35,841 bases of DNA from a virus: positions 1-35,841 of IMG/VR virus record IMGVR_UViG_3300045988_115891. One strand, 5' to 3'. Below are positions 1 through 35,841 of this stretch, one piece after another. Both the position numbers and the translations under genes were made by a program. The notes under the pieces are model-generated. The model had not been told where the DNA came from. It made no database searches and worked only from the letters and a program-made list of their open reading frames with translations. Positions within the stretch are counted from its first letter, which is position 1, and the number at the start of each line of letters is the position of its first letter.

Positions 1-55
1 AAGCTCCTGCGCTGTAAGTGTAACTCATAGGGTAACGGACAACGCCGCAGAAACG
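1..55. repeat. 55-bp terminal direct repeat, identical to 35787..35841 (circular-contig overlap)
   Basis: AAGCTCCTGCGCTGTAAGTGTAACTCATAGGGTAACGGACAACGCCGCAGAAACG occurs at both window ends. An ORF reads continuously across the junction. Confidence 0.95.
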
Positions 56-538
56 GCTATCCATTTCGAGACTTGAAACCTTGTCACGGAGAGCCTGTAT
101 CTCGTTGGTCTGAATGAGCGAACGAGTAGCCTCACCCTCTGCGTGAATTGCAGTAGTGATGTCGCAAGTCTGTCTGTCAATCTGCGCCGCAAGGTTTGCG
201 GTAGCAAGACGATTTTCGCAGCAGCAAGAAGCAAGCTGTTCTGAGAGATTTCTGCCCTCGGTTGTTACGTTTCTCTGCATTTCGTAGCCAAGATTGCAGA
301 TACCGTTACCGATATTAGTCAGGCGGTCGTTAATCTGTCCGAACTGCTGACCGAACAGAATTTCCTGCTGTGAAGCGGCTGTTGCGTACTGACCGAACTC
401 GCCCTGTCTGCCGAATCCGTTGCCGTTAAAGCCCCAGAAGAGGAACAGGAGAATGACCCACCATGCACCGTTACCACCGAATGCGCCGTCATTATCTTTT
501 GTAACGGCGGCGAGGTCTGATAAGCTGTAGTTATCCAT
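1..538 (-). CDS. 5' part of a 193-aa membrane protein with a Gly/Trp-rich N-terminal TM segment and a Cys-rich C-terminus. The gene wraps the window ends and continues at 35786..35743.
   Basis: ATG (complement 538..536) is preceded by AAAGGA. The frame is open to position 1 and it is missing from the ORF track because it runs off the edge. Hand translation: MDNYSLSDLAAVTKDNDGAFGGNGAWWVILLFLFWGFNGNGFG...ASCCCENRLA...FCGCNSCGCNNI, stop TGA at 35745..35743. Confidence 0.75.
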   Translation of the reverse strand, partial: MDNYSLSDLAAVTKDNDGAFGGNGAWWVILLFLFWGFNGNGFGRQGEFGQYATAASQQEILFGQQFGQINDRLTNIGNGICNLGYEMQRNVTTEGRNLSEQLASCCCENRLATANLAAQIDRQTCDITTAIHAEGEATRSLIQTNEIQALRDKVSSLEMDSRFCGVVRYPMSYTYSAGA

Positions 539-588
539 TTCGTTAATCCTTTCGTGATTTTTTTATTTATAAAGCGTTGCGCACCGCT

Positions 589-816
589 TTATTTCAAAAT
601 GTTTTGCAGGCTCTGCGCCTGCTGTTTTAACTGCTCAAACTGTGCCTGTGACATTTTGCCGCTGTTCAAAAGCTCCTGTACCATCTGCTGTGGATTTCGG
701 TTTCCGAGTTGCTTTTTGAACTCTGCAAAACGCTGTATCATACCAAGCGGATTGTTATTGCTGTTCGGCAGTTGCTGATTTACTCCGTTTAGTGCTTGTA
801 ATATCGGATTTGCCAT
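589..816 (-). CDS. hypothetical small Gln/Asn-rich protein (75 aa)
   Basis: ORF-track ORF. GGAGG lies 9 nt upstream of the ATG (complement of 826..830). It is tightly packed with its neighbours in the antisense cassette. Confidence 0.6.
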   Translation of the reverse strand: MANPILQALNGVNQQLPNSNNNPLGMIQRFAEFKKQLGNRNPQQMVQELLNSGKMSQAQFEQLKQQAQSLQNILK

Positions 817-1141
817 TTACTATTTCCTCCAGTCGTGATATTCTGCTTTCTAAGTCCTTCGTGTTGACGGGCGGTTCTGCCTGATAAGGTGTTATACTAT
901 ACGGGGTTATCGTCTTGTATCCTGCACCGTCAGACTGCACAAGCCATACTATCGGGGAGCTTTCGTCAAGAAGAAGTGCGGAACTGTTCGGGGCAAGCTG
1001 ATACGCCCTTGCTCCGTTCTCACCGTTTACCTTGACTATTTCCGAGCGTATCTGCGGTTGCATCGGCGAATTGAAAGAATTGCCGTATATGCTGTTAGGA
1101 TAGCCCTGCGGATATGCGTTGTAATTTTGATTGTAGTACAT
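755..1141 (-). CDS. hypothetical protein with a Tyr/Asn/Gln-rich N-terminus (128 aa); first gene of the antisense cassette
   Basis: ATG is preceded by GAGGAGGG (complement of 1149..1156). Its 3' end overlaps the next gene by 62 nt in another frame. Confidence 0.6.
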   Translation of the reverse strand: MYYNQNYNAYPQGYPNSIYGNSFNSPMQPQIRSEIVKVNGENGARAYQLAPNSSALLLDESSPIVWLVQSDGAGYKTITPYSITPYQAEPPVNTKDLESRISRLEEIVNGKSDITSTKRSKSATAEQQ

Positions 1142-1260
1142 ATTTATCCCTCCTCGAATTACAGTATATTACAATTTTTCACTGGATACAATGAACAAAG
1201 CGTGCAGTTTTTGACCGAATAAAAAAAATAAAAAAATATTAAAAAAATGCGAAAAAAGTA

Positions 1261-1289
1261 TTGACAAACGCTTGGGTTTGTGATATAAT
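1261..1289 (+). promoter_or_regulatory. sigma-A type promoter TTGACA-17-TATAAT with an A-rich upstream tract; paralogue of the promoter at 30323
   Basis: TTGACA 1261..1266, 17-bp spacer, TATAAT 1284..1289. The 11-bp palindrome TCTATTATAGA at 1289..1299 overlaps the -10/+1 region. Confidence 0.8.
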
Positions 1290-1346
1290 CTATTATAGAG
1301 AGATGAGATAAAGGAAACCTCATCAAGAGTAGAAAGGATAAAGAAT

Positions 1347-1598
1347 ATGAAAATTTACAGACTTCACGAAGCACAGGATAACACAAAGAACTACATCGTC
1401 CTCACAGATGGCGAGGGACTTGCAAAGATGATTGACTGGGATTTAAGCGAGGAAGAGGTTGAAGAGCTTGTTAAAGAGTTTGAGCAGGTCGGCGGTAGTC
1501 TTGAAAGCCGTGTAGAATGCGGTTGGATGGATGAAGATGATGTTTTCGGTGATACATTCGCTATAGAAGAACTTGGCTCAATCACGCAGTTAAAGTAA
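1347..1598 (+). CDS. hypothetical acidic early protein (83 aa)
   Basis: First ORF downstream of the consensus promoter. RBS AGAAAGGA is upstream of the ATG. Confidence 0.65.
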   Translation: MKIYRLHEAQDNTKNYIVLTDGEGLAKMIDWDLSEEEVEELVKEFEQVGGSLESRVECGWMDEDDVFGDTFAIEELGSITQLK

Positions 1599-1698
1599 GC
1601 TTGCTAACGCAGAACGACGCAGGGGCGAAAGCCCTTGTGGTAATGCGGCTAAGAACGGTCGTAAGCCCGTCAAGCAAGCATAAGAAAGGAGCGCTTTT

Positions 1699-2151
1699 AT
1701 GAGCGATAAGATGATATGCCTTGACTGCGGAACTGTATTTGACGCAAACGAGGTGGAAAGAGTACAGGAGTACCGTGGCGAGTGCTGGGGTCGCCCTGCA
1801 TACGAGGAAGAGTTGATATGCCCGCACTGCAAAAGCAGTGACATTGACGATGCAGAGGAGTGCGAAATCTGCGGCAGTTGGTGTTCGACAGAGGAACTGT
1901 ATGACAACGGCGGTCTTTGCACAGCTTGCCTTGAAACGTACAGCACAAATGAGGAGTGTTTCAAAGCGTGTGAGCGCAACAAAGACACGGAAAGCGTTGA
2001 GTTGAACTCTTACCTTGCGTATGTGTTCAGCGAGGACGAAATCGAGGACATACTGCTCGCAGAGCTGGCGAAGTCGGCAAACAGTACGACCGTTGCGAAG
2101 CTCCGTGAGGAGTTCGTCAAGGAAAACAGCTTCGTTTTCAGAAAGGGGTGA
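1699..2151 (+). CDS. zinc-ribbon (multi CxxC) protein, 150 aa
   Basis: RBS AAAGGAG. Motifs CLDCG...CPHC and CEICG...CTAC. Confidence 0.65.
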   Translation: MSDKMICLDCGTVFDANEVERVQEYRGECWGRPAYEEELICPHCKSSDIDDAEECEICGSWCSTEELYDNGGLCTACLETYSTNEECFKACERNKDTESVELNSYLAYVFSEDEIEDILLAELAKSANSTTVAKLREEFVKENSFVFRKG

Positions 2152-2155
2152 TAAG

Positions 2156-2323
2156 GTGAAAGAGAACAAGTTAAACTCACGACTTGTCCTGATAAGCGGT
2201 CTGTCGGTTCTTCCCGAGATTAAACGTATGCTTGAAGAAATCGCATTCCGCAAGGGCAAGACGCTTGTCGGGCTATTTCGTGAAGAAATAATTCCGATGT
2301 ATCTAAAAAAAGAAAGGAGATAG
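2156..2323 (+). CDS. small ribbon-helix-helix-like protein (55 aa, GTG start)
   Basis: This is the in-frame distal part of track ORF 2015..2323, whose upstream part overlaps the previous gene. GTG at 2156 follows AAAGGGG. The pattern is a short beta strand (SRLVLISG) followed by two helices. Confidence 0.4.
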   Translation: MKENKLNSRLVLISGLSVLPEIKRMLEEIAFRKGKTLVGLFREEIIPMYLKKERR

Positions 2324-2328
2324 GACAA

Positions 2329-2940
2329 ATGGCGGTACTCGTTATGATTTACGGTCAGAGCGGCACAGGAAAGTCAACAAGCTTGCGTAATTTTACGAAT
2401 GACGAAGTTGCGGTTATCAACGTATCGGGCAAGCCGTTGCCGTTCCGAAGCAAACTGACGACTTACGATACGGATAATTACGCAAAAATATCCAGTGCGC
2501 TCGGCAAAATCGAGAGAAAGTCTATCGTTATTGATGACGCAACGTATCTGATGGTAAACGAATTTATGCGAACGGCAAAAGTCGCAGGGTATCAGAAATA
2601 TACTGATATGGCGGTAAACTTTAACTCGCTTGTTGCACAGGCTTCACAGCTTGCAAACGACAAAATTGTATACTTTCTCGGGCATTCTGACCTCAAGGAC
2701 GATGGCACAGAGCATTTTAAAACTATCGGCAAAATGCTTGATAACTATGTCACGGTTGAGGGAAAATTTACTATCGTGCTTAAAACGGTTGTGCAGGACG
2801 GAAAATATTATTTTTCGACACACAACAGCGGACAGGACACGGTAAAATCTCCGCTCGGTATGTTTGCGGATAATTATGTTGACAACGATTTGAAAGCCGT
2901 TGATGCGATTATCCGTGAGTATTACGGGATAGGGGGCTAA
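2329..2940 (+). CDS. Sak4-like / AAA_24-type RecA-fold ATPase (single-strand annealing accessory)
   Basis: Walker A GQSGTGKST and Walker B VIDDATYL. The size (about 200 aa) and position next to an SSB-like gene fit this family. RBS AAGGAG. Confidence 0.7.
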   Translation: MAVLVMIYGQSGTGKSTSLRNFTNDEVAVINVSGKPLPFRSKLTTYDTDNYAKISSALGKIERKSIVIDDATYLMVNEFMRTAKVAGYQKYTDMAVNFNSLVAQASQLANDKIVYFLGHSDLKDDGTEHFKTIGKMLDNYVTVEGKFTIVLKTVVQDGKYYFSTHNSGQDTVKSPLGMFADNYVDNDLKAVDAIIREYYGIGG

Positions 2941-2944
2941 AGGT

Positions 2945-3187
2945 ATGGCTTTTGAAAACGGCATATCGGGATATGTGGAAGCACACGCAACAGTGACTGT
3001 ATACTTTCCGATTGACAGCAGAGGAAACGCATTTATCGACTGCAAGCACTGTCCGTTTTTATCGAGCAACGAGCGGATTTGTCAGCTTAACAAAGAAGCA
3101 GTAGCTTTCCCGACAAAGTATGTAGGCGGCAGATGCCCGCTTGAACCGATTGAAATAGAAAACCAAAAAACAACACAGAAGGAATAA
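2945..3187 (+). CDS. hypothetical Cys-containing protein (80 aa)
   Basis: ORF packed 4 nt after the previous stop, in the coding-dense + strand. Confidence 0.55.
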   Translation: MAFENGISGYVEAHATVTVYFPIDSRGNAFIDCKHCPFLSSNERICQLNKEAVAFPTKYVGGRCPLEPIEIENQKTTQKE

Positions 3188-3192
3188 ACGAA

Positions 3193-3753
3193 ATGAAAAA
3201 AGTAAACGTTGAAGCAAAGAAAATGAGCGAAGGCGGTCAGATACCCGTTGACGGATATGTAGTCGGTATTCTGAGCGCAAAGGTCGAGGAAACCGATTAC
3301 GGTGAAAGACTTGCTATAGGTTTTGACATCGCAGAGGGCGAGTACAAGGACTTTTACAAGCAGAAGTTTGACGGCGACACAAGCGAAAATAAGAAGTGGA
3401 AGGGAGTTATCCGTATCAACGTTCCCGATGAAAAAAGTCAGTATTATGACACGCAGAAAAAGGTGTTCGGTAACTTCCTTGCTTGCGTTGAGGAAAGCAA
3501 CGAGGGGTATCACTGGGACTGGGACGAAAAGAAGCTGAAAGGCAAGTCGCTCGGCATCGTGTTCCGTAACAAAGAGTGGGAAAAAGATGGTAGCAGCGGT
3601 TGGTATTCAGAGCCGTATAACATTAAGAGTGTACAGGATATTCGTGACGGCAAGTTTAGGATACCGAAAGATAAGCCGTTAGCAAACAAACAGGAAACTG
3701 CCGCTCCCGTAGTGGCACAGCCCGAAGAGATTGACGAAGATTATCCGTTCTGA
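3193..3753 (+). CDS. DUF669-like putative ssDNA-binding protein with an SSB-type acidic C-terminal tip
   Basis: C-terminus ...EEIDEDYPF resembles the bacterial SSB tail D-D-D-I-P-F. It sits beside the Sak4-like ATPase. RBS GAAGGA. Confidence 0.55.
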   Translation: MKKVNVEAKKMSEGGQIPVDGYVVGILSAKVEETDYGERLAIGFDIAEGEYKDFYKQKFDGDTSENKKWKGVIRINVPDEKSQYYDTQKKVFGNFLACVEESNEGYHWDWDEKKLKGKSLGIVFRNKEWEKDGSSGWYSEPYNIKSVQDIRDGKFRIPKDKPLANKQETAAPVVAQPEEIDEDYPF

Positions 3754-3766
3754 GAAAGGAGAAACT

Positions 3767-3994
3767 ATGGCAAGATATGTCACTAACTCATCGGACAAGA
3801 GTAAAGCAGTAACGCTTATACTCTGCCTGATACTCGGTCTGATAGGCGGTCACGACTTTTATCTTGGTAAAATCGGCAGTGGGCTTTTAAAGCTTTTCAC
3901 TTGCAATTTGTTTGGCATAGGTTGGTTCATCGACCTTATAAAAATAGCGACAGGCAGTTATTGTGATAATGTCGGCGCACCGATAAGAAAGTAA
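3767..3994 (+). CDS. TM2-domain membrane protein (75 aa)
   Basis: ATG at 3767 follows AAAGGAG; the track start at 3731 overlaps the previous gene. Two hydrophobic helices carry a GGHDFYLGK...GIGWFIDL pattern. Confidence 0.6.
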   Translation: MARYVTNSSDKSKAVTLILCLILGLIGGHDFYLGKIGSGLLKLFTCNLFGIGWFIDLIKIATGSYCDNVGAPIRK

Positions 3995-4029
3995 AAAAAC
4001 AACAACACGAAAAAAAGGAGTAAATTGGT

Positions 4030-4683
4030 ATGGCAACAACAAAAAAGGCAGAAGTAGTAGAGATTAAGCCTGTAGAGCTTAGAACAGTTATGTTAAAGAT
4101 AGTCGGCGACACGCCGCTGATAGTACACGCTTGGTCGGAGAAGGCAAAGCGTATGATGCTTGAAGCGCAGATGGGTCTTGCAAAGGGCAAGAAAAAGGAA
4201 GTCAAGAACCCTGTTGACGACTTTATCCAGTCGATGTACTGGCTGACCGACAAGCCCAAAGAAAGCACTGAGGAAGCTTTTATGCAGGCAATAAAGGGCG
4301 GAGCAAGGTTCGGCTTCCCTGCGACAGCGTTTAAGCAGTCGGCAATTTCAGCGGCATACAGGCTCGGATATGTTAAGGACAAGATGGGCTTAAGAGGAGC
4401 ATTCTTCATCAACGGCGATGAAAACGGTATGATTGAAATACATTCCGACACGCCGATTATGCGTGAGGATATGGTAAAAATCGGTATGGGTACAGCTGAC
4501 CTGCGTTATCGTGGCGAGTTCCGCAACTGGTGGGCTGAATTAAATATCAGCTACAATGCGAACGGCTCATTTTCGCTTGAAAACATTGTCAACATAATCA
4601 ACGCAGGAGGTTACGCTTGCGGTGTAGGTGAATGGCGTGTTGAAAAGGACGGTCAGAACGGTGCGTTTCACGTTGTAGGTTAA
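4030..4683 (+). CDS. conserved-looking phage protein of unknown function (217 aa)
   Basis: RBS AAGGAG and a non-repetitive globular sequence. I did not recognise any family. Confidence 0.6.
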   Translation: MATTKKAEVVEIKPVELRTVMLKIVGDTPLIVHAWSEKAKRMMLEAQMGLAKGKKKEVKNPVDDFIQSMYWLTDKPKESTEEAFMQAIKGGARFGFPATAFKQSAISAAYRLGYVKDKMGLRGAFFINGDENGMIEIHSDTPIMREDMVKIGMGTADLRYRGEFRNWWAELNISYNANGSFSLENIVNIINAGGYACGVGEWRVEKDGQNGAFHVVG

Positions 4684-4985
4684 TTTTTAGGTAGTCGTGG
4701 TTTGGCAGGTTAGGTGCGGCAAGGAGTGTTTGGGTGAGTTCCGTTAAGGCTCGGTTTGGCAGGTGGGGTTAGGCAAGGTGTGGCGAAGTTGGGTACGGTT
4801 TGGCAGGCATGGCAAGGCTCGTTCCGTTAAGGCTTGGCAAGGTTCGGCAGGTGGGGTCGGGTGAGGCAGGGTATGGCACGGAAAGGTTCGGCAGGTAAGG
4901 TCAGGTACGGTGAGGTCAGGTTGGGCATGGTGAGGCGGGCTCAGGTATGGCAGGCTCAGGTATGGCAGGCTTGGAAAGCCAAAAA
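4684..4985 (+). repeat. G+T-rich, C-poor degenerate repeat island (GGCAGG / GGCAAGG / AGGT motifs), non-coding
   Basis: I count 27 G vs 8 C in 4741..4800 and 28 G vs 8 C in 4861..4920, and 15 AGGT in total. GTTCCGTTAAGGCT occurs at 4738 and 4821. A 15-bp tandem GCTCAGGTATGGCAG occurs x2.3 at 4939..4971. Confidence 0.85.
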
Positions 4986-5004
4986 TCGAAAGGAGTTATT
5001 TTTT

Positions 5005-5484
5005 ATGGTCTACGAATGGAAAGATTTAGCGTCTGTGCGAAACATTAAGGCAGATGCACAGGTAGCAGGAGAAGTTTGCGAGGAACTGGAGCGAGAAGGG
5101 CGTTTAACGCCTGAAAATCTCGTTGAAGTGAGCAAAGACGAAAACGCACCGCTACATAACGAATTTGAATGGAATGATGCCACAGCGGCGAAGAAATACC
5201 GCCGTTCGCAAGCGCAGTTTATCATTCAAATGCTCGTTGTAAAATCGTCCGATGATGAGGAAGAAGAAAAGAAGCCGCCTGTAAGGGCGTTCTTCGCTAT
5301 CGACAGGGAACGCAGAAGTTATGAAAGTGTTGTGTCGATACTGGAAAGCAAGGATAAAACAGCTACTCTGCGTGAGCAGGTAGTTAAAGAACTTGCTTGC
5401 TTTTACGGCAAATATCAGGCAATTTTTGACGGCGATTTGGCGAAACTCGGCGAGGAGATACGCAATGTCATTACTCCCGATTGA
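5005..5484 (+). CDS. hypothetical protein (159 aa)
   Basis: ATG at 5005 is preceded by AAAGGAG (4989..4995). The upstream in-frame extension from 4834 is Arg/Gly/Trp low complexity read out of the repeat island. Confidence 0.65.
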   Translation: MVYEWKDLASVRNIKADAQVAGEVCEELEREGRLTPENLVEVSKDENAPLHNEFEWNDATAAKKYRRSQAQFIIQMLVVKSSDDEEEEKKPPVRAFFAIDRERRSYESVVSILESKDKTATLREQVVKELACFYGKYQAIFDGDLAKLGEEIRNVITPD

Positions 5485-5983
5485 GCAAGAGCAAGCTTTA
5501 GAAACGCTGACAATTCTTGTCGATACAAGGGAACACGAAACAGCCGAAGCAGTCCGTAGATGGTCTGCTTTTGGCAAGCCGTGGCGAAAAGAGAAGCTTG
5601 ACAGCGGAGATTATTCCGCAGAACTTCTCTTGCCGAGTGGCGAAACTTGGCGTGTGCCTTGCGTTATCGAAAGGAAAATGAATTTGTCGGAAATCTGCGG
5701 TAATTTTGGCACGAACCGAGGACGGTTTATCCGAGAATTTGAGCGGATAAAAGAAAGCGGCTTGAAATGCTATCTGCTGATAGAAAACGATAGTTGGGAA
5801 AATGCGTATGCAGGGCGATACAAGTCGCTGATGAAGCCGAAAGCCCTCATATCGAGTTTAACGGCGTGGTCGGCAAGATACAACGCTCATATCGTGTTTT
5901 GCAAAGACCGCACGACACCAAAATTGATAGCGGAGATATTGTACCGAGAAGCAAAGGAGATTTTGAAAAATGGCGATTGGTGA
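5465..5983 (+). CDS. ERCC4/Mus81-type structure-specific nuclease (putative junction resolvase)
   Basis: Motifs VDTREH, SGDY and IERK are in the order typical of ERCC4 nuclease domains. ATG at 5465 follows GAGGAG. Confidence 0.65.
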   Translation: MSLLPIEQEQALETLTILVDTREHETAEAVRRWSAFGKPWRKEKLDSGDYSAELLLPSGETWRVPCVIERKMNLSEICGNFGTNRGRFIREFERIKESGLKCYLLIENDSWENAYAGRYKSLMKPKALISSLTAWSARYNAHIVFCKDRTTPKLIAEILYREAKEILKNGDW

Positions 5984-6410
5984 TGAAAATAAATTTGACG
6001 GTGAAAAGGTAAGACTTGACCTTGTCGAGCCGAGCCTTATCGAAGCGATAGGCAAGGTTAGGACATATGGCATTAAAAAGTATACCGATGAACAGTCATG
6101 GAGAAAAGTCGAGAAGCCGAGATATGTAGCGGCGGCTATGCGACACTTTGAAGCGTATCGCAAGGGCGAAAGCAACGATGCCGAAAGCGGTATGCCGCAC
6201 TTATGGCATTGTGCTTGTAACCTTATGTTCCTCATCGAACTGGAAAAAGAACAGCAGGCAAAGCAGACTTTTAGTGACGGGTATGAACTCGACAACGAGG
6301 TAAAGTGCAAGCACTGCAAATATCACAGCGAAAAAACACAGCATTGCATACGCAAGGCGGAAGTCACAGACGATAACTATTCGTGCGGAATGGGAGTGTT
6401 GCGAAAATGA
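5970..6410 (+). CDS. dATP/dGTP diphosphohydrolase N-terminal-domain-like (DUF5664-like) protein with a C-terminal Cys cluster
   Basis: N-terminal pattern KFDGEKVRLDLVEP...KYTDEQSWRKV...AAMRHFEAY...ESGMPHLWHCACNLMFL matches my memory of this phage family. RBS AAGGAG. Confidence 0.5.
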   Translation: MAIGDENKFDGEKVRLDLVEPSLIEAIGKVRTYGIKKYTDEQSWRKVEKPRYVAAAMRHFEAYRKGESNDAESGMPHLWHCACNLMFLIELEKEQQAKQTFSDGYELDNEVKCKHCKYHSEKTQHCIRKAEVTDDNYSCGMGVLRK

Positions 6411-6583
6411 GCGTATGCAGATATTGTGAAAAGCGGCACATCGGCTGTCACAGCACTTGCAAAGAGTATATTGAAGAAATCAAAATCCGAGAAGCTGTGC
6501 GCAAAGACGAAAGAACAAGGGTTTCATTGCGAGAGTATTCTCGTGAAACGCATCGGCGGTTGACAAAGAAAGGCAAGGTCTGA
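6407..6583 (+). CDS. small Cys-rich protein (58 aa)
   Basis: ATGA start/stop overlap with the upstream gene. Motif CRYC...GCHSTC. Confidence 0.5.
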   Translation: MSVCRYCEKRHIGCHSTCKEYIEEIKIREAVRKDERTRVSLREYSRETHRRLTKKGKV

Positions 6584-6584
6584 T

Positions 6585-7190
6585 ATGGGAACGGTATTTA
6601 AAGACCGTGTTGCAAAAGGTCTGTGCGGTTACTGCGGAAAGGAAAATGATAATCTGCCGCTAACATACTGCAAAGCTTGCGCCGAAAAGCGAAGCCAACA
6701 ATACAAGGAGCGCAAAGAATATTGCGAGCGGCATGGTTGGTGTAATGTCTGCGGAAATCCCGAAAAAATGGAAAACGGGAAAATGTGCTATCACTGTTGG
6801 GAAGTCGCTTATAACGCTCGGCAGAAACGTAAAAAGCCTATGACGGACGAGCAACGGCAGAAAGTATATCAGCGAAACACGGCAAAAAGAAGACAAAACC
6901 TTAAAAACGGTCTTTGTTGGTATTGCGGCAAACGCAAGGTTCTTGACGGCAGGAGAGAGTGCATCGACTGCTATACGAAAAGGAAACGCAGGGCGGCGCT
7001 GATTTACGCAGAAACGAAAGCCAAAAATGCGGCAATTCGGGAGGAACGGCTAAAAAACCATTTATGCACGAAATGCGGTGAACCTGCAAAGGACGGATAT
7101 AAGGTCTGTGAGCGGCATTATCAGATAAGCATACAAAATCAGAAAAGAGCTAAAGAAGCAGTAAGAAAAATGCTTGACAAATGGGATTAA
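6585..7190 (+). CDS. protein built from four tandem CxxC...CxxC zinc-ribbon modules separated by Arg/Lys-rich linkers (201 aa)
   Basis: Modules: CGYCGK..CKAC, CNVCGN..CYHC, CWYCGK..CIDC, CTKCGE..CERH. Confidence 0.65.
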   Translation: MGTVFKDRVAKGLCGYCGKENDNLPLTYCKACAEKRSQQYKERKEYCERHGWCNVCGNPEKMENGKMCYHCWEVAYNARQKRKKPMTDEQRQKVYQRNTAKRRQNLKNGLCWYCGKRKVLDGRRECIDCYTKRKRRAALIYAETKAKNAAIREERLKNHLCTKCGEPAKDGYKVCERHYQISIQNQKRAKEAVRKMLDKWD

Positions 7191-7202
7191 ATGCGTTATA
7201 AT
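7174..7202 (+). promoter_or_regulatory. sigma-A type promoter TTGACA-17-TATAAT
   Basis: TTGACA 7174..7179, 17-bp spacer, TATAAT 7197..7202. Confidence 0.75.
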
Positions 7203-7319
7203 TAAATCATAACGAGTAAAGCAATGGGTTTCATATTTTTTACTCCTTTCTTATTTGTTTCACGGCGTTATTAAGAGTAGTGGCTTAATGACGGCGACAA
7301 CTTAATAACGCCCGAAAAG

Positions 7320-7357
7320 CCGCTTACTGTCCCACTACGACAGCAGGCGGTTTTTTT
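7320..7357 (+). terminator. intrinsic terminator/attenuator between the promoter at 7174 and the primase zinc-finger gene
   Basis: Stem 7320..7331 / 7339..7350 (11 bp, one mismatch), 7-nt loop, then T7 at 7351..7357. Confidence 0.7.
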
Positions 7358-7380
7358 GCACCGAAAAGGAGGAATACGGT

Positions 7381-7947
7381 GTGATTTACGAGTACATAGC
7401 GGAAGAAATCAAAGCACGGGTTAAAATAGGCGATGTGCTTTTTATGTATGGCTTTTCGGCAAGCCCAAACAGCAAAAAGAGAATACCCTGCCCGTTGCAT
7501 AACGGCAAGGATAACAATTTTAGTTTTACGGACAAAATATATCACTGCTGGGTCTGCGGAGAACACGGTGATGTGATAAGCCTTGTTTGCAAGCTATTCG
7601 GCTTATCTTTTGCCGAAGCTTGCGTAAAGATAAATCTTGATTTCGGGCTTGGCTTGCCGTGCGGAGAGAAAATGTCGTTGCGTGATAAATACAGACTTGA
7701 CAAAAAGGCAAAAGAACGCAAGGCAATAGCTCTTGCAGAAAAAGCAGAAACCGAACGAATTAACAATGAATTTTGGGATGCCTTGCACGAGTGGAGCAGG
7801 CTTGACAGACAGTTTCGTGAACATAAACCAAAATCGCCCGATGAGCCATTACACCCGTTATTTGTAGAAGCGTTGCAGAAAATCGGCTATGCCGAATATA
7901 GACTTGACATAGCAGAAATGAGGAAAAACAAAAATGATGGACGATAA
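7381..7947 (+). CDS. CHC2 (DnaG-type) primase zinc-finger protein
   Basis: GTG start 8 nt after AAGGAGG. Motif CPLHNGKDNNFSF...YHCWVCGEHGDVISL is the CHC2 zinc-finger signature. Confidence 0.75.
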   Translation: MIYEYIAEEIKARVKIGDVLFMYGFSASPNSKKRIPCPLHNGKDNNFSFTDKIYHCWVCGEHGDVISLVCKLFGLSFAEACVKINLDFGLGLPCGEKMSLRDKYRLDKKAKERKAIALAEKAETERINNEFWDALHEWSRLDRQFREHKPKSPDEPLHPLFVEALQKIGYAEYRLDIAEMRKNKNDGR

Positions 7948-9403
7948 CCGCATACAGACTATCACCGCTCCCGAGCAGCTATTTGACACAGAGTTGCTTC
8001 TTGATGTGTTCGATGAGGGAAATCCGCCCGAAGAGCAGGCAAGAATTGTGTCTGTGATGAGCATAAAAGCAAGAATGCTCGGCGTGTACAAAGAGTTTGC
8101 GACAACGATAAAAGCGTTTCAGAAAGCGCAACAAAAGTTAGCTAACGAATATCAGCGGATAAATGCAAAGCAGAACGGCGGTATGATTTTAGACTTTGCG
8201 AGTGACGGAAAACCGCTTGCAACGATTGACAATTTTGTGCAGGTAATCGAAAACGACAGCAAGTTTGATAATCTGCGGTTTAATCTGCTGACAGAAAGCC
8301 CCGAAAAAATAATTGACGGCAAAGCGGAGCGTTGGACAGATGCGGACGATGCAGAATTACGGCGGTACATAGAAAAGAAGTATAAGTTCCACTCGGCGCA
8401 GAAAAGCGATGATGCGTTGAGGATAGTCCTCAAAGGTAGACAGTATCACCCGATAAGGCAGATGATAGACCGCTTTGAGTGGGACGGCGTAAGCAGGATA
8501 AACACATTCCTCACGAAATGGACGAAATGCGATGATAACGAGTATACACGAGAAGTATCACGTTTAATCTTTTCGGGCGGTATACATCGGCTGTATAATC
8601 CCGGCTGTAAATTTGACGATATGGCGGTTTTCATCGGCACAAGGCAGGGAGAAGGCAAGTCAACGCTGATACGGTGGTTAGCTTTAGACGATAAGTATTT
8701 TACAGAGGTTTCCGAGTTTGACGGTCAGAGGGGTATAGAAGCCCTTGAGGGAGCGTGGATTTGTGAAGTAGGTGAAATGCTTGCTATGGTAAAAGTACAG
8801 CAGCAGGAAGCGGTTAAAGCATATCTGACACGCATTAACGATAAGTACCGCAAGCCATTTGATAAGCGTGTGACAGAACACCCTCGGCAGTGTATCTTCA
8901 TCGGTACTACAAACAAAGCGCAGTTTCTCACTGACAAGACAGGCAACCGCAGATTTTACCCTGTTGTCGTACATCAATCGGGATATGACCTGTTTGAACA
9001 CGAAGAAGAAATCAAAGCAGATATAAAGCAGTGCTGGGCTGAAGCGTTGCACTTGTTCAAAGAAAACAAACTTCTGCCGTATGCCGACCGCAAACTGATT
9101 GATGTTATCCGCAAGGAACAGGCAAACGCTGTTGAAGATGATTACCGTATCGGTATGATTACCGAGTACTTGAATAGCAAGTCAGAGGTGTGTGTTTTGC
9201 AGATATGGCAACACGCTTTAAATATGGGCGAGTTTTCCAAGCCGACAAAAAAAGATAGTCAAGAAATCGGCTTGATAATGCAGAACCTTGAAAACTGGAA
9301 AAAACAGCCGTATCCGAAAACTTTCGCAGGGTTCGGCTCACAGCGTTGGTGGCGCAAAGAGGGCTGTGCGGACATAGATAGTTTTGATGATATAGACCTT
9401 TAA
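7934..9403 (+). CDS. VirE / D5-like primase-helicase (P-loop NTPase)
   Basis: Walker A GTRQGEGKST and a downstream FIGTTN...NRRFYPV pattern typical of VirE-family replication proteins. It is 489 aa and overlaps the upstream zinc-finger gene by 14 nt. Confidence 0.75.
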   Translation: MMDDNRIQTITAPEQLFDTELLLDVFDEGNPPEEQARIVSVMSIKARMLGVYKEFATTIKAFQKAQQKLANEYQRINAKQNGGMILDFASDGKPLATIDNFVQVIENDSKFDNLRFNLLTESPEKIIDGKAERWTDADDAELRRYIEKKYKFHSAQKSDDALRIVLKGRQYHPIRQMIDRFEWDGVSRINTFLTKWTKCDDNEYTREVSRLIFSGGIHRLYNPGCKFDDMAVFIGTRQGEGKSTLIRWLALDDKYFTEVSEFDGQRGIEALEGAWICEVGEMLAMVKVQQQEAVKAYLTRINDKYRKPFDKRVTEHPRQCIFIGTTNKAQFLTDKTGNRRFYPVVVHQSGYDLFEHEEEIKADIKQCWAEALHLFKENKLLPYADRKLIDVIRKEQANAVEDDYRIGMITEYLNSKSEVCVLQIWQHALNMGEFSKPTKKDSQEIGLIMQNLENWKKQPYPKTFAGFGSQRWWRKEGCADIDSFDDIDL

Positions 9404-9407
9404 CGGC

Positions 9408-9683
9408 GAAAATCACTACAAAGCACCCCGAAAATCTACTTTGTAGTGGACTTTGTAGAGGACTTAGTAGAGGTCACAAAACCGCTCTACAAAGCCATTT
9501 TCCCTTAGTTAAACTACAAACTCTACAATAAATTGAGTATTTATATAAAATAGGGAATAAAAAATAAAAATGTATTTTTATATTTTATGCAAACTTTGTA
9601 GAGTTTGTAGTGATTTTCCGAAAAACCGCATAGCAAAGCCAAAAACAAGCACTACAACGAAAAAACTACATTGTAGTTTGTAG
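9408..9683. repeat. array of CTACAAA / TTTGTAG heptamers with nested inverted repeats around a 67-bp A/T-rich core (candidate origin or operator array)
   Basis: CTACAAA-type heptamers at 9416, 9436, 9487, 9514, 9523, 9652 and 9666. TTTGTAG-type at 9440, 9452, 9464, 9595, 9604, 9670 and 9677. A perfect 12-bp IR pairs 9408..9419 with 9607..9618. Confidence 0.85.
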
Positions 9684-9700
9684 AGAAAGAAGCTGAAACA

Positions 9701-9904
9701 ATGGAACGTAAAGAATTTTTGCTGATATGTCAGAAAAATGCTATAAGCGGCGATGAGCTTGTAACGTATGACGGCGTGAAATACCGCCCGATAAGCTATG
9801 CAATACGTTTTGATAAGCTCGGCAAGGCAAAGCATACGGCAGTTTTGCACTCTGTGAAAGCCGATAGCATTTTAAACGTCAGCCTTGAAGATGTCGAGCC
9901 GTAA
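9701..9904 (+). CDS. hypothetical protein (67 aa)
   Basis: ORF-track ORF with a purine-rich RBS (AGAAAGAAG). Confidence 0.5.
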   Translation: MERKEFLLICQKNAISGDELVTYDGVKYRPISYAIRFDKLGKAKHTAVLHSVKADSILNVSLEDVEP

Positions 9905-9907
9905 ATC

Positions 9908-9936
9908 TTGACATTTTCTCGGCGAAACGGTATAAT
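9908..9936 (+). promoter_or_regulatory. sigma-A type promoter TTGACA-17-TATAAT
   Basis: TTGACA 9908..9913, 17-bp spacer, TATAAT 9931..9936. Confidence 0.75.
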
Positions 9937-9983
9937 AAAACTATGAAAAAAGACAAGAAGCGAGTGTCGAATAGGAGGAAACA

Positions 9984-10514
9984 TTGAAAATCACTGAAAT
10001 AAGCGTAAAGGATTTGAAGCCTTACGCTAAGAACACGAAGAAGCACGATAAAACGCAGATTGCAAACGTGGCAGAGAGTATCAAGCAGTACGGTTTTGTC
10101 CAGCCGATAGTCGTTGATAAGGATAACAGTATTGTCATCGGGCATTGCAGATATGAAGCGGCGAAGAAGCTGAAGCTTGAAACCGTTCCCTGCGTTTGCG
10201 TTGATGAACTGACAGACGAACAGATAAAGGCTCTGCGAATTGTTGACAACAAGAGTAACGAAAGCCCGTGGGATATGGAGTTTCTTGCAGACGAGCTTGC
10301 GGAAATTGATATGAACGAATTTGATTTTGATTTTGGAATTAATGCAGTTGATGAGAACGATATTCCAGATGTCGAAGAAAAAGAATTAAAGCCGTACAAG
10401 AAAGTGCATTATTTGATCACGCTTGACATAAACGAAAACGATAAAGTTATAGACTTGATAAAGCAGATTGAAAGCGTGGGGGGGGGCGTAGAAGTTGACA
10501 GTACACTCAATTAA
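9984..10514 (+). CDS. ParB-like N-terminal (ParBc/sulfiredoxin-fold) domain protein
   Basis: TTG start 5 nt after AGGAGG. The sequence ISVKDLKPYAKNTKKH...IKQYGFVQPIVVDKDNSIVIGHCRYEAA is the ParB N-domain pattern. No HTH is evident. Confidence 0.7.
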   Translation: MKITEISVKDLKPYAKNTKKHDKTQIANVAESIKQYGFVQPIVVDKDNSIVIGHCRYEAAKKLKLETVPCVCVDELTDEQIKALRIVDNKSNESPWDMEFLADELAEIDMNEFDFDFGINAVDENDIPDVEEKELKPYKKVHYLITLDINENDKVIDLIKQIESVGGGVEVDSTLN

Positions 10515-11040
10515 AACAGACAACGCAAACCTCTCTCACAAGGTGTATCTGCGCAGAAAAGCAACGAAAGGCTTAAAAGAACTTTGTGTGTTGGATTGCT
10601 TTGCAGGCGAAAATCGTATATGGGGTAACTTCGATTGCAAAAAGTATTACGGTATAGAAAAAGTTAAAGGCAAGGGTAAAAACTTAAACGCCGACAACGA
10701 AAGAGTTTTAAAAAGTTTAGATTTGTCAAAATTTAACGTGATAGATTTAGACAGCTATGGTATCCCGGTTGCAAGTTTTTTGAACATATTTGAAAATCCG
10801 ACACTGAAAAAAGGAACTGTGATTATTTACACTTGCATAGGGAACGCAATGTCAGCACTCCCGAAAGGCTTGGTAAAATCGTTTGGTCTTACAAAAATGT
10901 ATCCGAAATGCCCCTCGCTCTTTAACAAAAGAGGTCACGACTTGTTTTACGGTTTGCTTTATGAGTACGGCGTGAGAAAAGTAACTGAGTACCGTGCTGA
11001 TACCAGTTTTGAAAAAACTTACGGCTTCTTCGTTTTTTAG
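10495..11040 (+). CDS. small class-I SAM-methyltransferase-fold protein
   Basis: Motif I-like VLDCFAGEN and a TRM1-like VIDLDSYG motif. It has a TTG start and overlaps the ParB-like gene by 20 nt. Confidence 0.5.
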   Translation: MTVHSIKTDNANLSHKVYLRRKATKGLKELCVLDCFAGENRIWGNFDCKKYYGIEKVKGKGKNLNADNERVLKSLDLSKFNVIDLDSYGIPVASFLNIFENPTLKKGTVIIYTCIGNAMSALPKGLVKSFGLTKMYPKCPSLFNKRGHDLFYGLLYEYGVRKVTEYRADTSFEKTYGFFVF

Positions 11041-11050
11041 CTTAAAAGTG

Positions 11051-11079
11051 TTGACTTTTGTGCTAAATAGTGATATAAT
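11051..11079 (+). promoter_or_regulatory. sigma-A type promoter TTGACT-17-TATAAT
   Basis: TTGACT 11051..11056, 17-bp spacer, TATAAT 11074..11079. Confidence 0.7.
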
Positions 11080-11132
11080 AATAATGTAGCAGAAAGCTAC
11101 GAAAATCACATTGATTAAAGGAGAAAAAAGTT

Positions 11133-11915
11133 ATGTCGATGATTTATGAACCCGCAGGAAAAGCAAGAGAGTACAGTCCTCTCGCACTCAACGTTTATTT
11201 AGGTTGTAGTCACAAATGCGAGTATTGTTACGCAAATGCGATGGCAAGAAGGAACGGAAACAGTTGTTATTTTGGAAATCCAAGCCCAAGAGCAAAGGTT
11301 CTTGAAACGCTTCCGAAAGAGCTTAAAAAGTGCAAAAGAGAACAGGTGCTTCTTTCGTTTATCGGTGATGCTTATTGCGAAACAACAGACGATAACGCAC
11401 TTACACGTTCTGTTCTTGAAATGCTTCTTGAAGCTAAAATGCCCGTTGCAGTTCTTACAAAAGGTGGAAAGCGTTGCCTTAAAGACCTTGACCTTTTTAA
11501 GCGCTTCGGCGAGCATATTCAGATAGGCGCAACACTTACGTTTGATAATGACGCTGATTCGCTCAAGTGGGAAAGCGGTGCGGCACTCCCGTCAGAAAGA
11601 CTTGAAACGCTTAAGATTTTGCACGATAACGGAATTAGAACATTTGTAAGCTTTGAACCTGTTATCGTTCCCGAGCAGAGTTTGCGTCTTATGGAGCAAA
11701 GCCTTGATTTTGTAGATGTTTATAAGGTCGGAAAGCTTAACAACTACAGAGGTCTTGACAAAGCTATAAACTGGACTGATTTTCTTGAGAAAACAGTAAA
11801 GCTTTTAAGAGAAAACAAAAAATCATTTTATATCAAACACGATTTAAGACTTGCCGCTCCGACCGTTAGACTTTACGGAAACGAAGTCCTTGCGGACGAA
11901 CACAATGTCCAGTAA
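11133..11915 (+). CDS. radical SAM enzyme, spore-photoproduct-lyase/DNA-repair-photolyase-like (COG1533-type)
   Basis: N-terminal LNVYLGCSHKCEYCYA contains the CxxxCxxC cluster in the context typical of SplB-like radical SAM proteins. RBS AAAGGAG. Confidence 0.65.
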   Translation: MSMIYEPAGKAREYSPLALNVYLGCSHKCEYCYANAMARRNGNSCYFGNPSPRAKVLETLPKELKKCKREQVLLSFIGDAYCETTDDNALTRSVLEMLLEAKMPVAVLTKGGKRCLKDLDLFKRFGEHIQIGATLTFDNDADSLKWESGAALPSERLETLKILHDNGIRTFVSFEPVIVPEQSLRLMEQSLDFVDVYKVGKLNNYRGLDKAINWTDFLEKTVKLLRENKKSFYIKHDLRLAAPTVRLYGNEVLADEHNVQ

Positions 11916-11925
11916 ATTGTTTTAT

Positions 11926-11956
11926 AGCGGTGGGCTTATAGCCTGCCGCTTTTTTA
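11926..11956 (+). terminator. intrinsic terminator after the radical SAM gene
   Basis: 10-bp stem 11926..11935 / 11941..11950 (two G-U pairs), 5-nt loop, then TTTTT. Confidence 0.6.
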
Positions 11957-11976
11957 TTTTAGGAGGAAAAATCACA

Positions 11977-12105
11977 GTGACGATTGACGAAGCAAAGGAA
12001 ATCATCAGAAAAACGAAAAGCCCGTATCTGAAAAGAGATATGGAGAAGTTTATTAAACGCACTCAGAAAAAGCTAAAAGAAAAAGTTTTGCAGAAAGGAG
12101 ATTAA
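11977..12105 (+). CDS. small basic protein (42 aa, GTG start)
   Basis: GTG lies 8 nt after AGGAGG. The track ORF start at 11851 would overlap the radical SAM gene and span the terminator. Confidence 0.4.
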   Translation: MTIDEAKEIIRKTKSPYLKRDMEKFIKRTQKKLKEKVLQKGD

Positions 12106-12108
12106 ACA

Positions 12109-12453
12109 ATGCCAAATGCACAGAATTTAAAGCCAGGAGCTTACAAGCTGTCAAAGGAAGAAATGGCGAAAGGTGGAAGAAACTCACATAAAAAGATGAG
12201 GGAGCGAAAGCTCCTTCGTGAGTGCCTTTCCGAACTTTTGCAGATGGAATATGACACGAAGCAAGGAAAGAAACTCGGCAGTGAAATGTTGTCGGCGATG
12301 CTGATGAAAAAAGCGATGAGCGGAGACATCAAGGCTTTTGAGGTTCTCCGTGACACAGCAGGAGAAAAGCCAGTTGATAAAGTTATGGTCGCAGATGTTG
12401 AAAAGACTATCATTGACGAAGTGGAAAAAATGGTAAAAGATGAAACCGATTGA
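12109..12453 (+). CDS. putative terminase small subunit
   Basis: 114 aa with a basic N-terminus, upstream of TerL. RBS AAAGGAG. The call rests on position and general resemblance only. Confidence 0.45.
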   Translation: MPNAQNLKPGAYKLSKEEMAKGGRNSHKKMRERKLLRECLSELLQMEYDTKQGKKLGSEMLSAMLMKKAMSGDIKAFEVLRDTAGEKPVDKVMVADVEKTIIDEVEKMVKDETD

Positions 12454-13408
12454 ATTATGGCACGGTGATTGTCTTGAATTGATGAAAGATATTCCTGATG
12501 GCTCGGTGGATTTGGTGCTGACTGACCCGCCGTATGGCACTACAGCTTGCAAATGGGATAGCGTTATTCCTTTTGAGCCGATGTGGGAACAGTTGAAACG
12601 CATTGTAAAAAGAGGAGGTACAATTGTTCTCTTTGGTAGCGAGCCTTTTTCAAGCCTGTTAAGAGCAAGCAATATTGACTGGTACAAATACGACTGGATT
12701 TGGGAGAAAGAACAAAGTTCAGGCGGATTGCAAGCCAAAATTGCACCGATGAAAAAGCACGAAAATATAAGTGTGTTTTTTCAAACGCCAACAGACGATA
12801 CAACAAATGCCTATCAATCTTTGAAAGAGTATTTTCAGTCCGAAAAGAAAAAAAGCGGGTTAAACTCAAAACAAATTAAAGAGTTGCTCGGTAACTATAT
12901 GGCACGCCATTATTTCACAAATGGGTCGCAGTTTTGCATACCATCGGAAGAAAACTATAAAAAACTGCAAAGCACAGGATTTTTTCAGACTCCATTTGAA
13001 GAAATAAAAAAGCAATATAAAGAAGATTGCCAAAACACATACAATCCGCAAATGATGGTTGGTAAACCATACAAAGGTCATTTTGCACCAGGCGCAGAGG
13101 TGCATGGAAAGGCAACTCATTATGTAAAAGATAATGACGGCATAAGATACCCTACAAGCGTTTTAAGGTTTAATAGGGCAAAAAGGTTGCACCCAACACA
13201 AAAGCCAGTTGACTTGCTTGAATATCTTATCCGTACATACACTAATGAGGGAGAAACTGTCCTTGACTTCACAATGGGAAGCGGTAGCACTGGCGTCGCT
13301 TGCGTGAACACTAATCGCCGCTTTATCGGCATTGAACTTGATGAGGGATATTTCAACACCGCAAAAAAGAGGATTGAGGAAGCCTATGACAAGAGAACAA
13401 GCGGTTAA
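12440..13408 (+). CDS. beta-class N4/N6 DNA methyltransferase
   Basis: Motif IV DLVLTDPPYG lies near the N-terminus. HPTQKPVDLL and motif I FTMGSGSTGVAC lie near the C-terminus, the circular-permutation order of the N-4/N-6 MTase family. Confidence 0.85.
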   Translation: MKPIELWHGDCLELMKDIPDGSVDLVLTDPPYGTTACKWDSVIPFEPMWEQLKRIVKRGGTIVLFGSEPFSSLLRASNIDWYKYDWIWEKEQSSGGLQAKIAPMKKHENISVFFQTPTDDTTNAYQSLKEYFQSEKKKSGLNSKQIKELLGNYMARHYFTNGSQFCIPSEENYKKLQSTGFFQTPFEEIKKQYKEDCQNTYNPQMMVGKPYKGHFAPGAEVHGKATHYVKDNDGIRYPTSVLRFNRAKRLHPTQKPVDLLEYLIRTYTNEGETVLDFTMGSGSTGVACVNTNRRFIGIELDEGYFNTAKKRIEEAYDKRTSG

Positions 13409-14654
13409 ATTTTTGCTTGAACAGCCTGCAAAATTCGGGGCGATGATAGGATTCGACAAGCTGACCGATTTGCACAACAAATGGATAATCGAGATGATAA
13501 GAGGTGACGGCGACAAGACTTTGCAAGCCCACCGTAACTCTTATAAAACAACCTGCGTTTCAATTGCCCTTGCGATAATTATTATTCTGCTTCCGACACG
13601 CCGAACAATGTTTATGCGTAAAACGGATTCGGACATAAAGGAAATCGTTAAGCAGGTACAGAAGATATTGCAAGACGAACATACAATATATTTTGTCCAG
13701 TCGATATACGGCGTTAATCTGAAATTGACGGTTGCAACGGCGACAGAAGTTTCAACGAATTTAAGCGTTGACACAAAAGGTACATCGCAGCTTGTCGGCA
13801 CTGGTTGCGGCGGCTCGATAACTGGTAAGCATTTTGACTTTATCTTCACGGACGATATTGTCAACGTGCAAGACCGAGTATCGAAAGCCGAGCGTGACAG
13901 GACGAAGCTGATTTATCAAGAGTTGCAGAATATCAAAAACAGGGGCGGCAGAATATTTAACACAGGCACTCCGTGGCACGCAGACGATTGTTTTACGATT
14001 ATGCCAACTCCCGAAGTTTATGACTGCTATTCAACAGGGCTTCTCACCGCCGAGCAGATAGAGGAGAAAAAGCAGTCAATGACCGCTTCCCTGTTTGCCG
14101 CAAACTATGAGTTAAGGCATATCGCCGCTGAGGACGTTATTTTCACAAGTCCACAGATAAATGCGGAGCCTTGCAACGTTGAACAGGGCGAAGGACATAT
14201 TGATGCCGCTTACGGCGGTGAAGATTACACTGCGTTTTCTATCGTTCGAAAAACAGACGGCAAGTATTACGTTTTAGGCAAGCTGTGGCGAAAGCACATT
14301 GACGATTGCCTTGATGAAATCCAGTCGCTCCGGCAAGCGTTTAATGCAGGAAAGATTTTTTGTGAAGATAACGGCGATAAGGGATATTTGGCAAAAGAAC
14401 TCCGCAGGCGTGGCGAAAGAGCCGTTCTGTATCACGAAAATATGAATAAATTTCTGAAAATCACGTCCTATCTGAAAGCAGAGTGGAACAACGTGATTTT
14501 TGTTGCAGGAACGGACAAAGAGTTTATCAATCAGATTTGCGACTATAACGAAAATGCGGAACACGATGACGCACCCGATAGTGTCGCAAGCCAGATAAGA
14601 AGGTTATGGAATAAAAAAGATACGGTATCAACGTATCAATCAATTTTGAGGTGA
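13386..14654 (+). CDS. terL: terminase large subunit
   Basis: Deviant Walker A HRNSYKTT, Walker B FDFIFTDDIV, coupling motif NTGTPWH, and nuclease acidic motifs IDAAYGGED, CEDNGDKG and HDDAPDS. ATG at 13386 follows GAGGAAG. Confidence 0.85.
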   Translation: MTREQAVKFLLEQPAKFGAMIGFDKLTDLHNKWIIEMIRGDGDKTLQAHRNSYKTTCVSIALAIIIILLPTRRTMFMRKTDSDIKEIVKQVQKILQDEHTIYFVQSIYGVNLKLTVATATEVSTNLSVDTKGTSQLVGTGCGGSITGKHFDFIFTDDIVNVQDRVSKAERDRTKLIYQELQNIKNRGGRIFNTGTPWHADDCFTIMPTPEVYDCYSTGLLTAEQIEEKKQSMTASLFAANYELRHIAAEDVIFTSPQINAEPCNVEQGEGHIDAAYGGEDYTAFSIVRKTDGKYYVLGKLWRKHIDDCLDEIQSLRQAFNAGKIFCEDNGDKGYLAKELRRRGERAVLYHENMNKFLKITSYLKAEWNNVIFVAGTDKEFINQICDYNENAEHDDAPDSVASQIRRLWNKKDTVSTYQSILR

Positions 14655-14657
14655 TTT

Positions 14658-16064
14658 ATGAAAACATATCAAGATTTGCTCGCCCTCGGTGAAAATGAGG
14701 AAAGCCGTAAAACGTTTATAATTGACGCAATATATGAGCACAAATGCTCCAGTGCGTTTGCTACGGCTGTAGATGCTCACGGTTATTACAAAGGCTTAAA
14801 CCCTACGATTATGAAGTATGAAAAGATTATCTATGATTTACAGGGTATCGCTCACAATGACGAGTGGACGGCTAATCACAAGATAGCTTCAAACTTTTTT
14901 AATTTTGCCGTTACACAGGAAAACCAGTATCTGCTCGGCAACGGTGCAGTTTTTGGCAACGACAGCACGAAAGAAAAACTCGGCAAGAATTTTGATGAAA
15001 CGTTGCAGGAGTTAGGCAAATACGCACTTGTAAGCGGTGTATCTTTCGGATTGTGGAATTTAGACCACATTGAAGCGTTTGATTTAACCGAATTTGTACC
15101 GCTGTACGATGAAGAAAACGGGGCATTAAGAGCAGGAGTACGCTTTTGGCAGATAGACAGCGACAAGCCGCTAAGAGCAACACTTTACGAAGAGGACGGT
15201 TATACCGACTATATCCGCAGGAAAAACAGCAAGGTTGAAACACTGCAAGAGAAGCGACCGTACAAGCTGAAAACAAGGACTTCTGCGGTTGACGGCGAGG
15301 TTATTTATGACGGTGAAAATTATCCCGACTTCCCGATAATTCCGCTATGGGCAAACGATAAAAAGCAGTCGGAGCTTGTCGGCAGAAAAGGCACGCTTGA
15401 CGCATTTGATTTACTGAATAGTAACCTTGTGAATAATCTCGATGAAGCAAATTTCATTTACTGGGTTATCTCGAATTGCGGCGGTATGGACGATGTTGAC
15501 GATGCTAAATTCATCGAAAGGCTGAAAACAATGCACGTTGCACACGTTGACGGGGATAATGTAAACGGTGCAAATGTACAGGCGAACACAATTGATGTTC
15601 CGTATCAAGCAAGCGAAACGGCGATAAGTGCGATAAAAAGCAGATTGTACGAAGACTTTATGTGCTTAAACATTGCGGACATTTCGGCAGGAAACAAAAC
15701 CGCAACAGAAATTCGTGCGGCATATCAGCCGTTAGACAGCAAGTGCGATATGTACGAGTATTGCATTGACACGTTTATCCGCAAGCTGTTTACTTTAATC
15801 GGAATTGACGATACTGTATCGTTTAGACGGTCAAAAATTATTAACCAGTCTGAGGAAGTGCAGATGATATTATCTGCGGCAGAGTACCTTGACGCTGATA
15901 CAGTAACAGAGCAAATTTGCCAAATACTCGGTATGGGTGATAAAGCGGAAGAAATTATCCGCAAAAAGCAGGACGAAAACACAGCCCGATATGCTGATAT
16001 GCTCGCACAGCAGACAGCGAACGAGGGAAACAGCGGAGGAGCTGACGAACAGGGGGCTGAATAA
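14658..16064 (+). CDS. portal protein
   Basis: 468 aa, immediately after TerL. RBS GAGGTG. The size and acidic C-terminus are typical of SPP1-type portals. Confidence 0.75.
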   Translation: MKTYQDLLALGENEESRKTFIIDAIYEHKCSSAFATAVDAHGYYKGLNPTIMKYEKIIYDLQGIAHNDEWTANHKIASNFFNFAVTQENQYLLGNGAVFGNDSTKEKLGKNFDETLQELGKYALVSGVSFGLWNLDHIEAFDLTEFVPLYDEENGALRAGVRFWQIDSDKPLRATLYEEDGYTDYIRRKNSKVETLQEKRPYKLKTRTSAVDGEVIYDGENYPDFPIIPLWANDKKQSELVGRKGTLDAFDLLNSNLVNNLDEANFIYWVISNCGGMDDVDDAKFIERLKTMHVAHVDGDNVNGANVQANTIDVPYQASETAISAIKSRLYEDFMCLNIADISAGNKTATEIRAAYQPLDSKCDMYEYCIDTFIRKLFTLIGIDDTVSFRRSKIINQSEEVQMILSAAEYLDADTVTEQICQILGMGDKAEEIIRKKQDENTARYADMLAQQTANEGNSGGADEQGAE

Positions 16065-17002
16065 TGGACGCTCTTGCAACCGCACACGCCGCAACGGATA
16101 AAGCCCTTGACGCAATGGAAAAATACGTTAGGTCAATTTATCTGCGGTCGGTGCGTGAAATTTATAAGTCGTGGCAAAAGTTTTTTGAACAGGAACGCAA
16201 GGAAATTGACAAACTGCAAGAGGACTACGAAAAAGCAAAAAAGAGCGGAGATAAAACGCTGACAAAAAAAGCGGGAATTGCACTTGCGAGAGAAAAGAAA
16301 AAAGAAACTGTGCAAAATAAATGGTTTAGCGACACGGTAAAACAAACGGCTGAAAATCTGCTCCACGTCAACGAAACTGCGGTATCGTACTTGAACGGCA
16401 GACTTCCCGAAACGTATGTGACAAATTTTAATGCGGTCGGAGAATTATGCGAAAGCGCAATTACTGGATATTCTTACCATATCGTTGACGAAAATACCGT
16501 TCGTGAACTTGCAATGTCGGATACAAGTCTTTTGCCGTATAAAGAAATTGACCCCGTGAAAGACATTGCGTGGAATGTGCGGCAGATGAAAAGTGAAGTG
16601 CTACAAGGGATTTTGCAAGGCGAAGATATGCAAGCAATAGCGAGCAGGCTGTCAAACGTAATCGGTATGAATGAGAACTCTGCTGTCAGAAACGCTCGGA
16701 CAATGGTTACTTCTGCCGAAAACAAAGGAAGGCAAGACGGATTTTATCAAGCTGAAGAAGACGGCATTATCCTTGAAAAGTATTGGCTTTGCGTCCACGG
16801 CGAGAGGACGAGAGAAGCACACGCCGCCGCAGGAAATGATTATTCAAAGTCAAAATCCATTCCGCAAAGTCAGCCGTTTATCGTAGGCGGTGAAAAGCTG
16901 ATGTTTCCAGGCGACAGCAGTATGGGAGCGAGCGGTTGGAATTTGTACAATTGCCGTTGCTCCGTTGCGGCGGTAGTCAAAGGGTTTCGCAAAGTCGATT
17001 GA
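16064..17002 (+). CDS. head morphogenesis protein (Mu F / SPP1 gp7-like)
   Basis: It follows the portal gene. The pattern ARTMVTSAENKGRQDG...HGERTREAH matches the Mu F-like family. Confidence 0.7.
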   Translation: MDALATAHAATDKALDAMEKYVRSIYLRSVREIYKSWQKFFEQERKEIDKLQEDYEKAKKSGDKTLTKKAGIALAREKKKETVQNKWFSDTVKQTAENLLHVNETAVSYLNGRLPETYVTNFNAVGELCESAITGYSYHIVDENTVRELAMSDTSLLPYKEIDPVKDIAWNVRQMKSEVLQGILQGEDMQAIASRLSNVIGMNENSAVRNARTMVTSAENKGRQDGFYQAEEDGIILEKYWLCVHGERTREAHAAAGNDYSKSKSIPQSQPFIVGGEKLMFPGDSSMGASGWNLYNCRCSVAAVVKGFRKVD

Positions 17003-17026
17003 TGAAAGCAAGGTGAAAGTTAAGCT

Positions 17027-17482
17027 ATGGGTGTTAAAGTAACAAGTAAAGATAACACAGACGAAGTGCTTGACCGTATGGAAAAGGCTTTTGAACGTGG
17101 CTTAAAGGCTTGCGGAATGACCGCAGAAGCATATGCAAAAGACACGCTTACCGACCAAGTATACAGTGTTGACGAAAGCAAGCTTGACTATGTGCTGACA
17201 GGCAGACTGCGAAACAGCATAACTTACGCTATCGGGGGCAAGTCTGCCGCCATAAGCAGTTACAAAGCTGATAAGCCAGGCTATAAAGGCGGCTCTTATT
17301 CGGGCAATGCACCCGAGGAAGATAAGCCATACGTTGCAGTAGGTACGAACGTAAAGTATGCTATCGGCATTGAAGAAGGAACGCATCGTAAAAAAGGAGC
17401 AGTGCATTTTCTGTTGAAAGCGGCTTCCGGACATCAAGAAGAGTACGAAAAGCTGATAAAAGAAAGCATGGAAAACGCTTGA
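17027..17482 (+). CDS. hypothetical virion-module protein (HK97 gp10-like TGRLRNSI motif)
   Basis: ORF-track ORF. The motif LTGRLRNSITY is reminiscent of gp10-family proteins. Confidence 0.45.
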   Translation: MGVKVTSKDNTDEVLDRMEKAFERGLKACGMTAEAYAKDTLTDQVYSVDESKLDYVLTGRLRNSITYAIGGKSAAISSYKADKPGYKGGSYSGNAPEEDKPYVAVGTNVKYAIGIEEGTHRKKGAVHFLLKAASGHQEEYEKLIKESMENA

Positions 17483-17507
17483 CAAAAAAGAAAAAATTGT
17501 ATATAAT
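17479..17507 (+). promoter_or_regulatory. sigma-A type promoter TTGACA-17-TATAAT
   Basis: TTGACA 17479..17484, 17-bp spacer, TATAAT 17502..17507. Confidence 0.75.
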
Positions 17508-17524
17508 GAGAATCGAGGTAAGAT

Positions 17525-17659
17525 ATGCAAGAAATACCGATAAAATGTAACTGTGGAAAACTCGTTGCGAAATGGCGTGACGGTAAGTTATATGTGTGGT
17601 GTAAGTCTTGCAAACGGGAGTTTGAAATCCCGATACCAAAATTGAAAAGCAAAAGATGA
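17525..17659 (+). CDS. Com-like zinc-ribbon protein (44 aa); not in the ORF track
   Basis: Hand translation: MQEIPIKCNCGKLVAKWRDGKLYVWCKSCKREFEIPIPKLKSKR. RBS GAGGTAAG. It has its own promoter and terminator. Confidence 0.6.
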   Translation: MQEIPIKCNCGKLVAKWRDGKLYVWCKSCKREFEIPIPKLKSKR

Positions 17660-17665
17660 GCCATT

Positions 17666-17698
17666 GAGCCGTAGGAAATAACTCCTGCGGCTCTTTTT
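17666..17698 (+). terminator. intrinsic terminator after the Com-like gene
   Basis: 11-bp stem 17666..17676 / 17683..17693, 6-nt loop, then TTTTT. Confidence 0.75.
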
Positions 17699-17765
17699 AT
17701 CTTTTGTGAAAAAAATACATCAAATGGCAACGAAAAGCCACCGAAGAAAAGGAGAATGTATAAGT

Positions 17766-18332
17766 ATGGCACTTTCAAGAAGAATGCTGAAGGCAATGGG
17801 CATTGAAGAGGAAAAAATAGAACAGATTATCGAAGCACACGCCGAAACCGTTGACACGTTAAAGGAACAGCGTGATACCTTAAAGGCTGACGCAGATAAG
17901 CTGTCAGAAGTGCAGAAAGAACTTGACGAAGCGAAAAAGAGCCTTGAAGACGCAGGCAAGGACAGTTACAAAGTCAAGTATGAAGCTGTCAAAGAGGAAT
18001 TTGAAAACTACAAGTCGGACGTTGAAAACAAGGAGAAGCACACCGCAAAAGAAGCGGCTTACCGTGATATGTTAAAGGCGGCAGGAGTTTCCGAAAAGCG
18101 TATCGACAGCGTGTTAAAGGTTTCAGACGTTGACAGCGTGGAACTGGACGAAAACGGCAAAATCAAGGACAATGATAAGCTGACGGAAAGCATAAAAACA
18201 GAATGGGCGGACTTTATCACCGCCGAGGGTACAAAGGGAGCGAACGTTCCTACCCCCCCCTCGAAAAACGGAGAAAGCGACCCGAATAAAATGACTTTCG
18301 CCGAGTACAAAGAATGGCGAAAGAATAATTGA
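17766..18332 (+). CDS. scaffolding protein
   Basis: ATG at 17766 follows AAAGGAG. The protein is highly charged coiled-coil (EEKIEQIIEAHAETVDTLKEQRDTLKAD...) and lies immediately upstream of the capsid gene. Confidence 0.7.
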   Translation: MALSRRMLKAMGIEEEKIEQIIEAHAETVDTLKEQRDTLKADADKLSEVQKELDEAKKSLEDAGKDSYKVKYEAVKEEFENYKSDVENKEKHTAKEAAYRDMLKAAGVSEKRIDSVLKVSDVDSVELDENGKIKDNDKLTESIKTEWADFITAEGTKGANVPTPPSKNGESDPNKMTFAEYKEWRKNN

Positions 18333-18352
18333 CGAAAGGAAAACTGAAAATT

Positions 18353-19450
18353 ATGGCAAACACAATTTTAACCCCTCAGGTAATTGCGAACGAAGCACTG
18401 ATGGTGTTACAGGCTAATCTCGTAATGGCTGACCTTGTTCACAGAGACTACTCAAACGAGTTTGTGAAGGTCGGCGATACCATCACAATTCGTAAGCCTG
18501 CAAAATTTATTTCAAAAAACTTCACAGGCACGACCTCGACACAGGATATAACAGAAGGCTCGACAACTGTAAAGCTTGACAGATACCGTGACATTACGGT
18601 TGATGTTACGAGCAAGGAAATGACACTTGATATAAAGGACTTTTCCGAGCAGGTAATCGCTCCCGCAATGCAGGCTCACGCAGAAGCCGTTGACGCAGAC
18701 CTCCTCGCAGTAGCGGCAAGCAAGGCAGGTAAGACTATTTCCGCAACCGCAAATCCCACAAACCTTAAGGATATTGCGGATATTGCAAAGACGCTTGACC
18801 TTGCAAAAGTACCCGTACAGAACAGAAGGCTCGTCCTGCACCCTACACATAAGTACGCATACGCTCTGACCGATAATCTCTCAAAGGTAAGCTATGCCGG
18901 CGACAATCAGACGCTTCGTGACGCTCTGCTTGGACGTGTTTACACACTTGACACATATATGGACCAGAACGCACCTGATACTTACGCTGAAACAGCAGGC
19001 ACAGCGACAGGCTACAAGGTATCTGCAACAGCAGGCGCAACAACTGTTAAGCTGACAGGCGTTACAGCGGCAACAGGCACGATTAAGAAGGGTGATGCCT
19101 TTATCGTTGACGGATATATCTATCACTTTGAAGCTGATGCAACAGCGGCAAGCGGTGAGGTAGCAAGCGTTGCTATCGACCAGCCTGTACACGCAACACT
19201 GACCGAAGCAGTGGCAACACTCGTAAAGAAGCCTCATTCGGTAGCGTTCCATAGAAACGGTCTTGCACTCGTTACAAGAAACCTCGAACTGCCTATGGGT
19301 GCAGCTAATGCGGCAATTGCTTCCGCAGACGGTCTTGCAGTAAGAGTTGTTTACGGCTACGACATGGAGCATAAAAAGGATACAATTTCATTTGATATTC
19401 TTTACGGTATCAAAGACCTTGACGACAACATGATTGTTGCACTTGCGTAA
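18353..19450 (+). CDS. major capsid protein (P22-coat/gp5-like family by N-terminal motif)
   Basis: MANTILTPQVIANEALMVLQANLVMADLVHRDYSNEF...GDTITIRKP is a pattern I recognise from this capsid family. 365 aa. Confidence 0.8.
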   Translation: MANTILTPQVIANEALMVLQANLVMADLVHRDYSNEFVKVGDTITIRKPAKFISKNFTGTTSTQDITEGSTTVKLDRYRDITVDVTSKEMTLDIKDFSEQVIAPAMQAHAEAVDADLLAVAASKAGKTISATANPTNLKDIADIAKTLDLAKVPVQNRRLVLHPTHKYAYALTDNLSKVSYAGDNQTLRDALLGRVYTLDTYMDQNAPDTYAETAGTATGYKVSATAGATTVKLTGVTAATGTIKKGDAFIVDGYIYHFEADATAASGEVASVAIDQPVHATLTEAVATLVKKPHSVAFHRNGLALVTRNLELPMGAANAAIASADGLAVRVVYGYDMEHKKDTISFDILYGIKDLDDNMIVALA

Positions 19451-19471
19451 ACGATGAAAGGACGGCGTGAT

Positions 19472-19900
19472 ATGCTGACGGAATTATGTAGAGAGTGTCG
19501 CAACTGGTTCACAACCGACAGCGACAAGCACAGCGGTGACTTTACAATTTCAGACGGCGGTATCACGCCGTTTGATTTTATACTGAGCGGGCAGTATTTC
19601 CGTATTATGGGAAGTCACTTCAATGACGGGGTTTATAAAAACGTTCCCGAAGAAGTCGCAAAACTGGCGGCTGAAACGTTTACAGGGCAGATATGGGCGA
19701 TGCGTATTCCTCCTGCGTTTATCGACCTATCGGGGAGGATTGAAGAGTATATCGCAAAAAATGAAAAAGAAATTTCTCCGTACACATCGGAAAGTTTCGG
19801 CGGCTACAGCTACACAAAAGCGGTAAACGATAAAAACGTTCCGCTGATGTGGCAAGAAGTTTTCAACAGCCAGTTGAAAGTTTGGAGGAAAATAATATGA
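19472..19900 (+). CDS. putative head-tail connector/adaptor protein
   Basis: The call rests only on its position directly after the capsid gene. The start could be 19454 or 19472. Confidence 0.4.
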   Translation: MLTELCRECRNWFTTDSDKHSGDFTISDGGITPFDFILSGQYFRIMGSHFNDGVYKNVPEEVAKLAAETFTGQIWAMRIPPAFIDLSGRIEEYIAKNEKEISPYTSESFGGYSYTKAVNDKNVPLMWQEVFNSQLKVWRKII

Positions 19901-20250
19901 GTTTACTAAGCGAAGCAATGACCGATTGCGTGTTTTTAAACAAAAGCAAGGTTTCAGACGGTGAGGGCGGTTTCGTGGTAGAATGGACAGAAGGTGCTTC
20001 TTTTAAGGCGGCGATTGTTTTTGACAATTCAATGGAAGCCCGTACTGCCGAAAAGGCAGGGGTTACAAGTCTTTATACGGTTTCTGTTCCCATTTCGGTG
20101 GCGATTGAGTACCACGATGTTTTCAAACGCCTGTCGGACGGCAAGATTTTCCGTGCCACATCTGACGGTGACGATAGCAAAACTCCTGCAAGGGCTACAT
20201 TCCAAATCGCCCAGTTCACCGCTGAGGAGTTTGTGCCGACTACAAAGTAG
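19897..20250 (+). CDS. putative head-closure / head-tail adaptor protein
   Basis: ATGA overlap with the upstream gene. RBS GGAGGAAAA. About 117 aa, with a beta-rich sequence typical of SPP1 gp16-like proteins. Confidence 0.5.
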   Translation: MSLLSEAMTDCVFLNKSKVSDGEGGFVVEWTEGASFKAAIVFDNSMEARTAEKAGVTSLYTVSVPISVAIEYHDVFKRLSDGKIFRATSDGDDSKTPARATFQIAQFTAEEFVPTTK

Positions 20251-20445
20251 GCATTTTTCGGGCATTGTAGTGGGAAATGTAGTAGACTTTGTAGAGGCGT
20301 TAAAGTGGCTCTACGACTGGCTTTAAGGGGAGTTAAACTACAAACTCTACAAAATTTTTTATATTTATATAAATAGGAGATTTTTTTATAAAAGTAAATT
20401 TTATATTTATAGAAAACAATGTAGTTTTTGTAGTTTGTAGTAGAG
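20240..20445. repeat. second, paralogous CTACAAA / TTTGTAG heptamer array with an A/T-rich core
   Basis: Heptamers at 20240, 20264, 20276, 20288, 20311, 20338, 20347, 20418, 20427 and 20434. The 22-nt AGTTAAACTACAAACTCTACAA at 20331..20352 is identical to 9507..9528. Confidence 0.85.
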
Positions 20446-20460
20446 AACGGGGGTTAGGAA

Positions 20461-20832
20461 ATGACAAAAGCGGCGGCACTGCATAGCTTTTATAGTTCGT
20501 TCGGGCTGACAGCTTATGAGGAAAACGCCGTCCCCGATGATGCAGAGTTTCCATATATTACTTACAACGTTACAACCGACAGCTTCGGGAATTATTCGAC
20601 CGCAATGACCTTCTCGTTGTGGTATCGTTCGACAAGCTGGAAAGCGATAAATGCAAAGTGCGAGGAAATCTCAGCGGCGATAGGCTTAGGAGGTCAGCTG
20701 ATAGACTGTGACGGCGGTAAGATATGGATTAAGAGAGGACAGCCGTTTGCAAACTCGACAGGTGACGCAGATGACGAACTGATAAAAAGAAAGATTATAA
20801 ACGTGAGTGCGGATTATCTCACGTTAAACTGA
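20461..20832 (+). CDS. putative tail completion/terminator protein
   Basis: Position between the head-closure gene and the major tail gene; 123 aa. Confidence 0.4.
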   Translation: MTKAAALHSFYSSFGLTAYEENAVPDDAEFPYITYNVTTDSFGNYSTAMTFSLWYRSTSWKAINAKCEEISAAIGLGGQLIDCDGGKIWIKRGQPFANSTGDADDELIKRKIINVSADYLTLN

Positions 20833-20850
20833 CGAAAGGATAAGCAAATA

Positions 20851-21477
20851 ATGGGAAAATTTACGGTTATACCGAAAGCCACGTTTGACGATTTACAGCT
20901 TGACGCAGGTGTGCTGCTGAGAAATTTCACTCCCGCAACAGCTGCTGCACCGCAGGATAGCGATATTATCTGCGCTACGACAGGCGGTATAAATGCGACT
21001 TGCACGCCGACTTACAGCGACTTAGGCGAGGACGTGGACAACTGCCCGAACAATATGAAGGAATTAAAGCACCTTGACGGTTGGGATTGCACGCTTGCTT
21101 TTACATCGCTCGGAATGAGTACAGCGGCAATAAAGATGGCACTCGGCAGTGCGGATATTGACACGCAGGACACGACAAAGGTCACACCGAGAAGAGATTT
21201 AAAGCAGTCTGACTTCTCGGACGTATGGTGGGTAGGAGATAAAGCTGACGGCGGTATGGTCGCTATACAGCTTAAAAACGCCCTCTCGACAGGCGGTTTT
21301 TCGTTACAGACAACCAAAAGCGGCAAGGGTCAGATTTCCGTTACGCTGACGGGTCATGTGTCGATTGACGCACAGACCGAAATGCCTATGGTGTTTTACT
21401 CGACAAGCGGTACAGCAGAAGCAACACAGGCTGACAGCGGTACTGACAGCGGAGCAGAAAGCGACCCTACAGTTTAA
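20851..21477 (+). CDS. major tail protein
   Basis: 208 aa, directly upstream of the frameshifted chaperone pair. RBS AAAGGA. Confidence 0.65.
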   Translation: MGKFTVIPKATFDDLQLDAGVLLRNFTPATAAAPQDSDIICATTGGINATCTPTYSDLGEDVDNCPNNMKELKHLDGWDCTLAFTSLGMSTAAIKMALGSADIDTQDTTKVTPRRDLKQSDFSDVWWVGDKADGGMVAIQLKNALSTGGFSLQTTKSGKGQISVTLTGHVSIDAQTEMPMVFYSTSGTAEATQADSGTDSGAESDPTV

Positions 21478-21500
21478 AAGCAAAACAGGAGGAACAGCAG

Positions 21501-21869
21501 ATGAAATTATCAGACTTAACGACAGACAGGGCGGCAGACGTTCTTTGCGAGATAAGCATTTATCTTGTGAACATTACGACCGATGAGGAGTTAATGAACG
21601 AACTGAAAAAGCGGTTACAGCTGACAGGTCACGAAACTACTTTTGAAACGGTGGCAATTGCCGCAGAGAAGATGTCAAAAATTGCTCCTATCGTGCTGAA
21701 GAAGCATAAAGCTGACATTTTCGGAATCCTTGCCGCAGTGAATGGCAACACACCCGAAAAGGTAGCAAAGCAGAACATCATAAAAACAATGTCGCAGATA
21801 AAGGAACTTGTTAAGGACGAAGAACTGATAAGTTTTTTCAAGTCGTGCGTATCGCAGGAAACAGAGTAA
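21501..21869 (+). CDS. tail assembly chaperone (G-like, short product)
   Basis: RBS AGGAGG. It lies between the major tail and tape-measure genes and contains a slippery heptamer near its 3' end. Confidence 0.75.
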   Translation: MKLSDLTTDRAADVLCEISIYLVNITTDEELMNELKKRLQLTGHETTFETVAIAAEKMSKIAPIVLKKHKADIFGILAAVNGNTPEKVAKQNIIKTMSQIKELVKDEELISFFKSCVSQETE

Positions 21870-22147
21870 CTTCGGCTCTGCTCGATATGCCACGAAAGCT
21901 AAGCGTAAGGGGGCTGATTGCCGCAATGCCGATGATAATACAGCGGCAGAACGAGCAGTCAGCTTTTTGTAATTATATGGCTATGTGTGCGTTCAACGTG
22001 AATGAAATCGTTGCGAAAAGATACGGCGGAGCATATATGACAACGAAATATCACGATGTAATCAGCCCTCCGAAAGAGGAAAAACGCACAAGCGAAGAAG
22101 TCATAAACGGGATAAAGGAAAAGCTGAACGCACTCGGAGGTGATTAA
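21501..22147 (+). CDS. tail assembly chaperone G-T-like fusion made by a -1 programmed frameshift at 21833..21839
   Basis: The -1 frame is open from 21839 to the TAA at 22145..22147. The downstream ORF has no RBS of its own. Confidence 0.65.
21833..21839 (+). promoter_or_regulatory. -1 frameshift slippery heptamer U_UUU_UUC
   Basis: T TTT TTC is in the zero frame of 21501..21869 (codons AGT TTT TTC). Confidence 0.65.
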
Positions 22148-22649
22148 AATAAATTTATTTGAAATGTTTGTCAAAATCGGCGTTGACGACCAAGCAAGCG
22201 ATAAGATAAGCAAAATTTCTTCATCGCTGAAAAGTGGTCTTGCAAAGGCGGCTAAAGTTGGTGCGGCGGCTGTTACGGCGGCGGCTACGGCTATAGGTGT
22301 GCTTGCAAAGAAATCCCTTGATGCGTACGCCGATTTTGAGCAGCTGACGGGCGGTGTAGAAACGCTTTTTAAAACGTCTGCTGATACGGTAAAAAATTAT
22401 GCCGCAAACGCATACAAAACCGCAGGTTTATCAGCAAACGAATATATGGAAACTGTAACAAGTTTTTCCGCATCGCTGATACAATCCCTCGGCGGTGACA
22501 CGAAAAAAGCCGCTGAATATGCGAATACTGCGATAACCGATATGTCCGATAATGCGAACAAAATGGGTACGTCAATGGAGATGATTCAGAACGCATATCA
22601 GGGTTTCGCAAAGCAGAACTACACGATGCTTGACAACCTCAAACTGGGT
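22140..22649 (+). CDS. tail tape measure protein, exon 1
   Basis: The sequence ...NAYQGFAKQNYTMLDNLKLG ends at 22649. The 9 codons after it (RQKNMLLSA-stop) are intron sequence. The start is uncertain: GTG 22140 or ATG 22164. Confidence 0.8.
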
Positions 22650-22758
22650 AGACAAAAAAATATGCTTTTATCGGCATAACACCATTGCTCAGTATAAACC
22701 TTGTGAAAACGGTGAAACTCTTGCAAAGCAAGACAACACCGTGCAAAGTTTATTTTGC

Positions 22759-22787
22759 TTGACTTTCCGCCCGTAATATGTTAAAAT
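22759..22787 (+). promoter_or_regulatory. promoter TTGACT-17-TAAAAT inside the intron, upstream of the HNH ORF
   Basis: TTGACT 22759..22764, 17-bp spacer, TAAAAT 22782..22787. Confidence 0.55.
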
Positions 22788-22823
22788 AAAGTTAGCAAAT
22801 ACGAGGTGGAAAGGAAGAATAAA

Positions 22824-23327
22824 ATGTATTACAAAATTAAAGGTTTTGAAAATTACGGTATTAATCGAGATGGTGTTGTTTGCAACACAGATAATGGTGC
22901 CATCAAATCCCCTTATACAAACAAGTCAAACGGGTATTTGTATGTTGATTTATACAAGAGGAACAAGGCACACAAAAGACCGATTCACAGATTGATTGCA
23001 GAAACCTTTATCCCGAACCCCGAAAACAAACCGACCGTTGACCACATAAATGGCAACAGAACCGACAACCGAATTGAAAATTTGAGATGGGCAACATATA
23101 GTGAGCAAAACTCAAGATTTAACACGGTGGGAGTAAGAAGTGAAAAGGTTCTTGTCGTACACGAAAGTGGTAAAACAATGATGTTTGAAAAAATTACAGA
23201 TGTTGCCAACTATTTTGATTGCAATATAAGTAATATAAGCCAAATGCTTAAAAAAGGAACTTTTGGTAAGCGTGGAAAAACAAGGGGTTATAAATTTGAA
23301 TACATAAGGCAAAATAAAAATGTGTAA
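22824..23327 (+). CDS. HNH homing endonuclease (NUMOD4-like N-terminus plus HNH_3-type core)
   Basis: Motifs YKIKGFENYGINRDG... and VDHINGNRTDNRIENLRWAT. ATG at 22824 follows AAGGAAG; the track start (GTG at 22806) is less likely. Confidence 0.85.
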   Translation: MYYKIKGFENYGINRDGVVCNTDNGAIKSPYTNKSNGYLYVDLYKRNKAHKRPIHRLIAETFIPNPENKPTVDHINGNRTDNRIENLRWATYSEQNSRFNTVGVRSEKVLVVHESGKTMMFEKITDVANYFDCNISNISQMLKKGTFGKRGKTRGYKFEYIRQNKNV

Positions 23328-23483
23328 CGACTATCCCGAAAGGGAGTACAGCCAAGCGGCTGGAAGTGCAAGGCTCTGTTATCGGGAAACCGATAGCCAA
23401 AGAGATAGTCTGCTCTTTATGGTGACATAAAGCAGTTCATAAGAGAACGGGTACAGCGTAGCGAACTGTATCGAACATAAATG

Positions 23484-24890
23484 TATGGTGGCACTAAGGA
23501 AGAAATGGCTCGATTAATCGCTGACGCATCAAAAATGACCAATGTGCAAAAGGAACTTGGCGTAACGGTTGACGGTACGGATATGTCGTTTGCAAACATT
23601 GTAAACGCAATCCACGTTGTGCAAGCAAATCTTGACATTATGGGTACGACATCGAAAGAAGCGTCAACAACAATACAAGGCTCTATCAGCAGTATGAAGT
23701 CGGCGTGGGAAAATTTGCTTGTAGGCATAGCGGACGATAAGCAGGACTTCGGCAAGCTGATTGATAACTTTGTTGACAGCGTTGCAACGGTCGGTAAAAA
23801 CATAATGCCGAGGCTGAAGAAAATCCTTAAGGGAGTAGCAAAGCTAATAAAGGAAATCGTTCCCGAAGTGGCAAAAATGCTTCCCGAAATCGTAAACGAT
23901 ATTCTCCCCGACCTTGCAAATGCGGCGGTTGACATCGTTAAAGGGCTTGTTGACGCTTTAGTAGACAACGCAGACACGCTGTTAGATACCGGTATCAAAA
24001 TCCTTGACACGATAATCAACGGCATAATCGAATGTATACCAAAAATTAAAGATTTAATTCCCACGATTATAAACGCAATACTCCGCATAATTGATGTTTT
24101 AACAGAACACCTTGATGAGTTTATTGAGGGCGGTATACAGATAGCACTTGCGTTGTTAGACGGTATAATTCAAGCAGTACCGAAAATCCTTGAGAAGTTA
24201 CCCGAAATTTGCCAAAAAATAATTGACGGTGTTTTACAGGGCTTGTTCGGACTTGACGAAGGCGTGTCAAACACGTTCAGCACGGCTTTTGGGGGTGCCG
24301 TAGGTGGCGCGATTGAGATAATCAAGGGCATTTTATCGTTCTTAAACGGTGACTTTAGCACAGGACTTAAAAGTGCGGGCGAAGGTCTAAGCAATATTGT
24401 AGGCGGCGTTCTCGGAATCATTGACGGCTTGCTTGGAACAAGTTTGTCGCAATGGTATGACGATACAAGAGCATTTTTTAATCAATTTGGGCAGGATTTG
24501 TACAACATGACGCACCAGATGGAGCTTGCGAAACTTGAGGAAGGCGAACGTTTACAAGAGCAGACAAGCGGAGTAGGAATTACTGCAAACGAGTATATGC
24601 GACAGGGTTTAGCGGCGGCTGATGCTTTCGCAAAGGCTCTAAGCGATAAAGGCATAAACGAAGCGATATGGCAGGAAGCTGTTGAAAAGGGTATCGTCAC
24701 TTATGATGTAAACGAAGCGTACCAAACGTTAAAGGAGACAGGGCAGATAAAGACCGCAACAGCCGAAGGAACGTCAAATCAGATAAATGTGTCAATGAAA
24801 TTGCATAACGGTGTCGAGCTGGCAAGAGCGACAGCATATGATAATAGCAAGGCAAATCGTGTTGCGGGCAGGCAGATACCTGCGTACTAA
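23484..24890 (+). CDS. tail tape measure protein, exon 2
   Basis: It begins YGGTKEEMARLIADASKMT... in frame with exon 1 after splicing. The apparent ATG at 23481 consists of the last three intron nucleotides. The C-terminal part is repetitive and helical. Confidence 0.8.
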   Translation, partial: YGGTKEEMARLIADASKMTNVQKELGVTVDGTDMSFANIVNAIHVVQANLDIMGTTSKEASTTIQGSISSMKSAWENLLVGIADDKQDFGKLIDNFVDSVATVGKNIMPRLKKILKGVAKLIKEIVPEVAKMLPEIVNDILPDLANAAVDIVKGLVDALVDNADTLLDTGIKILDTIINGIIECIPKIKDLIPTIINAILRIIDVLTEHLDEFIEGGIQIALALLDGIIQAVPKILEKLPEICQKIIDGVLQGLFGLDEGVSNTFSTAFGGAVGGAIEIIKGILSFLNGDFSTGLKSAGEGLSNIVGGVLGIIDGLLGTSLSQWYDDTRAFFNQFGQDLYNMTHQMELAKLEEGERLQEQTSGVGITANEYMRQGLAAADAFAKALSDKGINEAIWQEAVEKGIVTYDVNEAYQTLKETGQIKTATAEGTSNQINVSMKLHNGVELARATAYDNSKANRVAGRQIPAY

Positions 24891-24904
24891 GGGAGGAGCA
24901 GTAA

Positions 24905-25270
24905 ATGAAGTATTATCTGAAAATAAATAACACGGAGTTTTCGAACTGCTCCGCCCTTGAGGTGACCTGCGAAAGCAGAAGTGAAAGCGTCAAAACTACG
25001 CTGTCGGGAAAATACCTTATCGACCGTATCGGCAGTACGAAGCTGAACGTGTCCGCCAAAGTAAATATGCTGTCGGAGAGCGAGATGAACGTTCTCCGCT
25101 CGGCGTATCAGAATATAAAGGCGAACGTTACGTTTTATTACGGTGCAGAGCTTGTGACAAAATCAATGCGTATCAATCCGTTTGACGAGCCTTCACCCTT
25201 GCCGTATTATAACAACAGAGCAAACGGCTATGTATACGGCTCGGTCGAACTGGAACTGGAGGAAATGTAA
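24905..25270 (+). CDS. tail component in the distal-tail-protein position (121 aa)
   Basis: RBS GGGAGGAG. It lies directly after the tape-measure gene. Confidence 0.5.
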   Translation: MKYYLKINNTEFSNCSALEVTCESRSESVKTTLSGKYLIDRIGSTKLNVSAKVNMLSESEMNVLRSAYQNIKANVTFYYGAELVTKSMRINPFDEPSPLPYYNNRANGYVYGSVELELEEM

Positions 25271-28164
25271 TGCGTAACTTATCGACAGCATATAAAACAT
25301 CTGCGAGCGGCGACACAAGAAATTACACAATAAACTTGCACGTTTGGAAAAAGACAGTTGACGATAACGGCAATGTGTCTTTCCCTGCGGATACAGAAGC
25401 GGTCTATACTTCGAGTGACAGCTTGATTTCGATGTCAATCGTTGACGGTCAGACATCGGGCAATTCGTTTCAGCTCGGTCAGACTTTTTGCCCGATAATA
25501 TCTTTCACGACCGTGCCGAATCTGAACATCAAGACAGGCGATAAGGTACAAGTCGAGTTAGTCTTTACATCGACTGCAAGAGCCATACTTGCGACAGGGT
25601 ACGTTGATGAGTACAGTTATGACAGTATCGATTATGCGGTATCGTATACGGCATATGGCAAAATGTTACAGCTTGATAAAGACTACAATTCTGCGTTGAC
25701 ATATCCTGCGACATTTTCTGCTGTGGTCAACGAAATCTGTTCGCAGAATGGCTTGACCTTTGACACGTTTACTTGGAAATGCAATGCAAAGCTTAAAGCG
25801 AAGCCTATTTTCGGCAACCTTGACAATGGCGACCCTGCATACGCTTCCGCTCGTGAGATGCTCGGAATAATCGCAGGTGTGAACGGCTGTAATGTAGTTA
25901 TCGGGGCAGACGAAAAGGTAAAATTTGTCCCGTACACAGACACAAAAACAGGCATAACGTATGAGGACGCATTTTCCCGTCAAGTCAATAACGAGAAATA
26001 CATTATCAAGAAAGCAGTGCTTAACGACGGCGGTCAGACGACTGGCGATGAAGCAGGATATGTTGAACTATACTTTCCGCTCGAAACGGTCGAAGGGAAG
26101 GCGAGTTGCCTTGAAAAGCTTAACAGCGTTATAACTGGTCTATCTGTTATGGGTATGACGGTGCAAACGCAGGGAAAAGGATATTACGAAATCGGGGATA
26201 TGTTGTCTTACACCGATTTTGACGGCGAAAAATATACGATTGGCGTGATGGGCATAAAGTACGACTTTAGCGGTGGGTATTTTACCGAAACGCTTTACTC
26301 CCTCGCTCCGTCCGAGATGGAAGAACAGCATAAAGGAAACGTAAGATATTCTTCGGCGAGTACAACGTTGAAGAATCCTGTTGTTATTTCCGAAAATACA
26401 AGCTCGTATCTCGGTTATCAGTATCACACGATAGGTTATCGCAAGGGCGATAAAATAACGTATGGCTTAGATGGAGGAAATCCCGATATTATCGTGCAAG
26501 GGTACAAAGCCGCATATAACCCTGGCGGAATAGGCGCACTGTGCGGCAATTTTAACGTTGTTAACAGCATTTATGGTGCGCACACAACTTACGCCACTGC
26601 GGTCACAAAACTTGACTTTTACTTGGAGATAACACGAGTTATCCAGTATACAGAATACACAGACTATTGGATAAATCTAATATCTGAGTACACGACAAAA
26701 GACAACAAAACAACAAAGAAAATTGAATCGAGTGTAAAAGCAAGACACGGCAATTTTTCGCCAGCGTTACTATGGGAAAATATTTATCCTCCGTCTACCG
26801 CTTATCCTAACGGCTATGCAGTGATATTGTATGGAATAAATTATCACAATACCTTGTCTGCTAATCCAGAAGTATACATATTTAGATCGGCAAATAGAGC
26901 GGGGGTTTCATTCTCGTCAATCGCAGAATACAACGCCGCTGTACAGCTTTCGGGCGAACCGCTGACGATGTACGACATAACGCAAGACGTTATGAAGATA
27001 GGCGAGGCTGACGAGCCTACAGACCTACCGACTATAGGTGATGTCGATACACTTTATATCACCTATCAGCCCCCTGCGTGTTGGAAGTATAGCACAATAA
27101 CGAACAAGTATTACTGTGTCGGCAGAAACTACCGTGAGTTACAGCGTATCAAGTCGAGTACCGAAGCAAGCAACGCTCTTGAAGTGTTTAACGTCCCTGT
27201 GATTTTTGATTGCCGTTCCAAAACCGAGTGGGAATTGGAAGCAAACACAGTCTACCCGAAAGGCTTTATGATTTTTGAGCAGGAAGCAGACACAAGGGAA
27301 GTGACAAAGCTAAAAATTGCCAACGGCATTGACAAACTGAGCGTTTTGAAGTATACTAATGTTACGGAAAGCGAATTGCCAACAAAAACCAGTCAGTTGG
27401 AAAATGACAGCGGTTTTTTGACGGAAGAAACAGACCCGACAGTGCCCGCATGGGCTAAAGCCGAGAATAAACCTGCGTATACGGCAAGCGAGGTCGGGCT
27501 TGGCAACGTGGACAACACCGCAGACATAGACAAGCCTGTATCGACAGCGACACAGGCGGCACTTGATAGCAAGGATTACCTCAAAGCTGCAGAAATAACT
27601 GGGCAGACTATTGATTTAAACGATATTATGCTGAACACGGCATCAGATAAGGGCAAGAGTCAGCGGTATTTCTGCGCATCGGCATCCGCACAGAATATAT
27701 CAAACCGCCCCGTGTCTGCAAACGAGCCTTTTGAGCTTACTGTTGACAATATTCGCTATGTAAATGCCGACGCATTTAACAGCGTCCAGAGATATACGTC
27801 CGTTATCAGAAAGCGGTCATACACGCGTTGGTGTAACGACAATGTATGGCAAGCGTGGATGTGCGACACGGATATAATTATATATGGTACTGTAACGTCG
27901 GAGTTGCCTAAAAGTTTTGACTATGCCACATATGGCGAAGGTTATAATCAGGTAGAGGTTGAGCCATACTATGATAATAACACAAGCCCTGTCAGAAACC
28001 GTATTGTTTTGACGTTGACAAGTGCCACGTCCTACGACAGAGATGTGCTGACGGTCGGCGATTCTGTCGAGCATCTGAAAATCGAGAACGGCACCGTTAC
28101 GATGTCATTGACAGGAACAAAAACCCTGTCATTTATGATAAAATACACTAACAAGAGAGCGTAG
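25270..28164 (+). CDS. large tail tip / receptor-binding (fiber) protein, 964 aa
   Basis: It is the longest ORF and lies downstream of the TMP. It has an ATGTAATG overlap with the previous gene. Confidence 0.7.
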   Translation: MRNLSTAYKTSASGDTRNYTINLHVWKKTVDDNGNVSFPADTEAVYTSSDSLISMSIVDGQTSGNSFQLGQTFCPIISFTTVPNLNIKTGDKVQVELVFTSTARAILATGYVDEYSYDSIDYAVSYTAYGKMLQLDKDYNSALTYPATFSAVVNEICSQNGLTFDTFTWKCNAKLKAKPIFGNLDNGDPAYASAREMLGIIAGVNGCNVVIGADEKVKFVPYTDTKTGITYEDAFSRQVNNEKYIIKKAVLNDGGQTTGDEAGYVELYFPLETVEGKASCLEKLNSVITGLSVMGMTVQTQGKGYYEIGDMLSYTDFDGEKYTIGVMGIKYDFSGGYFTETLYSLAPSEMEEQHKGNVRYSSASTTLKNPVVISENTSSYLGYQYHTIGYRKGDKITYGLDGGNPDIIVQGYKAAYNPGGIGALCGNFNVVNSIYGAHTTYATAVTKLDFYLEITRVIQYTEYTDYWINLISEYTTKDNKTTKKIESSVKARHGNFSPALLWENIYPPSTAYPNGYAVILYGINYHNTLSANPEVYIFRSANRAGVSFSSIAEYNAAVQLSGEPLTMYDITQDVMKIGEADEPTDLPTIGDVDTLYITYQPPACWKYSTITNKYYCVGRNYRELQRIKSSTEASNALEVFNVPVIFDCRSKTEWELEANTVYPKGFMIFEQEADTREVTKLKIANGIDKLSVLKYTNVTESELPTKTSQLENDSGFLTEETDPTVPAWAKAENKPAYTASEVGLGNVDNTADIDKPVSTATQAALDSKDYLKAAEITGQTIDLNDIMLNTASDKGKSQRYFCASASAQNISNRPVSANEPFELTVDNIRYVNADAFNSVQRYTSVIRKRSYTRWCNDNVWQAWMCDTDIIIYGTVTSELPKSFDYATYGEGYNQVEVEPYYDNNTSPVRNRIVLTLTSATSYDRDVLTVGDSVEHLKIENGTVTMSLTGTKTLSFMIKYTNKRA

Positions 28165-28350
28165 GTGATGAAAATGCAGATATTTCCGGACGGAACGTTT
28201 GTCCTCGGTGGTATCGAGACTGAGGATGCAGTAATGGAGGGCGCAAGAATTATCCCGGATGACAGCGAGGAAGCGCTCGCAATACTCGCAAAGCAGGGAA
28301 AAGAAGAAATCGGCACAACCGCCGAGGAAGAGAGCGCAGATGGAGAGTAA
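28165..28350 (+). CDS. small acidic hypothetical protein (about 60 aa)
   Basis: ORF directly after the fiber gene. The start is ambiguous: GTG 28165, ATG 28168 or ATG 28174. Confidence 0.45.
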   Translation: MMKMQIFPDGTFVLGGIETEDAVMEGARIIPDDSEEALAILAKQGKEEIGTTAEEESADGE

Positions 28351-28573
28351 CATAATCGTTGCGGGCATTTCGCTGATAGGAACGCTTGTAGGCTCTGCGA
28401 GCGGTGTTCTTGTCAGCGGGAAACTTACAAATTTTAGGATAAAACAATTGGAAGAAAAAGTCGCCCGACATAACAATTTTGCCGAGCGGCTACCAGTCGT
28501 TGAAGAGCATATTAAAGGTATGGATAAAAGAATTTCGGAGCTTGAAAGTGAGGTGAAAAAGCGTGAAGATTGA
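28340..28573 (+). CDS. holin-like protein with an N-terminal TM segment and a coiled coil (BhlA/XhlA-like architecture)
   Basis: MESNIIVAGISLIGTLVGSASGVLV is followed by a charged helix. The ATG at 28340 lies within track ORF 28259..28573. Confidence 0.55.
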   Translation: MESNIIVAGISLIGTLVGSASGVLVSGKLTNFRIKQLEEKVARHNNFAERLPVVEEHIKGMDKRISELESEVKKRED

Positions 28574-28778
28574 CTGGAAGAGAAAGCTGACATCAAGAAA
28601 GCTGTGGCTTGCGATTGCGGGATTTGTGACTGGTCTTATAGTTGCTTTCGGCGGTAGCGAGAACACGGCGAACACGGTCAGCGGATGTATTATGTCGGGT
28701 GCGGCGGTAATTGCCTATACGATAGGTGAAGGACTTGCAGACAGCTCAAACGGTAGCAAAGGGGGAAAAGAAGAATGA
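28563..28778 (+). CDS. holin (two TM segments)
   Basis: GTG start 7 nt after GAGGTG. Hydrophobic segments KLWLAIAGFVTGLIVAFG and VSGCIMSGAAVIAYTIG. It lies directly upstream of the endolysin. Confidence 0.65.
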   Translation: MKIDWKRKLTSRKLWLAIAGFVTGLIVAFGGSENTANTVSGCIMSGAAVIAYTIGEGLADSSNGSKGGKEE

Positions 28779-29644
28779 CAGGCAGAATGAATTTTAAACG
28801 CCACGTTCTCGAAACGAACGCCGAATACTGCACGGCTGACTACGGCACTCGTCAGCCCGATTACCCGTCACATCACGGAATGGACTTCGTGAACGATTTA
28901 GGCGGCGTATGTCATGCAGTAGCGGTAGCAGACGGCGAAGTTGTTTATGTGCAGAACGGCATTGAGGGCTTTGACAGCGTGACTTACACGGCAGGAAACT
29001 ATGTCAAGATACTGCACGAAAACGGTACGATTACTCGTTATCTGCACTTAAGAAACGGCTCTATCTGCGTTAGGATAGGCGATAAAGTCAAGGCAGGTGA
29101 CAAGCTCGGTGTTGAGGGTAACACGGGATACTCTTACGGAACACATCTGCATTTTGACGTGCAGGTCGGAAACGATTATGTTGACCCTCTGTCGTATCTG
29201 ACAGGCGAGAAGGACTTCGGCAATGAAAAGCCCTCCGACCAGTCGGAAATCAAAATCGGTGACAGGGTGAGGATGAAGCCGGGTGCAACGTTCTCGGACG
29301 GGACGAAGCCGTTTGACTACGTTTACGAACAGATTTTCGAAGTATATAACACATCCCGTAATGGTAAAGAAGCCCTGATAGGCTTATCAGGCGATTATAC
29401 GGGTTGGGTATACCTTGCAGACCTCGAAAAAGTGTCAAGTACCGCCACGCAGAAGAAAAGCATCAAGGTAGGCGACACGGTAAAAGTCAAGTCAGGAGCA
29501 AAAACGTATAACGGCGGCTCTTTAGCGGTATTTGTCTACACGCAGAAGTATAAGGTTATGGAGCTAAAGGGCGACAGAGCGGTTATCGGTCAGCACGGAC
29601 AGGTAACAGCGGCGGTTAATAAAGCTGACCTTACGGCTGTGTGA
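28775..29644 (+). CDS. endolysin: M23 metallopeptidase domain plus two C-terminal SH3-like repeats
   Basis: Motifs HHGMDF and GNTGYSYGTHLHFDV. The C-terminus contains duplicated IKIGDRVRMKPGA... and IKVGDTVKVKSGA... segments. Confidence 0.85.
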   Translation: MTGRMNFKRHVLETNAEYCTADYGTRQPDYPSHHGMDFVNDLGGVCHAVAVADGEVVYVQNGIEGFDSVTYTAGNYVKILHENGTITRYLHLRNGSICVRIGDKVKAGDKLGVEGNTGYSYGTHLHFDVQVGNDYVDPLSYLTGEKDFGNEKPSDQSEIKIGDRVRMKPGATFSDGTKPFDYVYEQIFEVYNTSRNGKEALIGLSGDYTGWVYLADLEKVSSTATQKKSIKVGDTVKVKSGAKTYNGGSLAVFVYTQKYKVMELKGDRAVIGQHGQVTAAVNKADLTAV

Positions 29645-29673
29645 TGTGCGTATTTAACGCAGAAAGGCTCAAA

Positions 29674-29898
29674 ATGGACGATAAGACGCAGATACCTTAT
29701 ATAGTGTATGAAGCTGAAATGACACGCTCAGAGCGCAATTTTAAGCGTTTATGGGTGGTTGTGATTATTCTTATATCGTTACTGGTTACAACCAATTTAT
29801 GTTGGTTAGCGTATGAAAGTCAGTTTGAAACGGTCGAGCAGACAACAGAGATAAGCGCAGAGCAAGACGGTAGCGGTGTAAATATAGTCGGCGCATGA
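29674..29898 (+). CDS. single-pass membrane protein (74 aa), lysis-module associated
   Basis: ATG at 29674 follows GAAAGG. TM segment LWVVVIILISLLVTTNLCWLAY. Confidence 0.5.
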   Translation: MDDKTQIPYIVYEAEMTRSERNFKRLWVVVIILISLLVTTNLCWLAYESQFETVEQTTEISAEQDGSGVNIVGA

Positions 29899-29908
29899 GA
29901 TGTTGATT

Positions 29909-30028
29909 ATGGCACAGAAAGTTAGCATCAAGAGAACCGTAAAAACACGAGTGCGCAAAGCAAGCCCGTCCGCTCAGTATAAGAAATGCCCACGATGCAA
30001 CGGACTTGGGAAAATCAAAAAGGGGTAG
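29909..30028 (+). CDS. possible small basic protein with a CPRC motif (39 aa); not in the ORF track
   Basis: Hand translation: MAQKVSIKRTVKTRVRKASPSAQYKKCPRCNGLGKIKKG. It fills the gap between two genes. The RBS is weak. Confidence 0.3.
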   Translation: MAQKVSIKRTVKTRVRKASPSAQYKKCPRCNGLGKIKKG

Positions 30029-30031
30029 CCG

Positions 30032-30241
30032 ATGAAAGCAGAAGATTTCGGCAAGAGCCGTTCCGAGTGGGAAAACCTGATTGACGAGTGGGTATTTTCT
30101 GAGCGTGACAGGCGTATTTTGAAGCTCCGCTTGCTTGACGGTCTGACTTATGAGCGGCTTGCAGAAGCGGTTGATATGTCGGTAAGGCAAGTCAAAACTA
30201 TCGTGTACCGTTGCGAAAAATTGCTGATAAAGCATATATGA
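30032..30241 (+). CDS. sigma-70 region-4-like HTH protein (69 aa), putative transcription regulator
   Basis: SERDRRILKLRLLDGLTYERLAEAVDMSVRQVKTIVYRCEKLL matches the region 4.2 HTH pattern. Confidence 0.6.
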   Translation: MKAEDFGKSRSEWENLIDEWVFSERDRRILKLRLLDGLTYERLAEAVDMSVRQVKTIVYRCEKLLIKHI

Positions 30242-30248
30242 ATAAAAG

Positions 30249-30270
30249 GCAGGGCTTAGGCTCTGCTTTT
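30249..30270 (+). terminator. intrinsic terminator
   Basis: 7-bp GC-rich stem 30249..30255 / 30260..30266, then TTTT. Confidence 0.5.
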
Positions 30271-30322
30271 CATTTTGCAAAAAAAAAAAAATTAAAAATG
30301 TGAAAAAAGTGTTAAAAAAGTA

Positions 30323-30351
30323 TTGACAAATGAGCAATAATGTGTTATAAT
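30323..30351 (+). promoter_or_regulatory. sigma-A type promoter TTGACA-17-TATAAT; paralogue of the promoter at 1261
   Basis: TTGACA 30323..30328, 17-bp spacer, TATAAT 30346..30351. The same palindrome TCTATTATAGA lies at 30351..30361, with the same upstream AAAAATG-GAAAAAAGT tract. Confidence 0.8.
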
Positions 30352-30399
30352 CTATTATAGAAACAAGAGATAAGGAAACAAACACAGGAGGAAAAACAA

Positions 30400-30558
30400 A
30401 TGACAAAAGAACAGAAAATCAAGAGCATAGTTGAAGCGTATGCGGCAGTTTTCGAGGAAGAGATGAAGAAGGGAACAATGACGACTGAAAAGTATGTCGC
30501 ATTTGTGACAGCAAAGGAAGCATCAATTTTAGCAGTTATCGAAGACAGCAACAAGTAA
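30400..30558 (+). CDS. small hypothetical protein (52 aa); not in the ORF track
   Basis: AGGAGG lies 8 nt upstream. Hand translation: MTKEQKIKSIVEAYAAVFEEEMKKGTMTTEKYVAFVTAKEASILAVIEDSNK. Confidence 0.55.
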   Translation: MTKEQKIKSIVEAYAAVFEEEMKKGTMTTEKYVAFVTAKEASILAVIEDSNK

Positions 30559-30609
30559 GAAAATCACAAAGACAGCCCTTCGGGGCAACGGAGAAAGGAT
30601 AAGAAGTTT

Positions 30610-30903
30610 ATGAAACAGTATTTAATCGCAACATCGTTTACGATGAACAATGTACCGCTTGAGTACGAATACACAGTTGAAAAGTGTGATATGAGGACTT
30701 GTCACAGCAAGAACCGTGAGAAGTATGTGTGGAGCGCAAGCCTTGAAAAGCTGTTTAAACTGGCTGATACACTTGATGCGAAAATCAAGATAGGCAGAAG
30801 CGGAGAAATCCGTCTGATAATGCTTAACGGTGCAATGGCAAGATTGTTCTTGAAGCACATAAGGGAAAACGGTTGGAAAGGAGTAGAACAAAATGAACGC
30901 TGA
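30610..30903 (+). CDS. hypothetical protein (97 aa)
   Basis: RBS GAAAGGA; ORF-track ORF. Confidence 0.55.
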   Translation: MKQYLIATSFTMNNVPLEYEYTVEKCDMRTCHSKNREKYVWSASLEKLFKLADTLDAKIKIGRSGEIRLIMLNGAMARLFLKHIRENGWKGVEQNER

Positions 30904-31120
30904 ACAGGTACTGGAAGAAATTAAGGAACTCGTTTCTTCTTTTGAAGAAGAAAAAGAGAAAGCCGAGAGTGAAATTGAAAAGGTTAACGCACAAATCGCC
31001 GTTAGCAAAGGTCAGAAGCTAAACGACTTATACTGCACTTCATACTGGGTTACGAGCAGAAAAGCTACACTTGAAACAGTGGTTTTACTGCTGAAGTTAA
31101 AGCTAGACAGCCTGAAATAA
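30893..31120 (+). CDS. hypothetical coiled-coil protein (75 aa)
   Basis: RBS AAAGGAG; overlaps the upstream gene by 11 nt. Confidence 0.5.
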   Translation: MNAEQVLEEIKELVSSFEEEKEKAESEIEKVNAQIAVSKGQKLNDLYCTSYWVTSRKATLETVVLLLKLKLDSLK

Positions 31121-31170
31121 AAAAAGCAAACACCGAGCGGAGCGGTTAATCTCCGCAGAAGGAGGAAAAT

Positions 31171-31380
31171 ATGATTATTAAAGCAGGAACAAAATTAACG
31201 GTAAAGCACAGCAGAAAGGGAACATTTGAGGGCATAGCGGAAAAAGACTTTGACACGGAAACGACAGAGTTTTATCCGATTATTACGCTCGAATATGTTT
31301 GCGGAATGGTTAATAAATGGTTTGAAGGCGAACGTATTTCTTGCAGAAAAAGCTTGTGCGCAATAGTGCCGCATGAGTAA
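31171..31380 (+). CDS. hypothetical protein (69 aa)
   Basis: RBS GAAGGAGG. Confidence 0.55.
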   Translation: MIIKAGTKLTVKHSRKGTFEGIAEKDFDTETTEFYPIITLEYVCGMVNKWFEGERISCRKSLCAIVPHE

Positions 31381-31431
31381 AGAAAAGTACAAATACGAGG
31401 TATAATCCCTACAGAAAGAGAGGTTGTAGAA

Positions 31432-31719
31432 ATGTGGAAAATACACGTTGAGATTGTCAAAGCAGGCACAGGAACAAACGCAGAAAAGGTGTTTGAGGAA
31501 CTGCGTAAAAGCGGTCTGAGAAAAGGAAGATACGGTGTGCTTGCAGTTTGCGAAACGGAAGAAGACGCGCAAGCACTGGTAAGGCTTAATCCTTCGTTTT
31601 TGAATCCCTCACTTTTGAGTGGTGAAAAGAGCTTTATCGTGTATGCGCAAAAGTATGAAGGCACATCTCCGATGGACGAGTTTATCGTTTCGCAAGCGTT
31701 TGAGAAAGAGAGGTCGTAA
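31432..31719 (+). CDS. hypothetical protein (95 aa)
   Basis: RBS AGAGAGG; ORF-track ORF. Confidence 0.5.
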   Translation: MWKIHVEIVKAGTGTNAEKVFEELRKSGLRKGRYGVLAVCETEEDAQALVRLNPSFLNPSLLSGEKSFIVYAQKYEGTSPMDEFIVSQAFEKERS

Positions 31720-31721
31720 CG

Positions 31722-31973
31722 ATGAAAGCGAGAACGGTTATTCTTTTCGTGATAGCGAAGGTGATGGCTTTTGCGATTACAGCAAGTGCGGCGGTGATGT
31801 CATATCTGCCGTTAGCATACTTAGCGTATGAACAACGAGGATACTTTGCAATAGGCGGGGAAATTCTCGGGGCGTTGATTATCACCGCAGTTGTCGGTTG
31901 GGCAGCTAATGTCGTGATGAAAGACTGGTTTAGGGGTATGCTGAAACTGGTCGGAGAAGAGAAGAAAATATGA
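31722..31973 (+). CDS. membrane protein with two hydrophobic segments (83 aa)
   Basis: RBS GAGAGG. Hydrophobic stretches VILFVIAKVMAFAITASAAV and ILGALIITAVVGWAANVV. Confidence 0.5.
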   Translation: MKARTVILFVIAKVMAFAITASAAVMSYLPLAYLAYEQRGYFAIGGEILGALIITAVVGWAANVVMKDWFRGMLKLVGEEKKI

Positions 31974-32344
31974 GAGAGATTTTGTTCAGAGCAAAATTAA
32001 TGTTTAACAGAGGAATCTGGGTATACGGCGATTTTACTACAGTGGTTGGCTATTTTCCAAAAATTATATCCCATGACAATGGCGAGATGTGCGAGGTTAT
32101 TCTTGAAACTGTAGGTCAGTACATAGGACTTCTTGACAAGAACGGTACGAAGATTTTCGAAGGGGATATTGTTCGTGATGCCGAAACGTCAGATGTCGGG
32201 AAAATTTTTTTTGATAAATATGCGGCAATGTTTGTCATAGGCTTTGAAAATACGATAGCTGATTTTAATGCCAGCTATAGCTTTGAAGTTATCGGCAACA
32301 TTTACGATAATCCAGAGCTGATAGGAGGTGAAGTAAATGGCTGA
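31970..32344 (+). CDS. YopX-family protein
   Basis: The pattern ILFRAK...WVYGD...ETVGQYIGLLDKNGTKIFEGDIV...EVIGNIYDNPELI matches YopX. Confidence 0.75.
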   Translation: MREILFRAKLMFNRGIWVYGDFTTVVGYFPKIISHDNGEMCEVILETVGQYIGLLDKNGTKIFEGDIVRDAETSDVGKIFFDKYAAMFVIGFENTIADFNASYSFEVIGNIYDNPELIGGEVNG

Positions 32345-32621
32345 GTATATTAAGCGCAAAGATTTGTTGGAAATAATTGACGATATAGCAAAAGATGAAA
32401 CTTGTCCTACGAATATCGCAGAAGATATTTATTATGCTGTAGACAGCACACCTGCGGCAGATGTCGAGCCTGTAAAGCACGGACACTGGACGGAAACAGT
32501 CATTCCCGGGGAAGTTCCTGATTATGACTGCGTGTGTAGTTTATGTGGGAAAAGCGGATTGCCGATATATAATTTTTGCCCTAATTGCGGAGCAAAGATG
32601 GAAGAGGAGAACGGAGAATGA
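32337..32621 (+). CDS. hypothetical protein with a C-terminal zinc ribbon (94 aa)
   Basis: RBS AGGAGGTG. Motif CSLCGK...FCPNCG. Confidence 0.55.
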   Translation: MAEYIKRKDLLEIIDDIAKDETCPTNIAEDIYYAVDSTPAADVEPVKHGHWTETVIPGEVPDYDCVCSLCGKSGLPIYNFCPNCGAKMEEENGE

Positions 32622-32803
32622 AAACTATAACAATTGTTTTACAAAGCGGCTTTGATGAAGCTGTTATTATCACAGCGATGGGCAGTGCGCCTAATGGCAT
32701 AAATGCTACGACAAAATGTTTCAAAGCCGAAAACGGTCTTATCGTTGATTTTGAAAAATCCAAGATAGATAAAAACGGCAAGGTCATAGGAAACGAGGTG
32801 TAA
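32618..32803 (+). CDS. hypothetical protein (61 aa)
   Basis: ATGA overlap with the upstream stop. RBS GGAGAA. Confidence 0.45.
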   Translation: MKTITIVLQSGFDEAVIITAMGSAPNGINATTKCFKAENGLIVDFEKSKIDKNGKVIGNEV

Positions 32804-32806
32804 AAA

Positions 32807-32995
32807 ATGGATTTATTTCTCAAAATCGTGTACAGTCTGATTATGAACTTTATCTGCTTTTTTGCGGGCTATCTTGCTTGTCGGCAGGAAGAACAGCGTA
32901 AGCGTAGCGAAGCAAGTCGCAAGCTGATATTGCAGATAGCGGACGAACTGAAAAAACTTGAAAAGGAGAAGATGGACGATGAATGCAAGGGATAA
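32807..32995 (+). CDS. small membrane protein (62 aa)
   Basis: RBS GAGGTG. N-terminal hydrophobic segment. Confidence 0.45.
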   Translation: MDLFLKIVYSLIMNFICFFAGYLACRQEEQRKRSEASRKLILQIADELKKLEKEKMDDECKG

Positions 32996-33389
32996 GCTGT
33001 TACCGTGTACTTGTGGTGGAAATGGCATCACGGTTGACGCAGAACCGCCCAAGGAAGAACTGGAAAAGTACGAACGCTGGGGTTGCGGTCTGATAAGGCA
33101 TTACGCCGTCCGCTGTGATAAGTGCGGAAAACAGACAAATCCGTACACACTAAAGACACCCGCATATAAAGAGTGGAACAGATTTAACCGTGAGAAGTCC
33201 AAGTACAAGCTGTTTAACAGCAAGCAGAAAGCTATGGTAATGCGGCGCATAACGGCGATGTTAAAGGACGCAAGGGACGAATGTCCGAACGATGAAACTA
33301 TTAAGGGGTATGCGGAGGACTTATACAACGACATCCTTGTATCCGCTGAGAAAGGAGCAAGCGATGCCCGAAAAGCTGATAAAAAGTAA
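32979..33389 (+). CDS. Lar-family (restriction alleviation)-like zinc-ribbon protein with a C-terminal extension
   Basis: The pattern LLPCTCGG...AVRCDKCGKQT...TPAYKEWNRFN resembles the Lar family (CPFCGG...C..C...A...WN.R). ATG at 32979 follows AAGGAGAAG. Confidence 0.5.
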   Translation: MNARDKLLPCTCGGNGITVDAEPPKEELEKYERWGCGLIRHYAVRCDKCGKQTNPYTLKTPAYKEWNRFNREKSKYKLFNSKQKAMVMRRITAMLKDARDECPNDETIKGYAEDLYNDILVSAEKGASDARKADKK

Positions 33390-33819
33390 GCAACGTGTAA
33401 AAGACTTTGCGGAAGTGTTTACACCTAAGCACATCGTCAAGGATATGTGCGACCTCGTCCCCGAAGAGATGTGGACGAACATTGAAACGACGTTTTTAGA
33501 GCCTGCTTGCGGCACAGGAAACTTTCTCGCCGAAATCCTTGAGCGGAAGTTTAAACTGTGCGAAGACTGGGAAGATGGTCTACGGGCTTTGAAAAGCGTT
33601 TACGGTATGGATATACAACAAGACAATTGCGAGGAAACAAAGCAGAGGTTGTTCGATATGTATATAGCAAAGTTTCCGAAATCGCCTGCTGTATCGGGAT
33701 TGATAGCAGCGCAGATACTTGAAAACAACATCGTGTGCGGTGATTTTATCAAGGATTGGATGGACGAGATAGAAAAGAAAAAAGCAAAGAAAGAAGCGGC
33801 AAAAAGGAGTAAAAAATGA
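33364..33819 (+). CDS. N6-adenine-MTase-like SAM-binding half-domain lacking the catalytic (N/D)PP(Y/F) motif
   Basis: The motifs AEVFTP (motif X), LEPACGTGNFL (motif I), VYGMDIQ and IVCGDFI are followed by a Lys-rich tail and a stop. No NPPY/DPPY motif is present here or in the next ORF. Confidence 0.55.
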   Translation: MPEKLIKSKQRVKDFAEVFTPKHIVKDMCDLVPEEMWTNIETTFLEPACGTGNFLAEILERKFKLCEDWEDGLRALKSVYGMDIQQDNCEETKQRLFDMYIAKFPKSPAVSGLIAAQILENNIVCGDFIKDWMDEIEKKKAKKEAAKRSKK

Positions 33820-34139
33820 AAGCACGGATAGCAAGGAGCAACGTGCAGAGCGTGCAGAAAGAAATGGAAAAGGTTGCCATGCAAGAAGTGCTTGCGATTT
33901 ATCGTATGTGCATTGCGATAGCGTTAAACAAAAAATACCATTTTGGCAACGGCAGACTGAAAGAAGTGTTTGACGAAACTGACGATGTGCTAAAAAGATT
34001 TGACGGTTACGCAGGCGACATCAGCAAAGCAAAAGGATATAGCGACTTAGACACAGGGCGAGAAATGCTCGTCCAAGCGTTAGAAAGTCGTGGCATCGAC
34101 ATTGAACACGTTGCAGGGATAAAAATTGTTAAATTATGA
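33816..34139 (+). CDS. hypothetical protein (107 aa)
   Basis: RBS AAAGGAG; ATGA overlap with the upstream gene. Confidence 0.5.
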   Translation: MKARIARSNVQSVQKEMEKVAMQEVLAIYRMCIAIALNKKYHFGNGRLKEVFDETDDVLKRFDGYAGDISKAKGYSDLDTGREMLVQALESRGIDIEHVAGIKIVKL

Positions 34140-34151
34140 AATCAAAAATTA

Positions 34152-34172
34152 AGGGCTGAAAAAATCAGCCCT
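34152..34172. terminator. bidirectional intrinsic terminator between convergent gene blocks
   Basis: AGGGCTGA-AAAA-TCAGCCCT hairpin with an A-run upstream and a T-run downstream. Confidence 0.8.
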
Positions 34173-34178
34173 GTTTTT

Positions 34179-34481
34179 TTATTCGATTTCGTCAATCTTC
34201 CGCATCACCGAGTTGTAAAGCCGTTCGTTTGTCACCTTGATTACGTCCATCAGTTCGTCAATAACATCAAAGACCTTTACGCTGTTTTTATCCTCGACAG
34301 CCTTTAAAAAATCGGTTGTTCCCGATACTTCAAGCGGTGTTGCCTGCACGGAAGGAGCGTTACCGTTGAGATTTGCTCGGACGATATAAAGCCAAGCAAG
34401 ACGCTCAACAGTTGCCCAAGTGGTATCGTGATTTGTTTCAAGGTCTAAAATGTCCTTGTCGATAATATCAAGCGAAAGCAT
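34179..34481 (-). CDS. hypothetical protein (100 aa); last gene of the antisense cassette
   Basis: ORF-track ORF. GGGG-type RBS. There are 4 nt between the upstream stop and its start. Confidence 0.6.
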   Translation of the reverse strand: MLSLDIIDKDILDLETNHDTTWATVERLAWLYIVRANLNGNAPSVQATPLEVSGTTDFLKAVEDKNSVKVFDVIDELMDVIKVTNERLYNSVMRKIDEIE

Positions 34482-34485
34482 TTCA

Positions 34486-35040
34486 TCAACCCCGTTTCAT
34501 TTTGCTTTTGTACTTATCGTGAATTTCCTGCTGTTCGCAGTAGATAGTCGGCATATCGTAGTCAATGTTTGCAAGAGCAATGGCTTTTCGCTGTGCGGCT
34601 TTCAATTCGTGGTCTACGTCCTTGACAAGCTTTTTGATTTCGCAAGCTGTAGCGATTTCTCCGATTTCGTAAAGATTGCAAACCGCTTCCTCGTAAAGTT
34701 TCTTCGTTTCCTTTTCCCAGTCAACCCATTTTGAGAAACCGTCACGGACTGCCCTTTTCTTTGTTCCTGCGTCAACTTCTTGCCTGGTGTAGTTGTACCA
34801 GTTTTCGGGAATTGCTTTCGGATTTGCCGCCTTTTCCGCAAGCGGTAAGCGGTTGTGGTGATTGAGATAGTAACTCATCACTTTTCTGCGTGTCTTAAAC
34901 TCGCAAAGAGCGTGGTATTCGTGGCAGCGCTTGTAACCGTGCAAGTTTAAAAAGCCATAGTATTCGGCTAACTGGTCGTGGAACATTACGCCTTCAACCA
35001 AATGCGAATTTAGCTTTTCAAAAATTTCTGATACCGTCAT
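34486..35040 (-). CDS. ferritin/Dps-like four-helix-bundle protein (184 aa)
   Basis: LNSHLVEGVMFHDQLAEYYGFLNLHGYKRCHEYHA...KVMSYYLNH parallels the ferritin helix A/B pattern (LN..L..E......Y......L.G.......E..H). RBS GGAGGG. The metal ligands are only partly conserved. Confidence 0.4.
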   Translation of the reverse strand: MTVSEIFEKLNSHLVEGVMFHDQLAEYYGFLNLHGYKRCHEYHALCEFKTRRKVMSYYLNHHNRLPLAEKAANPKAIPENWYNYTRQEVDAGTKKRAVRDGFSKWVDWEKETKKLYEEAVCNLYEIGEIATACEIKKLVKDVDHELKAAQRKAIALANIDYDMPTIYCEQQEIHDKYKSKMKRG

Positions 35041-35236
35041 TTTTGCCCTCCAACAACTGTAATATTTTTGTTATCTTCTCGTCCTGCTCTGATAGGTGTC
35101 CGTGAATATCTTGAACCGCCGATTGTACAGTGTCATTTATTGTTGTTTGGTCTACGTTTTCGCCGTAGTTTAACAGCCCGACAATGAATGACACCATAGT
35201 GATAGCGTCAAGTAAATCGTATTGCTTTCCGTTCAT
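35018..35236 (-). CDS. small protein with an N-terminal hydrophobic helix and an acidic helix (72 aa)
   Basis: TAATG stop/start overlap with the upstream gene. It overlaps the downstream gene by 23 nt. Confidence 0.5.
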   Translation of the reverse strand: MNGKQYDLLDAITMVSFIVGLLNYGENVDQTTINDTVQSAVQDIHGHLSEQDEKITKILQLLEGKNDGIRNF

Positions 35237-35634
35237 TACAGTTTTACGACCGTCACGGCAAGGTTATTGACAACAGAAGCTGTGCCGCCGAGGACGAAAG
35301 ACAGTATAGAACTATCACAGCCGCAAGTATTGCGTACTACGGCAGTAATGCCGATGTTAGCTGTGCCGTTTAAAGCTACCGTCTGTGAGCCTGTCGCACC
35401 GATGATTGCAACACCGTCTTTCTGAGCGGTCACAGAAACTGTTCCTGCCGCAGTGGGAGAAACGGTCGCAGAAACGTTGATTAAGTAGTAGCCCTGTCCG
35501 TTAAGCGTGATTGCGTTACCGTCCTGCTTGATGTTGGGTCCGTATCTGCGAGAAGTAACCCCGACAGGGATAATGTCGCCGACTGCAACGGTCGGAGATG
35601 AAGTATTCGTTGTGTAGATTGTGCATTTACTCAT
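35236..35634 (-). CDS. BclA-C-terminal-domain / C1q-TNF-like jelly-roll protein (132 aa)
   Basis: It is beta-rich with ...DGNAITLNGQGYYLINVSATV... and ...LAVTVVKL, resembling exosporium BclA-CTD/ExsF-type domains. RBS AAAGGA. Confidence 0.45.
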   Translation of the reverse strand: MSKCTIYTTNTSSPTVAVGDIIPVGVTSRRYGPNIKQDGNAITLNGQGYYLINVSATVSPTAAGTVSVTAQKDGVAIIGATGSQTVALNGTANIGITAVVRNTCGCDSSILSFVLGGTASVVNNLAVTVVKL

Positions 35635-35658
35635 TTTACATTTTTCCTTTCAAAAACC

Positions 35659-35688
35659 AAAAAATTAAGGGGCGACTTTTGCCGCCCC
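35659..35688 (-). terminator. intrinsic terminator-like hairpin inside the antisense cassette
   Basis: On the minus strand: GGGGCGGCAAAAGTCGCCCC followed by TTAATTTTTT. Confidence 0.6.
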
Positions 35689-35716
35689 GTTGTAAGCCTC
35701 GCCAAGTAGGGCGTTA

Positions 35717-35742
35717 CCATTTTCGCGACCTCACGAAAATGG
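35717..35742 (-). other. 11-bp stem / 4-nt loop hairpin immediately after the stop of the wrapped gene
   Basis: On the minus strand: CCATTTTCGTG-AGGT-CGCGAAAATGG (one G-U pair). Confidence 0.6.
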
Positions 35743-35841
35743 TCAGATGTTGTTGCAACCGCAAGAGTTACAACCGCAGAAAGGAAAAGCTCCTGCGCTG
35801 TAAGTGTAACTCATAGGGTAACGGACAACGCCGCAGAAACG
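35743..35841 (-). CDS. 3' end of the wrapped Cys-rich membrane protein gene (same gene as 1..538)
   Basis: The frame continues from position 1 (=35787) as ...GAFPFCGCNSCGCNNI to TGA at 35745..35743. Confidence 0.75.
   Translation of the reverse strand, partial: RFCGVVRYPMSYTYSAGAFPFCGCNSCGCNNI
35787..35841. repeat. 55-bp terminal direct repeat, identical to 1..55
   Basis: Exact identity read from the sequence. Confidence 0.95.

What the first reader, a model, noticed from the sequence alone, without database searches (positions are those of the whole stretch)
4684..4985. 300-bp G+T-rich, C-poor repeat island in the recombination module
- Between a 217-aa unknown gene and the next RBS lies a stretch whose + strand is strongly G>C. 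I count 27 G vs 8 C in 4741..4800 and 28 G vs 8 C in 4861..4920.
- It is built from degenerate short units: GGCAGG (8 copies), GGCAAGG (4 copies) and AGGT (15 copies).
- GTTCCGTTAAGGCT...GGCAGGTGGGGT is duplicated 83 bp apart (4738 and 4821).
- There is a 15-bp perfect tandem, GCTCAGGTATGGCAG, at 4939..4971.
- GG/GGG/GGGG runs recur about every 5-6 nt.
- Nothing else in the genome looks like this. It sits among recombination genes: the Sak4-like ATPase, the SSB-like protein and the ERCC4-type nuclease.
- Possible roles, all inference:
  - a GT-rich recombination hotspot or Chi-like decoy array; RecA-family proteins prefer GT-rich ssDNA, and GGCAGGTGGGG resembles E. coli Chi (GCTGGTGG) in composition;
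  - an R-loop or G-quadruplex-prone element priming replication, since it would be a G-rich non-template strand under + strand transcription;
  - a protein- or RNA-sponge transcript with multiple AGG(U) sites.
Basis: partly seen in the sequence, partly recalled or inferred. Interest (0 to 1): 0.72.

Follow-up and report, generated by a model that had tools for sequence, protein, structure and literature searches.

The report
Guide-RNA array of a phage VIPR system
The odd G-rich island is real, and is best read as the guide-RNA array of a VIPR system, a CRISPR-like RNA-guided DNA-silencing device of phages first described in 2026, so it is a new example of a known kind and not a recombination hotspot.

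Summary
Window 4684-4985 is the only strongly G>C stretch in the window, and it has a 5-nt period.

It is not tied to the recombination genes. It is a head-to-tail array of YNNGG pentamers: five units of 9-11 pentamers, each starting (G)CAGG and sharing 1 nt with the previous unit.

- **Upstream gene (4030-4683):** a Vipr protein. It matches the solved SUSP1 Vipr (profile E 2e-11). Its predicted fold matches only Cas7/Csm3 RAMPs. The residues that grip GGY in SUSP1 are kept.
- **Downstream gene (5005-5484):** it follows a Vipr homologue in 49 of 49 related loci from Clostridia, Mycobacterium, Gordonia and cyanobacterial phages. Sak4 and ERCC4 co-occur only in close relatives.
- **Array variation:** phages whose Vipr is 97-99% identical carry different units and different unit numbers. 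GGY is fixed and NN is variable.

This matches the VIPR system of two 2026 bioRxiv preprints. There, Vipr polymerises on GGY and the NN dinucleotides pair with dsDNA, skipping every third base, to silence rival phages.

Expression, processing and natural targets could not be shown here. My target scans gave only chance-level hits.

Verdict: a new member of a known kind.

The parts
1261..1289 (+). Nearest strong sigma-70-type promoter-like site (TTGACA-17-TATAAT with TG). It is the likely start of the early operon that carries the module. Context only, inferred.
   Evidence: 12/12 match. No comparable + strand promoter and no + strand terminator-like site lies between it and the island.
4030..4683 (+). 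vipr gene: a 217-aa RAMP (Cas7-like) protein, predicted to polymerise on the GGY motifs of the array RNA.
   Evidence: PDB 36pp_D 'SUSP1 Vipr protein': E 3.3e-4 for the single sequence and 2.1e-11 for the profile. AF2 pLDDT 79.5 and pTM 0.74. The top 50 Foldseek PDB hits are all Csm3/Cmr/Cas7 RAMPs, best E 2.9e-5. phrog_4652; no Pfam, NCBIfam or PADLOC match.
4684..4704 (+). Array leader (TTTTTAGGTAGTCGTGGTTTG). Conserved in close relatives, ahead of the first (G)CAGG mark.
   Evidence: the same leader 'taattt TTAGG tagt CGTGG T..GG CAGG' appears in L015, L016 and L017.
4705..4759 (+). vrRNA unit 1: 11 pentamers (GCAGG TTAGG TGCGG CAAGG agtgt TTGGG tgagt tccgt TAAGG CTCGG TTTGG). Shared with relatives.
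   Evidence: It is 88-95% identical to units in L022, L017 and L016.
4759..4803 (+). vrRNA unit 2: 9 pentamers, overlapping unit 1 by 1 nt. No counterpart among the related loci.
   Evidence: The best relative is 69% identical, which is the baseline set by the shared GGY skeleton.
4803..4847 (+). vrRNA unit 3: 9 pentamers. Shared with relatives and contains the recurrent GTTCCGTTAAGGCT motif.
   Evidence: It is 98% identical to an L015 unit and 91% to an L014 unit.
4847..4891 (+). vrRNA unit 4: 9 pentamers, all but one (AAAGG) canonical YNNGG. No counterpart among the related loci.
4891..4935 (+). vrRNA unit 5: 9 canonical pentamers. No counterpart among the related loci.
4935..4965 (+). Two short 15-nt units (GCGGG/GCAGG CTCAGG TATGG). 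Probably truncated or degenerate units.
4965..4985 (+). Array trailer: the last (G)CAGG, then a small hairpin (GGCTT 4968-4972, loop GGA, AAGCC 4976-4980), then an A-run. A possible 3' tail or cap of the array.
   Evidence: -5.3 kcal/mol. Comparable short hairpins follow the last CAGG in 9 further loci, 4 of them with different stem sequences (L035, L036, L037, L039). A formal covariation test failed.
4992..4995 (+). RBS (GGAG) of the downstream gene, 9 nt before the ATG at 5005.
   Evidence: It is conserved together with the MVYEWK start in relatives.
5005..5484 (+). Candidate vap (Vipr-accessory protein): 159 aa, with conserved PLHNEFEW...AA..YR..QA. Function unknown.
   Evidence: It lies directly downstream of a vipr homologue in 49/49 loci. 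It is 32% identical to Gordonia phage Ecliptus gp20. phrog_15946, no Pfam. AF2 pLDDT 89.5. No PDB fold neighbour. Only uncharacterised viral proteins match in BFVD. Not similar to the vap1 of the SUSP1-type locus.

Best explanation
Window 4030-5484 is a VIPR (Viral Interference Programmable Repeat) locus, and the island 4684-4985 is its vrRNA array.

**Shown here**
- The island is a head-to-tail ('staggered') array of YNNGG pentamers on the coding strand.
- It lies between a Vipr-family RAMP gene and a strictly co-occurring accessory gene.
- Across relatives GGY is fixed, NN is variable, and whole units are swapped, gained or lost.

**Inferred from the two VIPR preprints (homology, not tested here)**
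- The array is transcribed with the early operon and cut into guides of about 45-55 nt (9-11 pentamers).
- One Vipr protomer binds each pentamer. It flips out and sequesters GGY, and presents the NN dinucleotides.
- The NN dinucleotides pair with a double-stranded DNA target in which every third base is skipped.
- The bound filament blocks transcription of a competing phage or prophage.
- The 159-aa partner probably enhances this, as vap1 does in the SUSP1 system.
For: **Repeat anatomy**
- The period is 5, with a 1-nt slip every 44 nt.
- Across related loci, 190 of 237 spacings between GGCAG[G/T] marks equal 5k-1, most often 49, 59, 54 or 44 nt.
- In 124 unique units, position 1 is C/T in 94%. 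Positions 2 and 3 carry 1.83 and 1.88 bits. Position 4 is G in 96% and position 5 is G in 83%.

**Protein**
- The profile of the 217-aa family hits PDB 36pp_D 'SUSP1 Vipr protein' at E 2.1e-11. The pairwise comparison with the Felixounavirus Vipr gives E 3e-8.
- The AF2 model (pLDDT 79.5) matches only Csm3/Cmr/Cas7 RAMPs in its top 50 PDB hits.
- The SUSP1 residues that contact GGY are H17, R138, C173, D177, W178 and R179 (paper). They align to H33, R161, C197, E201, W202 and R203. Of these, H33, R161, E201, W202 and R203 are invariant or nearly so in the family; C197 is not.

**Linkage**
- 38 of 44 metagenomic or MAG relatives have a same-strand period-5 GG island next to vipr. Five of the other six have a degenerate YNNGK version.
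- The same holds in Gordonia phages Ecliptus and Pipp, cyanophage Cy-LDV1 and Mycobacterium phage Saal.
- The partner gene is adjacent in 49/49 loci.

**Guide-like behaviour**
- Phages with 97-99% identical Vipr carry different arrays, ranging from 1 to about 9 units.
- Three of the five window units have no counterpart elsewhere.
- No self-target exceeds shuffled controls.
- The RNA is no more structured than shuffles, z +0.31.

**Literature**
- bioRxiv 10.64898/2026.04.26.720920 defines VIPR as Vipr plus vrRNAs of 9-16 YNNGG repeats plus vap. It describes staggered arrays with a 1-nt overlap.
- bioRxiv 10.64898/2026.04.26.720927 gives the filament and triplex mechanism.
Against: - No expression, processing or binding data exist for this locus.
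- No natural target was found. 16-base NNx patterns for units 2, 4 and 5 gave 16, 5 and 27 hits scattered over unrelated contigs. None came from a contig hit by a second unit.
- The 20-base pattern of unit 1 hit one gene family, an SF1 helicase in phage contigs of about 31% GC whose nearest isolates are aquatic phages. The skipped bases fall on wobble positions. My estimate is about 0.1 hits by chance, and the ecology does not fit a Clostridia phage.
- Two long units from relatives (22 and 24 specified bases) gave 0 hits.
- The one-base-skip rule was established for type II and applied to types III and V. It was not established for this clade.
- Guides of 9 pentamers specify only 16-18 bases.
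- The accessory protein is not homologous to vap1, and its type (I or III-VII) could not be assigned.
- D177 of SUSP1 is E here. The H17/H33 match rests on a weak alignment segment.
Confidence: 0.88

Rival explanations
1. It is a decoy or degenerate array. The transcript carries Vipr-binding GGY repeats but no longer guides anything. It might titrate the Vipr of a rival phage (anti-VIPR) or be a decaying remnant.
For: No natural target was found for any unit. The array includes degenerate pentamers (agtgt, tgagt, tccgt, cgaag, ctcgt) and two truncated 15-nt units. [quoted passage not shown]
Against: The vipr and partner genes are intact and conserved. Unit length and the 5k-1 punctuation are maintained across the clade. 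The preprint notes that internal degeneracy is common in working vrRNAs. My searches required exact matches, whereas the authors accept 80% or more.
Confidence: 0.05
2. It acts at the DNA level as an iteron-like origin or a protein-binding array on double-stranded DNA.
For: It has regularly spaced repeats (44 nt, roughly four helical turns) in an intergenic gap of the early/replication region.
Against: The basic period is 5 nt and strictly strand-asymmetric. There are no inverted repeats and no adjacent AT-rich stretch (GC 0.57). The module also sits in a tail-gene cluster in Gordonia phage Ecliptus and next to immunity or integration genes in other phages. The constant partner is a RAMP RNA-binding fold, not an initiator.
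Confidence: 0.03
3. It is a G-quadruplex or R-loop-prone element that works through nucleic-acid structure alone.
For: It has dense GG runs on the non-template strand and a GC skew of 0.52.
Against: Only 8 runs of 3 or more G exist. Selection keeps a pyrimidine after GG and a strict 5-nt phase, which G4 formation does not need. The element co-varies with a specific protein pair.
Confidence: 0.02
4. It is a Chi-like recombination hotspot or decoy array serving the Sak4/SSB/ERCC4 module.
For: It is GT-rich and lies among recombination genes in this phage.
Against: No E. coli, L. lactis, B. subtilis or S. aureus Chi sequence occurs in the island. Sak4 is present in only 5 and ERCC4 in only 2 of 49 loci that carry the island module.
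Confidence: 0.01
5. It is translated as an N-terminal extension of the 5005 gene, via the TTG ORF 4834-5484.
For: The frame is open for 174 nt upstream of the ATG. Gene callers often extend the homologues: six of the closest ones, P0241-P0244, P0246 and P0247, are 188-268 aa.
Against: The period is 5, not 3. The open upstream stretch varies from 66 to 396 nt among relatives. The RBS plus the MVYEWK start are conserved, while the upstream sequence is replaced wholesale.
Confidence: 0.01

Closest known systems
VIPR type II (Escherichia phage SUSP1 and other Felixounaviruses; bioRxiv 10.64898/2026.04.26.720920 and .720927)
   Same: Both have a small Vipr RAMP protein with the C-G-V-G-[D/E]-W-R G-loop and the thumb arginine. 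Both have YNNGG (GGY/NN) repeats on the coding strand next to vipr, a two-gene vipr-plus-accessory operon, and a phage-encoded early-region location.
   Different: In the Felixounavirus Alf5 locus each vrRNA is a separate unit with its own conserved leader, 11-17 pentamers and a long conserved 3' tail. One vrRNA region lies upstream and one downstream of the genes. Here the units abut head to tail with a 1-nt overlap and no tail between them, and lie between the two genes. The accessory protein shows no significant similarity to vap1. The Vipr proteins align only over the C-terminal third, at 33% identity.
'Staggered vrRNA arrays' of the same preprint (legend of fig. S18)
   Same: Individual vrRNAs start at positions overlapping by 1 nt, so the end of one marks the start of the next. 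This matches the 5k-1 spacing seen here.
   Different: The figure and the type assignment are not available to me. I cannot say whether this clade, or its (G)CAGG punctuation, is the one the authors illustrate.
Class 1 CRISPR backbone subunits (Csm3/Cmr4/Cas7) on crRNA
   Same: They share the RAMP fold. One protomer binds per fixed-length RNA segment, and a thumb periodically breaks the guide-target duplex.
   Different: The register is 5 nt, with three bases sequestered and two read. The window has no CRISPR repeat-spacer array, no cas1/cas2 and no other Cas domains. The guide information is non-contiguous.
TRAP bound to (G/U)AG repeats in the trp leader (analogy from my own knowledge, not tested)
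   Same: A protein oligomer reads a short triplet repeated about every 5 nt along an otherwise unstructured RNA.
   Different: TRAP is a closed ring that regulates its own mRNA. It does not use the spacer bases to recognise DNA, and its fold is unrelated.

Membership tests
VIPR system | A Vipr protein with the RAMP fold (RRM core, G-loop, thumb) | tested here: met
   The AF2 model has pLDDT 79.5. All of the top 50 Foldseek PDB hits are Csm3/Cmr/Cas7 RAMPs, best E 2.9e-5, probability 1.00.
VIPR system | Sequence homology to an experimentally characterised Vipr | tested here: met
   PDB 36pp_D 'SUSP1 Vipr protein': E 3.3e-4 for the single sequence and 2.1e-11 for the profile. Pairwise with the Alf5 Vipr: E 3e-8. 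Only the C-terminal third aligns.
VIPR system | Conservation of the residues that recognise GGY (SUSP1 H17, R138, C173, D177, W178, R179) | tested here: met
   They align to H33, R161, C197, E201 (D to E), W202 and R203. R161 and R203 are invariant in 23 diverse homologues. H33 and E201 are at least 90% conserved there, and both are invariant in the 38-sequence alignment. The H17/H33 pairing comes from a weak alignment segment.
VIPR system | Tandem YNNGG repeats next to vipr (at least 4, typically 9-16 per vrRNA) | tested here: met
   There are five units of 11, 9, 9, 9 and 9 pentamers plus short terminal units. The lag-5 autocorrelation is 0.49.
VIPR system | GGY conserved and NN hypervariable among related systems | tested here: met
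   124 unique units: Y 94%, G 96%, G 83%; NN positions carry 1.83 and 1.88 bits. Arrays differ between phages with 97-99% identical Vipr.
VIPR system | A minimal vipr + vap operon without a CRISPR array or cas genes, mostly in phages | tested here: met
   The partner gene is adjacent in 49/49 loci. No Cas or defence-family hits. The window encodes a portal, a primase zinc finger, VapE and Sak4. Whether the partner belongs to one of vap1-6 could not be checked.
VIPR system | vrRNAs are expressed, processed and co-purify with Vipr | not testable with these tools
   This needs small-RNA sequencing and a pull-down. The only indirect points are the same strand as the operon, no nearer promoter or terminator and no stable fold.
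VIPR system | NN dinucleotides match natural targets under the one-base-skip rule, converging on rival mobile elements | tested here: inconclusive
   Local search: skip 1 is no better than skips 0, 2 or 3. Viral-contig scans gave chance-level hits with no convergence. One 20-base hit in a helicase gene is wobble-phased but ecologically implausible.
VIPR system | No self-targeting | tested here: met
   The best self-matches are 70-81% of NN positions and are not above order-shuffled controls.
VIPR system | A conserved structured 3' tail after the repeat tract | tested here: inconclusive
   There is no tail between units. A 5-bp hairpin follows the last CAGG here, and comparable hairpins with different stems occur in relatives. 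The alignment-based test gave no consensus.
VIPR type II (SUSP1-like) | Discrete vrRNAs, each with its own leader and long conserved tail; vap1 accessory gene | tested here: not met
   The Alf5 locus shows that architecture. The window array is contiguous, and the partner protein is unrelated to vap1 (E 0.018 over 25 residues).
Staggered vrRNA array variant | Successive vrRNAs overlap by 1 nt | tested here: met
   Unit starts at 4705, 4759, 4803, 4847 and 4891 each share one G with the previous unit. 190 of 237 mark-to-mark spacings in the clade are 4 mod 5.
CRISPR-Cas | A repeat-spacer array with 25-40-nt repeats plus cas genes | tested here: not met
   No such repeats were found. No Cas domains in Pfam, NCBIfam or PADLOC.
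Chi / recombination hotspot | Copies of a host Chi octamer or pentamer in a fixed orientation | tested here: not met
   None of the four Chi sequences tested occurs in the island. The host's own Chi sequence is unknown.
Described RNA families (Rfam 15) | A match to a curated covariance model | tested here: not met
   No gathering-score hit falls in the island. The only matches at E up to 10 are spurious lncRNA hits at 12.5 and 7.8 bits.

The most novel reading that the evidence does not exclude
This clade, spread across Clostridia, Actinobacteria and cyanobacterial phages, may be a VIPR type whose short abutting guides (9-13 pentamers) behave like exchangeable cassettes. Near-identical phages differ in unit number (1 to about 9) and content between a fixed leader and trailer. 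Some units are shared in different positions and others are unique. That would imply an active way of gaining or swapping guides, by recombination between arrays or by true acquisition, which the preprints do not describe. The universally linked 159-aa partner, with no known fold, would be a candidate player.
Probability: 0.2. Interest if true: 0.7.

Novelty: new member of a known kind. Interest (0 to 1): 0.45.

Why it matters
VIPR is a months-old discovery: RNA-guided DNA recognition through a gapped code, proposed as the ancestor of the CRISPR RAMPs.

- **Wider host range.** This locus places the system in a phage of gut Clostridia; the MAG relatives are Acutalibacteraceae and Oscillospiraceae.
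- **Existing isolates carry it.** The same three-part module sits unannotated or mis-annotated in well-studied Mycobacterium (Cheoctovirus) and Gordonia phages. That gives tractable hosts for testing the staggered-array type.
- **Practical point for annotators.** The array is called as a CDS (Pipp gp43) or as an N-terminal extension of the next gene.
- **Guide turnover.** The cassette differences between near-identical phages give a natural data set for asking how vrRNA repertoires change.

Tried and rejected
- **Rfam.** At gathering and at permissive thresholds, nothing real matched in the island.
- **Family libraries.** Pfam, NCBIfam and PADLOC gave nothing for either flanking protein. PHROGs gave only unknown-function families.
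- **RNA folding.** The island is no more stable than shuffles, so I dropped the structured-ncRNA idea.
- **Local target search.** 184 unique units, under skip 0-3 rules, were searched against the window and 49 loci. No rule stood out, and the database is too small.
- **Viral-contig scans with NNx patterns.**
  - Units 4, 5 and 2 (16 bases) gave 5, 27 and 16 hits.
  - Clusters of identical context also occur among the clearly random hits, so clustering is not evidence of a true target.
  - Unit 1 (20 bases) gave one helicase family in contigs of about 31% GC. I judged it probably chance.
  - Two long units from L047 and L035 gave 0 hits.
- **The constant CA.** Including the CA of (G)CAGG gave one 18/18 match (L071), about what chance predicts. 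No other window unit matched L071 above background.
- **Partner protein.** Fold search found no PDB neighbour and only uncharacterised viral proteins. Profile against PDB sequences found nothing.
- **Trailer hairpin.** RNAalifold failed because MAFFT did not gap the variable loops.
- **VIPR type.** I could not assign type I or III-VII. The preprint's supplementary tables and figures are not held.

Full report
**1. The observation**

- G vs C is 27 vs 8 and 28 vs 8 in the two 60-nt stretches.
- GGCAGG occurs 8 times, GGCAAGG 4 times and AGGT 15 times. The 15-nt tandem is present.
- The 302-nt island holds 131 G and 43 C. Its GC skew of 0.52 is the extreme of the window, whose mean is 0.145 with sd 0.10.
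- The claimed 83-bp duplication is imperfect. Only GTTCCGTTAAGGCT is in register.

The key refinement is periodicity.
- GG positions autocorrelate at lag 5 (0.49) and at its multiples, with a second peak at lag 44 (0.43).
- GGTT[T/C]GGCAGG recurs at 4699, 4753, 4797, 4841 and 4885.
- A period-5 detector finds no other such stretch on either strand of the 35.8-kb window.

**2. Anatomy**

The island tiles almost completely into YNNGG pentamers. It is punctuated by a 4-nt CAGG that shares its preceding G with the previous pentamer.
- This defines five units starting at 4705, 4759, 4803, 4847 and 4891. They have 11, 9, 9, 9 and 9 pentamers, and each overlaps the previous unit by 1 nt.
- Two truncated 15-nt units follow (4935-4965).
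- A final CAGG is followed by a 5-bp hairpin (4968-4980), an A-run and the RBS of the next gene.
- As RNA the island is no more stable than dinucleotide shuffles, z +0.31.
- It matches no Rfam family.
- The nearest strong promoter-like site is a perfect TTGACA-17-TATAAT at 1261-1289. No + strand terminator-like site lies between it and the island.

**3. What travels with it**

A blastn search unexpectedly matched the island to an unannotated gap in Gordonia phage Ecliptus. There the gap is flanked by homologues of both window neighbours, at 40% and 32% identity.

The same three parts occur in other phages.
- Gordonia phage Pipp, where the array is annotated as CDS 43.
- Cyanophage Cy-LDV1.
- Mycobacterium phage Saal, where the array lies upstream of the first gene.

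Scans of genome and viral contigs gave 44 further loci. Their Vipr proteins are 29-99% identical to the window's. The named MAG hosts are mostly Clostridia: Acutalibacteraceae, Oscillospiraceae and Lachnospiraceae.
- 38 of the 44 have a same-strand period-5 GG island next to the gene.
- Five of the remaining six have a degenerate YNNGK version punctuated by CAGT.
- The 159-aa gene follows the 217-aa gene in 49 of 49 loci.
- Sak4 is present in 5 and ERCC4 in 2, all close relatives.

The island therefore belongs to a two-gene module, not to the recombination genes.

**4. Identity of the proteins**

The 217-aa protein:
- It has no Pfam, NCBIfam or PADLOC match.
- It hits PDB 36pp_D, 'SUSP1 Vipr protein', at E 3.3e-4. 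A profile of 23 homologues hits the same chain at E 2.1e-11.
- An AF2 model (pLDDT 79.5, pTM 0.74) matches only CRISPR RAMP backbone subunits (Csm3, Cmr, Cas7) in its top 50 PDB neighbours.

The 159-aa protein:
- It models well (pLDDT 89.5).
- It has no solved structural neighbour. Only uncharacterised viral proteins are similar.

**5. The known system**

A full-text search for 'Vipr' found two 2026 bioRxiv preprints.

The first is 10.64898/2026.04.26.720920.
- It defines VIPR as a Vipr RAMP protein, vrRNAs of 9-16 YNNGG repeats (conserved GGY, hypervariable NN) and an accessory vap gene, mostly in phages.
- It shows that the NN dinucleotides pair with double-stranded DNA with one skipped base per repeat, and that binding silences transcription.
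- Natural targets are rival phages, satellites and prophages.
- Seven types exist. They include 'staggered arrays' whose vrRNAs overlap by 1 nt.

The second is 10.64898/2026.04.26.720927.
- One Vipr protomer binds per repeat, in a helical filament.
- H17, R138, C173, D177, W178 and R179 grip GGY.
- These align to H33, R161, C197, E201, W202 and R203 in the window protein. H33, R161, E201, W202 and R203 are invariant or nearly so in the family; C197 is not.

**6. Tests of the guide reading**
- Across 124 unique units of the clade, pentamer position 1 is C/T in 94%. Positions 2 and 3 carry 1.83 and 1.88 bits. Positions 4 and 5 are G in 96% and 83%.
- 190 of 237 spacings between punctuation marks are 5k-1.
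- Phages whose Vipr is 97-99% identical to the window's (L014-L016) share the leader and trailer but carry different units. More distant relatives have from 1 to about 9 units.
- Window units 1 and 3 recur in relatives at 88-98% identity. Units 2, 4 and 5 have no counterpart.
- No unit matches the phage's own genome better than order-shuffled controls.

**7. What I could not show**

I found no natural targets.
- The local search was uninformative.
- Exact NNx scans of the viral collection for units 4, 5 and 2 gave 5, 27 and 16 hits from unrelated environments, with no contig hit twice.
- The 20-base pattern of unit 1 hit one family. It is an SF1 helicase gene next to a primase-polymerase-like gene in contigs of about 31% GC. 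The skipped bases fall exactly on codon third positions, and a diverged copy still matches.
- Its nearest isolates are aquatic phages. I estimate about 0.1 chance hits for that pattern, and I ran several patterns. I therefore do not claim it as a target.
- Two long units from relatives gave no hits.
- Expression, processing sites and the role of the 159-aa protein are inferred, not tested.

**8. Comparison and verdict**

The locus meets the sequence-testable defining features of VIPR. It is not type II.
- In a Felixounavirus locus each vrRNA has its own leader and a long tail. Its vap1 is unrelated to the window's partner protein.
- The abutting, 1-nt-overlapping architecture matches the 'staggered array' variant mentioned in the preprint. 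The type number could not be assigned because the supplementary material is not held.

The rival readings are poorly supported.
- Chi-like array: no Chi motifs.
- G-quadruplex or R-loop element: few G-runs of 3 or more, and a selected pyrimidine after GG.
- Iteron origin: strand-asymmetric 5-nt period, no inverted repeats and variable genomic context.
- N-terminal extension of the next gene: period 5, and a variable upstream open frame.

The finding is real and well spotted. It is a new member of a recently described kind.

Noticed in passing
window 1608-1670 (+); also L016 558-620: A type-P5 twister ribozyme (RF02684) scores 48.1 bits against a gathering score of 37.6. It lies between two small early ORFs, about 3 kb upstream of the array. 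The same ribozyme is present in one close relative at 50.6 bits. It does not adjoin any pentamer repeats, so it does not look like the ribozyme-interspersed vrRNA arrays mentioned in the preprint.
   Followed up: partly
L002 3114-3383 (Gordonia phage Pipp gp43); L003 2339-2485 (Mycobacterium phage Saal gp51 start); proteins P0241-P0244, P0246, P0247: Public annotations treat the array as coding. Pipp gp43 lies wholly inside the pentamer array. Saal gp51 is annotated from a start about 150 nt upstream of the start implied by the homology, reaching back to the 3' edge of the pentamer array. Gene callers extend the 159-aa partner N-terminally to 188-268 aa.
   Followed up: partly
L001 (Gordonia phage Ecliptus, record 9099-11950): In Ecliptus, and apparently ODay, the VIPR module lies with two HTH genes between the tail assembly chaperone and the tape measure gene. 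That is an unusual insertion site for an early-type cassette.
   Followed up: no
L098 5411-5439, L099, L100, L101 1997-2025: The unit 1 NNx pattern (20 specified bases) matches a conserved YAKVCDPKSF stretch of an SF1 helicase gene in four phage contigs of about 31% GC. Every skipped base falls on a codon third position, and a diverged copy still matches. I judged it probably chance because of the ecological mismatch, but it is the only wobble-phased hit found.
   Followed up: partly
window 4738-4751 and 4821-4834; relatives' first or last units: The motif GTTCCGTTAAGGCT (degenerate pentamers ..GT TCCGT TAAGG) recurs in units 1 and 3, and in the first or last unit of many related arrays. It is much more conserved than other unit content. 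It could be a shared target or a processing or assembly signal.
   Followed up: partly
L011, L030, L038, L042, L043 (gap between the vipr and partner genes): A sub-clade uses CAGT instead of CAGG as punctuation, and many YNNGT pentamers. That is a degenerate consensus in which G still has a 5-nt period, with autocorrelation 0.25-0.35.
   Followed up: partly
window 5970-6410, 11133-11915, 12440-13408: There are genes for a dATP/dGTP diphosphohydrolase N-terminal domain protein (PF18909), a radical SAM protein and an N6/N4 DNA methylase. These hint at nucleotide-pool or DNA-modification functions in this phage.
   Followed up: no
window 9438-9473, within the AT-rich gap around 9404-9980: Three copies of a 12-nt tandem repeat (ACTTTGTAGAGG) lie in the lowest-GC stretch of the early region (GC 0.31), just after the VapE-like primase/helicase gene. 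This is a more conventional candidate for an origin or regulatory site.
   Followed up: no
window 1261-1289 and 7174-7202 (+): Two perfect sigma-70 consensus promoters (TTGACA-17-TATAAT) sit at the starts of two + strand gene blocks.
   Followed up: no

Follow-up and report, generated by a model that had tools for sequence, protein, structure and literature searches.

The non-coding gap at 9404-9700 of the window (the whole stretch of DNA analysed, 35,841 nucleotides) is probably a replication origin of the SaPI Rep1 type, and a second array located at 20236-20460 displays the same putative Rep-binding architecture, most likely representing a second site of Rep loading. The first array, hereafter copy A, would very probably be a new member of a known origin type, and the duplication is unusual. 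We infer Rep binding, DNA melting and initiation, as well as the role of the second array (copy B), from sequence comparisons and a predicted protein fold. The window is a circularly closed genome of 35.8 kb encoding terminase, portal, scaffold, major head and major tail proteins together with an endolysin-like peptidase. It belongs to a tailed phage of gut Clostridia that encodes its own structural proteins, not to a SaPI/PICI satellite, and only the replicon type is shared with the latter. No close cultured relative was found, a DNA search returning only 2 weak matches and protein identity remaining below 40%.

The gene directly preceding copy A and its upstream neighbor are the following:

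7934-9403, + strand: rep, predicted self-loading initiator-helicase of the SaPI1 Rep1 type (VapE-like SF3/AAA+), with a C-terminal winged-helix-like domain at about residues 404-475
7381-7947, + strand: pri-like gene, CHC2 (DnaG-type) zinc-ribbon protein of 188 aa, just 5' of rep and overlapping it

Rep matches the VapE-like family of Pfam (E 6e-63) and, by phmmer against the PDB, SaPI1 Rep1 (PDB 7PDS, entry 7pds_A; E 3e-49), with which it shares 24-25% identity. The AF2 model of Rep (pLDDT 82.8) finds the 7PDS chains as its best PDB match with Foldseek (E 2e-27, 455-466 aligned columns, TM 0.59-0.66), over the full length and including the C-terminal domain, which is modelled as a helix, a recognition helix and a beta-hairpin; the next-best PDB matches are other SF3 initiator-helicases. 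The pri-like protein matches PF01807 (E 2e-10) and DNA primase families of PHROG, and its gene lies beside rep in every lineage examined; a TOPRIM or catalytic primase domain was not detected in its 188 aa using Pfam and PHROG. The helicase gene had been described in the initial annotation as a primase-helicase, a designation to be revised since the primase-like zinc-ribbon protein is encoded by a separate upstream gene, 7381-7947, and the helicase is thus not a primase-helicase fusion.

In SaPIs, pri precedes rep and the ori follows it at once; the ori is composed of 6-12 short (penta- or hexanucleotide) iterons around an AT-rich centre, each side of which bears two or more iterons oriented oppositely to those of the other side (PMC9371898). 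The window shares with this system a Rep whose homology extends to the sequence and to the predicted fold over its whole length, a distinct pri-like gene 5' of rep, an array that immediately follows rep, short iterons (13 copies, a little more than the 6-12 of SaPIs), a central AT-rich region with at least two opposed iterons on each side (9514/9523 and 9595/9604) and lineage-specific iteron words paired with variation of the Rep C-terminal domain. It differs from SaPIs by its carrier, a complete tailed phage of 35.8 kb that has structural genes of its own, by the low identity of its Rep to Rep1 (only 24-25%), by a Pri reduced to a short zinc-ribbon protein, by hexa- or heptameric iterons arranged in a longer and more elaborate array, and by the presence of a second full copy of the origin architecture. 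We know of no such second copy described for SaPIs.

The elements of copy A and its 3' neighbor are distributed as follows:

9404-9700, no strand: putative origin copy A (oriA), the entire non-coding gap from the rep stop codon to orf67
9414-9448: left-edge iteron pair, a 10-bp inverted repeat formed by CACTACAAAG and, after 15 nt, CTTTGTAGTG; counterpart in copy B at 20239-20272
9440-9470: repeat family of three same-orientation iterons, TTTGTAG, TTTGTAG and TTAGTAG, at 12-bp spacing
9487-9493: lone iteron CTACAAA
9514-9529: inner left pair CTACAAA / CTACAAT at 9-bp spacing, facing the core
9530-9594: A/T-rich core, proposed DNA-unwinding element, with conserved blocks including TATTTATATAAAATAGG
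9595-9610: inner right pair TTTGTAG / TTTGTAG at 9-bp spacing, inverted relative to the left pair and 72 bp away from it
9652-9683: distal right cluster composed of CTACAAC, the palindrome CTACATTGTAG and TTTGTAG
9701-9904, + strand: orf67, small conserved ORF directly 3' of copy A

Every coordinate that the initial annotation had attributed to these repeats was verified. It had counted at least 14 copies or variants of the heptamer, among which the exact CTACAAA (9416, 9487 and 9514) and TTTGTAG (9440, 9452, 9595, 9604 and 9677) stand, the remaining sites being variants with 1-3 mismatches; when the CTAC/GTAG core must be intact and no more than 2 mismatches are allowed, the count is 13. The copy placed at 9436 is really the left half of a palindrome, and both proposed palindromes (9436-9446 and 9666-9676) are present. 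The outer 12-bp inverted repeat (9408-9419 / 9607-9618) is perfect in the window and falls to about 9/12 in the closest relatives, so that beyond its iterons it is probably incidental. The inner inverted repeat is perfect over 16 bp (9513-9528 / 9596-9611), the 18-mer AAACTACAAACTCTACAA of its left pair being identical in copy B, and the A/T core proposed at 9529-9595 reaches 86.6% A+T, copy A containing the second most AT-rich 60-nt window of the genome. The gap had been judged devoid of any credible ORF, in agreement with the lack of an ATG-started counterpart of its 37-aa ORF (9570-9683) in copy B or in the A copy of group 2, a second group of phages using the CTACAA iteron. Enrichment of the repeat over a shuffled expectation, on which the earlier reading depended, is strong (11 hexamers vs about 0.2 expected). 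These 11 occurrences of CTACAA/TTGTAG in 297 bp compare with 0.13 predicted by the frequency elsewhere in the genome (Poisson 6e-18), none of 20,000 first-order Markov simulations of the copy-A region reached this number (mean 0.28), and an unbiased scan of all 6-mers over the whole window placed CTACAA at rank 1 for clustering. Only 3 exact heptamers are located outside copies A and B.

The initial annotation reported a single array and missed the second, which sits in the structural module, about 10.8 kb from copy A and collinear with it:

20236-20460, no strand: origin-like copy B (oriB), non-coding gap between the genes 19849-20250 and 20461-20832
19849-20250, + strand: head-associated gene (PHROG 17977), whose stop codon overlaps the first copy-B iteron
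20240-20294: left arm, CTACAAA at 20240 followed by ATTGTAG, AATGTAG and TTTGTAG at 12-bp spacing
20311-20317: degenerate single iteron CTACGAC at the +23 offset, equivalent to 9487 in copy A
20338-20353: inner left pair CTACAAA / CTACAAA at 9-bp spacing
20354-20417: A/T-rich core
20418-20440: inner right group AATGTAG, TTTGTAG and TTTGTAG, separated from the left pair by 71 bp
20461-20832, + strand: head-tail gene of the head closure type (PHROG 17405), directly 3' of copy B

Copy B harbors 7 hexamers vs about 0.1 expected (Poisson 2e-11), and at 93% A+T its core ranks first among the 60-nt windows of the genome. Nine iterons keep the same register within 1 bp in the two copies, with successive offsets of +24, +12, +12, +23, +27, +9, +72/71 and +9, and the sequences between iterons are 57-71% identical (71% for the cores). 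Concerted evolution of the two copies is not supported by sequence identity, the within-genome values (0.66-0.68) being about the same as that between the A copies of different lineages (0.67); only the iteron register is lineage-specific in the A/B comparison.

The origin proposal of the initial annotation was also tied to conservation in related phages, and the array region is indeed kept after rep. Among 39 related phage and prophage loci collected from Clostridia MAGs and viral contigs, 33 present, directly after rep, a hexamer specific to the lineage, which occurs 5-13 times and in both orientations. CTACAA is found in the window group and in group 2, and TTGTAAC, GTTACA or TTTACA elsewhere, with at least 15 different lineage-specific words overall. 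Inverted iteron pairs flanking an AT-rich core are seen in copy A, in copy B and in other lineages. The copy A array of the window begins 5-13 nt past the rep stop codon, and a distal cluster similar to that of the window follows in the group-2 A copy. One close relative (L096) carries a 209-aa gene between rep and the array, indicating that strict adjacency of the two is not obligatory.

Group-2 sequences provide a footprint of both arrays. In copy A, 1 of 65 iteron columns is variable vs 64 of 245 other columns (Fisher p = 1.4e-6), and in copy B 2 of 54 vs 72 of 182 (Fisher p = 7e-8), the iterons being nearly invariant and the spacers variable among 18 distinct group-2 B sequences. Judged from these column counts, the iterons of both copies are under purifying selection. 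The presence of the array after rep in 33/39 loci, its lineage-specific hexamers and its nearly invariant iterons support the origin reading and point to Rep as the likely binder. The initial annotation had ranked the VirE/VapE-like protein first among candidate binders, a choice backed by the homology with SaPI1 Rep1 and by the layout of the SaPI ori, and Rep is likely to be the protein that recognizes the iterons. On the protein side, the wing motif KQPYPKxF of Rep is restricted to CTACAA lineages and the motif TRRESNEITLILQ..GKIERH occurs in all six TATTTACA lineages; this co-variation of C-terminal residues with the iteron word, confounded by phylogeny, gives indirect support. The zinc-ribbon protein 6585-7190, another binder suggested at that time, was rejected: no homologue was detected in the 21-kb rep loci of group-2 phages, which use the same iteron, and it is an unlikely binder. 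Altogether, the view that iterons and an AT-rich unwinding core form an origin beside the initiator gene gains from the homology of Rep and from the characterised SaPI layout.

According to the mechanism that we propose, Rep would act as a self-loading SF3-type initiator-helicase, using its C-terminal winged helix to recognize the CTACAA(A) iterons and assembling on the two inverted iteron pairs, 9514-9529 and 9595-9610. Priming could be ensured by the upstream zinc-ribbon Pri-like protein and/or by the host primase, and the outer iterons (the three at 12-bp spacing and the single ones) may contribute to cooperative binding. Copy B could be a second origin, or a Rep-bound site stalling the forks coming from oriA and favouring a concatemer-producing mode, as proposed for SPP1 oriR. 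We consider it plausible, though with slightly less than even confidence, that a complete origin was duplicated into the head-tail junction with its exact iteron register and that copy B is a working part of replication, either a second firing origin or a Rep-bound fork barrier setting the theta break and the concatemer switch. The phage also encodes a Sak4-like annealing protein (SSAP) and an ERCC4 nuclease, which could process and restart stalled forks.

The closest precedent for such a second copy appears to be SPP1, in which the initiator binds oriL and oriR, two sites of similar organisation separated by about 13 kb, one lying within the late structural region (PMC6316719; PMC3485210). 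As in SPP1, the two sites of the window have the same organisation, with repeats and an AT-rich unwinding element (about 10.8 kb apart vs about 13 kb), one is located at the replication genes and the other interrupts a conserved order of structural genes, and the phage encodes recombination functions (the Sak4-like SSAP and the ERCC4 nuclease). The differences concern the initiator, gp38 being in SPP1 a separate origin-binding protein working with the loader gp39 and the DnaB-type helicase gp40 whereas that of the window is predicted to be itself the helicase, and the location of the sites, since oriL lies inside gene 38 and copy A after rep, and oriR is accompanied by moron genes while copy B is a bare 225-bp insert. 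The only strong matches of Rep being SF3 initiator-helicases, the resemblance to SPP1 would be one of layout and not of ancestry. To our knowledge, the role of SPP1 oriR as the site of theta break and concatemer switch has been proposed and not proven. If the proposed role of copy B is true, the dual-site design would be a convergent solution reached by two unrelated initiator systems.

Other known systems resemble parts of this organisation. In the satellite phage P4, the alpha initiator is also a helicase, short iterons in both orientations lie beside an AT-rich stretch, and a second iteron-bearing site located several kb away is bound by the same protein; these three traits would be shared with the window. 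Unlike Rep, alpha fuses primase, helicase and origin-binding domains, and crr, made of two 120-bp direct repeats and required in cis, is not a replica of ori as copy B is of copy A. Foley et al. are said to have described in 1998, in Sfi21-type phages of Streptococcus thermophilus, a non-coding origin 3' of a VirE/VapE-like ‘primase’ gene. This origin would share with the window a patterned non-coding region of direct and inverted repeats located behind a gene of the VapE family, the host of the tailed phage being Gram-positive. Identity to any protein of a cultured phage stays below 35%, and we know of no second origin copy in the Sfi21-type system.

Copy B could alternatively have no initiating role at all, copy A being the sole origin and copy B a control of copy number or timing that titrates Rep or pairs with oriA by handcuffing or looping. 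Such sites exist elsewhere, P1 incA being a second iteron array and the alpha primase-helicase of P4 needing the second iteron site crr in cis. In the window group and group 2, the same iterons are present in B and conserved under selection, and the two copies always occur together, in every sufficiently complete contig of both CTACAA lineages. However, copy B keeps the full geometry of an origin, its inner pairs being inverted and separated by 71 bp and its core being richer in A+T than any other 60-nt stretch of the genome, features that a pure titration site would not need, and the other Rep lineages manage without a second site, none being found within 10 kb on either side of rep in lineages with other iterons. 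We regard this control reading as unlikely. The absence of copy B in these other Rep lineages also indicates that it is dispensable for this replication system in general and that its role could be regulatory.

It is less probable still that both arrays are regulated promoters, with a weak sigma-70-type element (TCTACA-N16-TATAA[AT]) in the A/T core whose -35 box lies inside an iteron, an iteron-binding protein activating or repressing orf67 from copy A and the head-tail and tail genes from copy B. The motif TCTACA-N16-TATAAA/T is found in both copies of the window and in the group-2 B copy, and ACTACA-N16-TATAAA in the group-2 A copy, both cores thus displaying a conserved TATAAA/T box 16 nt past the inner-iteron TCTACA, together with a purine patch. 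Moreover, each array stops shortly 5' of a gene start, and a consensus promoter is absent between the terminator 11926-11950 and the late genes, which implies that some late promoters must be non-canonical. Nevertheless, a promoter scanner retrieved TCTACA-18-TAAAAT in copy A, with no more than 9/12 positions matching, and no site in copy B, while the clear promoters of this phage apparently match the consensus perfectly (12/12), one of them lying at 9908-9936, 3' of orf67. In addition, between 6 and 13 nt separate the repeat from TATAA in L117-L119, the same tail genes are evidently expressed in relatives devoid of copy B, the terminase/portal block has no third array ahead of it, and the whole arrangement fits a characterised type of origin beside its initiator gene.

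The pattern of filled and empty sites raises a further interpretation, according to which copy B is a selfish or accidental insertion deprived of phage function, either a MITE-like element bounded by terminal inverted repeats or a scar left by recombination where two modules meet. In L125 and L126, whose flanking genes are 92-93% and 80% identical to those of the window, these two genes lie end to end with nothing inserted; the same holds for the homologous junction of L118 and L119, which have other iterons. Copy B also lies at a mosaic junction, the tail genes being 91-95% identical to those of L125 and the scaffold protein (17706-18332) only 33%, and its inverted repeats surround an AT-rich centre. 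Against this, copy B is made of the iterons of the phage's own Rep in a register identical to that of copy A, its iterons are nearly invariant in group 2 where the spacers vary, and its location is shared by two lineages between which the flanking protein has no more than 53% identity. A MITE or other mobile element was rejected, no target-site duplication being visible at copy B and the 16-mer signature in viral contigs being found only at the A and B positions of CTACAA phages and in isolated chance matches without clusters. A non-functional insertion is very improbable. The L125 and L126 contigs are absent among the loci retrieved by the helicase scans and the 16-mer scan. In the 16-mer scan with the L118 word, chance matches dominate among the matches listed.

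Finally, it is hardly credible that the arrays are centromere-like partition sites (parS) of a plasmid prophage bound by the ParB_N-domain protein 9984-10514 or by a small RHH protein: although RHH proteins bind heptad arrays (pSM19035 omega, R1 ParR), the ParB_N-domain gene lies about 300 bp 3' of copy A with conserved synteny in all lineages and no integrase was detected among the scanned proteins, no ParA partner was found among them either, and the array follows rep even where the downstream genes differ. The ParB_N protein itself was rejected as a binder, its domain being the N-terminus of a DNA methyltransferase in L099 and L117 and preceding a separate one in L119; the window domain is 62-66% identical both to that of L099, which has the same iteron, and to that of L117, which has a different one, and does not track the iteron word.

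These data assign a concrete putative origin and initiator to a large group of uncultured phages of gut Clostridia, in which more than 7,400 Rep homologues are found at E <1e-20, and indicate that the pri/rep/ori replicon of SaPIs belongs to phages in general and is not confined to satellites; VapE-type proteins are also frequent among Streptococcus and Staphylococcus phages. The 15 or more iteron words and the small accompanying changes of the Rep C-terminus constitute a natural data set on DNA reading by a winged helix. The duplicated origin and the matched relatives devoid of copy B offer a system to address the role of a second initiator-binding site in a phage genome and, if the proposed role is true, a natural comparison with related phages having the same tail genes without the site. 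A 300-bp fragment together with pri-rep could also seed replicons or phage-resistance tools (by origin titration) for gut Firmicutes that are hard to manipulate.

Cumulative GC skew rises monotonically through copies A and B without inflection at either; apparently dominated by the coding strand, it is uninformative and not contrary to an origin. No known RNA family was identified in the copy A or copy B region, and orf67 has no match in Pfam or PHROG. The genes located 3' of the array vary between lineages, and homologues of orf67 follow the array in L117 and L118.

The window corresponds to a circularly closed assembly, since bases 1-55 recur without change at 35787-35841, a terminal direct repeat of 55 nt; the genome is 35,786 bp long, with nearly all its genes on the + strand, and neither an integrase nor a recognisable repressor was found among the proteins scanned. 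The replication genes and the two repeat arrays described below are located as follows.

7381-7947, Pri-like gene, 188 aa, DnaG-type CHC2 zinc ribbon
7934-9403, rep, 489 aa, VapE-like domain (E 6e-63)
9404-9700, copy A, gap between the stop codon of the 489-aa gene (7934-9403) and a 67-aa ORF (9701-9904)
20236-20460, copy B, gap separating a head-associated gene (19849-20250) from a head-tail gene (20461-20832)

The initial annotation had proposed copy A as an iteron origin, and all its coordinates proved correct on re-check. The gap contains eight exact CTACAAA/TTTGTAG heptamers plus five variants that keep the CTAC/GTAG core, perfect outer (12-bp) and inner (16-bp) inverted repeats, and a core of 86.6% A+T. 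Eleven CTACAA/TTGTAG hexamers were observed for 0.13-0.28 expected, a number reached in 0 of 20,000 Markov simulations, and CTACAA ranked first for clustering in an unbiased scan of the 6-mers of the genome. GC skew was uninformative.

The only strong match of Rep to a solved structure was 7PDS chain A (E 3e-49), which is SaPI1 Rep1 in complex with DNA (PMC9371898). The AlphaFold model of Rep, built with 40 homologues as input (pLDDT 82.8), also retrieved 7PDS as its best PDB match (E 2e-27, 455-466 columns), over the full length including the C-terminal domain, followed by NrS-1, SaPI5 PriRep5, poxvirus D5/E5 and ASFV primase-helicases. Its modelled C-terminus (residues 404-475: helix, strand, helix, long helix, beta-hairpins) is compatible with a winged helix. 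No cultured relative had a Rep closer than about 35-40% identity.

In SaPIs, pri lies upstream of rep and the origin immediately downstream of it; this origin comprises 6-12 iterons around a central AT-rich region, with at least two iterons per side in opposite directions as a conserved feature, and Rep reads these penta- or hexanucleotides through its C-terminal winged helix and self-loads, probably as two hexamers flanking the AT region (PMC9371898). Every sequence-level feature of the SaPI origin is also found at 9404-9700, and the interpretation of this gap as an origin is therefore supported. Rep appears as the best candidate for the iteron-binding protein, and copy A is predicted to add a new example to an origin type already known, the SaPI Rep1-type replicon; the replicon type is the same, but its carrier is here a complete phage of gut Clostridia.

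The array was conserved after rep well beyond this genome. Of the 39 loci that could be used, taken from viral contigs and from MAGs of Clostridia (Oscillospiraceae, Acutalibacteraceae, Ruminococcaceae, Lachnospiraceae and other families), 33 display, directly after the rep stop codon, a hexamer specific to their lineage, repeated 5-13 times and in both orientations. The word is CTACAA in close relatives (98-99% Rep identity) and likewise in a second phage lineage, group 2 (66-72%), and is replaced at the same place by TTGTAAC, GTTACA or TTTACA in more distant lineages. The genes 3' of the array differ from lineage to lineage, which argues that the array travels with rep. In group 2, hardly any iteron column varies while the remaining columns drift, both in copy A (1/65 variable vs 64/245; Fisher p 1.4e-6) and in copy B (2/54 vs 72/182; p 7e-8). 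C-terminal residues of Rep track the iteron word across lineages: the wing KQPYPKxF was found only with CTACAA, and TRRESNEITLILQ...GKIERH in 6 of 6 TATTTACA lineages. This pattern, confounded by shared ancestry, would be compatible with a specificity residing in the C-terminal domain.

A 98%-identical relative (L096, IMGVR_UViG_3300045988_100371) harbours a 209-aa gene (4371-5000) after the rep stop codon and ahead of the first origin iteron, an insertion that marks the left edge of the origin element. In an unrelated 48.7-kb viral contig (L226, IMGVR_UViG_3300031952_000028), the 16-mer TGTAACCATTGTAACC recurs exactly at least six times over 540 bp (2041-2581), with copies in both orientations; this is probably a further large iteron origin, of the GTTACA type.

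CTACAA clusters a second time in the window, as copy B, upstream of the major tail protein gene. The two arrays are collinear, with only 57-71% identity in the inter-iteron sequence.

Iteron starts in the two arrays (first position, then successive distances in nt)
Copy A: 9416, +24, +12, +12, +23, +27, +9, +72, +9
Copy B: 20240, +24, +12, +12, +23, +27, +9, +71, +9

Of all 60-nt windows in the genome, those of their cores have the highest A+T (93% and 90%), and only three exact heptamers lie beyond both arrays. Every contig of the two CTACAA lineages that is complete enough has copies A and B together, and copy B occupies the same junction in both, with a flanking head-tail protein only 53% identical between them. 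It is missing from this junction in L125 and L126, two compared viral contigs in which the genes abut and the head-tail protein is 92-93% and 80% identical, respectively, to that of the window; it is also absent from the homologous junction of L118 and L119, which use other iterons, and no second copy was found within 10 kb on either side of rep in other lineages. This distribution, together with iteron conservation, points to copy B as a duplicated origin architecture under purifying selection, whose presence apparently follows the Rep/iteron type rather than the structural genes around it. Tail genes from 20461 on are 91-95% identical to those of L125, the scaffold protein (17706-18332) only 33%, and L125 gives no detectable match to the major head protein; copy B is therefore at a mosaic boundary, its position coinciding with the breakpoint. 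The two genes just 5' of 20461 show 63-71% identity (19454-20832, compared with L125/L126). That the structural module should contain a duplicate of the whole origin, its register kept exactly, is unusual for this origin type.

Beyond iteron conservation and the homology of Rep with SaPI Rep1, we infer that Rep would bind the iterons via its C-terminal winged helix, assemble on the inverted inner iteron pairs, melt the A/T core and load itself, with priming by Pri and/or the host primase. The intact geometry of copy B argues that Rep would assemble there too, and this copy may represent either a second firing origin or a Rep-bound obstacle. In Bacillus phage SPP1, oriL and oriR share the same organisation and are separated by about 13 kb; oriR breaks into the order of the structural genes, and gp38 bound to it is proposed to stall forks, leading to a recombination-dependent switch to concatemer synthesis (PMC6316719; PMC3485210). 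SPP1 is the best precedent for copy B and the only one known for the layout of such a duplicated origin; its initiator is unrelated to Rep. The phage of the window codes for a Sak4-like annealing protein (2329-2940) and for an ERCC4 nuclease (5393-5983), which could serve an SPP1-like switch.

Copy B could possibly be instead a site that purely titrates or handcuffs Rep, as do P1 incA and P4 crr. A regulated promoter in the A/T core has some support from TCTACA-N16-TATAA[AT], common to four elements, but this site matches the consensus poorly, copy B has none by the rules of the scanner, the spacing is not retained in other lineages, and the evident phage promoters are perfect consensus sites, one of them at 9908. 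That copy B is a mobile element is unlikely, given that it follows the Rep/iteron type and that neither target-site duplication nor dispersed copies were found in viral contigs and junction comparisons. That the arrays are partition sites to which the ParB_N protein binds is likewise unlikely, because in relatives this domain appears to be part of a methyltransferase.

The ParB_N region 3' of the origin (9984-11040) is split in the window between two proteins, one of 176 aa with the ParB_N domain and one of 181 aa without family hit; in L099 (11866-13170, 434 aa) and L117 (12290-13510, 406 aa), ParB_N is fused to a long C-terminal part resembling a DNA methyltransferase.

Five sigma-70 promoters match the consensus at 12/12 positions (1261, 7174, 9908, 17479 and 30323) and a sixth, with TG, at 11/12 (11051); several have common extended flanks (GCTTGACAAA...TTATAAT; repeat families D2, D6 and D15), and the set is unusually uniform for a phage. 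The one at 17479-17507 is a perfect TTGACA-17-TATAAT site; about 160 nt past it, just 5' of the scaffold gene at 17706, lies a strong hairpin resembling a terminator (17666-17693, 11 pairs and a T-run), and 17479-17693 may represent a small RNA or a regulated leader. A type-P5 twister ribozyme (RF02684) was matched over the full model at 1608-1670 (+), between ORFs 1347-1598 and 1699-2151 and downstream of the 12/12 promoter at 1261, with 48.1 bits (E 3.6e-7; Rfam gathering cutoff 37.6 bits). G-rich repeats (GGTTYGGCAGGT..., spacings 10/34/44/54 nt; 4699-4925), which also appear as a CCTGCC cluster, extend across the gap that follows ORF 4030-4683 into the beginning of ORF 4834-5484. Two small proteins (30032-30241 and 33816-34139) with weak sigma-factor region-4 / HTH_16-like matches (E 5e-5 to 4e-3) are possible transcription regulators.

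What the first reader, a model, noticed from the sequence alone, without database searches (positions are those of the whole stretch)
9984..13408. ParB-like domain, small MTase-fold protein and SPL-like radical SAM enzyme, clustered with a second DNA MTase wedged between TerS and TerL
- Four consecutive functions point to covalent DNA chemistry:
  - a ParB N-domain protein without an HTH (9984..10514);
  - an overlapping 181-aa SAM-MTase-fold protein with VLDCFAGEN and a TRM1-like IDLDSYG motif (10495..11040);
  - a 260-aa radical SAM enzyme whose CSHKCEYC cluster and context resemble spore-photoproduct-lyase / COG1533 enzymes (11133..11915), with its own consensus promoter and terminator;
  - a beta-class DPPY N4/N6 DNA MTase (12440..13408) inserted between the putative small and large terminase genes, overlapping both.
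- ParB-domain/MTase pairs are common in phages. The MTase-fold plus SPL-like radical SAM pair is not a characterised pathway as far as I know.
- I have a vague recollection of a prophage-associated radical-SAM/partner-protein pair (the TcmP-type annotation). I cannot verify that from here.
- Possibilities:
  - a radical-SAM-dependent DNA base hypermodification used as anti-restriction;
  - repair of spore-photoproduct-type lesions in phage DNA carried through host spores;
  - a modification coupled to packaging.
Basis: partly seen in the sequence, partly recalled or inferred. Interest (0 to 1): 0.7.

Follow-up and report, generated by a model that had tools for sequence, protein, structure and literature searches.

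The report
Conserved phage ParB–methyltransferase–radical-SAM module
Three adjacent genes in this gut phage form a cassette found in more than a hundred other phages. It most likely modifies the phage's own DNA in two steps, one of them radical chemistry, but nobody has tested its function.

Summary
The four ORFs and their motifs are real. Only the first three form a conserved unit.

**The triad.** ParB_N (9984-10514), a 181-aa Trm1-like SAM-transferase-fold protein (10495-11040) and a 260-aa radical SAM enzyme (11133-11915) travel together.
- Of 124 distinct loci carrying the small protein, 117 have a radical-SAM-type gene right after it: 114 of this family, 12 of them on the opposite strand, and 3 DUF5131.
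- 111 loci have ParB_N directly upstream. Its stop overlaps the small gene's start in 90% of cases.
- Natural ParB_N–small and HNH–small fusions exist.

**What the parts resemble.**
- The small protein has no Pfam, PHROG or NCBIfam family. Its nearest relative is tRNA N2-guanine methyltransferase Trm1 (DxD[S/A]YG versus DxDPFG).
- The radical SAM enzyme belongs to the SPL/COG1533 clan. It is not spore photoproduct lyase.
- It aligns with phage M6 gp53, the one radical SAM enzyme shown to remodel a DNA base adduct.

**The fourth gene.** The DPPY methyltransferase between TerS and TerL is unrelated cargo in a variable slot.

**Best reading (about 0.5).** A two-step, post-replicative DNA modification: transfer of a SAM-derived group, then radical elaboration. 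TcmP/DUF5131 is an analogue, not the same family. No experiment or paper addresses the triad.

The parts
9908..9936 (+). Perfect sigma-70-type promoter (TTGACA-17-TATAAT) in front of the ParB_N/small-protein gene pair
   Evidence: scores it 12/12. It is one of only seven sites scoring 11/12 or better in the 35.8-kb window, all on the + strand. Function is inferred from the consensus match and the position.
9984..10514 (+). ParB_N (ParB/Srx, NTP-binding fold) protein, 176 aa, without an HTH and with a conserved ~55-aa C-terminal mini-domain. Proposed DNA-targeting or NTP-switch subunit.
   Evidence: Pfam ParB_N 4.2e-13; phrog_620 5.6e-45 and phrog_498 (ParB-MTase) 1.6e-39; PADLOC MTase_II N-terminal domain 9e-26. 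Across 106 homologues the conserved residues are N17, G53, R56 (the GHxR box II), N89, H142, E170 and N176. The RBS is AGGAGG at 9973.
10495..11040 (+). Minimal (181 aa) class I SAM-dependent transferase-fold protein with a Trm1-like catalytic motif. Proposed to install a SAM-derived group on a nucleobase amino group. It belongs to a family with no curated model.
   Evidence: AlphaFold pLDDT 92.4. Foldseek PDB hits are class I MTases and include Trm1 3axs. The two best PDB sequence hits of the family profile are both Trm1, aligned at DxDPFG. TRM1/TRM HMM hits are weak but recurrent. Family invariants are D84, D86 and T113, with near-invariant K16, R20, G38, Y88 and P91. The gene overlaps the ParB gene by 20 nt; the overlap is conserved in 90% of 105 loci. 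ParB_N-small and HNH-small fusions exist.
11051..11079 (+). Second strong promoter (TTGACT-17-TATAAT with an extended -10 TG) in front of the radical SAM gene
   Evidence: 11/12. It is not conserved in relatives L001, L003 and L014.
11133..11915 (+). Radical SAM enzyme, 260 aa, of the SPL/COG1533 clan, with a single [4Fe-4S] motif CxxxCxYCY. Proposed second-step enzyme acting on the modified DNA base.
   Evidence: Pfam Radical_SAM 8.4e-14 and a weak DUF5131 hit at 8.5e-6. PA0069, Rv2578c and mobile-pair-B match in 38 of 38 family members. The only invariant cysteines are C25, C29 and C32. AlphaFold pLDDT 94.7. SPL structures give the highest TM-scores in the Foldseek list (0.61-0.65), alongside SuiB (0.61-0.64) and lipoyl synthase (up to 0.64). 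hhalign against phage M6 gp53 gives probability 93%, E 3.2e-7, over 150 columns.
11926..11960 (+). Intrinsic terminator (11-bp G+C-rich stem, then TTTTTTATTTT) closing the cassette before the packaging genes
   Evidence: No equivalent was found in the three relatives scanned.
12109..12453 (+). Putative small terminase subunit. This is context, not part of the module.
   Evidence: Identified by its position before TerL. Only phrog_2412 (unknown function) matches, at 6.7e-7. Homologues precede TerL in L043, L046, L052 and L053.
12440..13408 (+). Beta-class N6/N4 DNA methyltransferase (DPPY). Independent cargo in the TerS-TerL slot, not part of the conserved module.
   Evidence: Pfam N6_N4_Mtase 3.5e-33, above its cut-off; phrog_67 1.1e-83. 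In triad-bearing relatives with the same TerS and TerL, the slot holds other genes instead.

Best explanation
The unit is a three-gene cassette: a ParB_N protein, a minimal Trm1-like SAM-dependent transferase and an SPL/COG1533-clan radical SAM enzyme. It most likely carries out a two-step, post-replicative covalent modification of the phage's own DNA.

- **Step 1 (inferred).** The ParB_N protein is translationally coupled to the small transferase and, in some genomes, fused to it. It supplies DNA binding or NTP-gated loading that the transferase lacks, since the transferase has no target-recognition domain. The transferase uses SAM to place a group on an exocyclic amino group of a base. A methyl group is the most likely. 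G-N2 is suggested by the Trm1-type DxD[S/A]YG motif; A-N6 and C-N4 are possible.
- **Step 2 (inferred).** The radical SAM enzyme has one [4Fe-4S] cluster, no auxiliary cluster, no cobalamin domain and no RlmN-type cysteine pair. It cleaves a second SAM to the 5'-deoxyadenosyl radical, abstracts a hydrogen from the installed group or the base, and rearranges or elaborates it. Phage M6 gp53 does this to N-alpha-glycinyl-thymidine in DNA.
- **Outcome (inferred).** A non-canonical base that blocks host nucleases.

**Shown:** the folds, the motifs, the gene linkage, the fusions and the family relationships. **Inferred:** the substrate (DNA), the order of steps, the chemistry and the anti-restriction role.
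For: **Linkage.**
- Of 124 distinct loci with the small protein, 114 have this radical SAM family immediately downstream: 102 on the same strand and 12 convergent. 3 have DUF5131 instead. 111 have ParB_N directly upstream and 107 have the full triad.
- The linkage holds down to about 30% identity of the small protein, and across phages with different terminase types.

**Physical coupling.**
- The ParB stop and the small-gene start overlap in 90% of 105 loci, with a median of -16 nt.
- Natural fusions exist: ParB_N-small (P0253) and HNH-small (P0381, P0382, P0333). The HNH fusion P0381 is again followed by a radical SAM gene.

**DNA as substrate.**
- The ParB_N domain is the type fused to phage DNA MTases (PMC12704722).
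- HNH is a DNA nuclease domain.
- In L053, ParB plus small occupy the TerS-TerL slot where this window has a DNA MTase.
- The radical SAM family sits in COG1533, whose characterised members (SPL, M6 gp53) both act on DNA. Its cellular members are SOS-regulated (PMC8989533, PMC8565304, PMC3381160).

**Active enzymes.**
- SAM motif I, the acidic motif II and the invariant D84/D86 with near-invariant Y88 are conserved in the transferase.
- CxxxCxxC is invariant in the radical SAM enzyme.

**Ecology and context.**
- The 40 genome hits are all metagenome-assembled genomes, most of them named as gut anaerobes or from gut samples (human, rabbit, chicken, reindeer, termite), which fits an oxygen-labile enzyme.
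- No nucleotide-level hypermodification genes were found among the early genes scanned, so any modification would be made on the DNA polymer.
Against: - No experiment exists, and no modified base has been shown in any triad-bearing phage.
- The Trm1 similarity is weak: E about 1e-4 against HMMs and 0.06 against PDB sequences. Trm1 is an RNA enzyme, so the target atom, and even DNA versus RNA, is not settled.
- At least four loci have ParB plus small without a nearby radical SAM gene (L053, L056, L084, L107). The first step can therefore stand alone and the two activities could be independent.
- The similarity to M6 gp53 covers only the radical SAM core (150 of 480 residues), and none of gp53's pathway partners are present.
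- The related TcmP/DUF5131 pairs are listed as candidate defence systems (PDC-M30/M41), not as anti-restriction modules.
- The loci were recruited through the small protein. The reverse statistic, how many of these radical SAM genes lack the partner, was not measured.
Confidence: 0.5

Rival explanations
1. There are two independent functions that merely travel together. ParB_N plus the small protein form a split ParB-MTase that simply methylates DNA. The radical SAM enzyme is a stand-alone DNA-repair enzyme of the SPL/PA0069/Rv2578c type. It would repair a lesion in phage DNA, either spore photoproduct or another radical or UV lesion.
For: - ParB plus small occur without the radical SAM gene in L053, L056, L084 and L107.
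- Related radical SAM genes (32% identity) occur in cultured Bacteroidales phages without ParB or the small protein.
- COG1533 genes are SOS-regulated repair-type genes in bacteria (PMC8565304, PMC3381160).
- SPL is among the best structural matches (TM 0.65).
- The window gives the radical SAM gene its own promoter.
Against: - Adjacency is kept in 114 of 124 loci, including 12 where the gene is inverted. It is kept over deep divergence and alongside different terminases. That is hard to explain without a shared function.
- In other lineages DUF5131 replaces the radical SAM enzyme at the same position.
- SPL-specific models barely match: 0.008 in 2 of 38 members.
- The hosts include non-spore-formers.
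Confidence: 0.2
2. The module is a defence or counter-defence system rather than a self-DNA modifier. One version is a prophage-encoded superinfection-exclusion system analogous to the TcmP/DUF5131 candidate systems. Another is an enzyme pair that destroys or alters a host immune signal or nucleotide.
For: - TcmP plus DUF5131 match the PADLOC candidate systems PDC-M30 and PDC-M41 strongly. On pSymA they sit beside the Hna defence helicase (PMC12445080).
- The window's radical SAM enzyme weakly matches PDC-M41B/M30B (about 1e-4).
- The cassette has its own strong promoters and terminator, like a moron.
- ParB/Srx-fold proteins can act as NTPases or nucleases in conflict systems (PMC10853773).
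Against: - The small protein is not a TcmP member.
- No toxin or effector domain is present in the common triad form.
- The promoter and terminator layout is not conserved in relatives.
- The conserved position is at the replication/packaging boundary, where phage DNA MTases typically sit.
- PDC systems are themselves untested.
- A bacterial TcmP/DUF5131 pair could equally be the modification half of a restriction-modification-like system.
Confidence: 0.12
3. The target is RNA, for example host or phage tRNA. A Trm1-like methyltransferase plus a radical SAM enzyme would build a modified nucleoside, as Trm5 and TYW1 do for wyosine, in order to reprogramme translation or to protect tRNAs from anticodon nucleases.
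For: - The only sequence and fold relatives with a known substrate are tRNA enzymes (Trm1).
- MTase plus radical SAM cascades are well established in tRNA modification (general knowledge of the Trm5/TYW1 and MiaA/MiaB pathways).
Against: - The Trm1 C-terminal tRNA-binding domain is absent.
- The partners are DNA-type modules: the ParB_N type found on DNA MTases, and HNH.
- The radical SAM enzyme belongs to the DNA-linked COG1533 clan rather than to the TYW1, MiaB or RlmN families.
Confidence: 0.1
4. The module is an accessory to genome packaging. It would mark or process the pac/cos region for the terminase, as HNH or ParB-like nucleases next to terminase genes do in some phages.
For: - The triad usually lies directly upstream of TerS and TerL.
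- HNH-fused variants exist.
- In L053, ParB plus small lie between TerS and TerL.
Against: - The module accompanies unrelated terminase families (Terminase_6N, Terminase_3, T7-like). In L066 it lies after the head genes.
- Nothing in packaging biology requires a SAM transferase plus a radical SAM enzyme.
- The position is also the usual home of phage DNA MTases.
Confidence: 0.05

Closest known systems
Pseudomonas phage M6 gp53, an SPL-like radical SAM isomerase in thymidine hypermodification (Lee et al., NAR; PMC8989533)
   Same: It is a phage-encoded, COG1533-type enzyme annotated 'DNA repair photolyase'. It acts post-replicatively on a base adduct that another enzyme has already installed in DNA. 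Its core aligns with the window enzyme: hhalign probability 93%, E 3.2e-7, 150 columns, 23% identity.
   Different: gp53 is 480 aa with large N- and C-terminal extensions. It works on 5-hmdU-derived N-alpha-glycinyl-thymidine and is accompanied by a kinase, an aGPT-Pplase and a PLP enzyme. None of these were found in the window. Here the partner is a SAM-transferase fold plus ParB_N.
Spore photoproduct lyase (SplB; PDB 4FHC-4FHG)
   Same: It is a radical SAM enzyme acting on DNA, with the same CxxxCxYCY cluster motif and a single cluster. It has the highest TM-scores among solved structures (up to 0.65), though SuiB and lipoyl synthase reach 0.64. The SPL-family model TIGR03886 matches 11 of 38 members weakly.
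   Different: Sequence identity is about 10%. The window enzyme is 260 aa against 340 aa. SPL-specific models are not met. There is no invariant hydrogen-donor cysteine. The hosts are not restricted to spore-formers. SPL works alone, whereas this enzyme is tied to two partner genes.
TcmP / DUF5131 ('three-Cys-motif partner' pair; NCBIfam TIGR04474 plus Pfam PF07505; PADLOC candidates PDC-M30/M41)
   Same: It is a two-gene pair: an MTase-fold protein carrying Trm1-like motifs (xDAFAGGG, LDPFG) and a radical-SAM-related three-Cys protein. It is found on mobile elements. Distant homologues of the window's small protein are themselves paired with DUF5131 (L058-L060). The window's radical SAM enzyme weakly matches DUF5131.
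   Different: The small protein is not detectably homologous to TcmP beyond motif I (hhalign 6%) and is about 100 aa shorter. The partner here is a canonical CxxxCxxC enzyme of the COG1533 type. ParB_N is an added third component. The function of TcmP/DUF5131 is itself unknown.
Phage ParB_N-DNA methyltransferase fusions (phrog_498, PADLOC PDLC03229; surveyed in PMC12704722)
   Same: They carry the same type of ParB_N domain (1.6e-39 and 9e-26), sit at the same position in phage genomes and use a SAM-dependent partner domain. A natural ParB_N-small fusion exists (P0253).
   Different: The catalytic partner is not an N6_N4 or Methyltransf_23 domain. It is an unclassified minimal Trm1-like fold encoded as a separate overlapping gene. 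A radical SAM gene is also attached.
Trm1, tRNA (guanine-N2)-dimethyltransferase (PDB 2DUL, 3AXS)
   Same: It is the closest sequence and fold relative with a known reaction. The catalytic motif [IV]DxDP[FY]G corresponds to IDxD[SA]YG, followed by the same strand.
   Different: All matches are below the curated cut-offs. The tRNA-binding C-terminal domain is missing. The genomic partners point to DNA.
'Radical SAM mobile pair' proteins A and B (TIGR04471/TIGR04470)
   Same: The window enzyme aligns almost end to end with protein B (residues 18-236 against 21-233 of 285, 1e-16). DUF5131 proteins weakly match protein A. Both pairs live on mobile elements.
   Different: The score is 61 bits against a cut-off of 410. 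No protein-A-like gene is present in the window. The pair's function is unknown.

Membership tests
Radical SAM superfamily (PF04055) | The HMM score is above Pfam's gathering cut-off, and the CxxxCxxC cluster motif is conserved | tested here: met
   52.5 bits against a cut-off of 29.5. C25, C29 and C32 are invariant in 38 homologues. The model has the partial TIM-barrel fold.
Spore photoproduct lyase (TIGR04070 / TIGR03886) | A match to the SPL equivalog model at or above its cut-off | tested here: not met
   The window protein has no SPL hit at E<=0.1. TIGR04070 matches 2 of 38 family members (best 0.008). TIGR03886 matches 11 of 38 (best 6e-4).
Spore photoproduct lyase (TIGR04070 / TIGR03886) | A conserved hydrogen-atom-donor cysteine outside the cluster motif (C141 in B. 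subtilis) | tested here: not met
   The only invariant cysteines are the three cluster ligands. C82 and C114 are replaced in several members. Positional equivalence to C141 was not established by structural superposition.
Spore photoproduct lyase (TIGR04070 / TIGR03886) | Occurrence in endospore-forming hosts, acting as a stand-alone repair gene | tested here: not met
   Hosts include Megasphaera, Eggerthellaceae and Kiritimatiellia. The gene is tied to ParB_N and the small protein in 107 of 124 loci.
PA0069 / Rv2578c families (COG1533 'DNA repair photolyase') | An HMM score above the NCBIfam cut-off | tested here: not met
   67.8 bits against 360, and 54.4 against 430. All 38 members match at 1e-15 to 1e-24, so clan-level kinship is clear but membership is not.
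Radical SAM mobile pair protein B (TIGR04470) | An HMM score above the cut-off, and a protein A (TIGR04471) gene as neighbour | tested here: not met
   61.2 bits against 410. No DUF5131- or protein-A-like ORF is found in the window.
TcmP, three-Cys-motif partner protein (TIGR04474) | A match to TIGR04474, or profile-profile homology to bona fide TcmP | tested here: not met
   None of 49 family members hits TIGR04474 at E<=1. hhalign of the broad family profile against a TcmP alignment gives probability 6%, aligning motif I only. The control TcmPs from pSymA score 9e-50 and 9e-64.
TcmP, three-Cys-motif partner protein (TIGR04474) | Pairing with a DUF5131 (PF07505) gene | tested here: inconclusive
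   The window's partner is a canonical radical SAM enzyme with only a weak DUF5131 hit (8.5e-6, below the cut-off). Distant homologues of the small protein in L058-L060 are followed by true DUF5131 genes (2.5e-68).
Trm1 / TRM family (PF02005, TIGR00308) | An HMM score above the cut-off | tested here: not met
   19.9 bits against 280.65. Pfam TRM reaches at most 23.1 bits against a cut-off of 27 in distant members.
Trm1 / TRM family (PF02005, TIGR00308) | The catalytic DxDP[FY]G motif on a class I MTase fold | tested here: met
   IDLDSYG at residues 83-89. D84 and D86 are invariant and Y88 near-invariant across 59 diverse members. The motif aligns to FIDLDPFGSP of 2DUL and 3AXS. The fold is confirmed. 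Serine or alanine replaces the proline.
Trm1 / TRM family (PF02005, TIGR00308) | A C-terminal tRNA-binding domain | tested here: not met
   The protein is 181 aa and ends with the Rossmann core. The aligned Trm1 chains are 378-392 aa.
ParB_N-DNA MTase fusion proteins (phrog_498 / PDLC03229) | A ParB_N domain of this subtype | tested here: met
   1.6e-39 and 9.2e-26 over profile positions 8-144 of 436. The box II residues G53 and R56 are conserved.
ParB_N-DNA MTase fusion proteins (phrog_498 / PDLC03229) | A covalently fused N6_N4-type MTase domain | tested here: not met
   The protein ends at 176 aa with no MTase domain. The catalytic fold is a separate, overlapping gene of a different family. 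A fused version is seen in P0253.
Beta-class N6/N4 DNA methyltransferase (PF01555), for 12440-13408 only | An HMM score above the cut-off, a DPPY motif IV and the permuted IV-before-I order | tested here: met
   115.9 bits against 26.7. DPPY is at residues 29-32 and FTMGSGSTG lies near the C-terminus.
M6 gp53-type DNA-adduct radical SAM isomerase | Homology to gp53, plus co-occurrence with the 5-hmdU kinase, aGPT-Pplase and PLP decarboxylase genes | tested here: inconclusive
   Core homology is detected: hhalign 93%, BLASTP 8e-6. gp53's extensions are absent, and none of the pathway genes were seen in the ORFs scanned.
Any DNA-modifying enzyme | A modified base demonstrably present in the DNA | not testable with these tools
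   This needs LC-MS/MS or single-molecule sequencing of DNA from a triad-bearing phage or from an expression host.

The most novel reading that the evidence does not exclude
The triad writes a previously undescribed hypermodified base into phage DNA under anoxic conditions. A ParB_N-guided, Trm1-like enzyme alkylates an exocyclic amino group, possibly the minor-groove N2 of guanine. An SPL-clan radical SAM enzyme then converts that adduct by 5'-deoxyadenosyl-radical chemistry into something no known pathway makes. The related TcmP/DUF5131 pairs in bacterial defence islands would then be the cellular counterpart of the same chemistry.
Probability: 0.3. Interest if true: 0.85.

Novelty: new variant of a known kind. 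Interest (0 to 1): 0.66.

Why it matters
- **Only one precedent.** Phage M6 gp53 is the only radical SAM enzyme shown to take part in installing a DNA modification. Its authors state that SPL was the only other radical SAM enzyme known to act on DNA.
- **Scale of the family.** This cassette would be a second, much more widespread case. The small protein's family has about 1,000 clusters at 50% identity, 151 IMG/VR contigs encode a relative, and prophages carrying it occur in many gut anaerobes. Its first-step enzyme family has no Pfam, PHROG or NCBIfam model.
- **If it makes a new base.** It would add to the catalogue of anti-restriction DNA chemistries. It would explain part of the 'dark matter' of gut phage genomes. 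It would matter for sequencing and for engineering gut phages. It would also give a functional handle on two untested groups: the TcmP/DUF5131 candidate defence systems and the SOS-regulated PA0069/Rv2578c enzymes.
- **If it does not.** If it turns out to be a methylase plus a repair enzyme, the finding is ordinary.

Tried and rejected
- **Close relatives among deposited phages.** Megablast of the region against GenBank phages gave no match. By protein search, only the uncultured Dulem virus 36 carries the triad. It is annotated ParB / hypothetical / PA0069 family, so no cultured model phage was found.
- **TcmP membership.** Two single-sequence hhalign runs and one profile-profile run gave only motif I. 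Membership is rejected, although TcmP shares Trm1-like motifs by eye.
- **Sequence search of the PDB.** The narrow family profile found nothing. The broad profile put Trm1 first and second but not significantly. The radical SAM profile found only a generic radical SAM chain.
- **Viral structure library (BFVD).** It returned only generic MTase folds.
- **Literature.** Searches were run for TcmP, DUF5131, PA0069, COG1533, PDC-M30/M41, for ParB with radical SAM, and for radical SAM with hypermodification. No paper addresses this triad.
- **The cassette's own promoter and terminator.** I tested whether they are conserved. They are not, in three relatives, so no 'moron' argument is built on them.
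- **Glycyl-radical-type activation.** I considered that the radical SAM enzyme might activate the small protein, because of the conserved C-terminal K-x-Y-G-[YF]-F. I rejected this: the segment is a predicted core beta-strand, and the glycine is not conserved in the broad family.
- **RlmN/Cfr-type, B12-type or methylthiotransferase chemistry.** Rejected, because there is no second conserved cysteine pair, no auxiliary cluster and no extra domain.
- **The DPPY MTase as a fourth component.** Rejected.

Full report
**1. What is in the sequence**

The window is a complete metagenomic scaffold (ENA ERZ28579885, scaffold_178). Its first 55 nt repeat at its end, so it is probably a complete circular or circularly permuted phage genome of about 35.8 kb. 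Almost all genes are on the + strand.
- The gene order is a replication and recombination module, then the region of the finding, then the packaging genes.
- The replication module holds a Sak4-like annealase, an ERCC4-type nuclease, a primase fragment and a VapE-type helicase/primase.
- The packaging genes are a putative TerS, TerL, an SPP1-type portal and the structural genes.

The domain calls are these.
- **9984-10514:** ParB_N only (Pfam 4.2e-13), with no HTH.
- **10495-11040:** no Pfam, PHROG or PADLOC family, and a weak NCBIfam TRM1 hit (3.9e-4).
- **11133-11915:** Radical_SAM (8.4e-14), a sub-threshold DUF5131 hit (8.5e-6), and sub-threshold hits to PA0069 (8e-19), 'radical SAM mobile pair protein B' (1e-16) and Rv2578c (1e-14).
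- **12440-13408:** N6_N4_Mtase (3.5e-33) with DPPY.

- TTGACT-17-TATAAT lies at 11051-11079.
- A strong hairpin and T-run lie at 11926-11960.
- A perfect TTGACA-17-TATAAT lies at 9908-9936, in front of the ParB gene.
- Only seven sites in the whole genome score 11/12 or better, and all are on the coding strand. They are real features, not chance.

**2. The conserved unit is a triad, not a tetrad**

Homologues of the small protein (167 clusters at 90% identity) and of the radical SAM protein (1,148 clusters) are abundant in metagenomes, and many sit on the same contigs. I fetched loci through the small protein from three sources: GTDB genomes (40 loci), IMG/VR (151 confirmed, 80 kept) and individual metagenome contigs. 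I then scored the neighbours with profile HMMs.

Among 124 distinct small-protein loci:
- 114 have this radical SAM family immediately downstream, with a median gap of 4 nt between stop-to-stop frames.
- 3 have a DUF5131 gene there instead.
- 111 have a ParB_N gene directly upstream.
- 107 have all three genes.

In 12 loci the radical SAM gene is on the opposite strand yet still abuts the small gene. This argues for selection on proximity rather than inherited operon structure. The association persists down to about 30% identity of the small protein. It also holds next to unrelated terminase types: T7-like/Terminase_6C, Terminase_3 and Terminase_6N. In L066 it lies after the head genes.

The ParB stop codon overlaps the conserved start of the small gene in 90% of 105 loci, with a median of -16 nt. 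That is a conserved translational coupling.

An exhaustive profile search of 1.84 billion representatives found about 1,000 family clusters (411 at E<=1e-10). Nearly all are stand-alone proteins of 180-200 aa. There are a few fusions: ParB_N-small (P0253) and HNH-small (P0381, P0382, P0333). The HNH fusion P0381 is again followed by a radical SAM gene.

By contrast, the DPPY methyltransferase is not linked to the triad. Relatives with the same TerS and TerL carry other genes between them.
- L043 and L052 carry an HNH_3-like homing endonuclease.
- L046 carries four unrelated ORFs.
- L053 carries ParB plus the small protein themselves.

The TerS-TerL junction is a cargo slot, and the MTase in this window is independent cargo. 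Triad phages often carry ordinary N6/N4 or C5 MTases elsewhere.

**3. What the three proteins are**

*ParB_N protein.*
- It matches the N-terminal domain of phage ParB-DNA-MTase fusions far better than it matches partition ParBs: phrog_498 1.6e-39, PADLOC MTase_II 9e-26.
- It keeps the box II GxxR residues (G53, R56) that a recent survey showed to be needed for NTP binding in this fold (PMC12704722).
- It also has a conserved C-terminal mini-domain of about 55 aa (H142, E170, N176) of unknown role.

*Small protein.*
- The AlphaFold model is confident (pLDDT 92.4) and is a seven-stranded class I SAM-MTase fold.
- The family conserves motif I (LDxFxGxG/N), an acidic residue after strand 2, and an invariant D84-x-D86-[S/A]-Y88-G-x-P.
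- The only family it ever touches in Pfam, NCBIfam or PDB sequence searches is Trm1, always at that motif. IDLDSYGIP aligns with IDLDPFGSP, and Trm1 takes ranks 1 and 2 of 177,635 PDB sequences for the broad profile. None of these matches is significant.
- It has no target-recognition domain, which explains its dependence on a ParB_N or HNH module.

*Radical SAM enzyme.*
- The model is confident (pLDDT 94.7).
- The only invariant cysteines are C25, C29 and C32, in CxHxCxYCY, which is the SPL-type CxxxCxYCY. It therefore has one cluster, no auxiliary Fe-S site, no B12 domain and no RlmN-type cysteine pair.
- All 38 sampled members hit the COG1533-type families PA0069, Rv2578c and mobile-pair-B (1e-15 to 1e-24). 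SPL models are hit marginally: TIGR03886 in 11 of 38 and TIGR04070 in 2 of 38.
- SPL structures give the highest TM-scores among PDB matches (up to 0.65), closely followed by SuiB (0.64) and lipoyl synthase (0.64). SuiB and SkfB rank first by E-value.
- The core aligns with Pseudomonas phage M6 gp53: hhalign probability 93%, E 3.2e-7; BLASTP 8e-6.
- gp53 is annotated 'DNA repair photolyase'. It was shown experimentally to isomerise N-alpha-glycinyl-thymidine to the C-alpha form in DNA. Its authors call it the first radical SAM enzyme involved in installing a DNA modification (PMC8989533).
- Cellular COG1533 genes are SOS-regulated in several phyla (PMC8565304; Rv2578c in PMC3381160).
- Every member of this clan with any functional evidence is therefore tied to DNA.

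**4. The TcmP lead**

I located bona fide TcmP genes on S. meliloti pSymA, next to a DUF5131 gene and the Hna helicase.
- TIGR04474 scores for the two TcmP genes are 9e-64 and 9e-50.
- TcmP carries xDAFAGGG and LDPFG, so it is also a Trm1-like fold.
- TcmP plus DUF5131 correspond to the PADLOC candidate defence systems PDC-M30 and PDC-M41, which are untested.

The window's small protein is not a TcmP. No HMM hit appears in 49 members, and profile-profile comparison aligns only motif I (probability 6%).

The analogy is nevertheless real. Distant homologues of the small protein (L058-L060, about 29% identity) are preceded by ParB_N and followed by a true DUF5131 gene (2.5e-68) in place of the COG1533-type enzyme. 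The window's enzyme itself weakly matches DUF5131 and PDC-M41B.

So there is a wider theme: a Trm1-like SAM-fold protein paired with a radical-SAM-type Fe-S protein on mobile elements. This triad is a distinct, phage-borne branch of that theme with a ParB added.

**5. Most likely mechanism**

*Shown.* There are three co-inherited genes, two of them translationally coupled and occasionally fused. One is an intact SAM-transferase fold with an amino-methyltransferase-type motif. One is an intact single-cluster radical SAM enzyme of the DNA-linked clan.

*Inferred.*
- ParB_N, or HNH in other lineages, brings the minimal transferase to DNA.
- The transferase alkylates an exocyclic amino group.
- The radical SAM enzyme then abstracts a hydrogen from that adduct or base and rearranges or extends it, following the install-then-sculpt logic proven for M6 gp53.
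- The product protects phage DNA.

*Consistent observations.*
- ParB plus small can occur alone (L053, L056, L084, L107), which fits a first step that stands by itself.
- The early genes scanned contain no nucleotide-level hypermodification enzymes, so any chemistry must be done on the DNA polymer.
- The 40 genome hits are all metagenome-assembled genomes, most named as gut anaerobes or drawn from gut samples (Oscillospiraceae, Christensenellales, Megasphaera, Eggerthellaceae; termite, rabbit, chicken, reindeer and human gut). This suits an oxygen-labile enzyme.

I put about 0.5 on 'DNA modification by the triad as a unit', and about 0.3 on the product being a genuinely new hypermodified base.

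**6. Rivals**

- **Split methylase plus an independent SPL/PA0069-like repair enzyme (0.2).** It is favoured by the radical-SAM-less loci and by related radical SAM genes in Bacteroidales phages that lack the partners. It is disfavoured by the conserved adjacency, including inverted cases, and by the DUF5131 substitution. Spore-photoproduct repair specifically is unlikely.
- **Defence or counter-defence function (0.12).** It rests on the PDC-M30/M41 analogy and on the cassette's own promoters. The promoter and terminator layout is not conserved, and no effector domain is present.
- **RNA target (0.1).** It rests only on Trm1.
- **Packaging accessory (0.05).** It rests only on position.

**7. 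Novelty and verdict**

No paper in the searchable library addresses this triad. The only GenBank phage record carrying it, Dulem virus 36, calls the small gene 'hypothetical' and the radical SAM gene 'PA0069 family'.

The parts belong to known superfamilies and the logic has one experimental precedent (M6 gp53). I therefore rate it a new variant of a known kind rather than categorically new. It is widespread, tightly conserved and directly testable, and its first-step enzyme family has no curated model. Interest: 0.66.

Noticed in passing
window 1-55 and 35787-35841: The first 55 nt are identical to the last 55 nt, and the window equals a whole ENA scaffold. It is probably a complete circular or circularly permuted phage genome of about 35.8 kb.
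   Followed up: partly
window 1261, 7174, 9908, 11051, 17479, 27329, 30323 (+ strand): There are seven sigma-70 consensus promoters scoring 11/12 or better, all on the coding strand. Five are perfect TTGACA-17-TATAAT, with A-rich upstream regions, and they sit at the starts of gene blocks. About 0.004 perfect sites would be expected by chance.
   Followed up: partly
window 12440-13408; L043 5413-6126; L052 7942-8502; L046 4211-6701; L053 5406-6549: The junction between the putative TerS and TerL is a cargo hot spot. It holds a DPPY MTase in this window, an HNH_3-like homing endonuclease in L043 and L052, four ORFs in L046, and ParB plus the small protein in L053.
   Followed up: partly
window 11977-12105: A 42-aa lysine-rich ORF (GTG start, with AGGAGG 8 nt upstream) lies between the cassette's terminator and the putative TerS. 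It was not characterised.
   Followed up: no
window 5970-6410: A 146-aa ORF gives partial matches to phrog_801 (dATP/dGTP pyrophosphohydrolase, profile positions 99-195 of 476) and to T7-lysozyme-like endolysin families. Its domain identity is unclear.
   Followed up: no
L054 6594-7475 and L055 7301-8257: In two IMG/VR phages a second, longer ParB (293 aa) is inserted between the small protein and the radical SAM gene.
   Followed up: no
L050 (2,248-nt IMG/VR contig): Radical SAM gene fragments lie at both ends of the contig and flank ParB plus the small protein. This could be a circular mis-assembly or a tandem arrangement.
   Followed up: no
L064 14221-19882 (S. meliloti pSymA): A DUF5131 gene and two divergent TcmP genes lie next to the Hna defence helicase. 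They match PADLOC candidate systems PDC-M30 and PDC-M41. TcmP carries Trm1-like motifs (IDAFAGGG, FLDPFG).
   Followed up: partly
L056 5413-6159: In one phage the position of the radical SAM gene after ParB plus small is taken by a 248-aa protein with no Pfam, NCBIfam or PADLOC match. It may be an alternative partner.
   Followed up: partly
L146 15189-17249 (Pseudomonas phage M6): The characterised radical SAM isomerase gp53 is annotated 'DNA repair photolyase'. It lies directly upstream of a gene annotated as terminase small subunit, which is a position similar to that of the triad here.
   Followed up: no

Follow-up and report, generated by a model that had tools for sequence, protein, structure and literature searches.

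A second origin-type repeat array, probably bound by a Rep1-like helicase, interrupts the head-tail genes of a tailed phage clade

The 210-bp noncoding gap between two head-tail connector genes of this tailed phage probably holds an origin-type element for the phage's own replication initiator, whether or not replication starts there. The window, by which we mean the whole stretch of DNA analyzed (35,841 nucleotides, IMG/VR record IMGVR_UViG_3300045988_115891), carries two arrays of TGTAG/CTACA pentamers separated by 10.8 kb on the 35.8-kb circle. Array 1 directly follows the gene of an SF3 helicase-initiator (here, Rep), and array 2 lies among the structural genes. Homology and the covariation of repeat and helicase make it quite probable that Rep binds both. 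The two arrays, as read from the sequence, and the genes that flank array 2 are as follows.

9404..9700, no strand assigned: array 1, canonical origin-type element filling a 297-bp gap
9416 (CTACA), 9442 and 9454 (TGTAG), 9487 (CTACA): outer repeats of array 1
9464-9470: degenerate outer repeat TTAGTAG of array 1, in a 12-nt series with the TGTAG at 9442 and 9454
9514-9527: inner left pair of array 1, CTACAAACTCTACA
9529-9594: A+T core of array 1, 86% A+T
9597 and 9606 (TGTAG): inner right pair of array 1
9652 and 9666 (CTACA), 9672 and 9679 (TGTAG): right extension of array 1
19849..20250, + strand: upstream flanking gene, 133 aa, phrog_17977, head-tail connector region
20236..20460, no strand assigned: array 2, complete origin-type element
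20240 (CTACA, in the end of the upstream gene), 20266, 20278 and 20290 (direct TGTAG, 12 nt apart): outer left repeats of array 2
20338-20351: inner left pair of array 2, CTACAAACTCTACA
20420, 20429 and 20436 (TGTAG): right side of array 2
20461..20832, + strand: downstream flanking gene, 123 aa, phrog_17405 head/connector protein
20851-21477: major tail protein, after the downstream flanking gene

A preliminary description of array 2 was reproduced in every coordinate when the sequence was read again. The 210-bp gap runs from the stop codon at 20248-20250 to the ATG at 20461 (gap, 20251-20460); xxTGTAG heptamers stand at 20264, 20276, and 20288 with a 12-nt spacing; the tandem pair CTACAAACTCTACAAA occupies 20338-20353; the A/T core of about 64 bp measures exactly that (20354-20417, 91% A+T; genome-wide average, 56%); and the right-hand heptamers at 20418, 20427, and 20434 read AATGTAG, TTTGTAG, and TTTGTAG. 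Because the leftmost repeat, ACTACAAAG (20239-20247), falls within the final codons of the upstream gene, the array begins at about 20236 rather than at 20251. The same description had proposed that array 2 is a paralogous copy of array 1, sharing 22 identical nucleotides with it (9507-9528 = 20331-20352); that identity was confirmed, and the two gaps align with a mean column identity of 73%. Both follow a common plan in which opposed TGTAG/CTACA pentamers surround a core of 64 to 66 bp (86 to 91% A+T), with further pentamers outside it. Array 1 starts 13 nt past the helicase stop codon and contains 12 pentamers in total. Array 2 contains nine, has its core flanked by two CTACA on the left and three TGTAG on the right in opposite orientations, and is without the right extension of array 1.

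The repeats are strongly concentrated in these two places. TTTGTAG occurs 17 times in the genome (expected, 5.9 ± 2.4; none of 100 shuffles reached 17), and 13 of the 17 sites fall in the two arrays. Counting both orientations of the pentamer, the density is 40 per kb within the arrays versus 1.4 per kb elsewhere (Poisson P = 6e-11 and 3e-14). Together, the inner repeats make up a long palindrome, though an imperfect one (single-strand fold z-scores, −3.9 and −6.1), and the leftmost inverted repeats enclose a spacer that is inverted from one copy to the other. Since an Rfam scan at gathering and E-value thresholds was empty for both arrays, a known RNA element has no backing. Another shared motif, AGCCAAAAA, present in array 1 and in the arrays of the sister lineage, was dropped as not enriched (17 occurrences in the window versus 21.7 expected). 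GC and AT skew, positive along the entire + strand, gave no origin signal; skew is uninformative here because nearly all genes lie on one strand and coding-strand bias dominates.

The candidate initiator and the other replication and recombination genes that bear on the arrays are listed below.

2329..2940, + strand: Sak4-like single-strand annealing protein (phrog_2872, E = 1e-73)
5393..5983, + strand: ERCC4-type nuclease (phrog_3490, E = 3e-37)
7381..7947, + strand: small primase-type protein with a CHC2 zinc ribbon (PF01807 Zn_ribbon_DnaG, E = 2e-10; PHROG primase families)
7934..9403, + strand: SF3 self-loading helicase-initiator of the SaPI1 Rep1 family with a VapE-like domain (PF05272, E = 6e-63)

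By sequence and by predicted fold, the product of the helicase gene, whose start is overlapped by the primase-type gene, is a full-length homologue of SaPI1 Rep1. A phmmer search matched residues 133 to 414 to PDB 7PDS, the structure of SaPI1 Rep1 with DNA (E = 3e-49), and the same entry was the top Foldseek match of the AlphaFold model (pLDDT 82.6) over its full length (E = 4e-26; TM 0.62 to 0.70; ~455 columns). The model ends in a helix-strand-helix-helix-strand-strand arrangement (predicted helices 404-413, 421-428, and 439-451; strands 418-420 and 455-475), from which a C-terminal winged-helix domain is predicted at approximately residues 404 to 475. The wing motif QPYPK(T/K)F..G(S/N)QRWW at this C terminus was found, among 44 homologues, in the TGTAG clade only. 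Rep is the presumed binder of the TGTAG repeats.

Helicase homologues numbered more than 7,000, and six further Rep1-like lineages show the same array layout directly after the helicase gene. Their repeats are GTTACA, GGTTACA, GTTTACA, or GGAACAA, four sequences other than TGTAG. As these arrays read, the repeat sequence changes with the helicase lineage, a covariation partly confounded by phylogeny because the helicases of the TGTAG clade are also each other's closest relatives overall. The suggestion in the preliminary description that an origin-type array is tied to the primase-helicase gains support from both the Rep1 homology and the lineage-specific repeats. Arrays also occur in other uncultured lineages: L193 and L195 carry one at an SPP1-like position, and L142 and L183 have similar arrays just upstream of the small terminase region. 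The 637-aa helicase-like protein of L193 was considered as a Rep1-type helicase and rejected; since it lacks homology to Rep, the late-region array of L193 was left out of the covariation argument.

The SaPI origin has been defined as 6 to 12 iterons of five or six nucleotides that directly follow rep, with an AT-rich center and at least two opposed iterons per side (PMC9371898, which cites Ubeda et al. 2007 and 2012 on the SaPI1-type origin). Array 1 shows all of these features; array 2 shows all except the position, lying 10.8 kb from rep. The likeness to SaPI1 extends to the initiator-helicase, homologous in sequence and predicted fold, to a separate small primase gene just upstream of it, to the use of pentamer repeats, to an origin right after the rep stop (array 1), and to an A+T-rich center bordered on each side by two or more repeats in opposed orientation (both arrays). 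The differences are that the genome here is that of a complete tailed phage rather than a satellite, that it has two origin-type arrays, the second inside the morphogenesis genes, that the repeat sequence (TGTAG) is new, and that a conserved TATAA(A/T) lies 16 nt from the inner repeat, a feature absent from the SaPI description.

To place array 2 in its clade, a two-anchor exact-pattern scan was run over 2.9 million viral contigs and 185,579 genomes; it replaced an earlier 15-nt pattern, whose matches were mostly due to chance and usable only after BLAST filtering. Throughout this collection, the element was confined to this phage clade and to the same two loci, and never occurred at a third. 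All 18 clade contigs of at least 30 kb contain one copy of each array type, never three, and a 34-kb GTDB contig likewise has both. The preliminary description had held that relatives with a single copy would speak against it; within the clade, every near-complete relative keeps both. In approximately 60 relatives outside the clade, the same two flanking genes abut, overlap, or lie 0 to 40 nt apart, a comparison by which array 2 was inserted between two head-tail connector genes. When the 18 distinct sequences of array 2 from the sister lineage were compared, variation was found in 1 of 45 pentamer columns and in 76 of the 191 others (P = 8e-8); strong purifying selection thus acts on the pentamers of array 2. 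Blocks in the core are also conserved beyond A+T richness alone. Arrays are 71% identical within a genome versus 66 to 73% between orthologues, while the flanking proteins of the lineages are only 51 to 66% identical; by this measure the two copies are old paralogues, distinct since before the lineages split. Concerted evolution of the copies was considered and set aside, the identity matrix having no clear within-genome excess and only short core blocks looking lineage specific. The clade has no annotated close relative, because a megablast search of positions 9000 to 21000 against cultured phages gave no match and tblastn of the helicase gave matches of at most 39% identity, including Blautia, Faecalimonas, and Clostridium phages. 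A Bacteroidota host was suggested by the GTDB contig, the sole match in the genome collections, which is binned with a Bacteroidaceae MAG; the TTGACA/TATAAT promoters of the phage argue against it.

We propose that the C-terminal winged-helix domain of Rep would most likely recognize the TGTAG/CTACA pentamers of both arrays, and that Rep hexamers would load and melt DNA at the A+T core between the opposed pentamers. The second copy entered between the two connector genes in an ancestor of the clade, and its descendants all retain it. That array 2 is a true Rep loading site able to fire as a second origin is a reading to which we give somewhat less than even weight. Against two origins stand the size of the phage, which at 36 kb has no obvious need of them, and the definition of the SaPI origin as adjoining rep, which array 2 does not adjoin. 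No two-origin element of the SaPI type is described in the SaPI literature examined.

A two-site arrangement is known from Bacillus phage SPP1, in which a second origin, oriR, lies ~12 to 13 kb from oriL, breaks into the run of morphogenesis genes, and shares its bound initiator with oriL; the initiator bound at oriR has been proposed, as a model, to stall forks and so trigger the switch to concatemer synthesis (PMC6316719, PMC3485210). As in SPP1, two similarly built arrays, each with putative initiator-binding repeats and a candidate A+T unwinding element, are separated by a comparable distance, the second breaks an otherwise conserved late morphogenesis gene order, and the phage has an SPP1-like morphogenesis module (its head module and portal are of SPP1 type, with Pfam SPP1_portal found in relatives) and recombination genes of its own. 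The SPP1 initiator gp38, however, works with the loader gp39 and the DnaB-family helicase gp40, whereas the initiator candidate here is an SF3 helicase. SPP1 oriL lies inside gene 38, whereas array 1 is downstream of the helicase gene; and oriR, accompanied by three moron genes, sits between the post-portal genes and the scaffold gene, whereas array 2 stands alone between connector genes. Because the initiator candidate is of the SF3 type, array 1 is downstream of its gene, and the genes scanned gave no match to a gp39-type loader or a DnaB-family helicase, this phage is an analogue of the SPP1 oriL/oriR system and not a member of it.

The preliminary description had named ori and crr of satellite phage P4 as the closest analogy. 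Its bipartite arrangement stands as a parallel; its claim to be the closest gives way, the SaPI Rep1-type anatomy and SPP1 oriL/oriR being nearer. The alpha protein of P4 is an SF3-type primase-helicase fusion whose C-terminal winged-helix domain binds the same repeats at ori and crr. Both loci are needed in cis for replication, and crr, a cluster of repeats, is not known to act as a start site. The two systems would share a single SF3-type protein whose C-terminal winged-helix domain reads one kind of short repeat at two loci several kilobases apart. Alpha fuses primase and helicase, whereas the primase-type gene is separate here, and array 2 reproduces the whole origin element, putative unwinding core included, in contrast to the bare repeat cluster of crr. 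Herpes simplex virus likewise has several copies of a palindromic origin (oriS and oriL), each an A+T spacer flanked by inverted sites for UL9. That layout resembles the arrays in placing an A+T spacer between inverted binding sites of a helicase that doubles as initiator, although UL9 is an SF2 helicase of a eukaryotic virus and has no known sequence or family relationship to Rep.

These systems suggest that Rep may bind array 2 without firing there, so that the site would serve as a fork barrier, a helper site, or a transcription roadblock, a closely related reading that we hold only slightly less likely than firing. As a barrier in the manner proposed for SPP1 oriR, the bound initiator would stall the fork from origin 1, and nuclease and annealase would process it, turning circle-to-circle replication into concatemer synthesis for headful packaging. 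As a helper in the manner of P4 crr, array 2 would be a cis-acting enhancer that origin 1 needs in order to fire, working through looping; by plasmid-like handcuffing, it would instead limit initiation. The published SPP1 model with its similar spacing (10.8 kb here), the SPP1-type portal and head module, and the position of array 2 in the path of the fork codirectional with transcription are consistent with a barrier. So is the gene content, in which the Sak4-like protein might help restart replication by recombination, were array 2 a fork barrier, and the ERCC4-type nuclease might process stalled forks or junctions. Paralogues that have been distinct since before the lineage split would fit nonidentical roles; the missing right extension of array 2 also counts for this reading. 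On the other side, array 2 retains the full anatomy of an origin, with an A+T core and conserved core blocks that would be superfluous in a mere barrier or cluster of repeats, and even for SPP1 the barrier model is a proposal. A different account would start from the promoter-like sequences in the two arrays.

9522-9549: TCTACA-16 nt-TATAAA geometry in array 1
20346..20373, + strand: the same promoter-like geometry in array 2

In 23 of the 32 distinct array sequences, which cover both array types and both lineages, TATAAA follows the inner CTACA at a distance of exactly 16 nt, and several others have TATAAT at the same offset. This CTACA-16-TATAA(A/T) unit could be a promoter embedded in the origin or a structural constraint of the origin, and the conserved −10-like hexamer, foreign to the SaPI origin definition, means that the arrays, or array 2 alone, could also be promoters. 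Taken as the main function, a rightward promoter, (A/T)CTACA-16 nt-TATAA(A/T), would sit in the A+T core with the pentamers as operator or activator sites for the helicase or another phage protein, and would switch on two late transcription units, one from 9701 and the other comprising the tail genes from 20461. Sigma-70-type promoters pair conserved −35 and −10 hexamers at a spacing of 17 ± 1 nt. The constancy of the hexamer, the conservation of the core blocks, the location of both arrays, in the same orientation, directly upstream of + strand genes, and a sigma-70-type consensus score of 9/12 for array 1 speak for transcription control. That score is a weak one, however, and the consensus scan made no call in array 2; the hexamers of both arrays compare poorly with the perfect TTGACA-17-TATAAT promoters found elsewhere in the phage, including the late region (9908 and 17479). 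No promoter is needed at the position of array 2, because the ~60 relatives that lack the array run from head genes to homologous tail genes without a gap. In its symmetry, and in having repeats that lie downstream of the supposed start, the layout resembles an origin rather than an activated promoter; arrays of the other helicase lineages, read by eye, have no comparable hexamer at that spacing; and the tie to the helicase gene and its lineage is left unaccounted for. Transcription control as the main function, an alternative raised in the preliminary description, is quite unlikely. Least probable by far is that a MITE-like mobile or recombinogenic palindromic element, or a pac site, is present twice by chance. 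The long imperfect palindrome, the inverted leftmost spacer, and the arrays of L142 and L183 near the small terminase region would suit such an element, but MITEs occur in many copies at unrelated sites or genomes, whereas this one, in all the contigs and genomes scanned, keeps to the same two loci of a single clade and shows no sign of target-site duplication. The packaging site offered as an alternative in the preliminary description found no support. Headful packaging would not ordinarily involve two pac sites 10.8 kb from each other, and neither array adjoins the large terminase gene (13332-14654).

A Rep-bound origin-type element at array 2 would explain why a 210-bp noncoding gap is conserved in a structural operon: it would be a cis-acting replication element and not a promoter-terminator spacer. 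The second copy might also be a timing device, in which Rep-bound array 2 stalls the fork from origin 1 to bring on recombination-driven concatemer synthesis and, as a roadblock or a switchable promoter (CTACA-16-TATAA(A/T)), ties tail gene expression to the replication state; we consider this speculative and on balance improbable. More broadly, the experimentally defined SaPI Rep1-type origin would be extended to a large family of uncultured tailed phages, and the repeat sequence of each Rep1-like family member would be readable directly downstream of its helicase gene. The clade would provide a second, independent case of the oriL/oriR arrangement of SPP1, itself poorly understood, in which the initiator works by a different mechanism, so that the role of a second origin in the late region, as a fork barrier and theta-to-sigma switch or as a true second start, can be compared between systems. 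For phage engineering and genome minimization, it marks a noncoding segment that selection has kept in every member of the clade. If SPP1, this clade, and L193/L195, which have yet another helicase, each gained a second origin in the morphogenesis region independently, their convergence would point to a general rule of siphovirus replication.

The window covers an entire circular phage genome (~35.8 kb), and its bases 1-55 repeat as 35787-35841 (a terminal repeat). The plus strand carries nearly all of its genes, and no integrase was detected in it. The features bearing on its two repeat elements, array 1 in the gap after the helicase gene and array 2 between the head and tail genes, are as follows.

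2329-2940: Sak4-like annealase
5393-5983: ERCC4-type nuclease
upstream of the helicase gene and overlapping it: 188-aa zinc-ribbon primase-type protein
7934-9403: helicase, a 489-aa protein with a VapE-like domain (PF05272, E=6e-63), stop 13 nt before array 1
upstream of array 2: head genes (large terminase, SPP1-type portal, head-morphogenesis protein, scaffold, major capsid protein)
left flank of array 2: 133-aa protein (phrog_17977)
20251-20460: gap holding array 2
20264, 20276, 20288: array 2, left, three xxTGTAG heptamers 12 nt apart
20338-20353: array 2, inner pair CTACAAACTCTACAAA
next: array 2, core of 64 bp, 91% A+T
20418, 20427, 20434: array 2, right, three xxTGTAG
right flank of array 2: 123-aa head/connector protein (phrog_17405), then the major tail protein

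The heptamers, pair, ~64-bp A/T core and right-hand repeats of gap 20251-20460 lie exactly as the preliminary description placed them. Its claim that the gap at 9404 has the same architecture also holds: the parts of gap 9404-9700 follow the same order, the two gaps align with 73% mean column identity, and the reported 22-nt block identical between the copies was recovered. Because the leftmost repeat of array 2 sits inside the final codons of the upstream gene, the array starts at ~20236. TTTGTAG was found 17 times, where 5.9 are expected, and 13 of these copies lie inside the two gaps; TGTAG/CTACA density is 40 per kb in the arrays versus 1.4 per kb elsewhere (Poisson, 6e-11 and 3e-14); this clustering is not due to chance. 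A small inverted repeat, ACTACAAAG ... CTTTGTAGT, makes up the leftmost part of each array (9414-9447; 20239-20272); its ~15-nt spacer CCCGAAAAT has opposite orientations in arrays 1 and 2, as if flipped by recombination across the inverted repeats.

Among all PDB sequences, the helicase matched only 7PDS (E=3e-49, residues 133-414), the SaPI1 Rep1-DNA complex (PMC9371898). An AlphaFold model built from 44 homologues (mean pLDDT 82.6) matched 7PDS over ~455 columns (TM 0.62-0.70, E=4e-26), far better than it matched other SF3 helicases, among them NrS-1, SaPI5 PriRep5, the ASFV primase-polymerase and the mpox virus E5 helicase. The last 85 residues were modelled as helix-strand-helix-helix followed by a beta wing, a predicted winged-helix-like unit. 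SaPI Rep is a self-loading helicase that is also the initiator through its C-terminal winged-helix domain, which reads penta- or hexanucleotide iterons; the SaPI origin has 6-12 iterons immediately downstream of rep around an AT-rich centre, with two or more per side in opposite directions (PMC9371898). Array 1 agrees with all of this, array 2 with all but the position. Judged by their anatomy and the family of the putative initiator, the arrays class as SaPI Rep1-type origins, array 1 being a plain new member.

We retrieved relatives by TerL-based and helicase-based searches (L numbers denote retrieved phage sequences). Six further lineages carry Rep1-like helicases 58-66% identical to that of the window, each with an array of the same design directly after the helicase stop but with a different repeat: GTTACA (L127/L168/L190, L267, L268), GGTTACA (L176), GTTTACA (L178) or GGAACAA (L266). 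In the sister lineage (L096 and relatives), where the helicase is 66-68% identical, the repeat is still TGTAG. Among the 44 helicase homologues, the wing motif QPYPK(T/K)F..G(S/N)QRWW occurs only in the two TGTAG lineages; the same C-terminal region reads K.KR...GVQ in GTTACA-type phages and TPKNY..GKQ in the GGAACAA phage. A C-terminal domain that reads the repeats would be expected to produce this co-variation, which is partly confounded by overall relatedness. Separately, the A+T cores of origin-type arrays with differing repeats share a short G+C block, TCTCGCG(C/T)GTA (L132 4238-4436; L135 683-966; L137 5661-5792; L193 14160-14185), which the TGTAG arrays lack; a primase or host factor may have a shared site there. 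The neighborhood of array 1 is a gene-insertion hot spot in close relatives (L122 4344-5290; L124 4733-7000): L122 has an extra ORF between helicase and array, and L124 has ~2 kb inserted 3′ of the array, with loss of its rightmost repeats.

In ~60 relatives outside the TGTAG clade (the window and sister lineages), homologues of the genes flanking array 2 lie 0-40 nt apart or overlap; L260-L265, which by the downstream protein form the next closest lineage, are among these relatives. Array 2 is an insertion, universal within the TGTAG clade. Searched for with a strict two-anchor pattern, the element turned up in 27 IMG/VR contigs, none with three matches. The co-occurrence of both copies in relatives, which the preliminary description asked about, was borne out, with exactly two matches, one per array type, in 16 of the 18 contigs of at least 30 kb; in the other two, array 2 is present one base off the pattern. 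Both arrays also occur in L236/L237 (CAVKXW010000018.1, 34,190 bp), a near-complete relative that comes from a genome collection and was placed in the bin of a Bacteroidaceae MAG. That placement may be wrong: the phage's promoters follow the TTGACA/TATAAT consensus and the cultured phages nearest to it by helicase are those of Blautia, Faecalimonas and Clostridium, both of which suggest a Firmicutes host. Array identity is about equal within genomes (71% and 69%) and between orthologues (66% and 73%), although the flanking proteins of these lineages share only 51-66% identity, a distance at which unconstrained DNA would not be alignable; the arrays are old paralogues. Among 18 distinct sister-lineage sequences of array 2, varying columns number 1 of 45 in pentamers versus 76 of 191 elsewhere (Fisher p=8e-8), and array 2 is kept by selection.

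Under the best-supported reading, the Rep1-like helicase would bind and load at both arrays, its hexamers assembling on each array's oppositely oriented pentamers and opening the A+T core. Helicase homology, co-variation and conservation, from which we infer this function, support computationally the origin-type paralogous second copy put forward in the preliminary description. That array 2 is a true second origin is a serious possibility, if somewhat short of an even one. It is slightly less probable, though credible, that array 2 is occupied by Rep without firing, of which a crr-like helper role is a variant. In SPP1, gp38 at oriR is proposed to stall the oriL fork and so trigger the switch to concatemer synthesis, aided by phage nuclease, annealase and resolvase (PMC6316719, PMC3485210). 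Consistent with such occupancy, the window phage encodes an annealase and an ERCC4 nuclease, and its arrays are 10.8 kb apart, similar to the ~12-13 kb of SPP1.

A transcription control module at array 2 is improbable. Its one real support is a TATAA(A/T) exactly 16 nt past the inner CTACA, conserved in both array types and both lineages; however, the array hexamers are weak compared with perfect TTGACA-17-TATAAT promoters elsewhere in the phage, related phages do without a promoter here for their tail genes, and the helicase link is left without an account. At T7 and T4 origins a promoter supplies transcriptional activation or an RNA primer. An origin-embedded promoter could be a source of either here and is compatible with a second origin. 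A mobile element, or a pac site as in the packaging-related alternative raised earlier, is effectively excluded by the element's distribution.

Several other regions of the genome drew attention. A perfect TTGACA-17-TATAAT promoter (17479-17507) is followed ~160 nt on by a strong terminator-like hairpin (17666-17693) and the scaffold gene at 17706, a layout (17479-17705) suggestive of head-gene control by antitermination or attenuation. Related promoter modules are also present at 7166, 30315 and ~1260. A MazZ-like dATP/dGTP diphosphohydrolase N-terminal domain (PF18909), a radical SAM protein and two DNA methyltransferase-like genes (5970-6410, 11133-11915, 12440-13408, 33292-33819) hint at DNA modification or nucleotide-pool manipulation. 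A Type-P5 twister ribozyme match (1608-1670, plus strand; 48.1 bits versus an Rfam gathering score of 37.6, E=3.6e-7) lies in the early region directly 3′ of a small ORF. A below-threshold group I intron match (23207-23432, plus strand; 31.7 bits versus 50, E=1.7e-4) covers the whole model and spans a 153-nt gap between tail-region ORFs 22806-23327 and 23481-24890. The 322-nt G-rich, C-poor non-coding stretch at 4684-5005 separates ORF 4030-4683 from an ATG at 5006 that has a good ribosome-binding site, and consists of ~60 NNGGN pentamers (e.g., CAGGT AAGGT CAGGT ACGGT); it had no Rfam match and could be a multi-site protein-binding RNA/DNA or another cis element.

Two known systems have analogous two-copy arrangements. 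The P4 ori/crr analogy of the preliminary description stands in this respect, with the difference that array 2 copies the origin in full. SPP1 oriL/oriR is likewise analogous, but initiator type and first-origin position differ and exclude the window phage as a member. Literature searches on the subject found no Rep1-type replicon described as having two origins. In two further uncultured phage lineages (L193 14028-14310, L195 7814-8008), an origin-type array (GTTACA x3, ~70-nt core, TGTAAC x3) precedes the scaffold gene, at the SPP1 oriR position. Their 637-aa helicase-like protein is not homologous to the Rep1-like helicase and has no array after it; origin-type elements in the morphogenesis module may therefore be recurrent. 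Arrays 1 and 2 are not a new kind of system; as a clean, conserved case that lends itself to testing, they are relevant to a question that SPP1 raises.

Follow-up and report, generated by a model that had tools for sequence, protein, structure and literature searches.

Results

A tape-measure gene in two reading frames

The window that we analyzed is a 35,841-nt stretch of viral DNA (IMG/VR record IMGVR_UViG_3300045988_115891, positions 1 to 35,841). It contains a tape-measure protein (TMP) gene that is broken into two open reading frames (ORFs), with a third ORF, for an HNH-type endonuclease, lying between them. These three ORFs, which a previous sequence-only reading had named, are all present in the ORF list. 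The features of the locus, with the intron assignment argued below, are as follows.

22140..22679 (+), upstream TMP ORF, 179 aa (ORF list)
22140..22649 (+), TMP exon 1 (ORF list), 170 codons, the last of which are CTG GGT (Leu-Gly)
22650..23483 (+), interrupting element, assigned as a group I intron, 834 nt, phase 0, with omega-G at 23483
22749..23318 (+), endonuclease cassette, 570 nt, holding promoter, ribosome-binding site and nearly the whole ORF in the P6a loop
22759..22787 (+), sigma-70-like promoter, TTGACT-17-TAAAAT with TG (extended -10), upstream of the HNH ORF
22824..23327 (+), HNH ORF (also read from 22806), 167 aa from ATG
23481..24890 (+), downstream TMP ORF, 469 aa (ORF list)
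23484..24890 (+), TMP exon 2, first codons TAT GGT GGC (Tyr-Gly-Gly), 468 codons plus stop

A fusion of 22649 to 23484 preserves the frame, as had been proposed, and yields a 638-aa protein that reads ...NYTMLDNLKLG/YGGTKEEMARL... across the junction (marked by a slash). The bases at the two proposed splice sites, T (U in the RNA) at 22649 and G at 23483, can be read directly from the sequence. Removal of the element thus leaves an uninterrupted, conserved host frame, and the PHROG tape-measure profile matches the TMP straight across the exon junction. The exon 1 boundary at 22649 is where the tblastn exon HSP stops, and the alignment to an intron-less sibling contig (L005) reaches the same base.

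The interruption of the gene is the one feature that would also suit an intein or a group II intron, and we give these a negligible probability. We rejected an in-frame intein because the reading frame of exon 1 ends at the stop codon 22677..22679 and the HNH ORF begins at a start of its own. We rejected a group II intron because there is no reverse-transcriptase ORF and the fold is that of group I (see below). Group II families were absent both at the Rfam gathering score in the whole window and in an E<=10 scan of 22550..23600.

The empty site in intron-less relatives

If the element is an intron, intron-less homologues should carry a contiguous LKLG/YGGT junction, a test that had been set beforehand. 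The motif ...DNLKLG/YGGT... is unbroken in all 80 of the 80 closest intron-less IMG/VR relatives. The L005 sibling aligns to 22140..22649 plus 23484..24890 at the DNA level without a gap, which gives the exact empty site; the intron-less site of this type reads ...GACAACCTCAAACTGGGT/TATGGTGGCAC... Both exons of the window are open, and their DNA is ~88-92% identical to that of siblings across ~1.9 kb. Among the sibling phages, three alleles coexist: no intron, an intron without an ORF, and an intron with an ORF.

A group I fold flanks the endonuclease ORF

The sequence-only reading had also asked for a foldable group I core (P3-P9). We found P3-P9 with the P3/P7 pseudoknot, and all core helices are intact in the window's own sequence. 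The helices, all on the plus strand of the window, are listed below.

22643..22649 (ACUGGGU, 5' exon) with 22687..22693 (guide GCUCAGU), +, P1, 7 bp, U22649·G22687 at the splice site
22661..22678, +, lineage-specific hairpin inside the P1 loop, seen in the minimum free energy (MFE) fold
22680..22685 (guide CACCAU) with 23485..23490 (3' exon AUGGUG), +, P10
22699..22705 (CCUUGUG) with 23367..23373 (UGCAAGG, P3'), +, P3
22709..22714 with 22737..22742, +, P4
22719..22723 with 22729..22733, +, P5
22743..22745 with 23321..23323, +, P6
22749..22757 (UUUAUUUUG) with 23310..23318 (CAAAAUAAA), +, P6a, the stem closing the loop that holds the endonuclease cassette
23329..23410, +, 3' half of the catalytic core, including J8/7
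23329..23334 (GACUAU) with 23405..23410 (AUAGUC), +, P7
23335..23344, +, P7.1, GNRA hairpin CCC-GAAA-GGG
23349..23353 with 23358..23362, +, P7.2
23380..23395, +, P8, GNRA hairpin
23415..23421 with 23426..23432, +, P9, GUGA loop
23435..23438 with 23445..23448, +, P9.1
23450..23456 with 23466..23472, +, P9.2

A single internal guide, CACCAT-T-GCTCAG (22680..22692), had been proposed to form both P1 and P10. Its GCUCAG part does pair with CUGGGU (22644..22649), in a helix that extends to 7 bp, and its CACCAU part pairs with the 3' exon. The two GNRA-capped hairpins noted earlier are likewise present and correspond to P7.1 and P8. With the ORF trimmed away, these helices also form when the window's own sequence is folded (-95.3 kcal/mol, z = -5.2).

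We then looked at covariation in the family of introns related to the window's. Once the P7 pseudoknot is included, an alignment of 29 non-redundant relatives has 98.5% of its cells paired, and compensatory changes are seen at 38 of its 68 pairs. Its covariation score of 0.506 compares with 0.181 in shuffles, with none of 500 shuffles reaching the observed value, and slid-register controls pair at 28-41%. RNAalifold independently predicts P1, P3-P6a, P7.2, P8 and P9-P9.2. P1 is complete (6 of 6 bp) in 68 of the 70 unique introns of the family, and its exon and guide variants compensate for each other (CUCGGU with GCCGAG; CUGGGU with GCUCAG or GCCCAG; CUAGGU with GCCUAG or GCUUAG); the splice-site U·G occurs in 29/29 rows, and column 7/54 has a compensatory change. 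Two P3 column pairs covary (65/259 and 66/258; UA, CG, AU), as do all six P6a pairs and every pair of P7.2 (five pairs) and P8. Compensatory changes occur in four of the five inner P9 pairs (the two outer pairs are invariant), three of the four P9.1 pairs and all seven P9.2 pairs. P7 is invariant in 29/29 rows and hence carries no covariation evidence. P10, scored per sequence, averages 5.5 bp in the family versus 3.6 bp in shuffles, with variants including GCCAUA/UAUGGC and ACCGU/ACGGU, which we take as moderate support.

Two features of the alignment bear on how these counts are read. The MAFFT alignment places the window's P8 and P7.1 region out of register; we therefore assigned the window's P8 from its own sequence and fold, and the column-based pair count excludes P7.1 and P10 because the MAFFT register fails in variable helices. 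Before alignment, a rule was applied to trim the ORF loops from those introns that have an ORF, so the P6a register in these rows depends on that rule.

Rfam matches and subgroup

A scan with the Rfam Intron_gpI model (RF00028; gathering score 50 bits), proposed from the sequence alone as a check, gave a divided answer. The whole-window scan at the gathering threshold returned no Intron_gpI match. The window has two partial, sub-threshold matches (22709..22793 and 23207..23432, at 31.7 bits, E 5e-6, and 14.5 bits), one of which spans the P4/P5 region (model positions 60-139). Members of the family without an ORF do pass: Streptococcus phage MissG1 scores 69.4 bits, and seven ORF-less relatives score 51.0-65.7 bits. 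The lowest of these scores, 51.0, belongs to an IMG/VR sibling intron (L115), the other family members scoring 57.9-69.4. L115 has 21 nt where the window has its cassette; on either side (intron nt 1-99 and 670-834), blastn gives 96-97% identity between the two. The window probably falls below the threshold because the 570-nt cassette in the P6a loop splits the model match; read in this way, the missing gathering-level match does not count against an intron.

The sub-threshold score could instead be taken as a sign of decay, in which the ribozyme is dead, the TMP is effectively a pseudogene (as in a defective prophage) and the element is a fossil. We consider this very improbable. The P7.1 of the window is also far shorter than that of most relatives. 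However, the short P7.1 is shared with L115, whose nearly identical ribozyme halves pass the Rfam threshold; the core helices are all intact, the exons are open and close to those of siblings, and the HNH ORF is untruncated and keeps its HNH_3 domain intact.

Returning to the group I intron, we place it at the level of subgroup IA: it is of the phage IA (td-like, P7.1/P7.2-bearing) type, with the hallmark P7.1 and P7.2 present between P7 and the P3' strand. Its 3' core has intron matches in 561 phage records, with ~67-76% identity among the matches listed, and these include records annotated with thymidylate synthase and a homing endonuclease.

The endonuclease cassette

The HNH ORF had been described as HNH/NUMOD-type. 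Its first half stands: the Pfam HNH_3 match is significant (47.1 bits; cut-off 24.8), similarity to I-HmuI (1U3E) covers residues 4-93 (E 1.1e-8), and the PHROG HNH endonuclease profile matches at E 4.8e-37. We examined the ORF for an I-HmuI-type layout, with an HNH_3 catalytic domain flanked by an N-terminal NUMOD4-like part and a C-terminal NUMOD/helix-turn-helix-like part; the NUMOD4 (18.7 bits) and I-HmuI NUMOD-like (17.3 bits) matches both lie under their Pfam cut-offs. The ORF is an I-HmuI-like HNH homing endonuclease by sequence, and presumably active as one. It shares 45-69% amino acid identity with the ORFs of 38 other introns at the same site. The last 9 nt of the ORF extend past the cassette to 23327, and its final codons overlap the P6a 3' strand, P6 and J6/7.

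A motif scan locates the TTGACT-17-TAAAAT promoter, which had been claimed to lie inside the intron, at 22759..22787. Under a strict pattern, the motif is at the matching position in Lactococcus phage r1t and in 16 of the 39 ORF-containing family members, which points either to incomplete conservation of the motif or to an overly stringent pattern. The endonuclease gene probably uses this promoter.

A different account of the same three ORFs is that a free-standing HNH gene split the TMP gene, and that the 179-aa and 469-aa polypeptides (the latter from the ATG at 23481) assemble without RNA splicing. An in-frame ATG does lie directly before exon 2, relatives are annotated in databases as two TMP coding sequences, and such split genes are cited in PMC10448857 (its reference 8). 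In many relatives, however, the triplet before exon 2 is no start codon (e.g., TAG, AAG or ACG), ORF-less versions of the insert occupy this site too, and the sequence on either side of the ORF folds into a covarying group I structure for which a free-standing gene would have no need. We regard assembly from two polypeptides as extremely improbable.

The same intron family occupies the same codon boundary in many phages

The insertion site had seemed unfamiliar from the sequence alone. It is in fact already known: the site is identical to that in r1t (ORF40/41/42) and is common to many phages. Homologous intron sequence occurs in r1t, in other Lactococcus and Streptococcus phages, in at least 78 IMG/VR contigs and in 16 bacterial genome contigs, those named to a taxon being Firmicutes. 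We confirmed the identical codon boundary in r1t, five GenBank phages and 78 IMG/VR contigs; in 78/78 of the IMG/VR introns the upstream exon ends in GGT and the intron ends in G. The ribozyme and endonuclease of the window are thus homologous to a widespread family at one site. The order TMP, HNH, TMP recurs in r1t, proPhi7, 28201, 50901, 62501 and Javan520. In MissG1, the insert lacks an ORF and is annotated as an ncRNA. L115 also bears a second group-I-like intron, 22 nt upstream.

The closest named system is r1t with its copies (proPhi7, 28201, 50901, 62501 and Javan520), in which the host gene is likewise the TMP gene, with the exons ending and resuming as ...AAA CTG GGT and TAT GGT GG... 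around an intron that ends in G. The r1t ribozyme is homologous to the window's, aligned across all helices, yet just ~57% identical over the trimmed alignment. Its HNH ORF also sits in the P6a loop (56% amino acid identity) behind the same TTGACT-17-TAAAAT promoter. Unlike r1t, the window has an additional hairpin in the P1 loop, a far shorter P7.1 (CCC-GAAA-GGG) and a clearer 6-bp P10. r1t is a dairy lactococcal phage, whereas the window's phage is a relative of human-gut Clostridia-type phages; it appears to be undeposited, since a megablast of half of the window against deposited phages found no close relative. In a passage of PMC4177764 (citing van Sinderen 1996), r1t is cited as a group I intron carrier; our full-text literature search found this secondary citation and not a primary description of the r1t intron. 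MissG1 and ORF-less IMG/VR copies such as L115 share the site and the ribozyme family with the window and pass Rfam Intron_gpI, but lack the 570-nt endonuclease cassette.

Further afield, the T4 td-type introns (subgroup IA2) and the SPO1/SP82 DNA polymerase introns (I-HmuI) also have P7.1/P7.2 between P7 and P3', and an endonuclease ORF looped out of a peripheral stem with its own promoter. The 3' core of the window is ~69-76% identical to introns in the thymidylate synthase genes of T4-like phages, and its ORF resembles I-HmuI of the SPO1/SP82 DNA polymerase intron. In contrast to these, the window's intron has no P2 between P1 and P3 (J1/3 is UAUAAA), and its host is a structural tail gene rather than one of nucleotide metabolism or replication. 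The endonuclease of the td intron, I-TevI, is of the GIY-YIG type, that of the window HNH. Vibrio phage ICP1 carries a TMP intron with an HNH-3 endonuclease gene, for which splicing was demonstrated by RNA-seq and RT-PCR (Barth et al. 2023, PMC10448857); the same paper calls the TMP gene "frequently interrupted" by homing-endonuclease genes. ICP1 belongs to a phage lineage unrelated to the window's, and the likeness considered here is that of a TMP gene interrupted by an intron with an HNH endonuclease gene.

Discussion

The empty site, the 80 of 80 contiguous junctions, covariation in the core, Rfam matches in the family and the HNH_3 and I-HmuI similarities together support what had been proposed from sequence, a group I intron with an HNH ORF that splits the TMP gene at 22649/23484. 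We conclude that 22650..23483 is very probably a mobile group I intron that separates the Gly codon from the Tyr codon in the ...DNLKLG/YGGT... motif of a siphovirus TMP gene. That it splices is suggested by the conserved structure together with established group I chemistry, and its mobility and the activity of its endonuclease by analogy with related systems.

In our model, the late tail-gene transcript would fold into the ribozyme, and exogenous guanosine bound in P7 would attack after U22649, which a U·G wobble with G22687 keeps in P1. Once released, the 5' exon, positioned on the 3' exon through P10, would then attack after the terminal G23483, and ligation would give an mRNA encoding the 638-aa TMP. 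From unspliced RNA only the 179-aa fragment would be made, since translation stops at 22679; full-length TMP, and therefore normal tail length, would need splicing. The P6a loop holds an independent cassette with its own sigma-70-type promoter and I-HmuI-like HNH ORF. By analogy with I-HmuI, the enzyme may nick or cut intron-less TMP alleles of co-infecting or resident related phages, and repair would then fill the empty site with a copy of the intron, whether or not that copy includes the cassette.

The chief value of this analysis is in annotation: the locus is best described as a single spliced TMP gene (join 22140..22649, 23484..24890) together with an endonuclease encoded in its intron, and TMP-based estimates of tail length should take 638 aa. 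The window adds a divergent gut-phage member to the old r1t-type family, which is widespread at one fixed site in at least 78 viral contigs and in prophages of nameable Firmicutes genomes. It is an ordinary addition to a known family and leaves the current understanding of group I introns unchanged. The sibling alleles (no intron, intron without endonuclease gene, intron with it) offer a clean natural series for homing studies.

A more speculative idea, which we think unlikely, is that the stretch encoding ...GFAKQNYTM LDNLKLG YGGT... is a multi-intron hot spot at which splicing efficiency could time or dose full-length TMP and hence tail assembly. If so, the window's intron, whose endonuclease has its own promoter, would gate tail production, as opposed to being a neutral parasite. 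In relatives, as many as three positions in a ~100-nt stretch of the TMP gene bear group-I-like introns, and the close spacing of the two in L115 leaves a micro-exon of just 22 nt between them.

The tape-measure gene is interrupted at an exact empty site

The tape-measure protein (TMP) gene of the window is divided between two reading frames with an HNH ORF between them. Tail and tail-fibre-like proteins lie 3' of it, and the neighbors on both sides fit a siphovirus tail module:

20851..21477, major tail protein, upstream of TMP in gene order
21501..21869 and 21845..22147, + strand, two small overlapping ORFs between the major tail protein and TMP
22140..22679, + strand, TMP 5' ORF, 179 aa
22806/22824..23327, + strand, middle ORF (HNH)
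23481..24890, + strand, TMP 3' ORF, 469 aa

Joining 22649 to 23484 takes out 834 nt and keeps the frame, giving a 638-aa protein that reads ...NYTMLDNLKLG|YGGTKEEMARL... at the junction. PHROG tape-measure profiles match this product, and one match (residues 15-215) spans the junction, 170|171. The three-ORF layout and in-frame join are present as a sequence-only reading of this DNA had described them; its U at 22649, G at 23483, guide element, two GNRA hairpins and promoter likewise lie where it had placed them. That reading also held that intron-less homologues should carry a contiguous LKLGYGGT, and they do: with 176 aa of the spliced TMP as query, the region is unbroken and the motif present in 80/80 of the best IMG/VR loci (LKLG|YGGT in 76, LKIG in 3, LQLG in 1). 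The closest intron-less contig, L005 (90% protein identity), aligns at the DNA level to 22140..22649 and 23484..24890 in blocks that abut at its positions 2773|2774. L005 is thus an exact empty site, which fixes the insert at 22650..23483. In window 22550..23450 the G+C content falls to ~36-37% over the insert, versus figures of ~44-46% and 43-48% for the flanking exons, a dip that fits a horizontally acquired insert.

We note that the slot between major tail protein and TMP is usual for a tail assembly chaperone pair made by programmed frameshift, and that the two small overlapping ORFs (+) occupy this position.

The insert folds as a group I intron

The Rfam scan proposed in the sequence-only reading gave a divided answer. 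No group I intron was found in the window at the gathering threshold (50 bits for Intron_gpI), and with relaxed filters the model matched only partially, at 22709..22793 (P4-P6 part, 14.5 bits) and 23207..23432 (3' core, 31.7 bits, E 5e-6); the match is in two parts because the model cannot bridge the ORF between them. ORF-less relatives, by comparison, pass the threshold: Streptococcus phage MissG1 (69.4 bits) and the IMG/VR loci L146 (65.7), L200 (63.4), L133 (62), L137 (62), L098 (59.5), L097 (57.9) and L115 (51.0).

We aligned 29 representatives (<93% identical), cutting their ORF loops down to 14 + 16 nt and leaving exon ends of 10 and 12 nt. RNAalifold returned P1, P3, P4, P5, P6, P6a, P7.2, P8, P9, P9.1 and P9.2, to which the P7 pseudoknot was added before pairs were counted. 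Standard pairs fill 98.5% of 1947 cells, and in 38 of 68 pairs both partners vary. Covariation scores 0.506, versus 0.181 ± 0.008 in shuffles (0/500 as high), and pairing falls to 28-41% when the partners are slid by 1-3 columns. P7 (GACUAU/AUAGUC) is invariant, and therefore agrees with the structure but lies outside the reach of covariation. The claim that a P3-P9 core can be folded is borne out by these helices and their covariation. The ORF-trimmed window RNA itself folds at -95.3 kcal/mol (z = -5.2), with P1, a P1-loop hairpin, P4, P5, P6, P6a, P7.1, P7.2, P8, P9 and P9.2. P2 is absent from the window intron, and J1/3 is UAUAAA. We assign the intron to the td-like IA group of phage introns, because P7.1 and P7.2 sit between P7 and P3' and because the 3' core is ~67-76% identical, among the matches listed, to introns of 561 phage records, including thymidylate synthase introns of T4-like phages. 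The fold, along with a stop codon in frame at 22677..22679, rules out an intein or group II intron.

At the splice sites, all 6 bp of P1 form in 68 of 70 unique introns, with matched changes in exon and guide (CUCGGU/GCCGAG; CUGGGU/GCUCAG or GCCCAG; CUAGGU/GCCUAG or GCUUAG). P10 averages 5.5 bp in the family versus 3.6 bp with shuffled guides, which supports this helix moderately. The window P10, read from the sequence, is:

22680..22685 (CACCAU) with 23485..23490 (AUGGUG), 6 bp

That the intron has decayed and no longer splices is unlikely, as the window keeps every helix, the two exons and the ORF intact.

The same intron recurs at the same site in other phages

The sequence-only reading had found the insertion site unfamiliar, but the GenBank record of Lactococcus phage r1t has its TMP split in the same way, and citations of the r1t intron as a phage group I intron go back to 1996 (PMC4177764, citing van Sinderen et al. 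1996). Barth et al. 2023 (PMC10448857) describe TMP as frequently interrupted, and for ICP1 they demonstrated by RNA-seq and RT-PCR the splicing of a TMP broken by an HNH-3 endonuclease gene. Among deposited phages, blastn found the TMP fragment / HNH gene / TMP fragment layout in Lactococcus r1t (ORF40/41/42), proPhi7, 28201, 50901 and 62501 and in Streptococcus phage Javan520; in MissG1 a 275-nt ORF-less insert, annotated as ncRNA by its authors, splits TMP. The window ribozyme is ~57% identical to that of r1t over the trimmed alignment, and differs in its short P7.1 and in a hairpin added to its P1 loop. By its sequence, it is a divergent member of the known r1t-type intron, hosted by an undeposited relative of human-gut phages. 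The chief value of the finding is a correctly annotated spliced TMP.

A 23-nt pattern taken from J1/3-P3-P4, GTATAAACCNNGTGAAAACGGTG, matches at least 120 IMG/VR contigs. In 78 of them the matches to the two exons were both located, with boundaries at the identical two codons; in 78/78 ...GGT| stands ahead of the insert and ...G| closes it, and 68 of these introns are unique sequences. About 30 are ORF-less (most 269-341 nt; one assembly-gapped copy, 179 nt) and about 45 are ORF-bearing (781-928 nt). The pattern alone also identified 16 bacterial genome contigs, and those with taxon names all belong to the Firmicutes (Streptococcus, Ruminococcus, Clostridium, Anaerococcus, Pseudoramibacter, Eubacteriales and a Bacilli MAG).

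A gene that simply works in pieces, without splicing, would account for neither the covarying ribozyme nor the copies at this site that lack an ORF; moreover, ATG 23481 is not kept as a start codon in relatives, which show ...TAG|, ...AAG| and ...ACG|. Splicing of a group I intron is the reading we retain.

The sibling phage L115 has exons ~92% identical in DNA to those of the window. Within the intron, nt 1-99 and 670-834 of the window copy are matched in L115 at 96-97% identity, and between these parts L115 has 21 nt versus 570 nt in the window; from this match, the window ribozyme is in essence that of L115 plus an endonuclease cassette at 22749..23318. Siblings thus include no intron (L005), an intron without ORF (L115) and an intron with ORF (window), states that fit ongoing intron gain and loss.

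At the same site, locus L090 (3804..4210) has a 407-nt intron retaining only the 3' end of an HNH ORF, a part similar to the C-terminus of r1t ORF41; this copy resembles a deletion derivative heading to an ORF-less intron.

The endonuclease cassette and proposed mechanism

The cassette comprises:

22749..22757 with 23310..23318, P6a stem, 9 bp, closing the cassette loop
22759..22787, predicted promoter (scan), TTGACT-17-TAAAAT with TG upstream
AAGGAAG, ribosome-binding site, within the cassette along with the 167-aa ORF

The promoter motif has the same position in r1t and in 16/39 ORF-bearing relatives (strict pattern). The final codons and stop of the ORF overlap the P6a 3' strand, P6 and J6/7. 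Its product contains a significant HNH_3 domain at 47.1 bits (cut-off 24.8), matches NUMOD4 and I-HmuI NUMOD-like weakly, and has similarity to I-HmuI (1U3E; E 1.1e-8). Compared with the ORFs that 38 further introns carry at this site, its amino acid identity is 45-69%, with r1t ORF41 among them at 56%.

By established group I chemistry, two guanosine-initiated transesterifications would act, first at U22649 and then after G23483, yielding mRNA for the complete 638-aa TMP; were the RNA left unspliced, the stop at 22677..22679 would limit the product to a 179-aa fragment. The HNH enzyme should nick or cut TMP alleles that lack the intron, leading to homing. For the window phage, we infer splicing, endonuclease action and homing from sequence.

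Other ribozymes and introns in the phage group

A Type-P5 twister ribozyme lies at window 1608..1670 (+), between ORFs 1347..1598 and 1699..2151 (Rfam 48.1 bits, gathering score 37.6, E 3.6e-7). L133, a contig of the same TMP-intron phage group, carries another twister-P5 at 7..63 (-), with 56.5 bits, so the self-cleaving twister may recur in these phages.

L115 (IMGVR_UViG_3300045988_106382) has a second group-I-like intron at 4414..4727 (39.6 bits, E 8e-9, under the Rfam threshold), which breaks the Met codon of ...YTM|LDN...; between it and the intron shared with the window lies a 22-nt micro-exon, GTTAGATAACCTCAAACTGGGT. This upstream intron is absent from the window; an exon break at the corresponding query position, residue 84 of the 176 aa, occurs in 13 loci. 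The IMG/VR loci L094, L098 and L199 have a third TMP interruption, ~100 nt further upstream at residue 59, with inserts of ~300 to 900 nt, which suggests that the conserved N-terminal part of the TMP family is an intron hot spot.

Follow-up and report, generated by a model that had tools for sequence, protein, structure and literature searches.

An accessory gene cassette shared by gut phages combines a conserved membrane protein with a stand-alone BclA C-terminal domain and a predicted ferritin fold

The window analysed here is the whole 35,841-nucleotide stretch of the virus record IMGVR_UViG_3300045988_115891. Its first 55 bases (1..55) are identical to its last 55 (35787..35841), which makes it a circular contig of 35,786 bp. 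Every credible gene outside the cassette lies on the plus strand, as 58 ORFs within 1347..34139, and seven minus-strand ORFs, termed p1 to p7, run from 1141 across the circular junction to 34179; both points agree with the preliminary description of this DNA. GC and AT skew change sign in 34001-35000 and 1-1000 only. The span of 34179..35841 under which the cassette was first reported covers part of it. A Shine-Dalgarno-like sequence precedes six of the seven ORFs, while p5 is instead translationally coupled to the stop codon of p4. The genes had been called tightly coupled, which holds for p1 and p2 (a 62-nt overlap) and for p4 to p7 (abutting or overlapping) but not for p3 and p4, between which there is a 108-nt gap with a strong terminator.

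This intrinsic terminator, located by a terminator scan on the minus strand (35688..35669), consists of GGGGCGGCAAAAGTCGCCCC then TTAATTTTTT, forming an 8 bp stem with seven GC pairs followed by a T-run, and thus divides the cassette into two operons, p1-p2-p3 and p4-p7. A GC hairpin with a T-run occupies the p3/p4 position in 53 of 128 distinct relatives, the hairpin sequences differing between them, and at locus L006 a terminator at this position (10674-10699) is accompanied by an equivalent one after p7. A bidirectional intrinsic terminator at 34152..34172, detected on both strands as previously proposed, closes the cassette and the convergent plus-strand genes. The divergent promoter region suggested for the other end was recovered in part: the plus strand carries a perfect sigma-70 promoter (TTGACA-17-TATAAT with TG; 1261..1289), whereas the minus strand has only a candidate -10 element, TG plus TAATAT, at 1173..1166, 25 nt upstream of the p1 start codon. 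Scanning of this strand upstream of p1 found no consensus sigma-70 promoter (no 9/12 match) and no -35 consensus. In many related loci p1 is preceded by a terminator and then by TGnTATAAT-like elements. Signals for a transcription unit of its own are thus clear at the terminators and, on the promoter side, amount to a -10-like element with no -35.

The core operon opens with p1 (755..1141, minus strand; 128 aa), an ORF with the ribosome-binding site GAGGAGGG, whose product combines a Tyr/Asn/Gln-rich N-terminus, a short coiled coil and a small conserved beta-rich core (VNGxxGAxA...D..G). This protein matches phrog_21718 in PHROGs and has no match in the PDB, and none of the 2615 proteins of its family is named or has a Pfam domain. 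The second gene, p2 (589..816, minus strand; 75 aa), also has a ribosome-binding site and matches phrog_22984 at 6e-19; its Gln-rich product is helical, and the C-terminus carries a SHOCT-like motif, for which the Pfam SHOCT match is weak (0.024). Two variants, found in 107 and 40 loci and related to one another (hhalign 87.7%), occupy the p2 slot.

The third gene becomes apparent as a junction-spanning minus-strand ORF of 193 aa once the 55-bp overlap is removed (538..1 joined to 35786..35743): the N-terminal 179 codons (1..538) match phrog_16490, and the C-terminal 14 codons and stop (35743..35786) correspond to FPFCGCNSCGCNNI. The expectation that p3 is a membrane protein was borne out, as it is single-pass and Cys-rich; the transmembrane segment (WWVILLFLFW) is flanked by Gly, and the protein also has a helical region and an invariant Q-x-A-x-CCC. 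Its structural model is unreliable (pLDDT 42), and charge bias is indecisive on topology. We detected 3929 homologues (90% clustering), forming 1315 clusters at 50% identity, of which none is named. Conservation of the CCC in this family is 93-95%, C107 is invariant across members from Bacillota phages, Crassvirales and archaeal viruses, and 128 of 150 family members end in a Cys-rich tail (three or more Cys among the final 25 aa). Carriers of p3 include Crassvirales, Bacteroides phages, viruses assigned to Methanomassiliicoccales and prophage-bearing contigs in Erysipelotrichaceae, Mollicutes and Anaeroplasmatales MAGs. The occurrence of p3 irrespective of envelope type, in phages of monoderm as well as diderm hosts and in viruses of archaea, suggests that it acts at the cytoplasmic membrane. 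Some Crassvirales homologues have been labelled 'spike protein' or 'viral fiber' by other annotators; these labels are based on non-significant coiled-coil similarity (E >= 0.15 at best in our own profile search).

The second operon starts with p4 (35236..35634, minus strand; 132 aa), a stand-alone BclA C-terminal domain with a C1q/TNF-like jelly roll. The initial assignment to this type proved correct: PF18573 is matched by 12 of 18 members of the p4 family (best 7.9e-10), the family profile finds the BclA chains 2r6q, 3twi and 1wck in the PDB at 8e-5 to 2e-4 (best 8.4e-5), and the homologue in contig L088 has a precomputed BclA_C match, while the window's own p4 sequence has no match in Pfam. 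The likeness to BclA, the exosporium glycoprotein of Bacillus anthracis (PDB 1WCK, 2R6Q, 3TWI), extends over about 100 residues and includes size and beta-strand pattern. Unlike BclA, p4 is the domain alone, is phage-encoded and occurs also in hosts without an exosporium. On inspection of the sequence, the domain begins near residue 18, with no collagen-like GXX repeats, exosporium-targeting N-terminus or signal peptide; a BclA-type exosporium glycoprotein was ruled out, as there is no targeting region or GXX repeat before the C-terminal domain.

In the 72-aa product of p5 (35018..35236, minus strand) a single hydrophobic helix (LLDAITMVSFIVGLLNY) precedes a coiled coil, and homologues are present in Clostridium perfringens phages (HMM 2e-23). 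Neither p5 nor p7 matched a Pfam family. For p6 (34486..35040, minus strand; 184 aa), AlphaFold2 predicts a ferritin fold, a four-helix bundle with a fifth helix (pLDDT 95.2, pTM 0.90), and the top 50 Foldseek matches of this model in the PDB are all ferritins or bacterioferritins (TM 0.70-0.86), with gut-phage Dps/NAP-like and ferritin-like proteins matched in BFVD. Sequence-level searches with p6 gave no match, and identity to ferritins is 11-18%. The model shares the bundle, the long B-C loop and the fifth helix with members of the ferritin/Dps superfamily such as Escherichia coli FtnA (1EUM) and the Pyrococcus furiosus protein (2X17), and superposes on a gut siphophage protein named after the neutrophil-activating protein with TM 0.83/0.90 and an rmsd of 1.8 A. 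Six residues of p6 are invariant (H13, H21, E47, E109, E128 and E145), with acidic and His residues at mid-helix positions; in contrast to ferritins, the canonical E / ExxH / E / ExxH pattern is missing, since E16 is Lys in the family consensus, no His stands at +3 of E47 and ExxH is absent. Judged from these residues, an alternative metal site is possible. The preliminary description had suggested a ferritin-like fold of the CotF/CotJ type, of which the first half stands and the second does not: the structural neighbours are true ferritins and Dps-like proteins rather than Mn-catalases of the CotJC type. The last gene, p7 (34179..34481, minus strand; 100 aa), encodes a helical protein with a conserved C-terminal DELM...NxRLYNxVMRK, and distant loci carry p7-like genes (hhalign 100% against p7) at 1-2 kb downstream of p3.

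The unit recurs elsewhere. All seven genes are present in the C. perfringens phages 17DYC and HMD-PC1 and likewise in the prophage contigs L086-L088 (with p4 called in L088). Across related loci the order and strand of p1-p2-p3-p4 are constant, with p3 in 166 loci, p1 located 5' of it in 146, p2 in 147 and a beta protein in the p4 slot in about 148. The ferritin-like slot is variable, being often empty or occupied by DUF7841 or an R/Y-rich protein; a 103-aa rubrerythrin-like protein fills it in 35 loci. Most relatives have the cassette immediately after a holin, an endolysin and a small sigma-r4/GerE-type HTH gene, oriented like the late genes. In at least 77 loci of Bacillota phages an endolysin, of six Pfam types in all, is encoded on the same strand 1.7-2.9 kb upstream, with holins and XhlA-like genes alongside. 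In five Crassvirales genomes p3 is within or beside the lysis cluster (holin, LysB/FtsL-like protein, endolysin), which extends the adjacency to lysis genes to a second bacterial phylum. DUF7841 is a second component linked to p3 in both phyla (hhalign 99.8%), and its carriers include Crassvirales, Bacteroides and Methanomassiliicoccales viruses. Where relatives possess an integrase, the cassette adjoins it at the prophage end or att site. The cassette of the present phage is inverted and displaced relative to the usual position, next to the early promoter and 4.5 kb from its own lysis genes, which are on the opposite strand; the cassettes of C. perfringens phages and of Bacteroides phage C3_41T2LP are closer to recombination genes.

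A small gene just after the lysis genes of this phage (30032..30241, plus strand) encodes an HTH protein of the sigma-70 region-4/GerE type, with a weak precomputed Sigma70_r4 match. It clusters with the HTH found upstream of p1 in relatives (HMM 1.6e-34), and sister clusters match GerE and Sigma70_r4_2. Orthologues stand directly upstream of p1 in about 100 loci; here the gene is 4 kb away and on the other strand. This arrangement suggests that the HTH protein may regulate the cassette.

Closely related phages provide evidence on dispensability. The C. perfringens phages 17DYC, HMD-PC1, CPD1, XP41-N3, PMQ04 and CPQ4 carry p1-p5, whereas phiCP39-O, 26F, 9O, 13O and 34O lack them and keep p6 and a truncated p7, with flanks 93-97% identical to those of the carriers (96% to 17DYC). 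The phiCP39-O siblings have lost p1-p5 and the cassette is therefore accessory: lytic growth does not require p1-p5, which are patchily distributed among close relatives. At a wider scale, the cassette is an accessory unit common to thousands of gut phages, whose identified hosts are almost all gut or rumen anaerobes (Bacillota, Bacteroidota) or methanogenic archaea, a few MAG bins being labelled otherwise.

The absence of integrase and repressor genes had been taken as a sign that the cassette stands in place of a lysogeny module. The absence itself was upheld, since Pfam searches of the scanned neighbouring genes found neither, tblastn of the integrase and CI-like clusters of 59 related loci against the window gave no match, and the seven cassette proteins matched no recombinase or repressor family in Pfam or PHROGs. 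The inference from it fails: temperate relatives carry the cassette beside an integrase and repressor, co-directional with late genes, and the complete set of seven is found in C. perfringens phages that have no annotated integrase, come from screens for virulent phages and form a group described as virulent. The same phages, and the host range, make it highly improbable that this is a host-conversion cassette altering the spore or cell surface of a spore-former through BclA-like, coat-like Cys-rich and Tyr/Gln-rich proteins. In favour of such a role, p4 is a genuine BclA_C-family member, p1 and p3 are coat-like in composition, the upstream regulator is of a type that matches the Pfam 'GerE' HTH, and some hosts sporulate (C. 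perfringens, many Clostridia). The Pfam GerE family is, however, a generic LuxR-type HTH, p4 has none of the targeting features of an exosporium protein, and p6 resembles ferritins and not CotJC-type catalases. Non-sporulating hosts are served by several carriers of p3 and DUF7841 (Crassvirales, Bacteroides and Methanomassiliicoccales viruses), and p3 is also found in Mollicutes and Erysipelotrichaceae contigs, so that restriction to spore-formers is false. The cassette is neither a replacement for lysogeny genes nor a spore-coat kit. We regard as equally hard to credit a set of virion-associated proteins encoded outside the structural block, for example p3 and p4 as fibre or decoration. BclA_C/TNF-like trimers are typical fibre heads, Crassvirales homologues of p3 bear spike or fibre labels, and most relatives have the cassette co-directional with late genes; against this, p3 has a transmembrane segment, the labels rest on non-significant similarity, siblings with no p1-p5 form plaques, and the cassette of this phage runs opposite to the structural genes.

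Superinfection exclusion or competition between phages, in which p3 with p1 and p2, placed in the membrane of an infected cell or a lysogen, would block DNA entry or abort infection by competing phages as a moron with its own promoter, appears unlikely. It would fit a membrane-anchored and dispensable unit that is flanked by terminators, shows a -10-like element ahead of p1 in many related phages, sits at the prophage end beside an integrase or att site, occurs in temperate and integrase-less phages alike and here runs antisense to the lytic genes. Defence and exclusion genes are normally patchy single genes, and a seven-gene synteny across very distant phages would be unusual for them. A search of PADLOC-DB 2.0 with the cassette proteins gave no model match beyond a single one at chance level (0.058), which also weakens the defence alternative raised earlier; six of the seven proteins lack both a signal peptide and a membrane anchor, and exclusion would leave the link with lysis genes in Crassvirales unexplained. 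Rather improbable is a redox or metal module for phages of strict anaerobes, with ferritin- or rubrerythrin-like proteins and the Cys-rich p3 buffering iron or reactive oxygen while infection proceeds or in a lysogen. Its appeal comes from the predicted fold of p6 with invariant His and Glu mid-helix, the rubrerythrin-like protein in the same slot, the retention of a p6 homologue in phiCP39-O though p1-p5 are gone, the strongly conserved Cys clusters of p3 and the predominance of anaerobic hosts, although the last may be a bias of gut-metagenome sampling. The canonical ferroxidase ExxH is not conserved in p6, the ferritin-like slot is often absent or otherwise filled, and p1, p2, p4 and p7 have no redox signature.

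Our preferred reading, held tentatively and with less than even confidence, is of an accessory module, anchored in the membrane and dispensable to the phage, that works very late, at lysis or egress. The usual place at the far end of the late operon suggests late expression, possibly under control of the HTH protein. The products of p1, p2 and p3 would probably assemble on p3 at the cytoplasmic membrane, and with an intrinsic terminator between p3 and p4 only a fraction of transcripts may reach the second operon, which would supply the BclA_C/TNF-like p4, the small hydrophobic-helix p5, the predicted ferritin-fold and probably metal-binding p6 and the helical p7. The cassette could adjust when lysis occurs or how fully it proceeds; alternatively, it could modify the membrane or the progeny that are set free. 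Several observations argue against this role. No cassette protein resembles a holin, antiholin, spanin or XhlA/BhlA in Pfam, PHROGs, NCBIfam or the PDB; the cassette of the window is antisense to the lysis genes and distant from them, and that of C. perfringens phages and C3_41T2LP is nearer to recombination genes. Between the lysin gene and the cassette, many relatives have a terminator and a promoter-like -10, so that the cassette does not simply belong to the lysis operon. We know of no lysis role for ferritin-fold or BclA_C proteins, and the functional argument is one of gene neighbourhood. Going further, it is possible, if doubtful, that p3 is the centre of a module that has escaped recognition as an ancient part of phage exit, its other members being p1/p2, a small beta-rich protein and partners of the DUF7841 or ferritin-like kind, and that this module is common to Clostridia siphophages, Bacteroidales Crassvirales and tailed viruses of gut methanogens. 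Such a module would work at the cytoplasmic membrane whatever the envelope type, for instance as a thiol- or metal-dependent regulator of cell opening.

Several known systems resemble the cassette in part. Morons or lysogenic-conversion cassettes at the lysis-att junction, reportedly a concept of Hendrix and colleagues, are exemplified by the toxin genes of Streptococcus pyogenes and Staphylococcus aureus prophages. The cassette is like them in its post-lysis place at the prophage end, bounding terminators, promoter-like element, variable cargo tail and dispensability; it differs in a multigene order kept across very distant phages and in its occurrence in integrase-less phages, Crassvirales and archaeal viruses. 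With accessory lysis proteins (XhlA of PBSX, Rz/Rz1 of lambda, LysA/B/C of P2, RI/RIII of T4) it shares adjacency to holin and endolysin, an N-terminally anchored helical/coiled-coil membrane protein with conserved Cys, and laboratory dispensability, but there is no sequence or profile similarity and no lipoprotein partner, and these systems have no counterpart to its ferritin-fold and TNF-like proteins. Spanins are not needed in monoderm hosts, whereas the cassette is present in them. Membrane proteins of superinfection exclusion, such as lactococcal Sie2009, Ltp of Streptococcus thermophilus and Imm/Sp of T4, are single genes, usually between integrase and repressor. The small membrane-anchored protein, the accessory place and, here, transcription against the lytic genes recall these, while a conserved set of four to seven genes with no homology to them does not.

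The core families are large and wholly unannotated, with about 3900 proteins for p3 (90% clustering) and about 2600 for p1, and the families of the cassette occur across the phage groups that dominate the human gut, Crassvirales among them, and extend to archaeal viruses. Their steady association with lysis genes in two phyla suggests a step of phage exit, or a very late accessory function, with no described counterpart. For annotation, the 'spore-conversion/lysogeny' label can be dropped and two secure folds added, the BclA_C type of p4 and, from its model, the ferritin type of p6. Among cultivable C. perfringens phages, near-isogenic representatives exist with the cassette (17DYC, HMD-PC1, CPD1) and with p1-p5 missing (phiCP39-O, 26F).

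Seven consecutive genes (p1 to p7, the cassette) occupy the minus strand of the window from 1141 across the circular junction to 34179, as the preliminary description had stated, and comprise ORFs of 128 aa (p1, 755..1141), 75 aa (p2, 589..816), 193 aa (p3, 538..1 + 35786..35743), 132 aa (p4, 35236..35634), 72 aa (p5, 35018..35236), 184 aa (p6, 34486..35040) and 100 aa (p7, 34179..34481). The first and last 55 bases of the window are an exact direct repeat (1..55 = 35787..35841) and therefore represent an assembly overlap of a circular contig with a true length of 35,786 bp; it is after removal of this overlap that the p3 ORF spans the junction. Shine–Dalgarno-like sequences were found at six of the seven ORFs, the exception being p5, which is coupled to the stop of p4. 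ORF calls placed all credible genes outside the cassette on the plus strand, and the sign change of GC and AT skew is confined to the cassette stretch, in agreement with the strand assignment made previously. The bidirectional terminator at 34152..34172 was also recovered, on both strands. Of the proposed divergent promoter region, the plus-strand half is a perfect sigma-70 promoter (1261..1289, +), whereas no consensus promoter was found ahead of p1, where there is a TG+TAATAT element alone (1173..1166, −). Similarly, the seven minus-strand ORFs do not form the single tightly coupled run that had been described: the 108-nt gap between p3 and p4 contains a strong intrinsic terminator (35688..35669, −), and the cassette therefore consists of two operons, p1-p2-p3 and p4-p7. 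The p1 and p2 ORFs overlap by 62 nt in different frames (755..816, −), and an overlap of similar size (about 50–60 nt) in distant relatives, such as the retrieved loci L003 and L006, points to either coupled translation or constraint acting on the tail of p1. An Rfam scan of the cassette detected no riboswitch or other RNA element. We considered whether the cassette is an invertible segment and rejected this idea because flanking inverted repeats are absent, the longest match being a T-rich 12-nt sequence.

Homologues of p3 number 3929 in a 90%-clustered database and form 1315 clusters at 50% identity, with no functional name among those listed. Synteny was examined in 80 IMG/VR loci, 80 loci from genome collections and several GenBank phages. 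Across these loci, p1-p2-p3 and the p4-slot protein always have identical order and strand, with the p3 slot filled in 166 loci, the p1 slot in 146, the p2 slot by one of two variants (107 and 40 loci), and the p4 slot by a BclA_C protein (83 loci), a BclA_C-related variant (34) or a Cys-rich beta protein (31). The region downstream of p4 is variable and holds one of several alternative contents: p5-p6-p7, a protein of the DUF7841 family (48 loci), a 103-aa rubrerythrin-like protein (35 loci), an Arg/Tyr-rich protein (31 loci) or p7-like proteins. Co-occurrence of the cassette genes in other genomes is thus established, and extends to the full six- or seven-gene set in the close relatives L005–L008, L042 and L049 and the prophage L086, and to all seven genes, as detected by family HMMs, in the Clostridium perfringens phages vB_CpeS-17DYC and HMD-PC1, where the order of p6 and p7 is swapped. 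Among relatives, L006 has three terminators, which precede p1, separate p3 from p4 and follow p7; the p3/p4 hairpin is kept by position, with differing sequences, in 53 of 128 distinct relatives; and in many relatives the sequence just ahead of p1 consists of a terminator and then a TGnTATAAT-like element. Use of the VapE primase as a query for more distant whole-phage relatives yielded four near-identical contigs only.

Patchiness of the cassette was tested among C. perfringens siphophages whose flanking DNA is 93–97% identical. Six of these phages carry the cassette, while phiCP39-O, 26F, 9O, 13O and 34O are without p1-p5 and the 5' part of p7 but retain a truncated p7 and a p6 homologue. 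In phiCP39-O this homologue is gp45 (L180 3734..4261), which adjoins the truncated p7 remnant gp44 and carries the depositors' GenBank note ‘contains ferritin domain’. These phages were obtained as plaque formers from screens for virulent phages, and 17DYC has no annotated integrase. The cassette is therefore accessory rather than essential, and p6 is separable from p1-p5.

The gene immediately upstream of the cassette is usually a 70–90-aa HTH protein of the sigma-70 region-4/GerE type (about 100 loci), itself preceded by endolysins of six Pfam types (at least 77 loci), holins and XhlA-like proteins. A convergent tyrosine integrase follows the cassette in 58 loci, and in prophages on long contigs the cassette is the final phage block before host genes. 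The temperate relative MT835537 exemplifies this arrangement: genes for a tail fibre, a holin, an amidase and a small HTH protein precede p1-p4 and DUF7841, and an integrase and a CI-like repressor come next in convergent orientation. The cassette shares the strand of the genes upstream in about 65 loci and is antisense to them in 12, among which are the nearest relatives of the window. The window itself has the orthologous HTH gene (30032..30241) and the XhlA-like/holin/M23 set, and about 4 kb of small early-type genes lie between these and the inverted cassette, which is thereby physically separated from the lysis genes.

Relatives of p3 with 73–80% identity were found on long prophage-bearing contigs of Dysosmobacter, which is probably close to the host of the window phage; other contigs are assigned to Acutalibacteraceae, Blautia, Eubacterium, Erysipelotrichaceae, Bacilli and Mollicutes/Anaeroplasmatales MAGs. 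A surprising result was the presence of true p3 homologues in many Crassvirales genomes, in phage C3_41T2LP of Bacteroides uniformis and in Methanomassiliicoccales-assigned Caudoviricetes, all with the same transmembrane segment, QCCC motif and CGCGC tail. The Crassvirales p3 gene lies within or beside a lysis cluster encoding a holin, a LysB/FtsL-like protein and an L,D-transpeptidase-type endolysin, and the gene directly upstream of it, annotated as ‘sigma factor/ubiquitin-like’, encodes a homologue of the DUF7841 protein found in the Bacillota cassettes (hhalign 99.8%, E 4e-29). This was the only significant link, as no hhalign comparison of Crassvirales ORFs downstream of p3 with p1, p4 or p7 exceeded 30%. 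These comparisons show that phages of different phyla have in common no fewer than two components as well as the lysis-gene neighbourhood, which rules out a spore-specific role for the core. Read with table 11, several annotated Crassvirales genes adjoining the p3 homologue are interrupted by in-frame stop codons (ORFs 1676..2314 and 4398..5033 of L182 (cr52_1) and L185 (cr109_1)), consistent with the stop-codon recoding known from some crAss-like phages. Two otherwise very dissimilar viruses have a reverse-transcriptase gene within 1–2 kb on the upstream side of their p3 homologue, the archaeal virus vir215 (L171 3152..4186) and cr52_1 (L182 1..985); the latter is annotated as an intron reverse transcriptase, whereas that of vir215 may be of the diversity-generating retroelement type.

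Single-sequence searches of Pfam, NCBIfam, PADLOC and the PDB gave no significant match for any of the seven proteins, and PHROGs assigned p1, p2 and p3 to three families of unknown function. Family-level searches bore out the C1q/TNF-like reading of p4: 12 of the 18 aligned members match Pfam BclA_C (best 7.9e-10), the family profile matches BclA crystal-structure chains (E 8e-5) and a homologue in a relative has a precomputed BclA_C match. We therefore assign p4 as a stand-alone BclA C-terminal domain that lacks both collagen repeats and a signal peptide; it belongs to this domain family, yet is not a BclA-type glycoprotein. Sequence and profile searches with p6 were negative. Its AlphaFold2 model (37-sequence alignment; pLDDT 95.2, pTM 0.90) has four long helices plus a fifth, and the best 50 PDB neighbours are all ferritins or bacterioferritins (TM 0.70–0.86), while a viral structure library gave as best matches proteins from gut siphophages that bear the labels Dps/NAP-like or ferritin. 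Conservation does not extend to the canonical ExxH ferroxidase motif, but invariant mid-helix His and Glu residues (H13, H21, E47, E109, E128, E145) make a metal site plausible. The model thus upholds the earlier four-helix prediction and indicates a ferritin-fold protein of uncertain catalytic competence, with named relatives in Ruthenibacterium lactatiformans and Oscillospiraceae.

Features of the p3 protein are a Gly-flanked transmembrane segment, a helical region, a Q-x-A-x-C-C-C motif conserved at 93–95% in 150 relatives, with a third Cys that is invariant even among the most distant members, and, in most members, a Cys-rich C-terminal tail. In a comparison of charge as a guide to membrane topology, the N-terminal segment has a net charge of −3 and the post-transmembrane segment one of −1. 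The AlphaFold2 model, from a 44-sequence but shallow alignment, reached a pLDDT of only 42 and gave no fold. Profile searches against the PDB and member-by-member Pfam scans gave no significant match for p1 or p3, and the best p3 profile matches, apolipophorin III (E 0.15) and phiX174 H protein (E 1.8), were treated as generic coiled-coil noise, which probably also underlies the ‘spike/fibre’ labels of p3 homologues in Crassvirales records. Representative p2, p5, p7 and p4c sequences fell into no Pfam family, and no characterized relatives of p1, p2, p5 or p7 were found. A role for the Cys-rich tail as a RiPP, with the radical-SAM gene at 11133 as partner, was rejected because this gene is 10 kb away, matches DUF5131 weakly and shows no linkage to p3 in other loci.

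The overall pattern is of a conserved but dispensable two-operon cassette, delimited by terminators, with a membrane-anchored Cys-rich protein in its core and a preferred place directly after holin, endolysin and small HTH genes in phages of monoderm and diderm hosts alike. We therefore tentatively favour, with gene neighbourhood as the sole basis and at less than even confidence, an accessory role that is associated with the membrane and exerted very late, at lysis or egress. Such a cassette might act on the timing or completion of lysis or, alternatively, condition the membrane or the released progeny; the small HTH gene would be a candidate activator, and the p3/p4 terminator could set the ratio of the core to p4-p7. 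Against this reading, none of the components is similar to known holins, antiholins or spanins, and the cassette of the window stands apart from the lysis genes. A superinfection exclusion or competition device, a possible but rather unlikely reading, would fit the membrane anchor, the moron-like boundaries, the dispensability of the cassette and its antisense orientation in the window.

A contribution to redox or metal handling in anaerobes, which we regard as slightly less likely than exclusion, would account for the slot filled by ferritin-like or rubrerythrin-like proteins, for the conservation of Cys residues and for the persistence of p6 in phages that lack p1-p5. The spore or surface conversion initially proposed is very improbable, being contradicted by the host range, with p3 and DUF7841 in Crassvirales and archaeal viruses, and by presence of the set in integrase-less phages. 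A virion component is just as improbable given the transmembrane segment and dispensability. The remaining probability falls to some other function. As a whole, the cassette has the character of a moron or accessory operon placed at the lysis–integrase junction, a known kind of feature, while the core families p1, p2, p3, p5, p7 and DUF7841 are uncharacterized. Literature searches on the PHROG identifier, DUF7841, and BclA or ferritin in phage conversion returned nothing relevant, and we found no description of the cross-phylum conservation of the cassette or its linkage to lysis genes. The cassette is a large, testable blind spot of gut-phage biology, and natural near-isogenic deletion variants exist in cultivable C. 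perfringens phages.

Pfam annotation of the neighbouring genes identified a replication and modification set (VapE primase, DnaG zinc ribbon, ERCC4, ParB_N, two N6/N4 methylases, a radical-SAM protein and YopX) together with an M23 endolysin. No recombinase or repressor was among these annotations, and tblastn of the window with integrase and CI-like clusters from 59 related loci gave no match, as anticipated from the original reading. The radical-SAM gene (11133..11915, +) matches Pfam Radical_SAM (8e-14) and, weakly, DUF5131 (8.5e-6); specific evidence for the spore-photoproduct lyase suggested earlier was not found. A Type-P5 twister self-cleaving ribozyme (1608..1670, +; Rfam RF02684, full model length) scored 48.1 bits against a gathering score of 37.6 and lies between early genes 1 (1347..1598) and 2 (1699..2151), just downstream of the perfect early promoter. 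The tape-measure gene (22140..24890, +) is apparently in two ORFs (22140..22679 and 23481..24890), with an HNH/NUMOD endonuclease ORF and an RNA resembling a group I intron between them (segments 22709..22793, 22806..23327 and 23207..23432, +). The Rfam Intron_gpI match in this region scored 31.7 bits, below the gathering score of 50 (local E 5e-6), and segment 23319..23480 matches the DNA of unrelated phages of Pectobacterium, Klebsiella, Escherichia and Xanthomonas at 78–93%, a distribution in keeping with a mobile intron. Finally, the methylase region (32958..33819, +) comprises two overlapping ORFs in the window (32958..33389 and 33292..33819) where the near-identical Logan contig L005 encodes a single 245-aa N6/N4 DNA methylase (11532..12269), a difference that could reflect a frameshift, phase variation or sequencing error.
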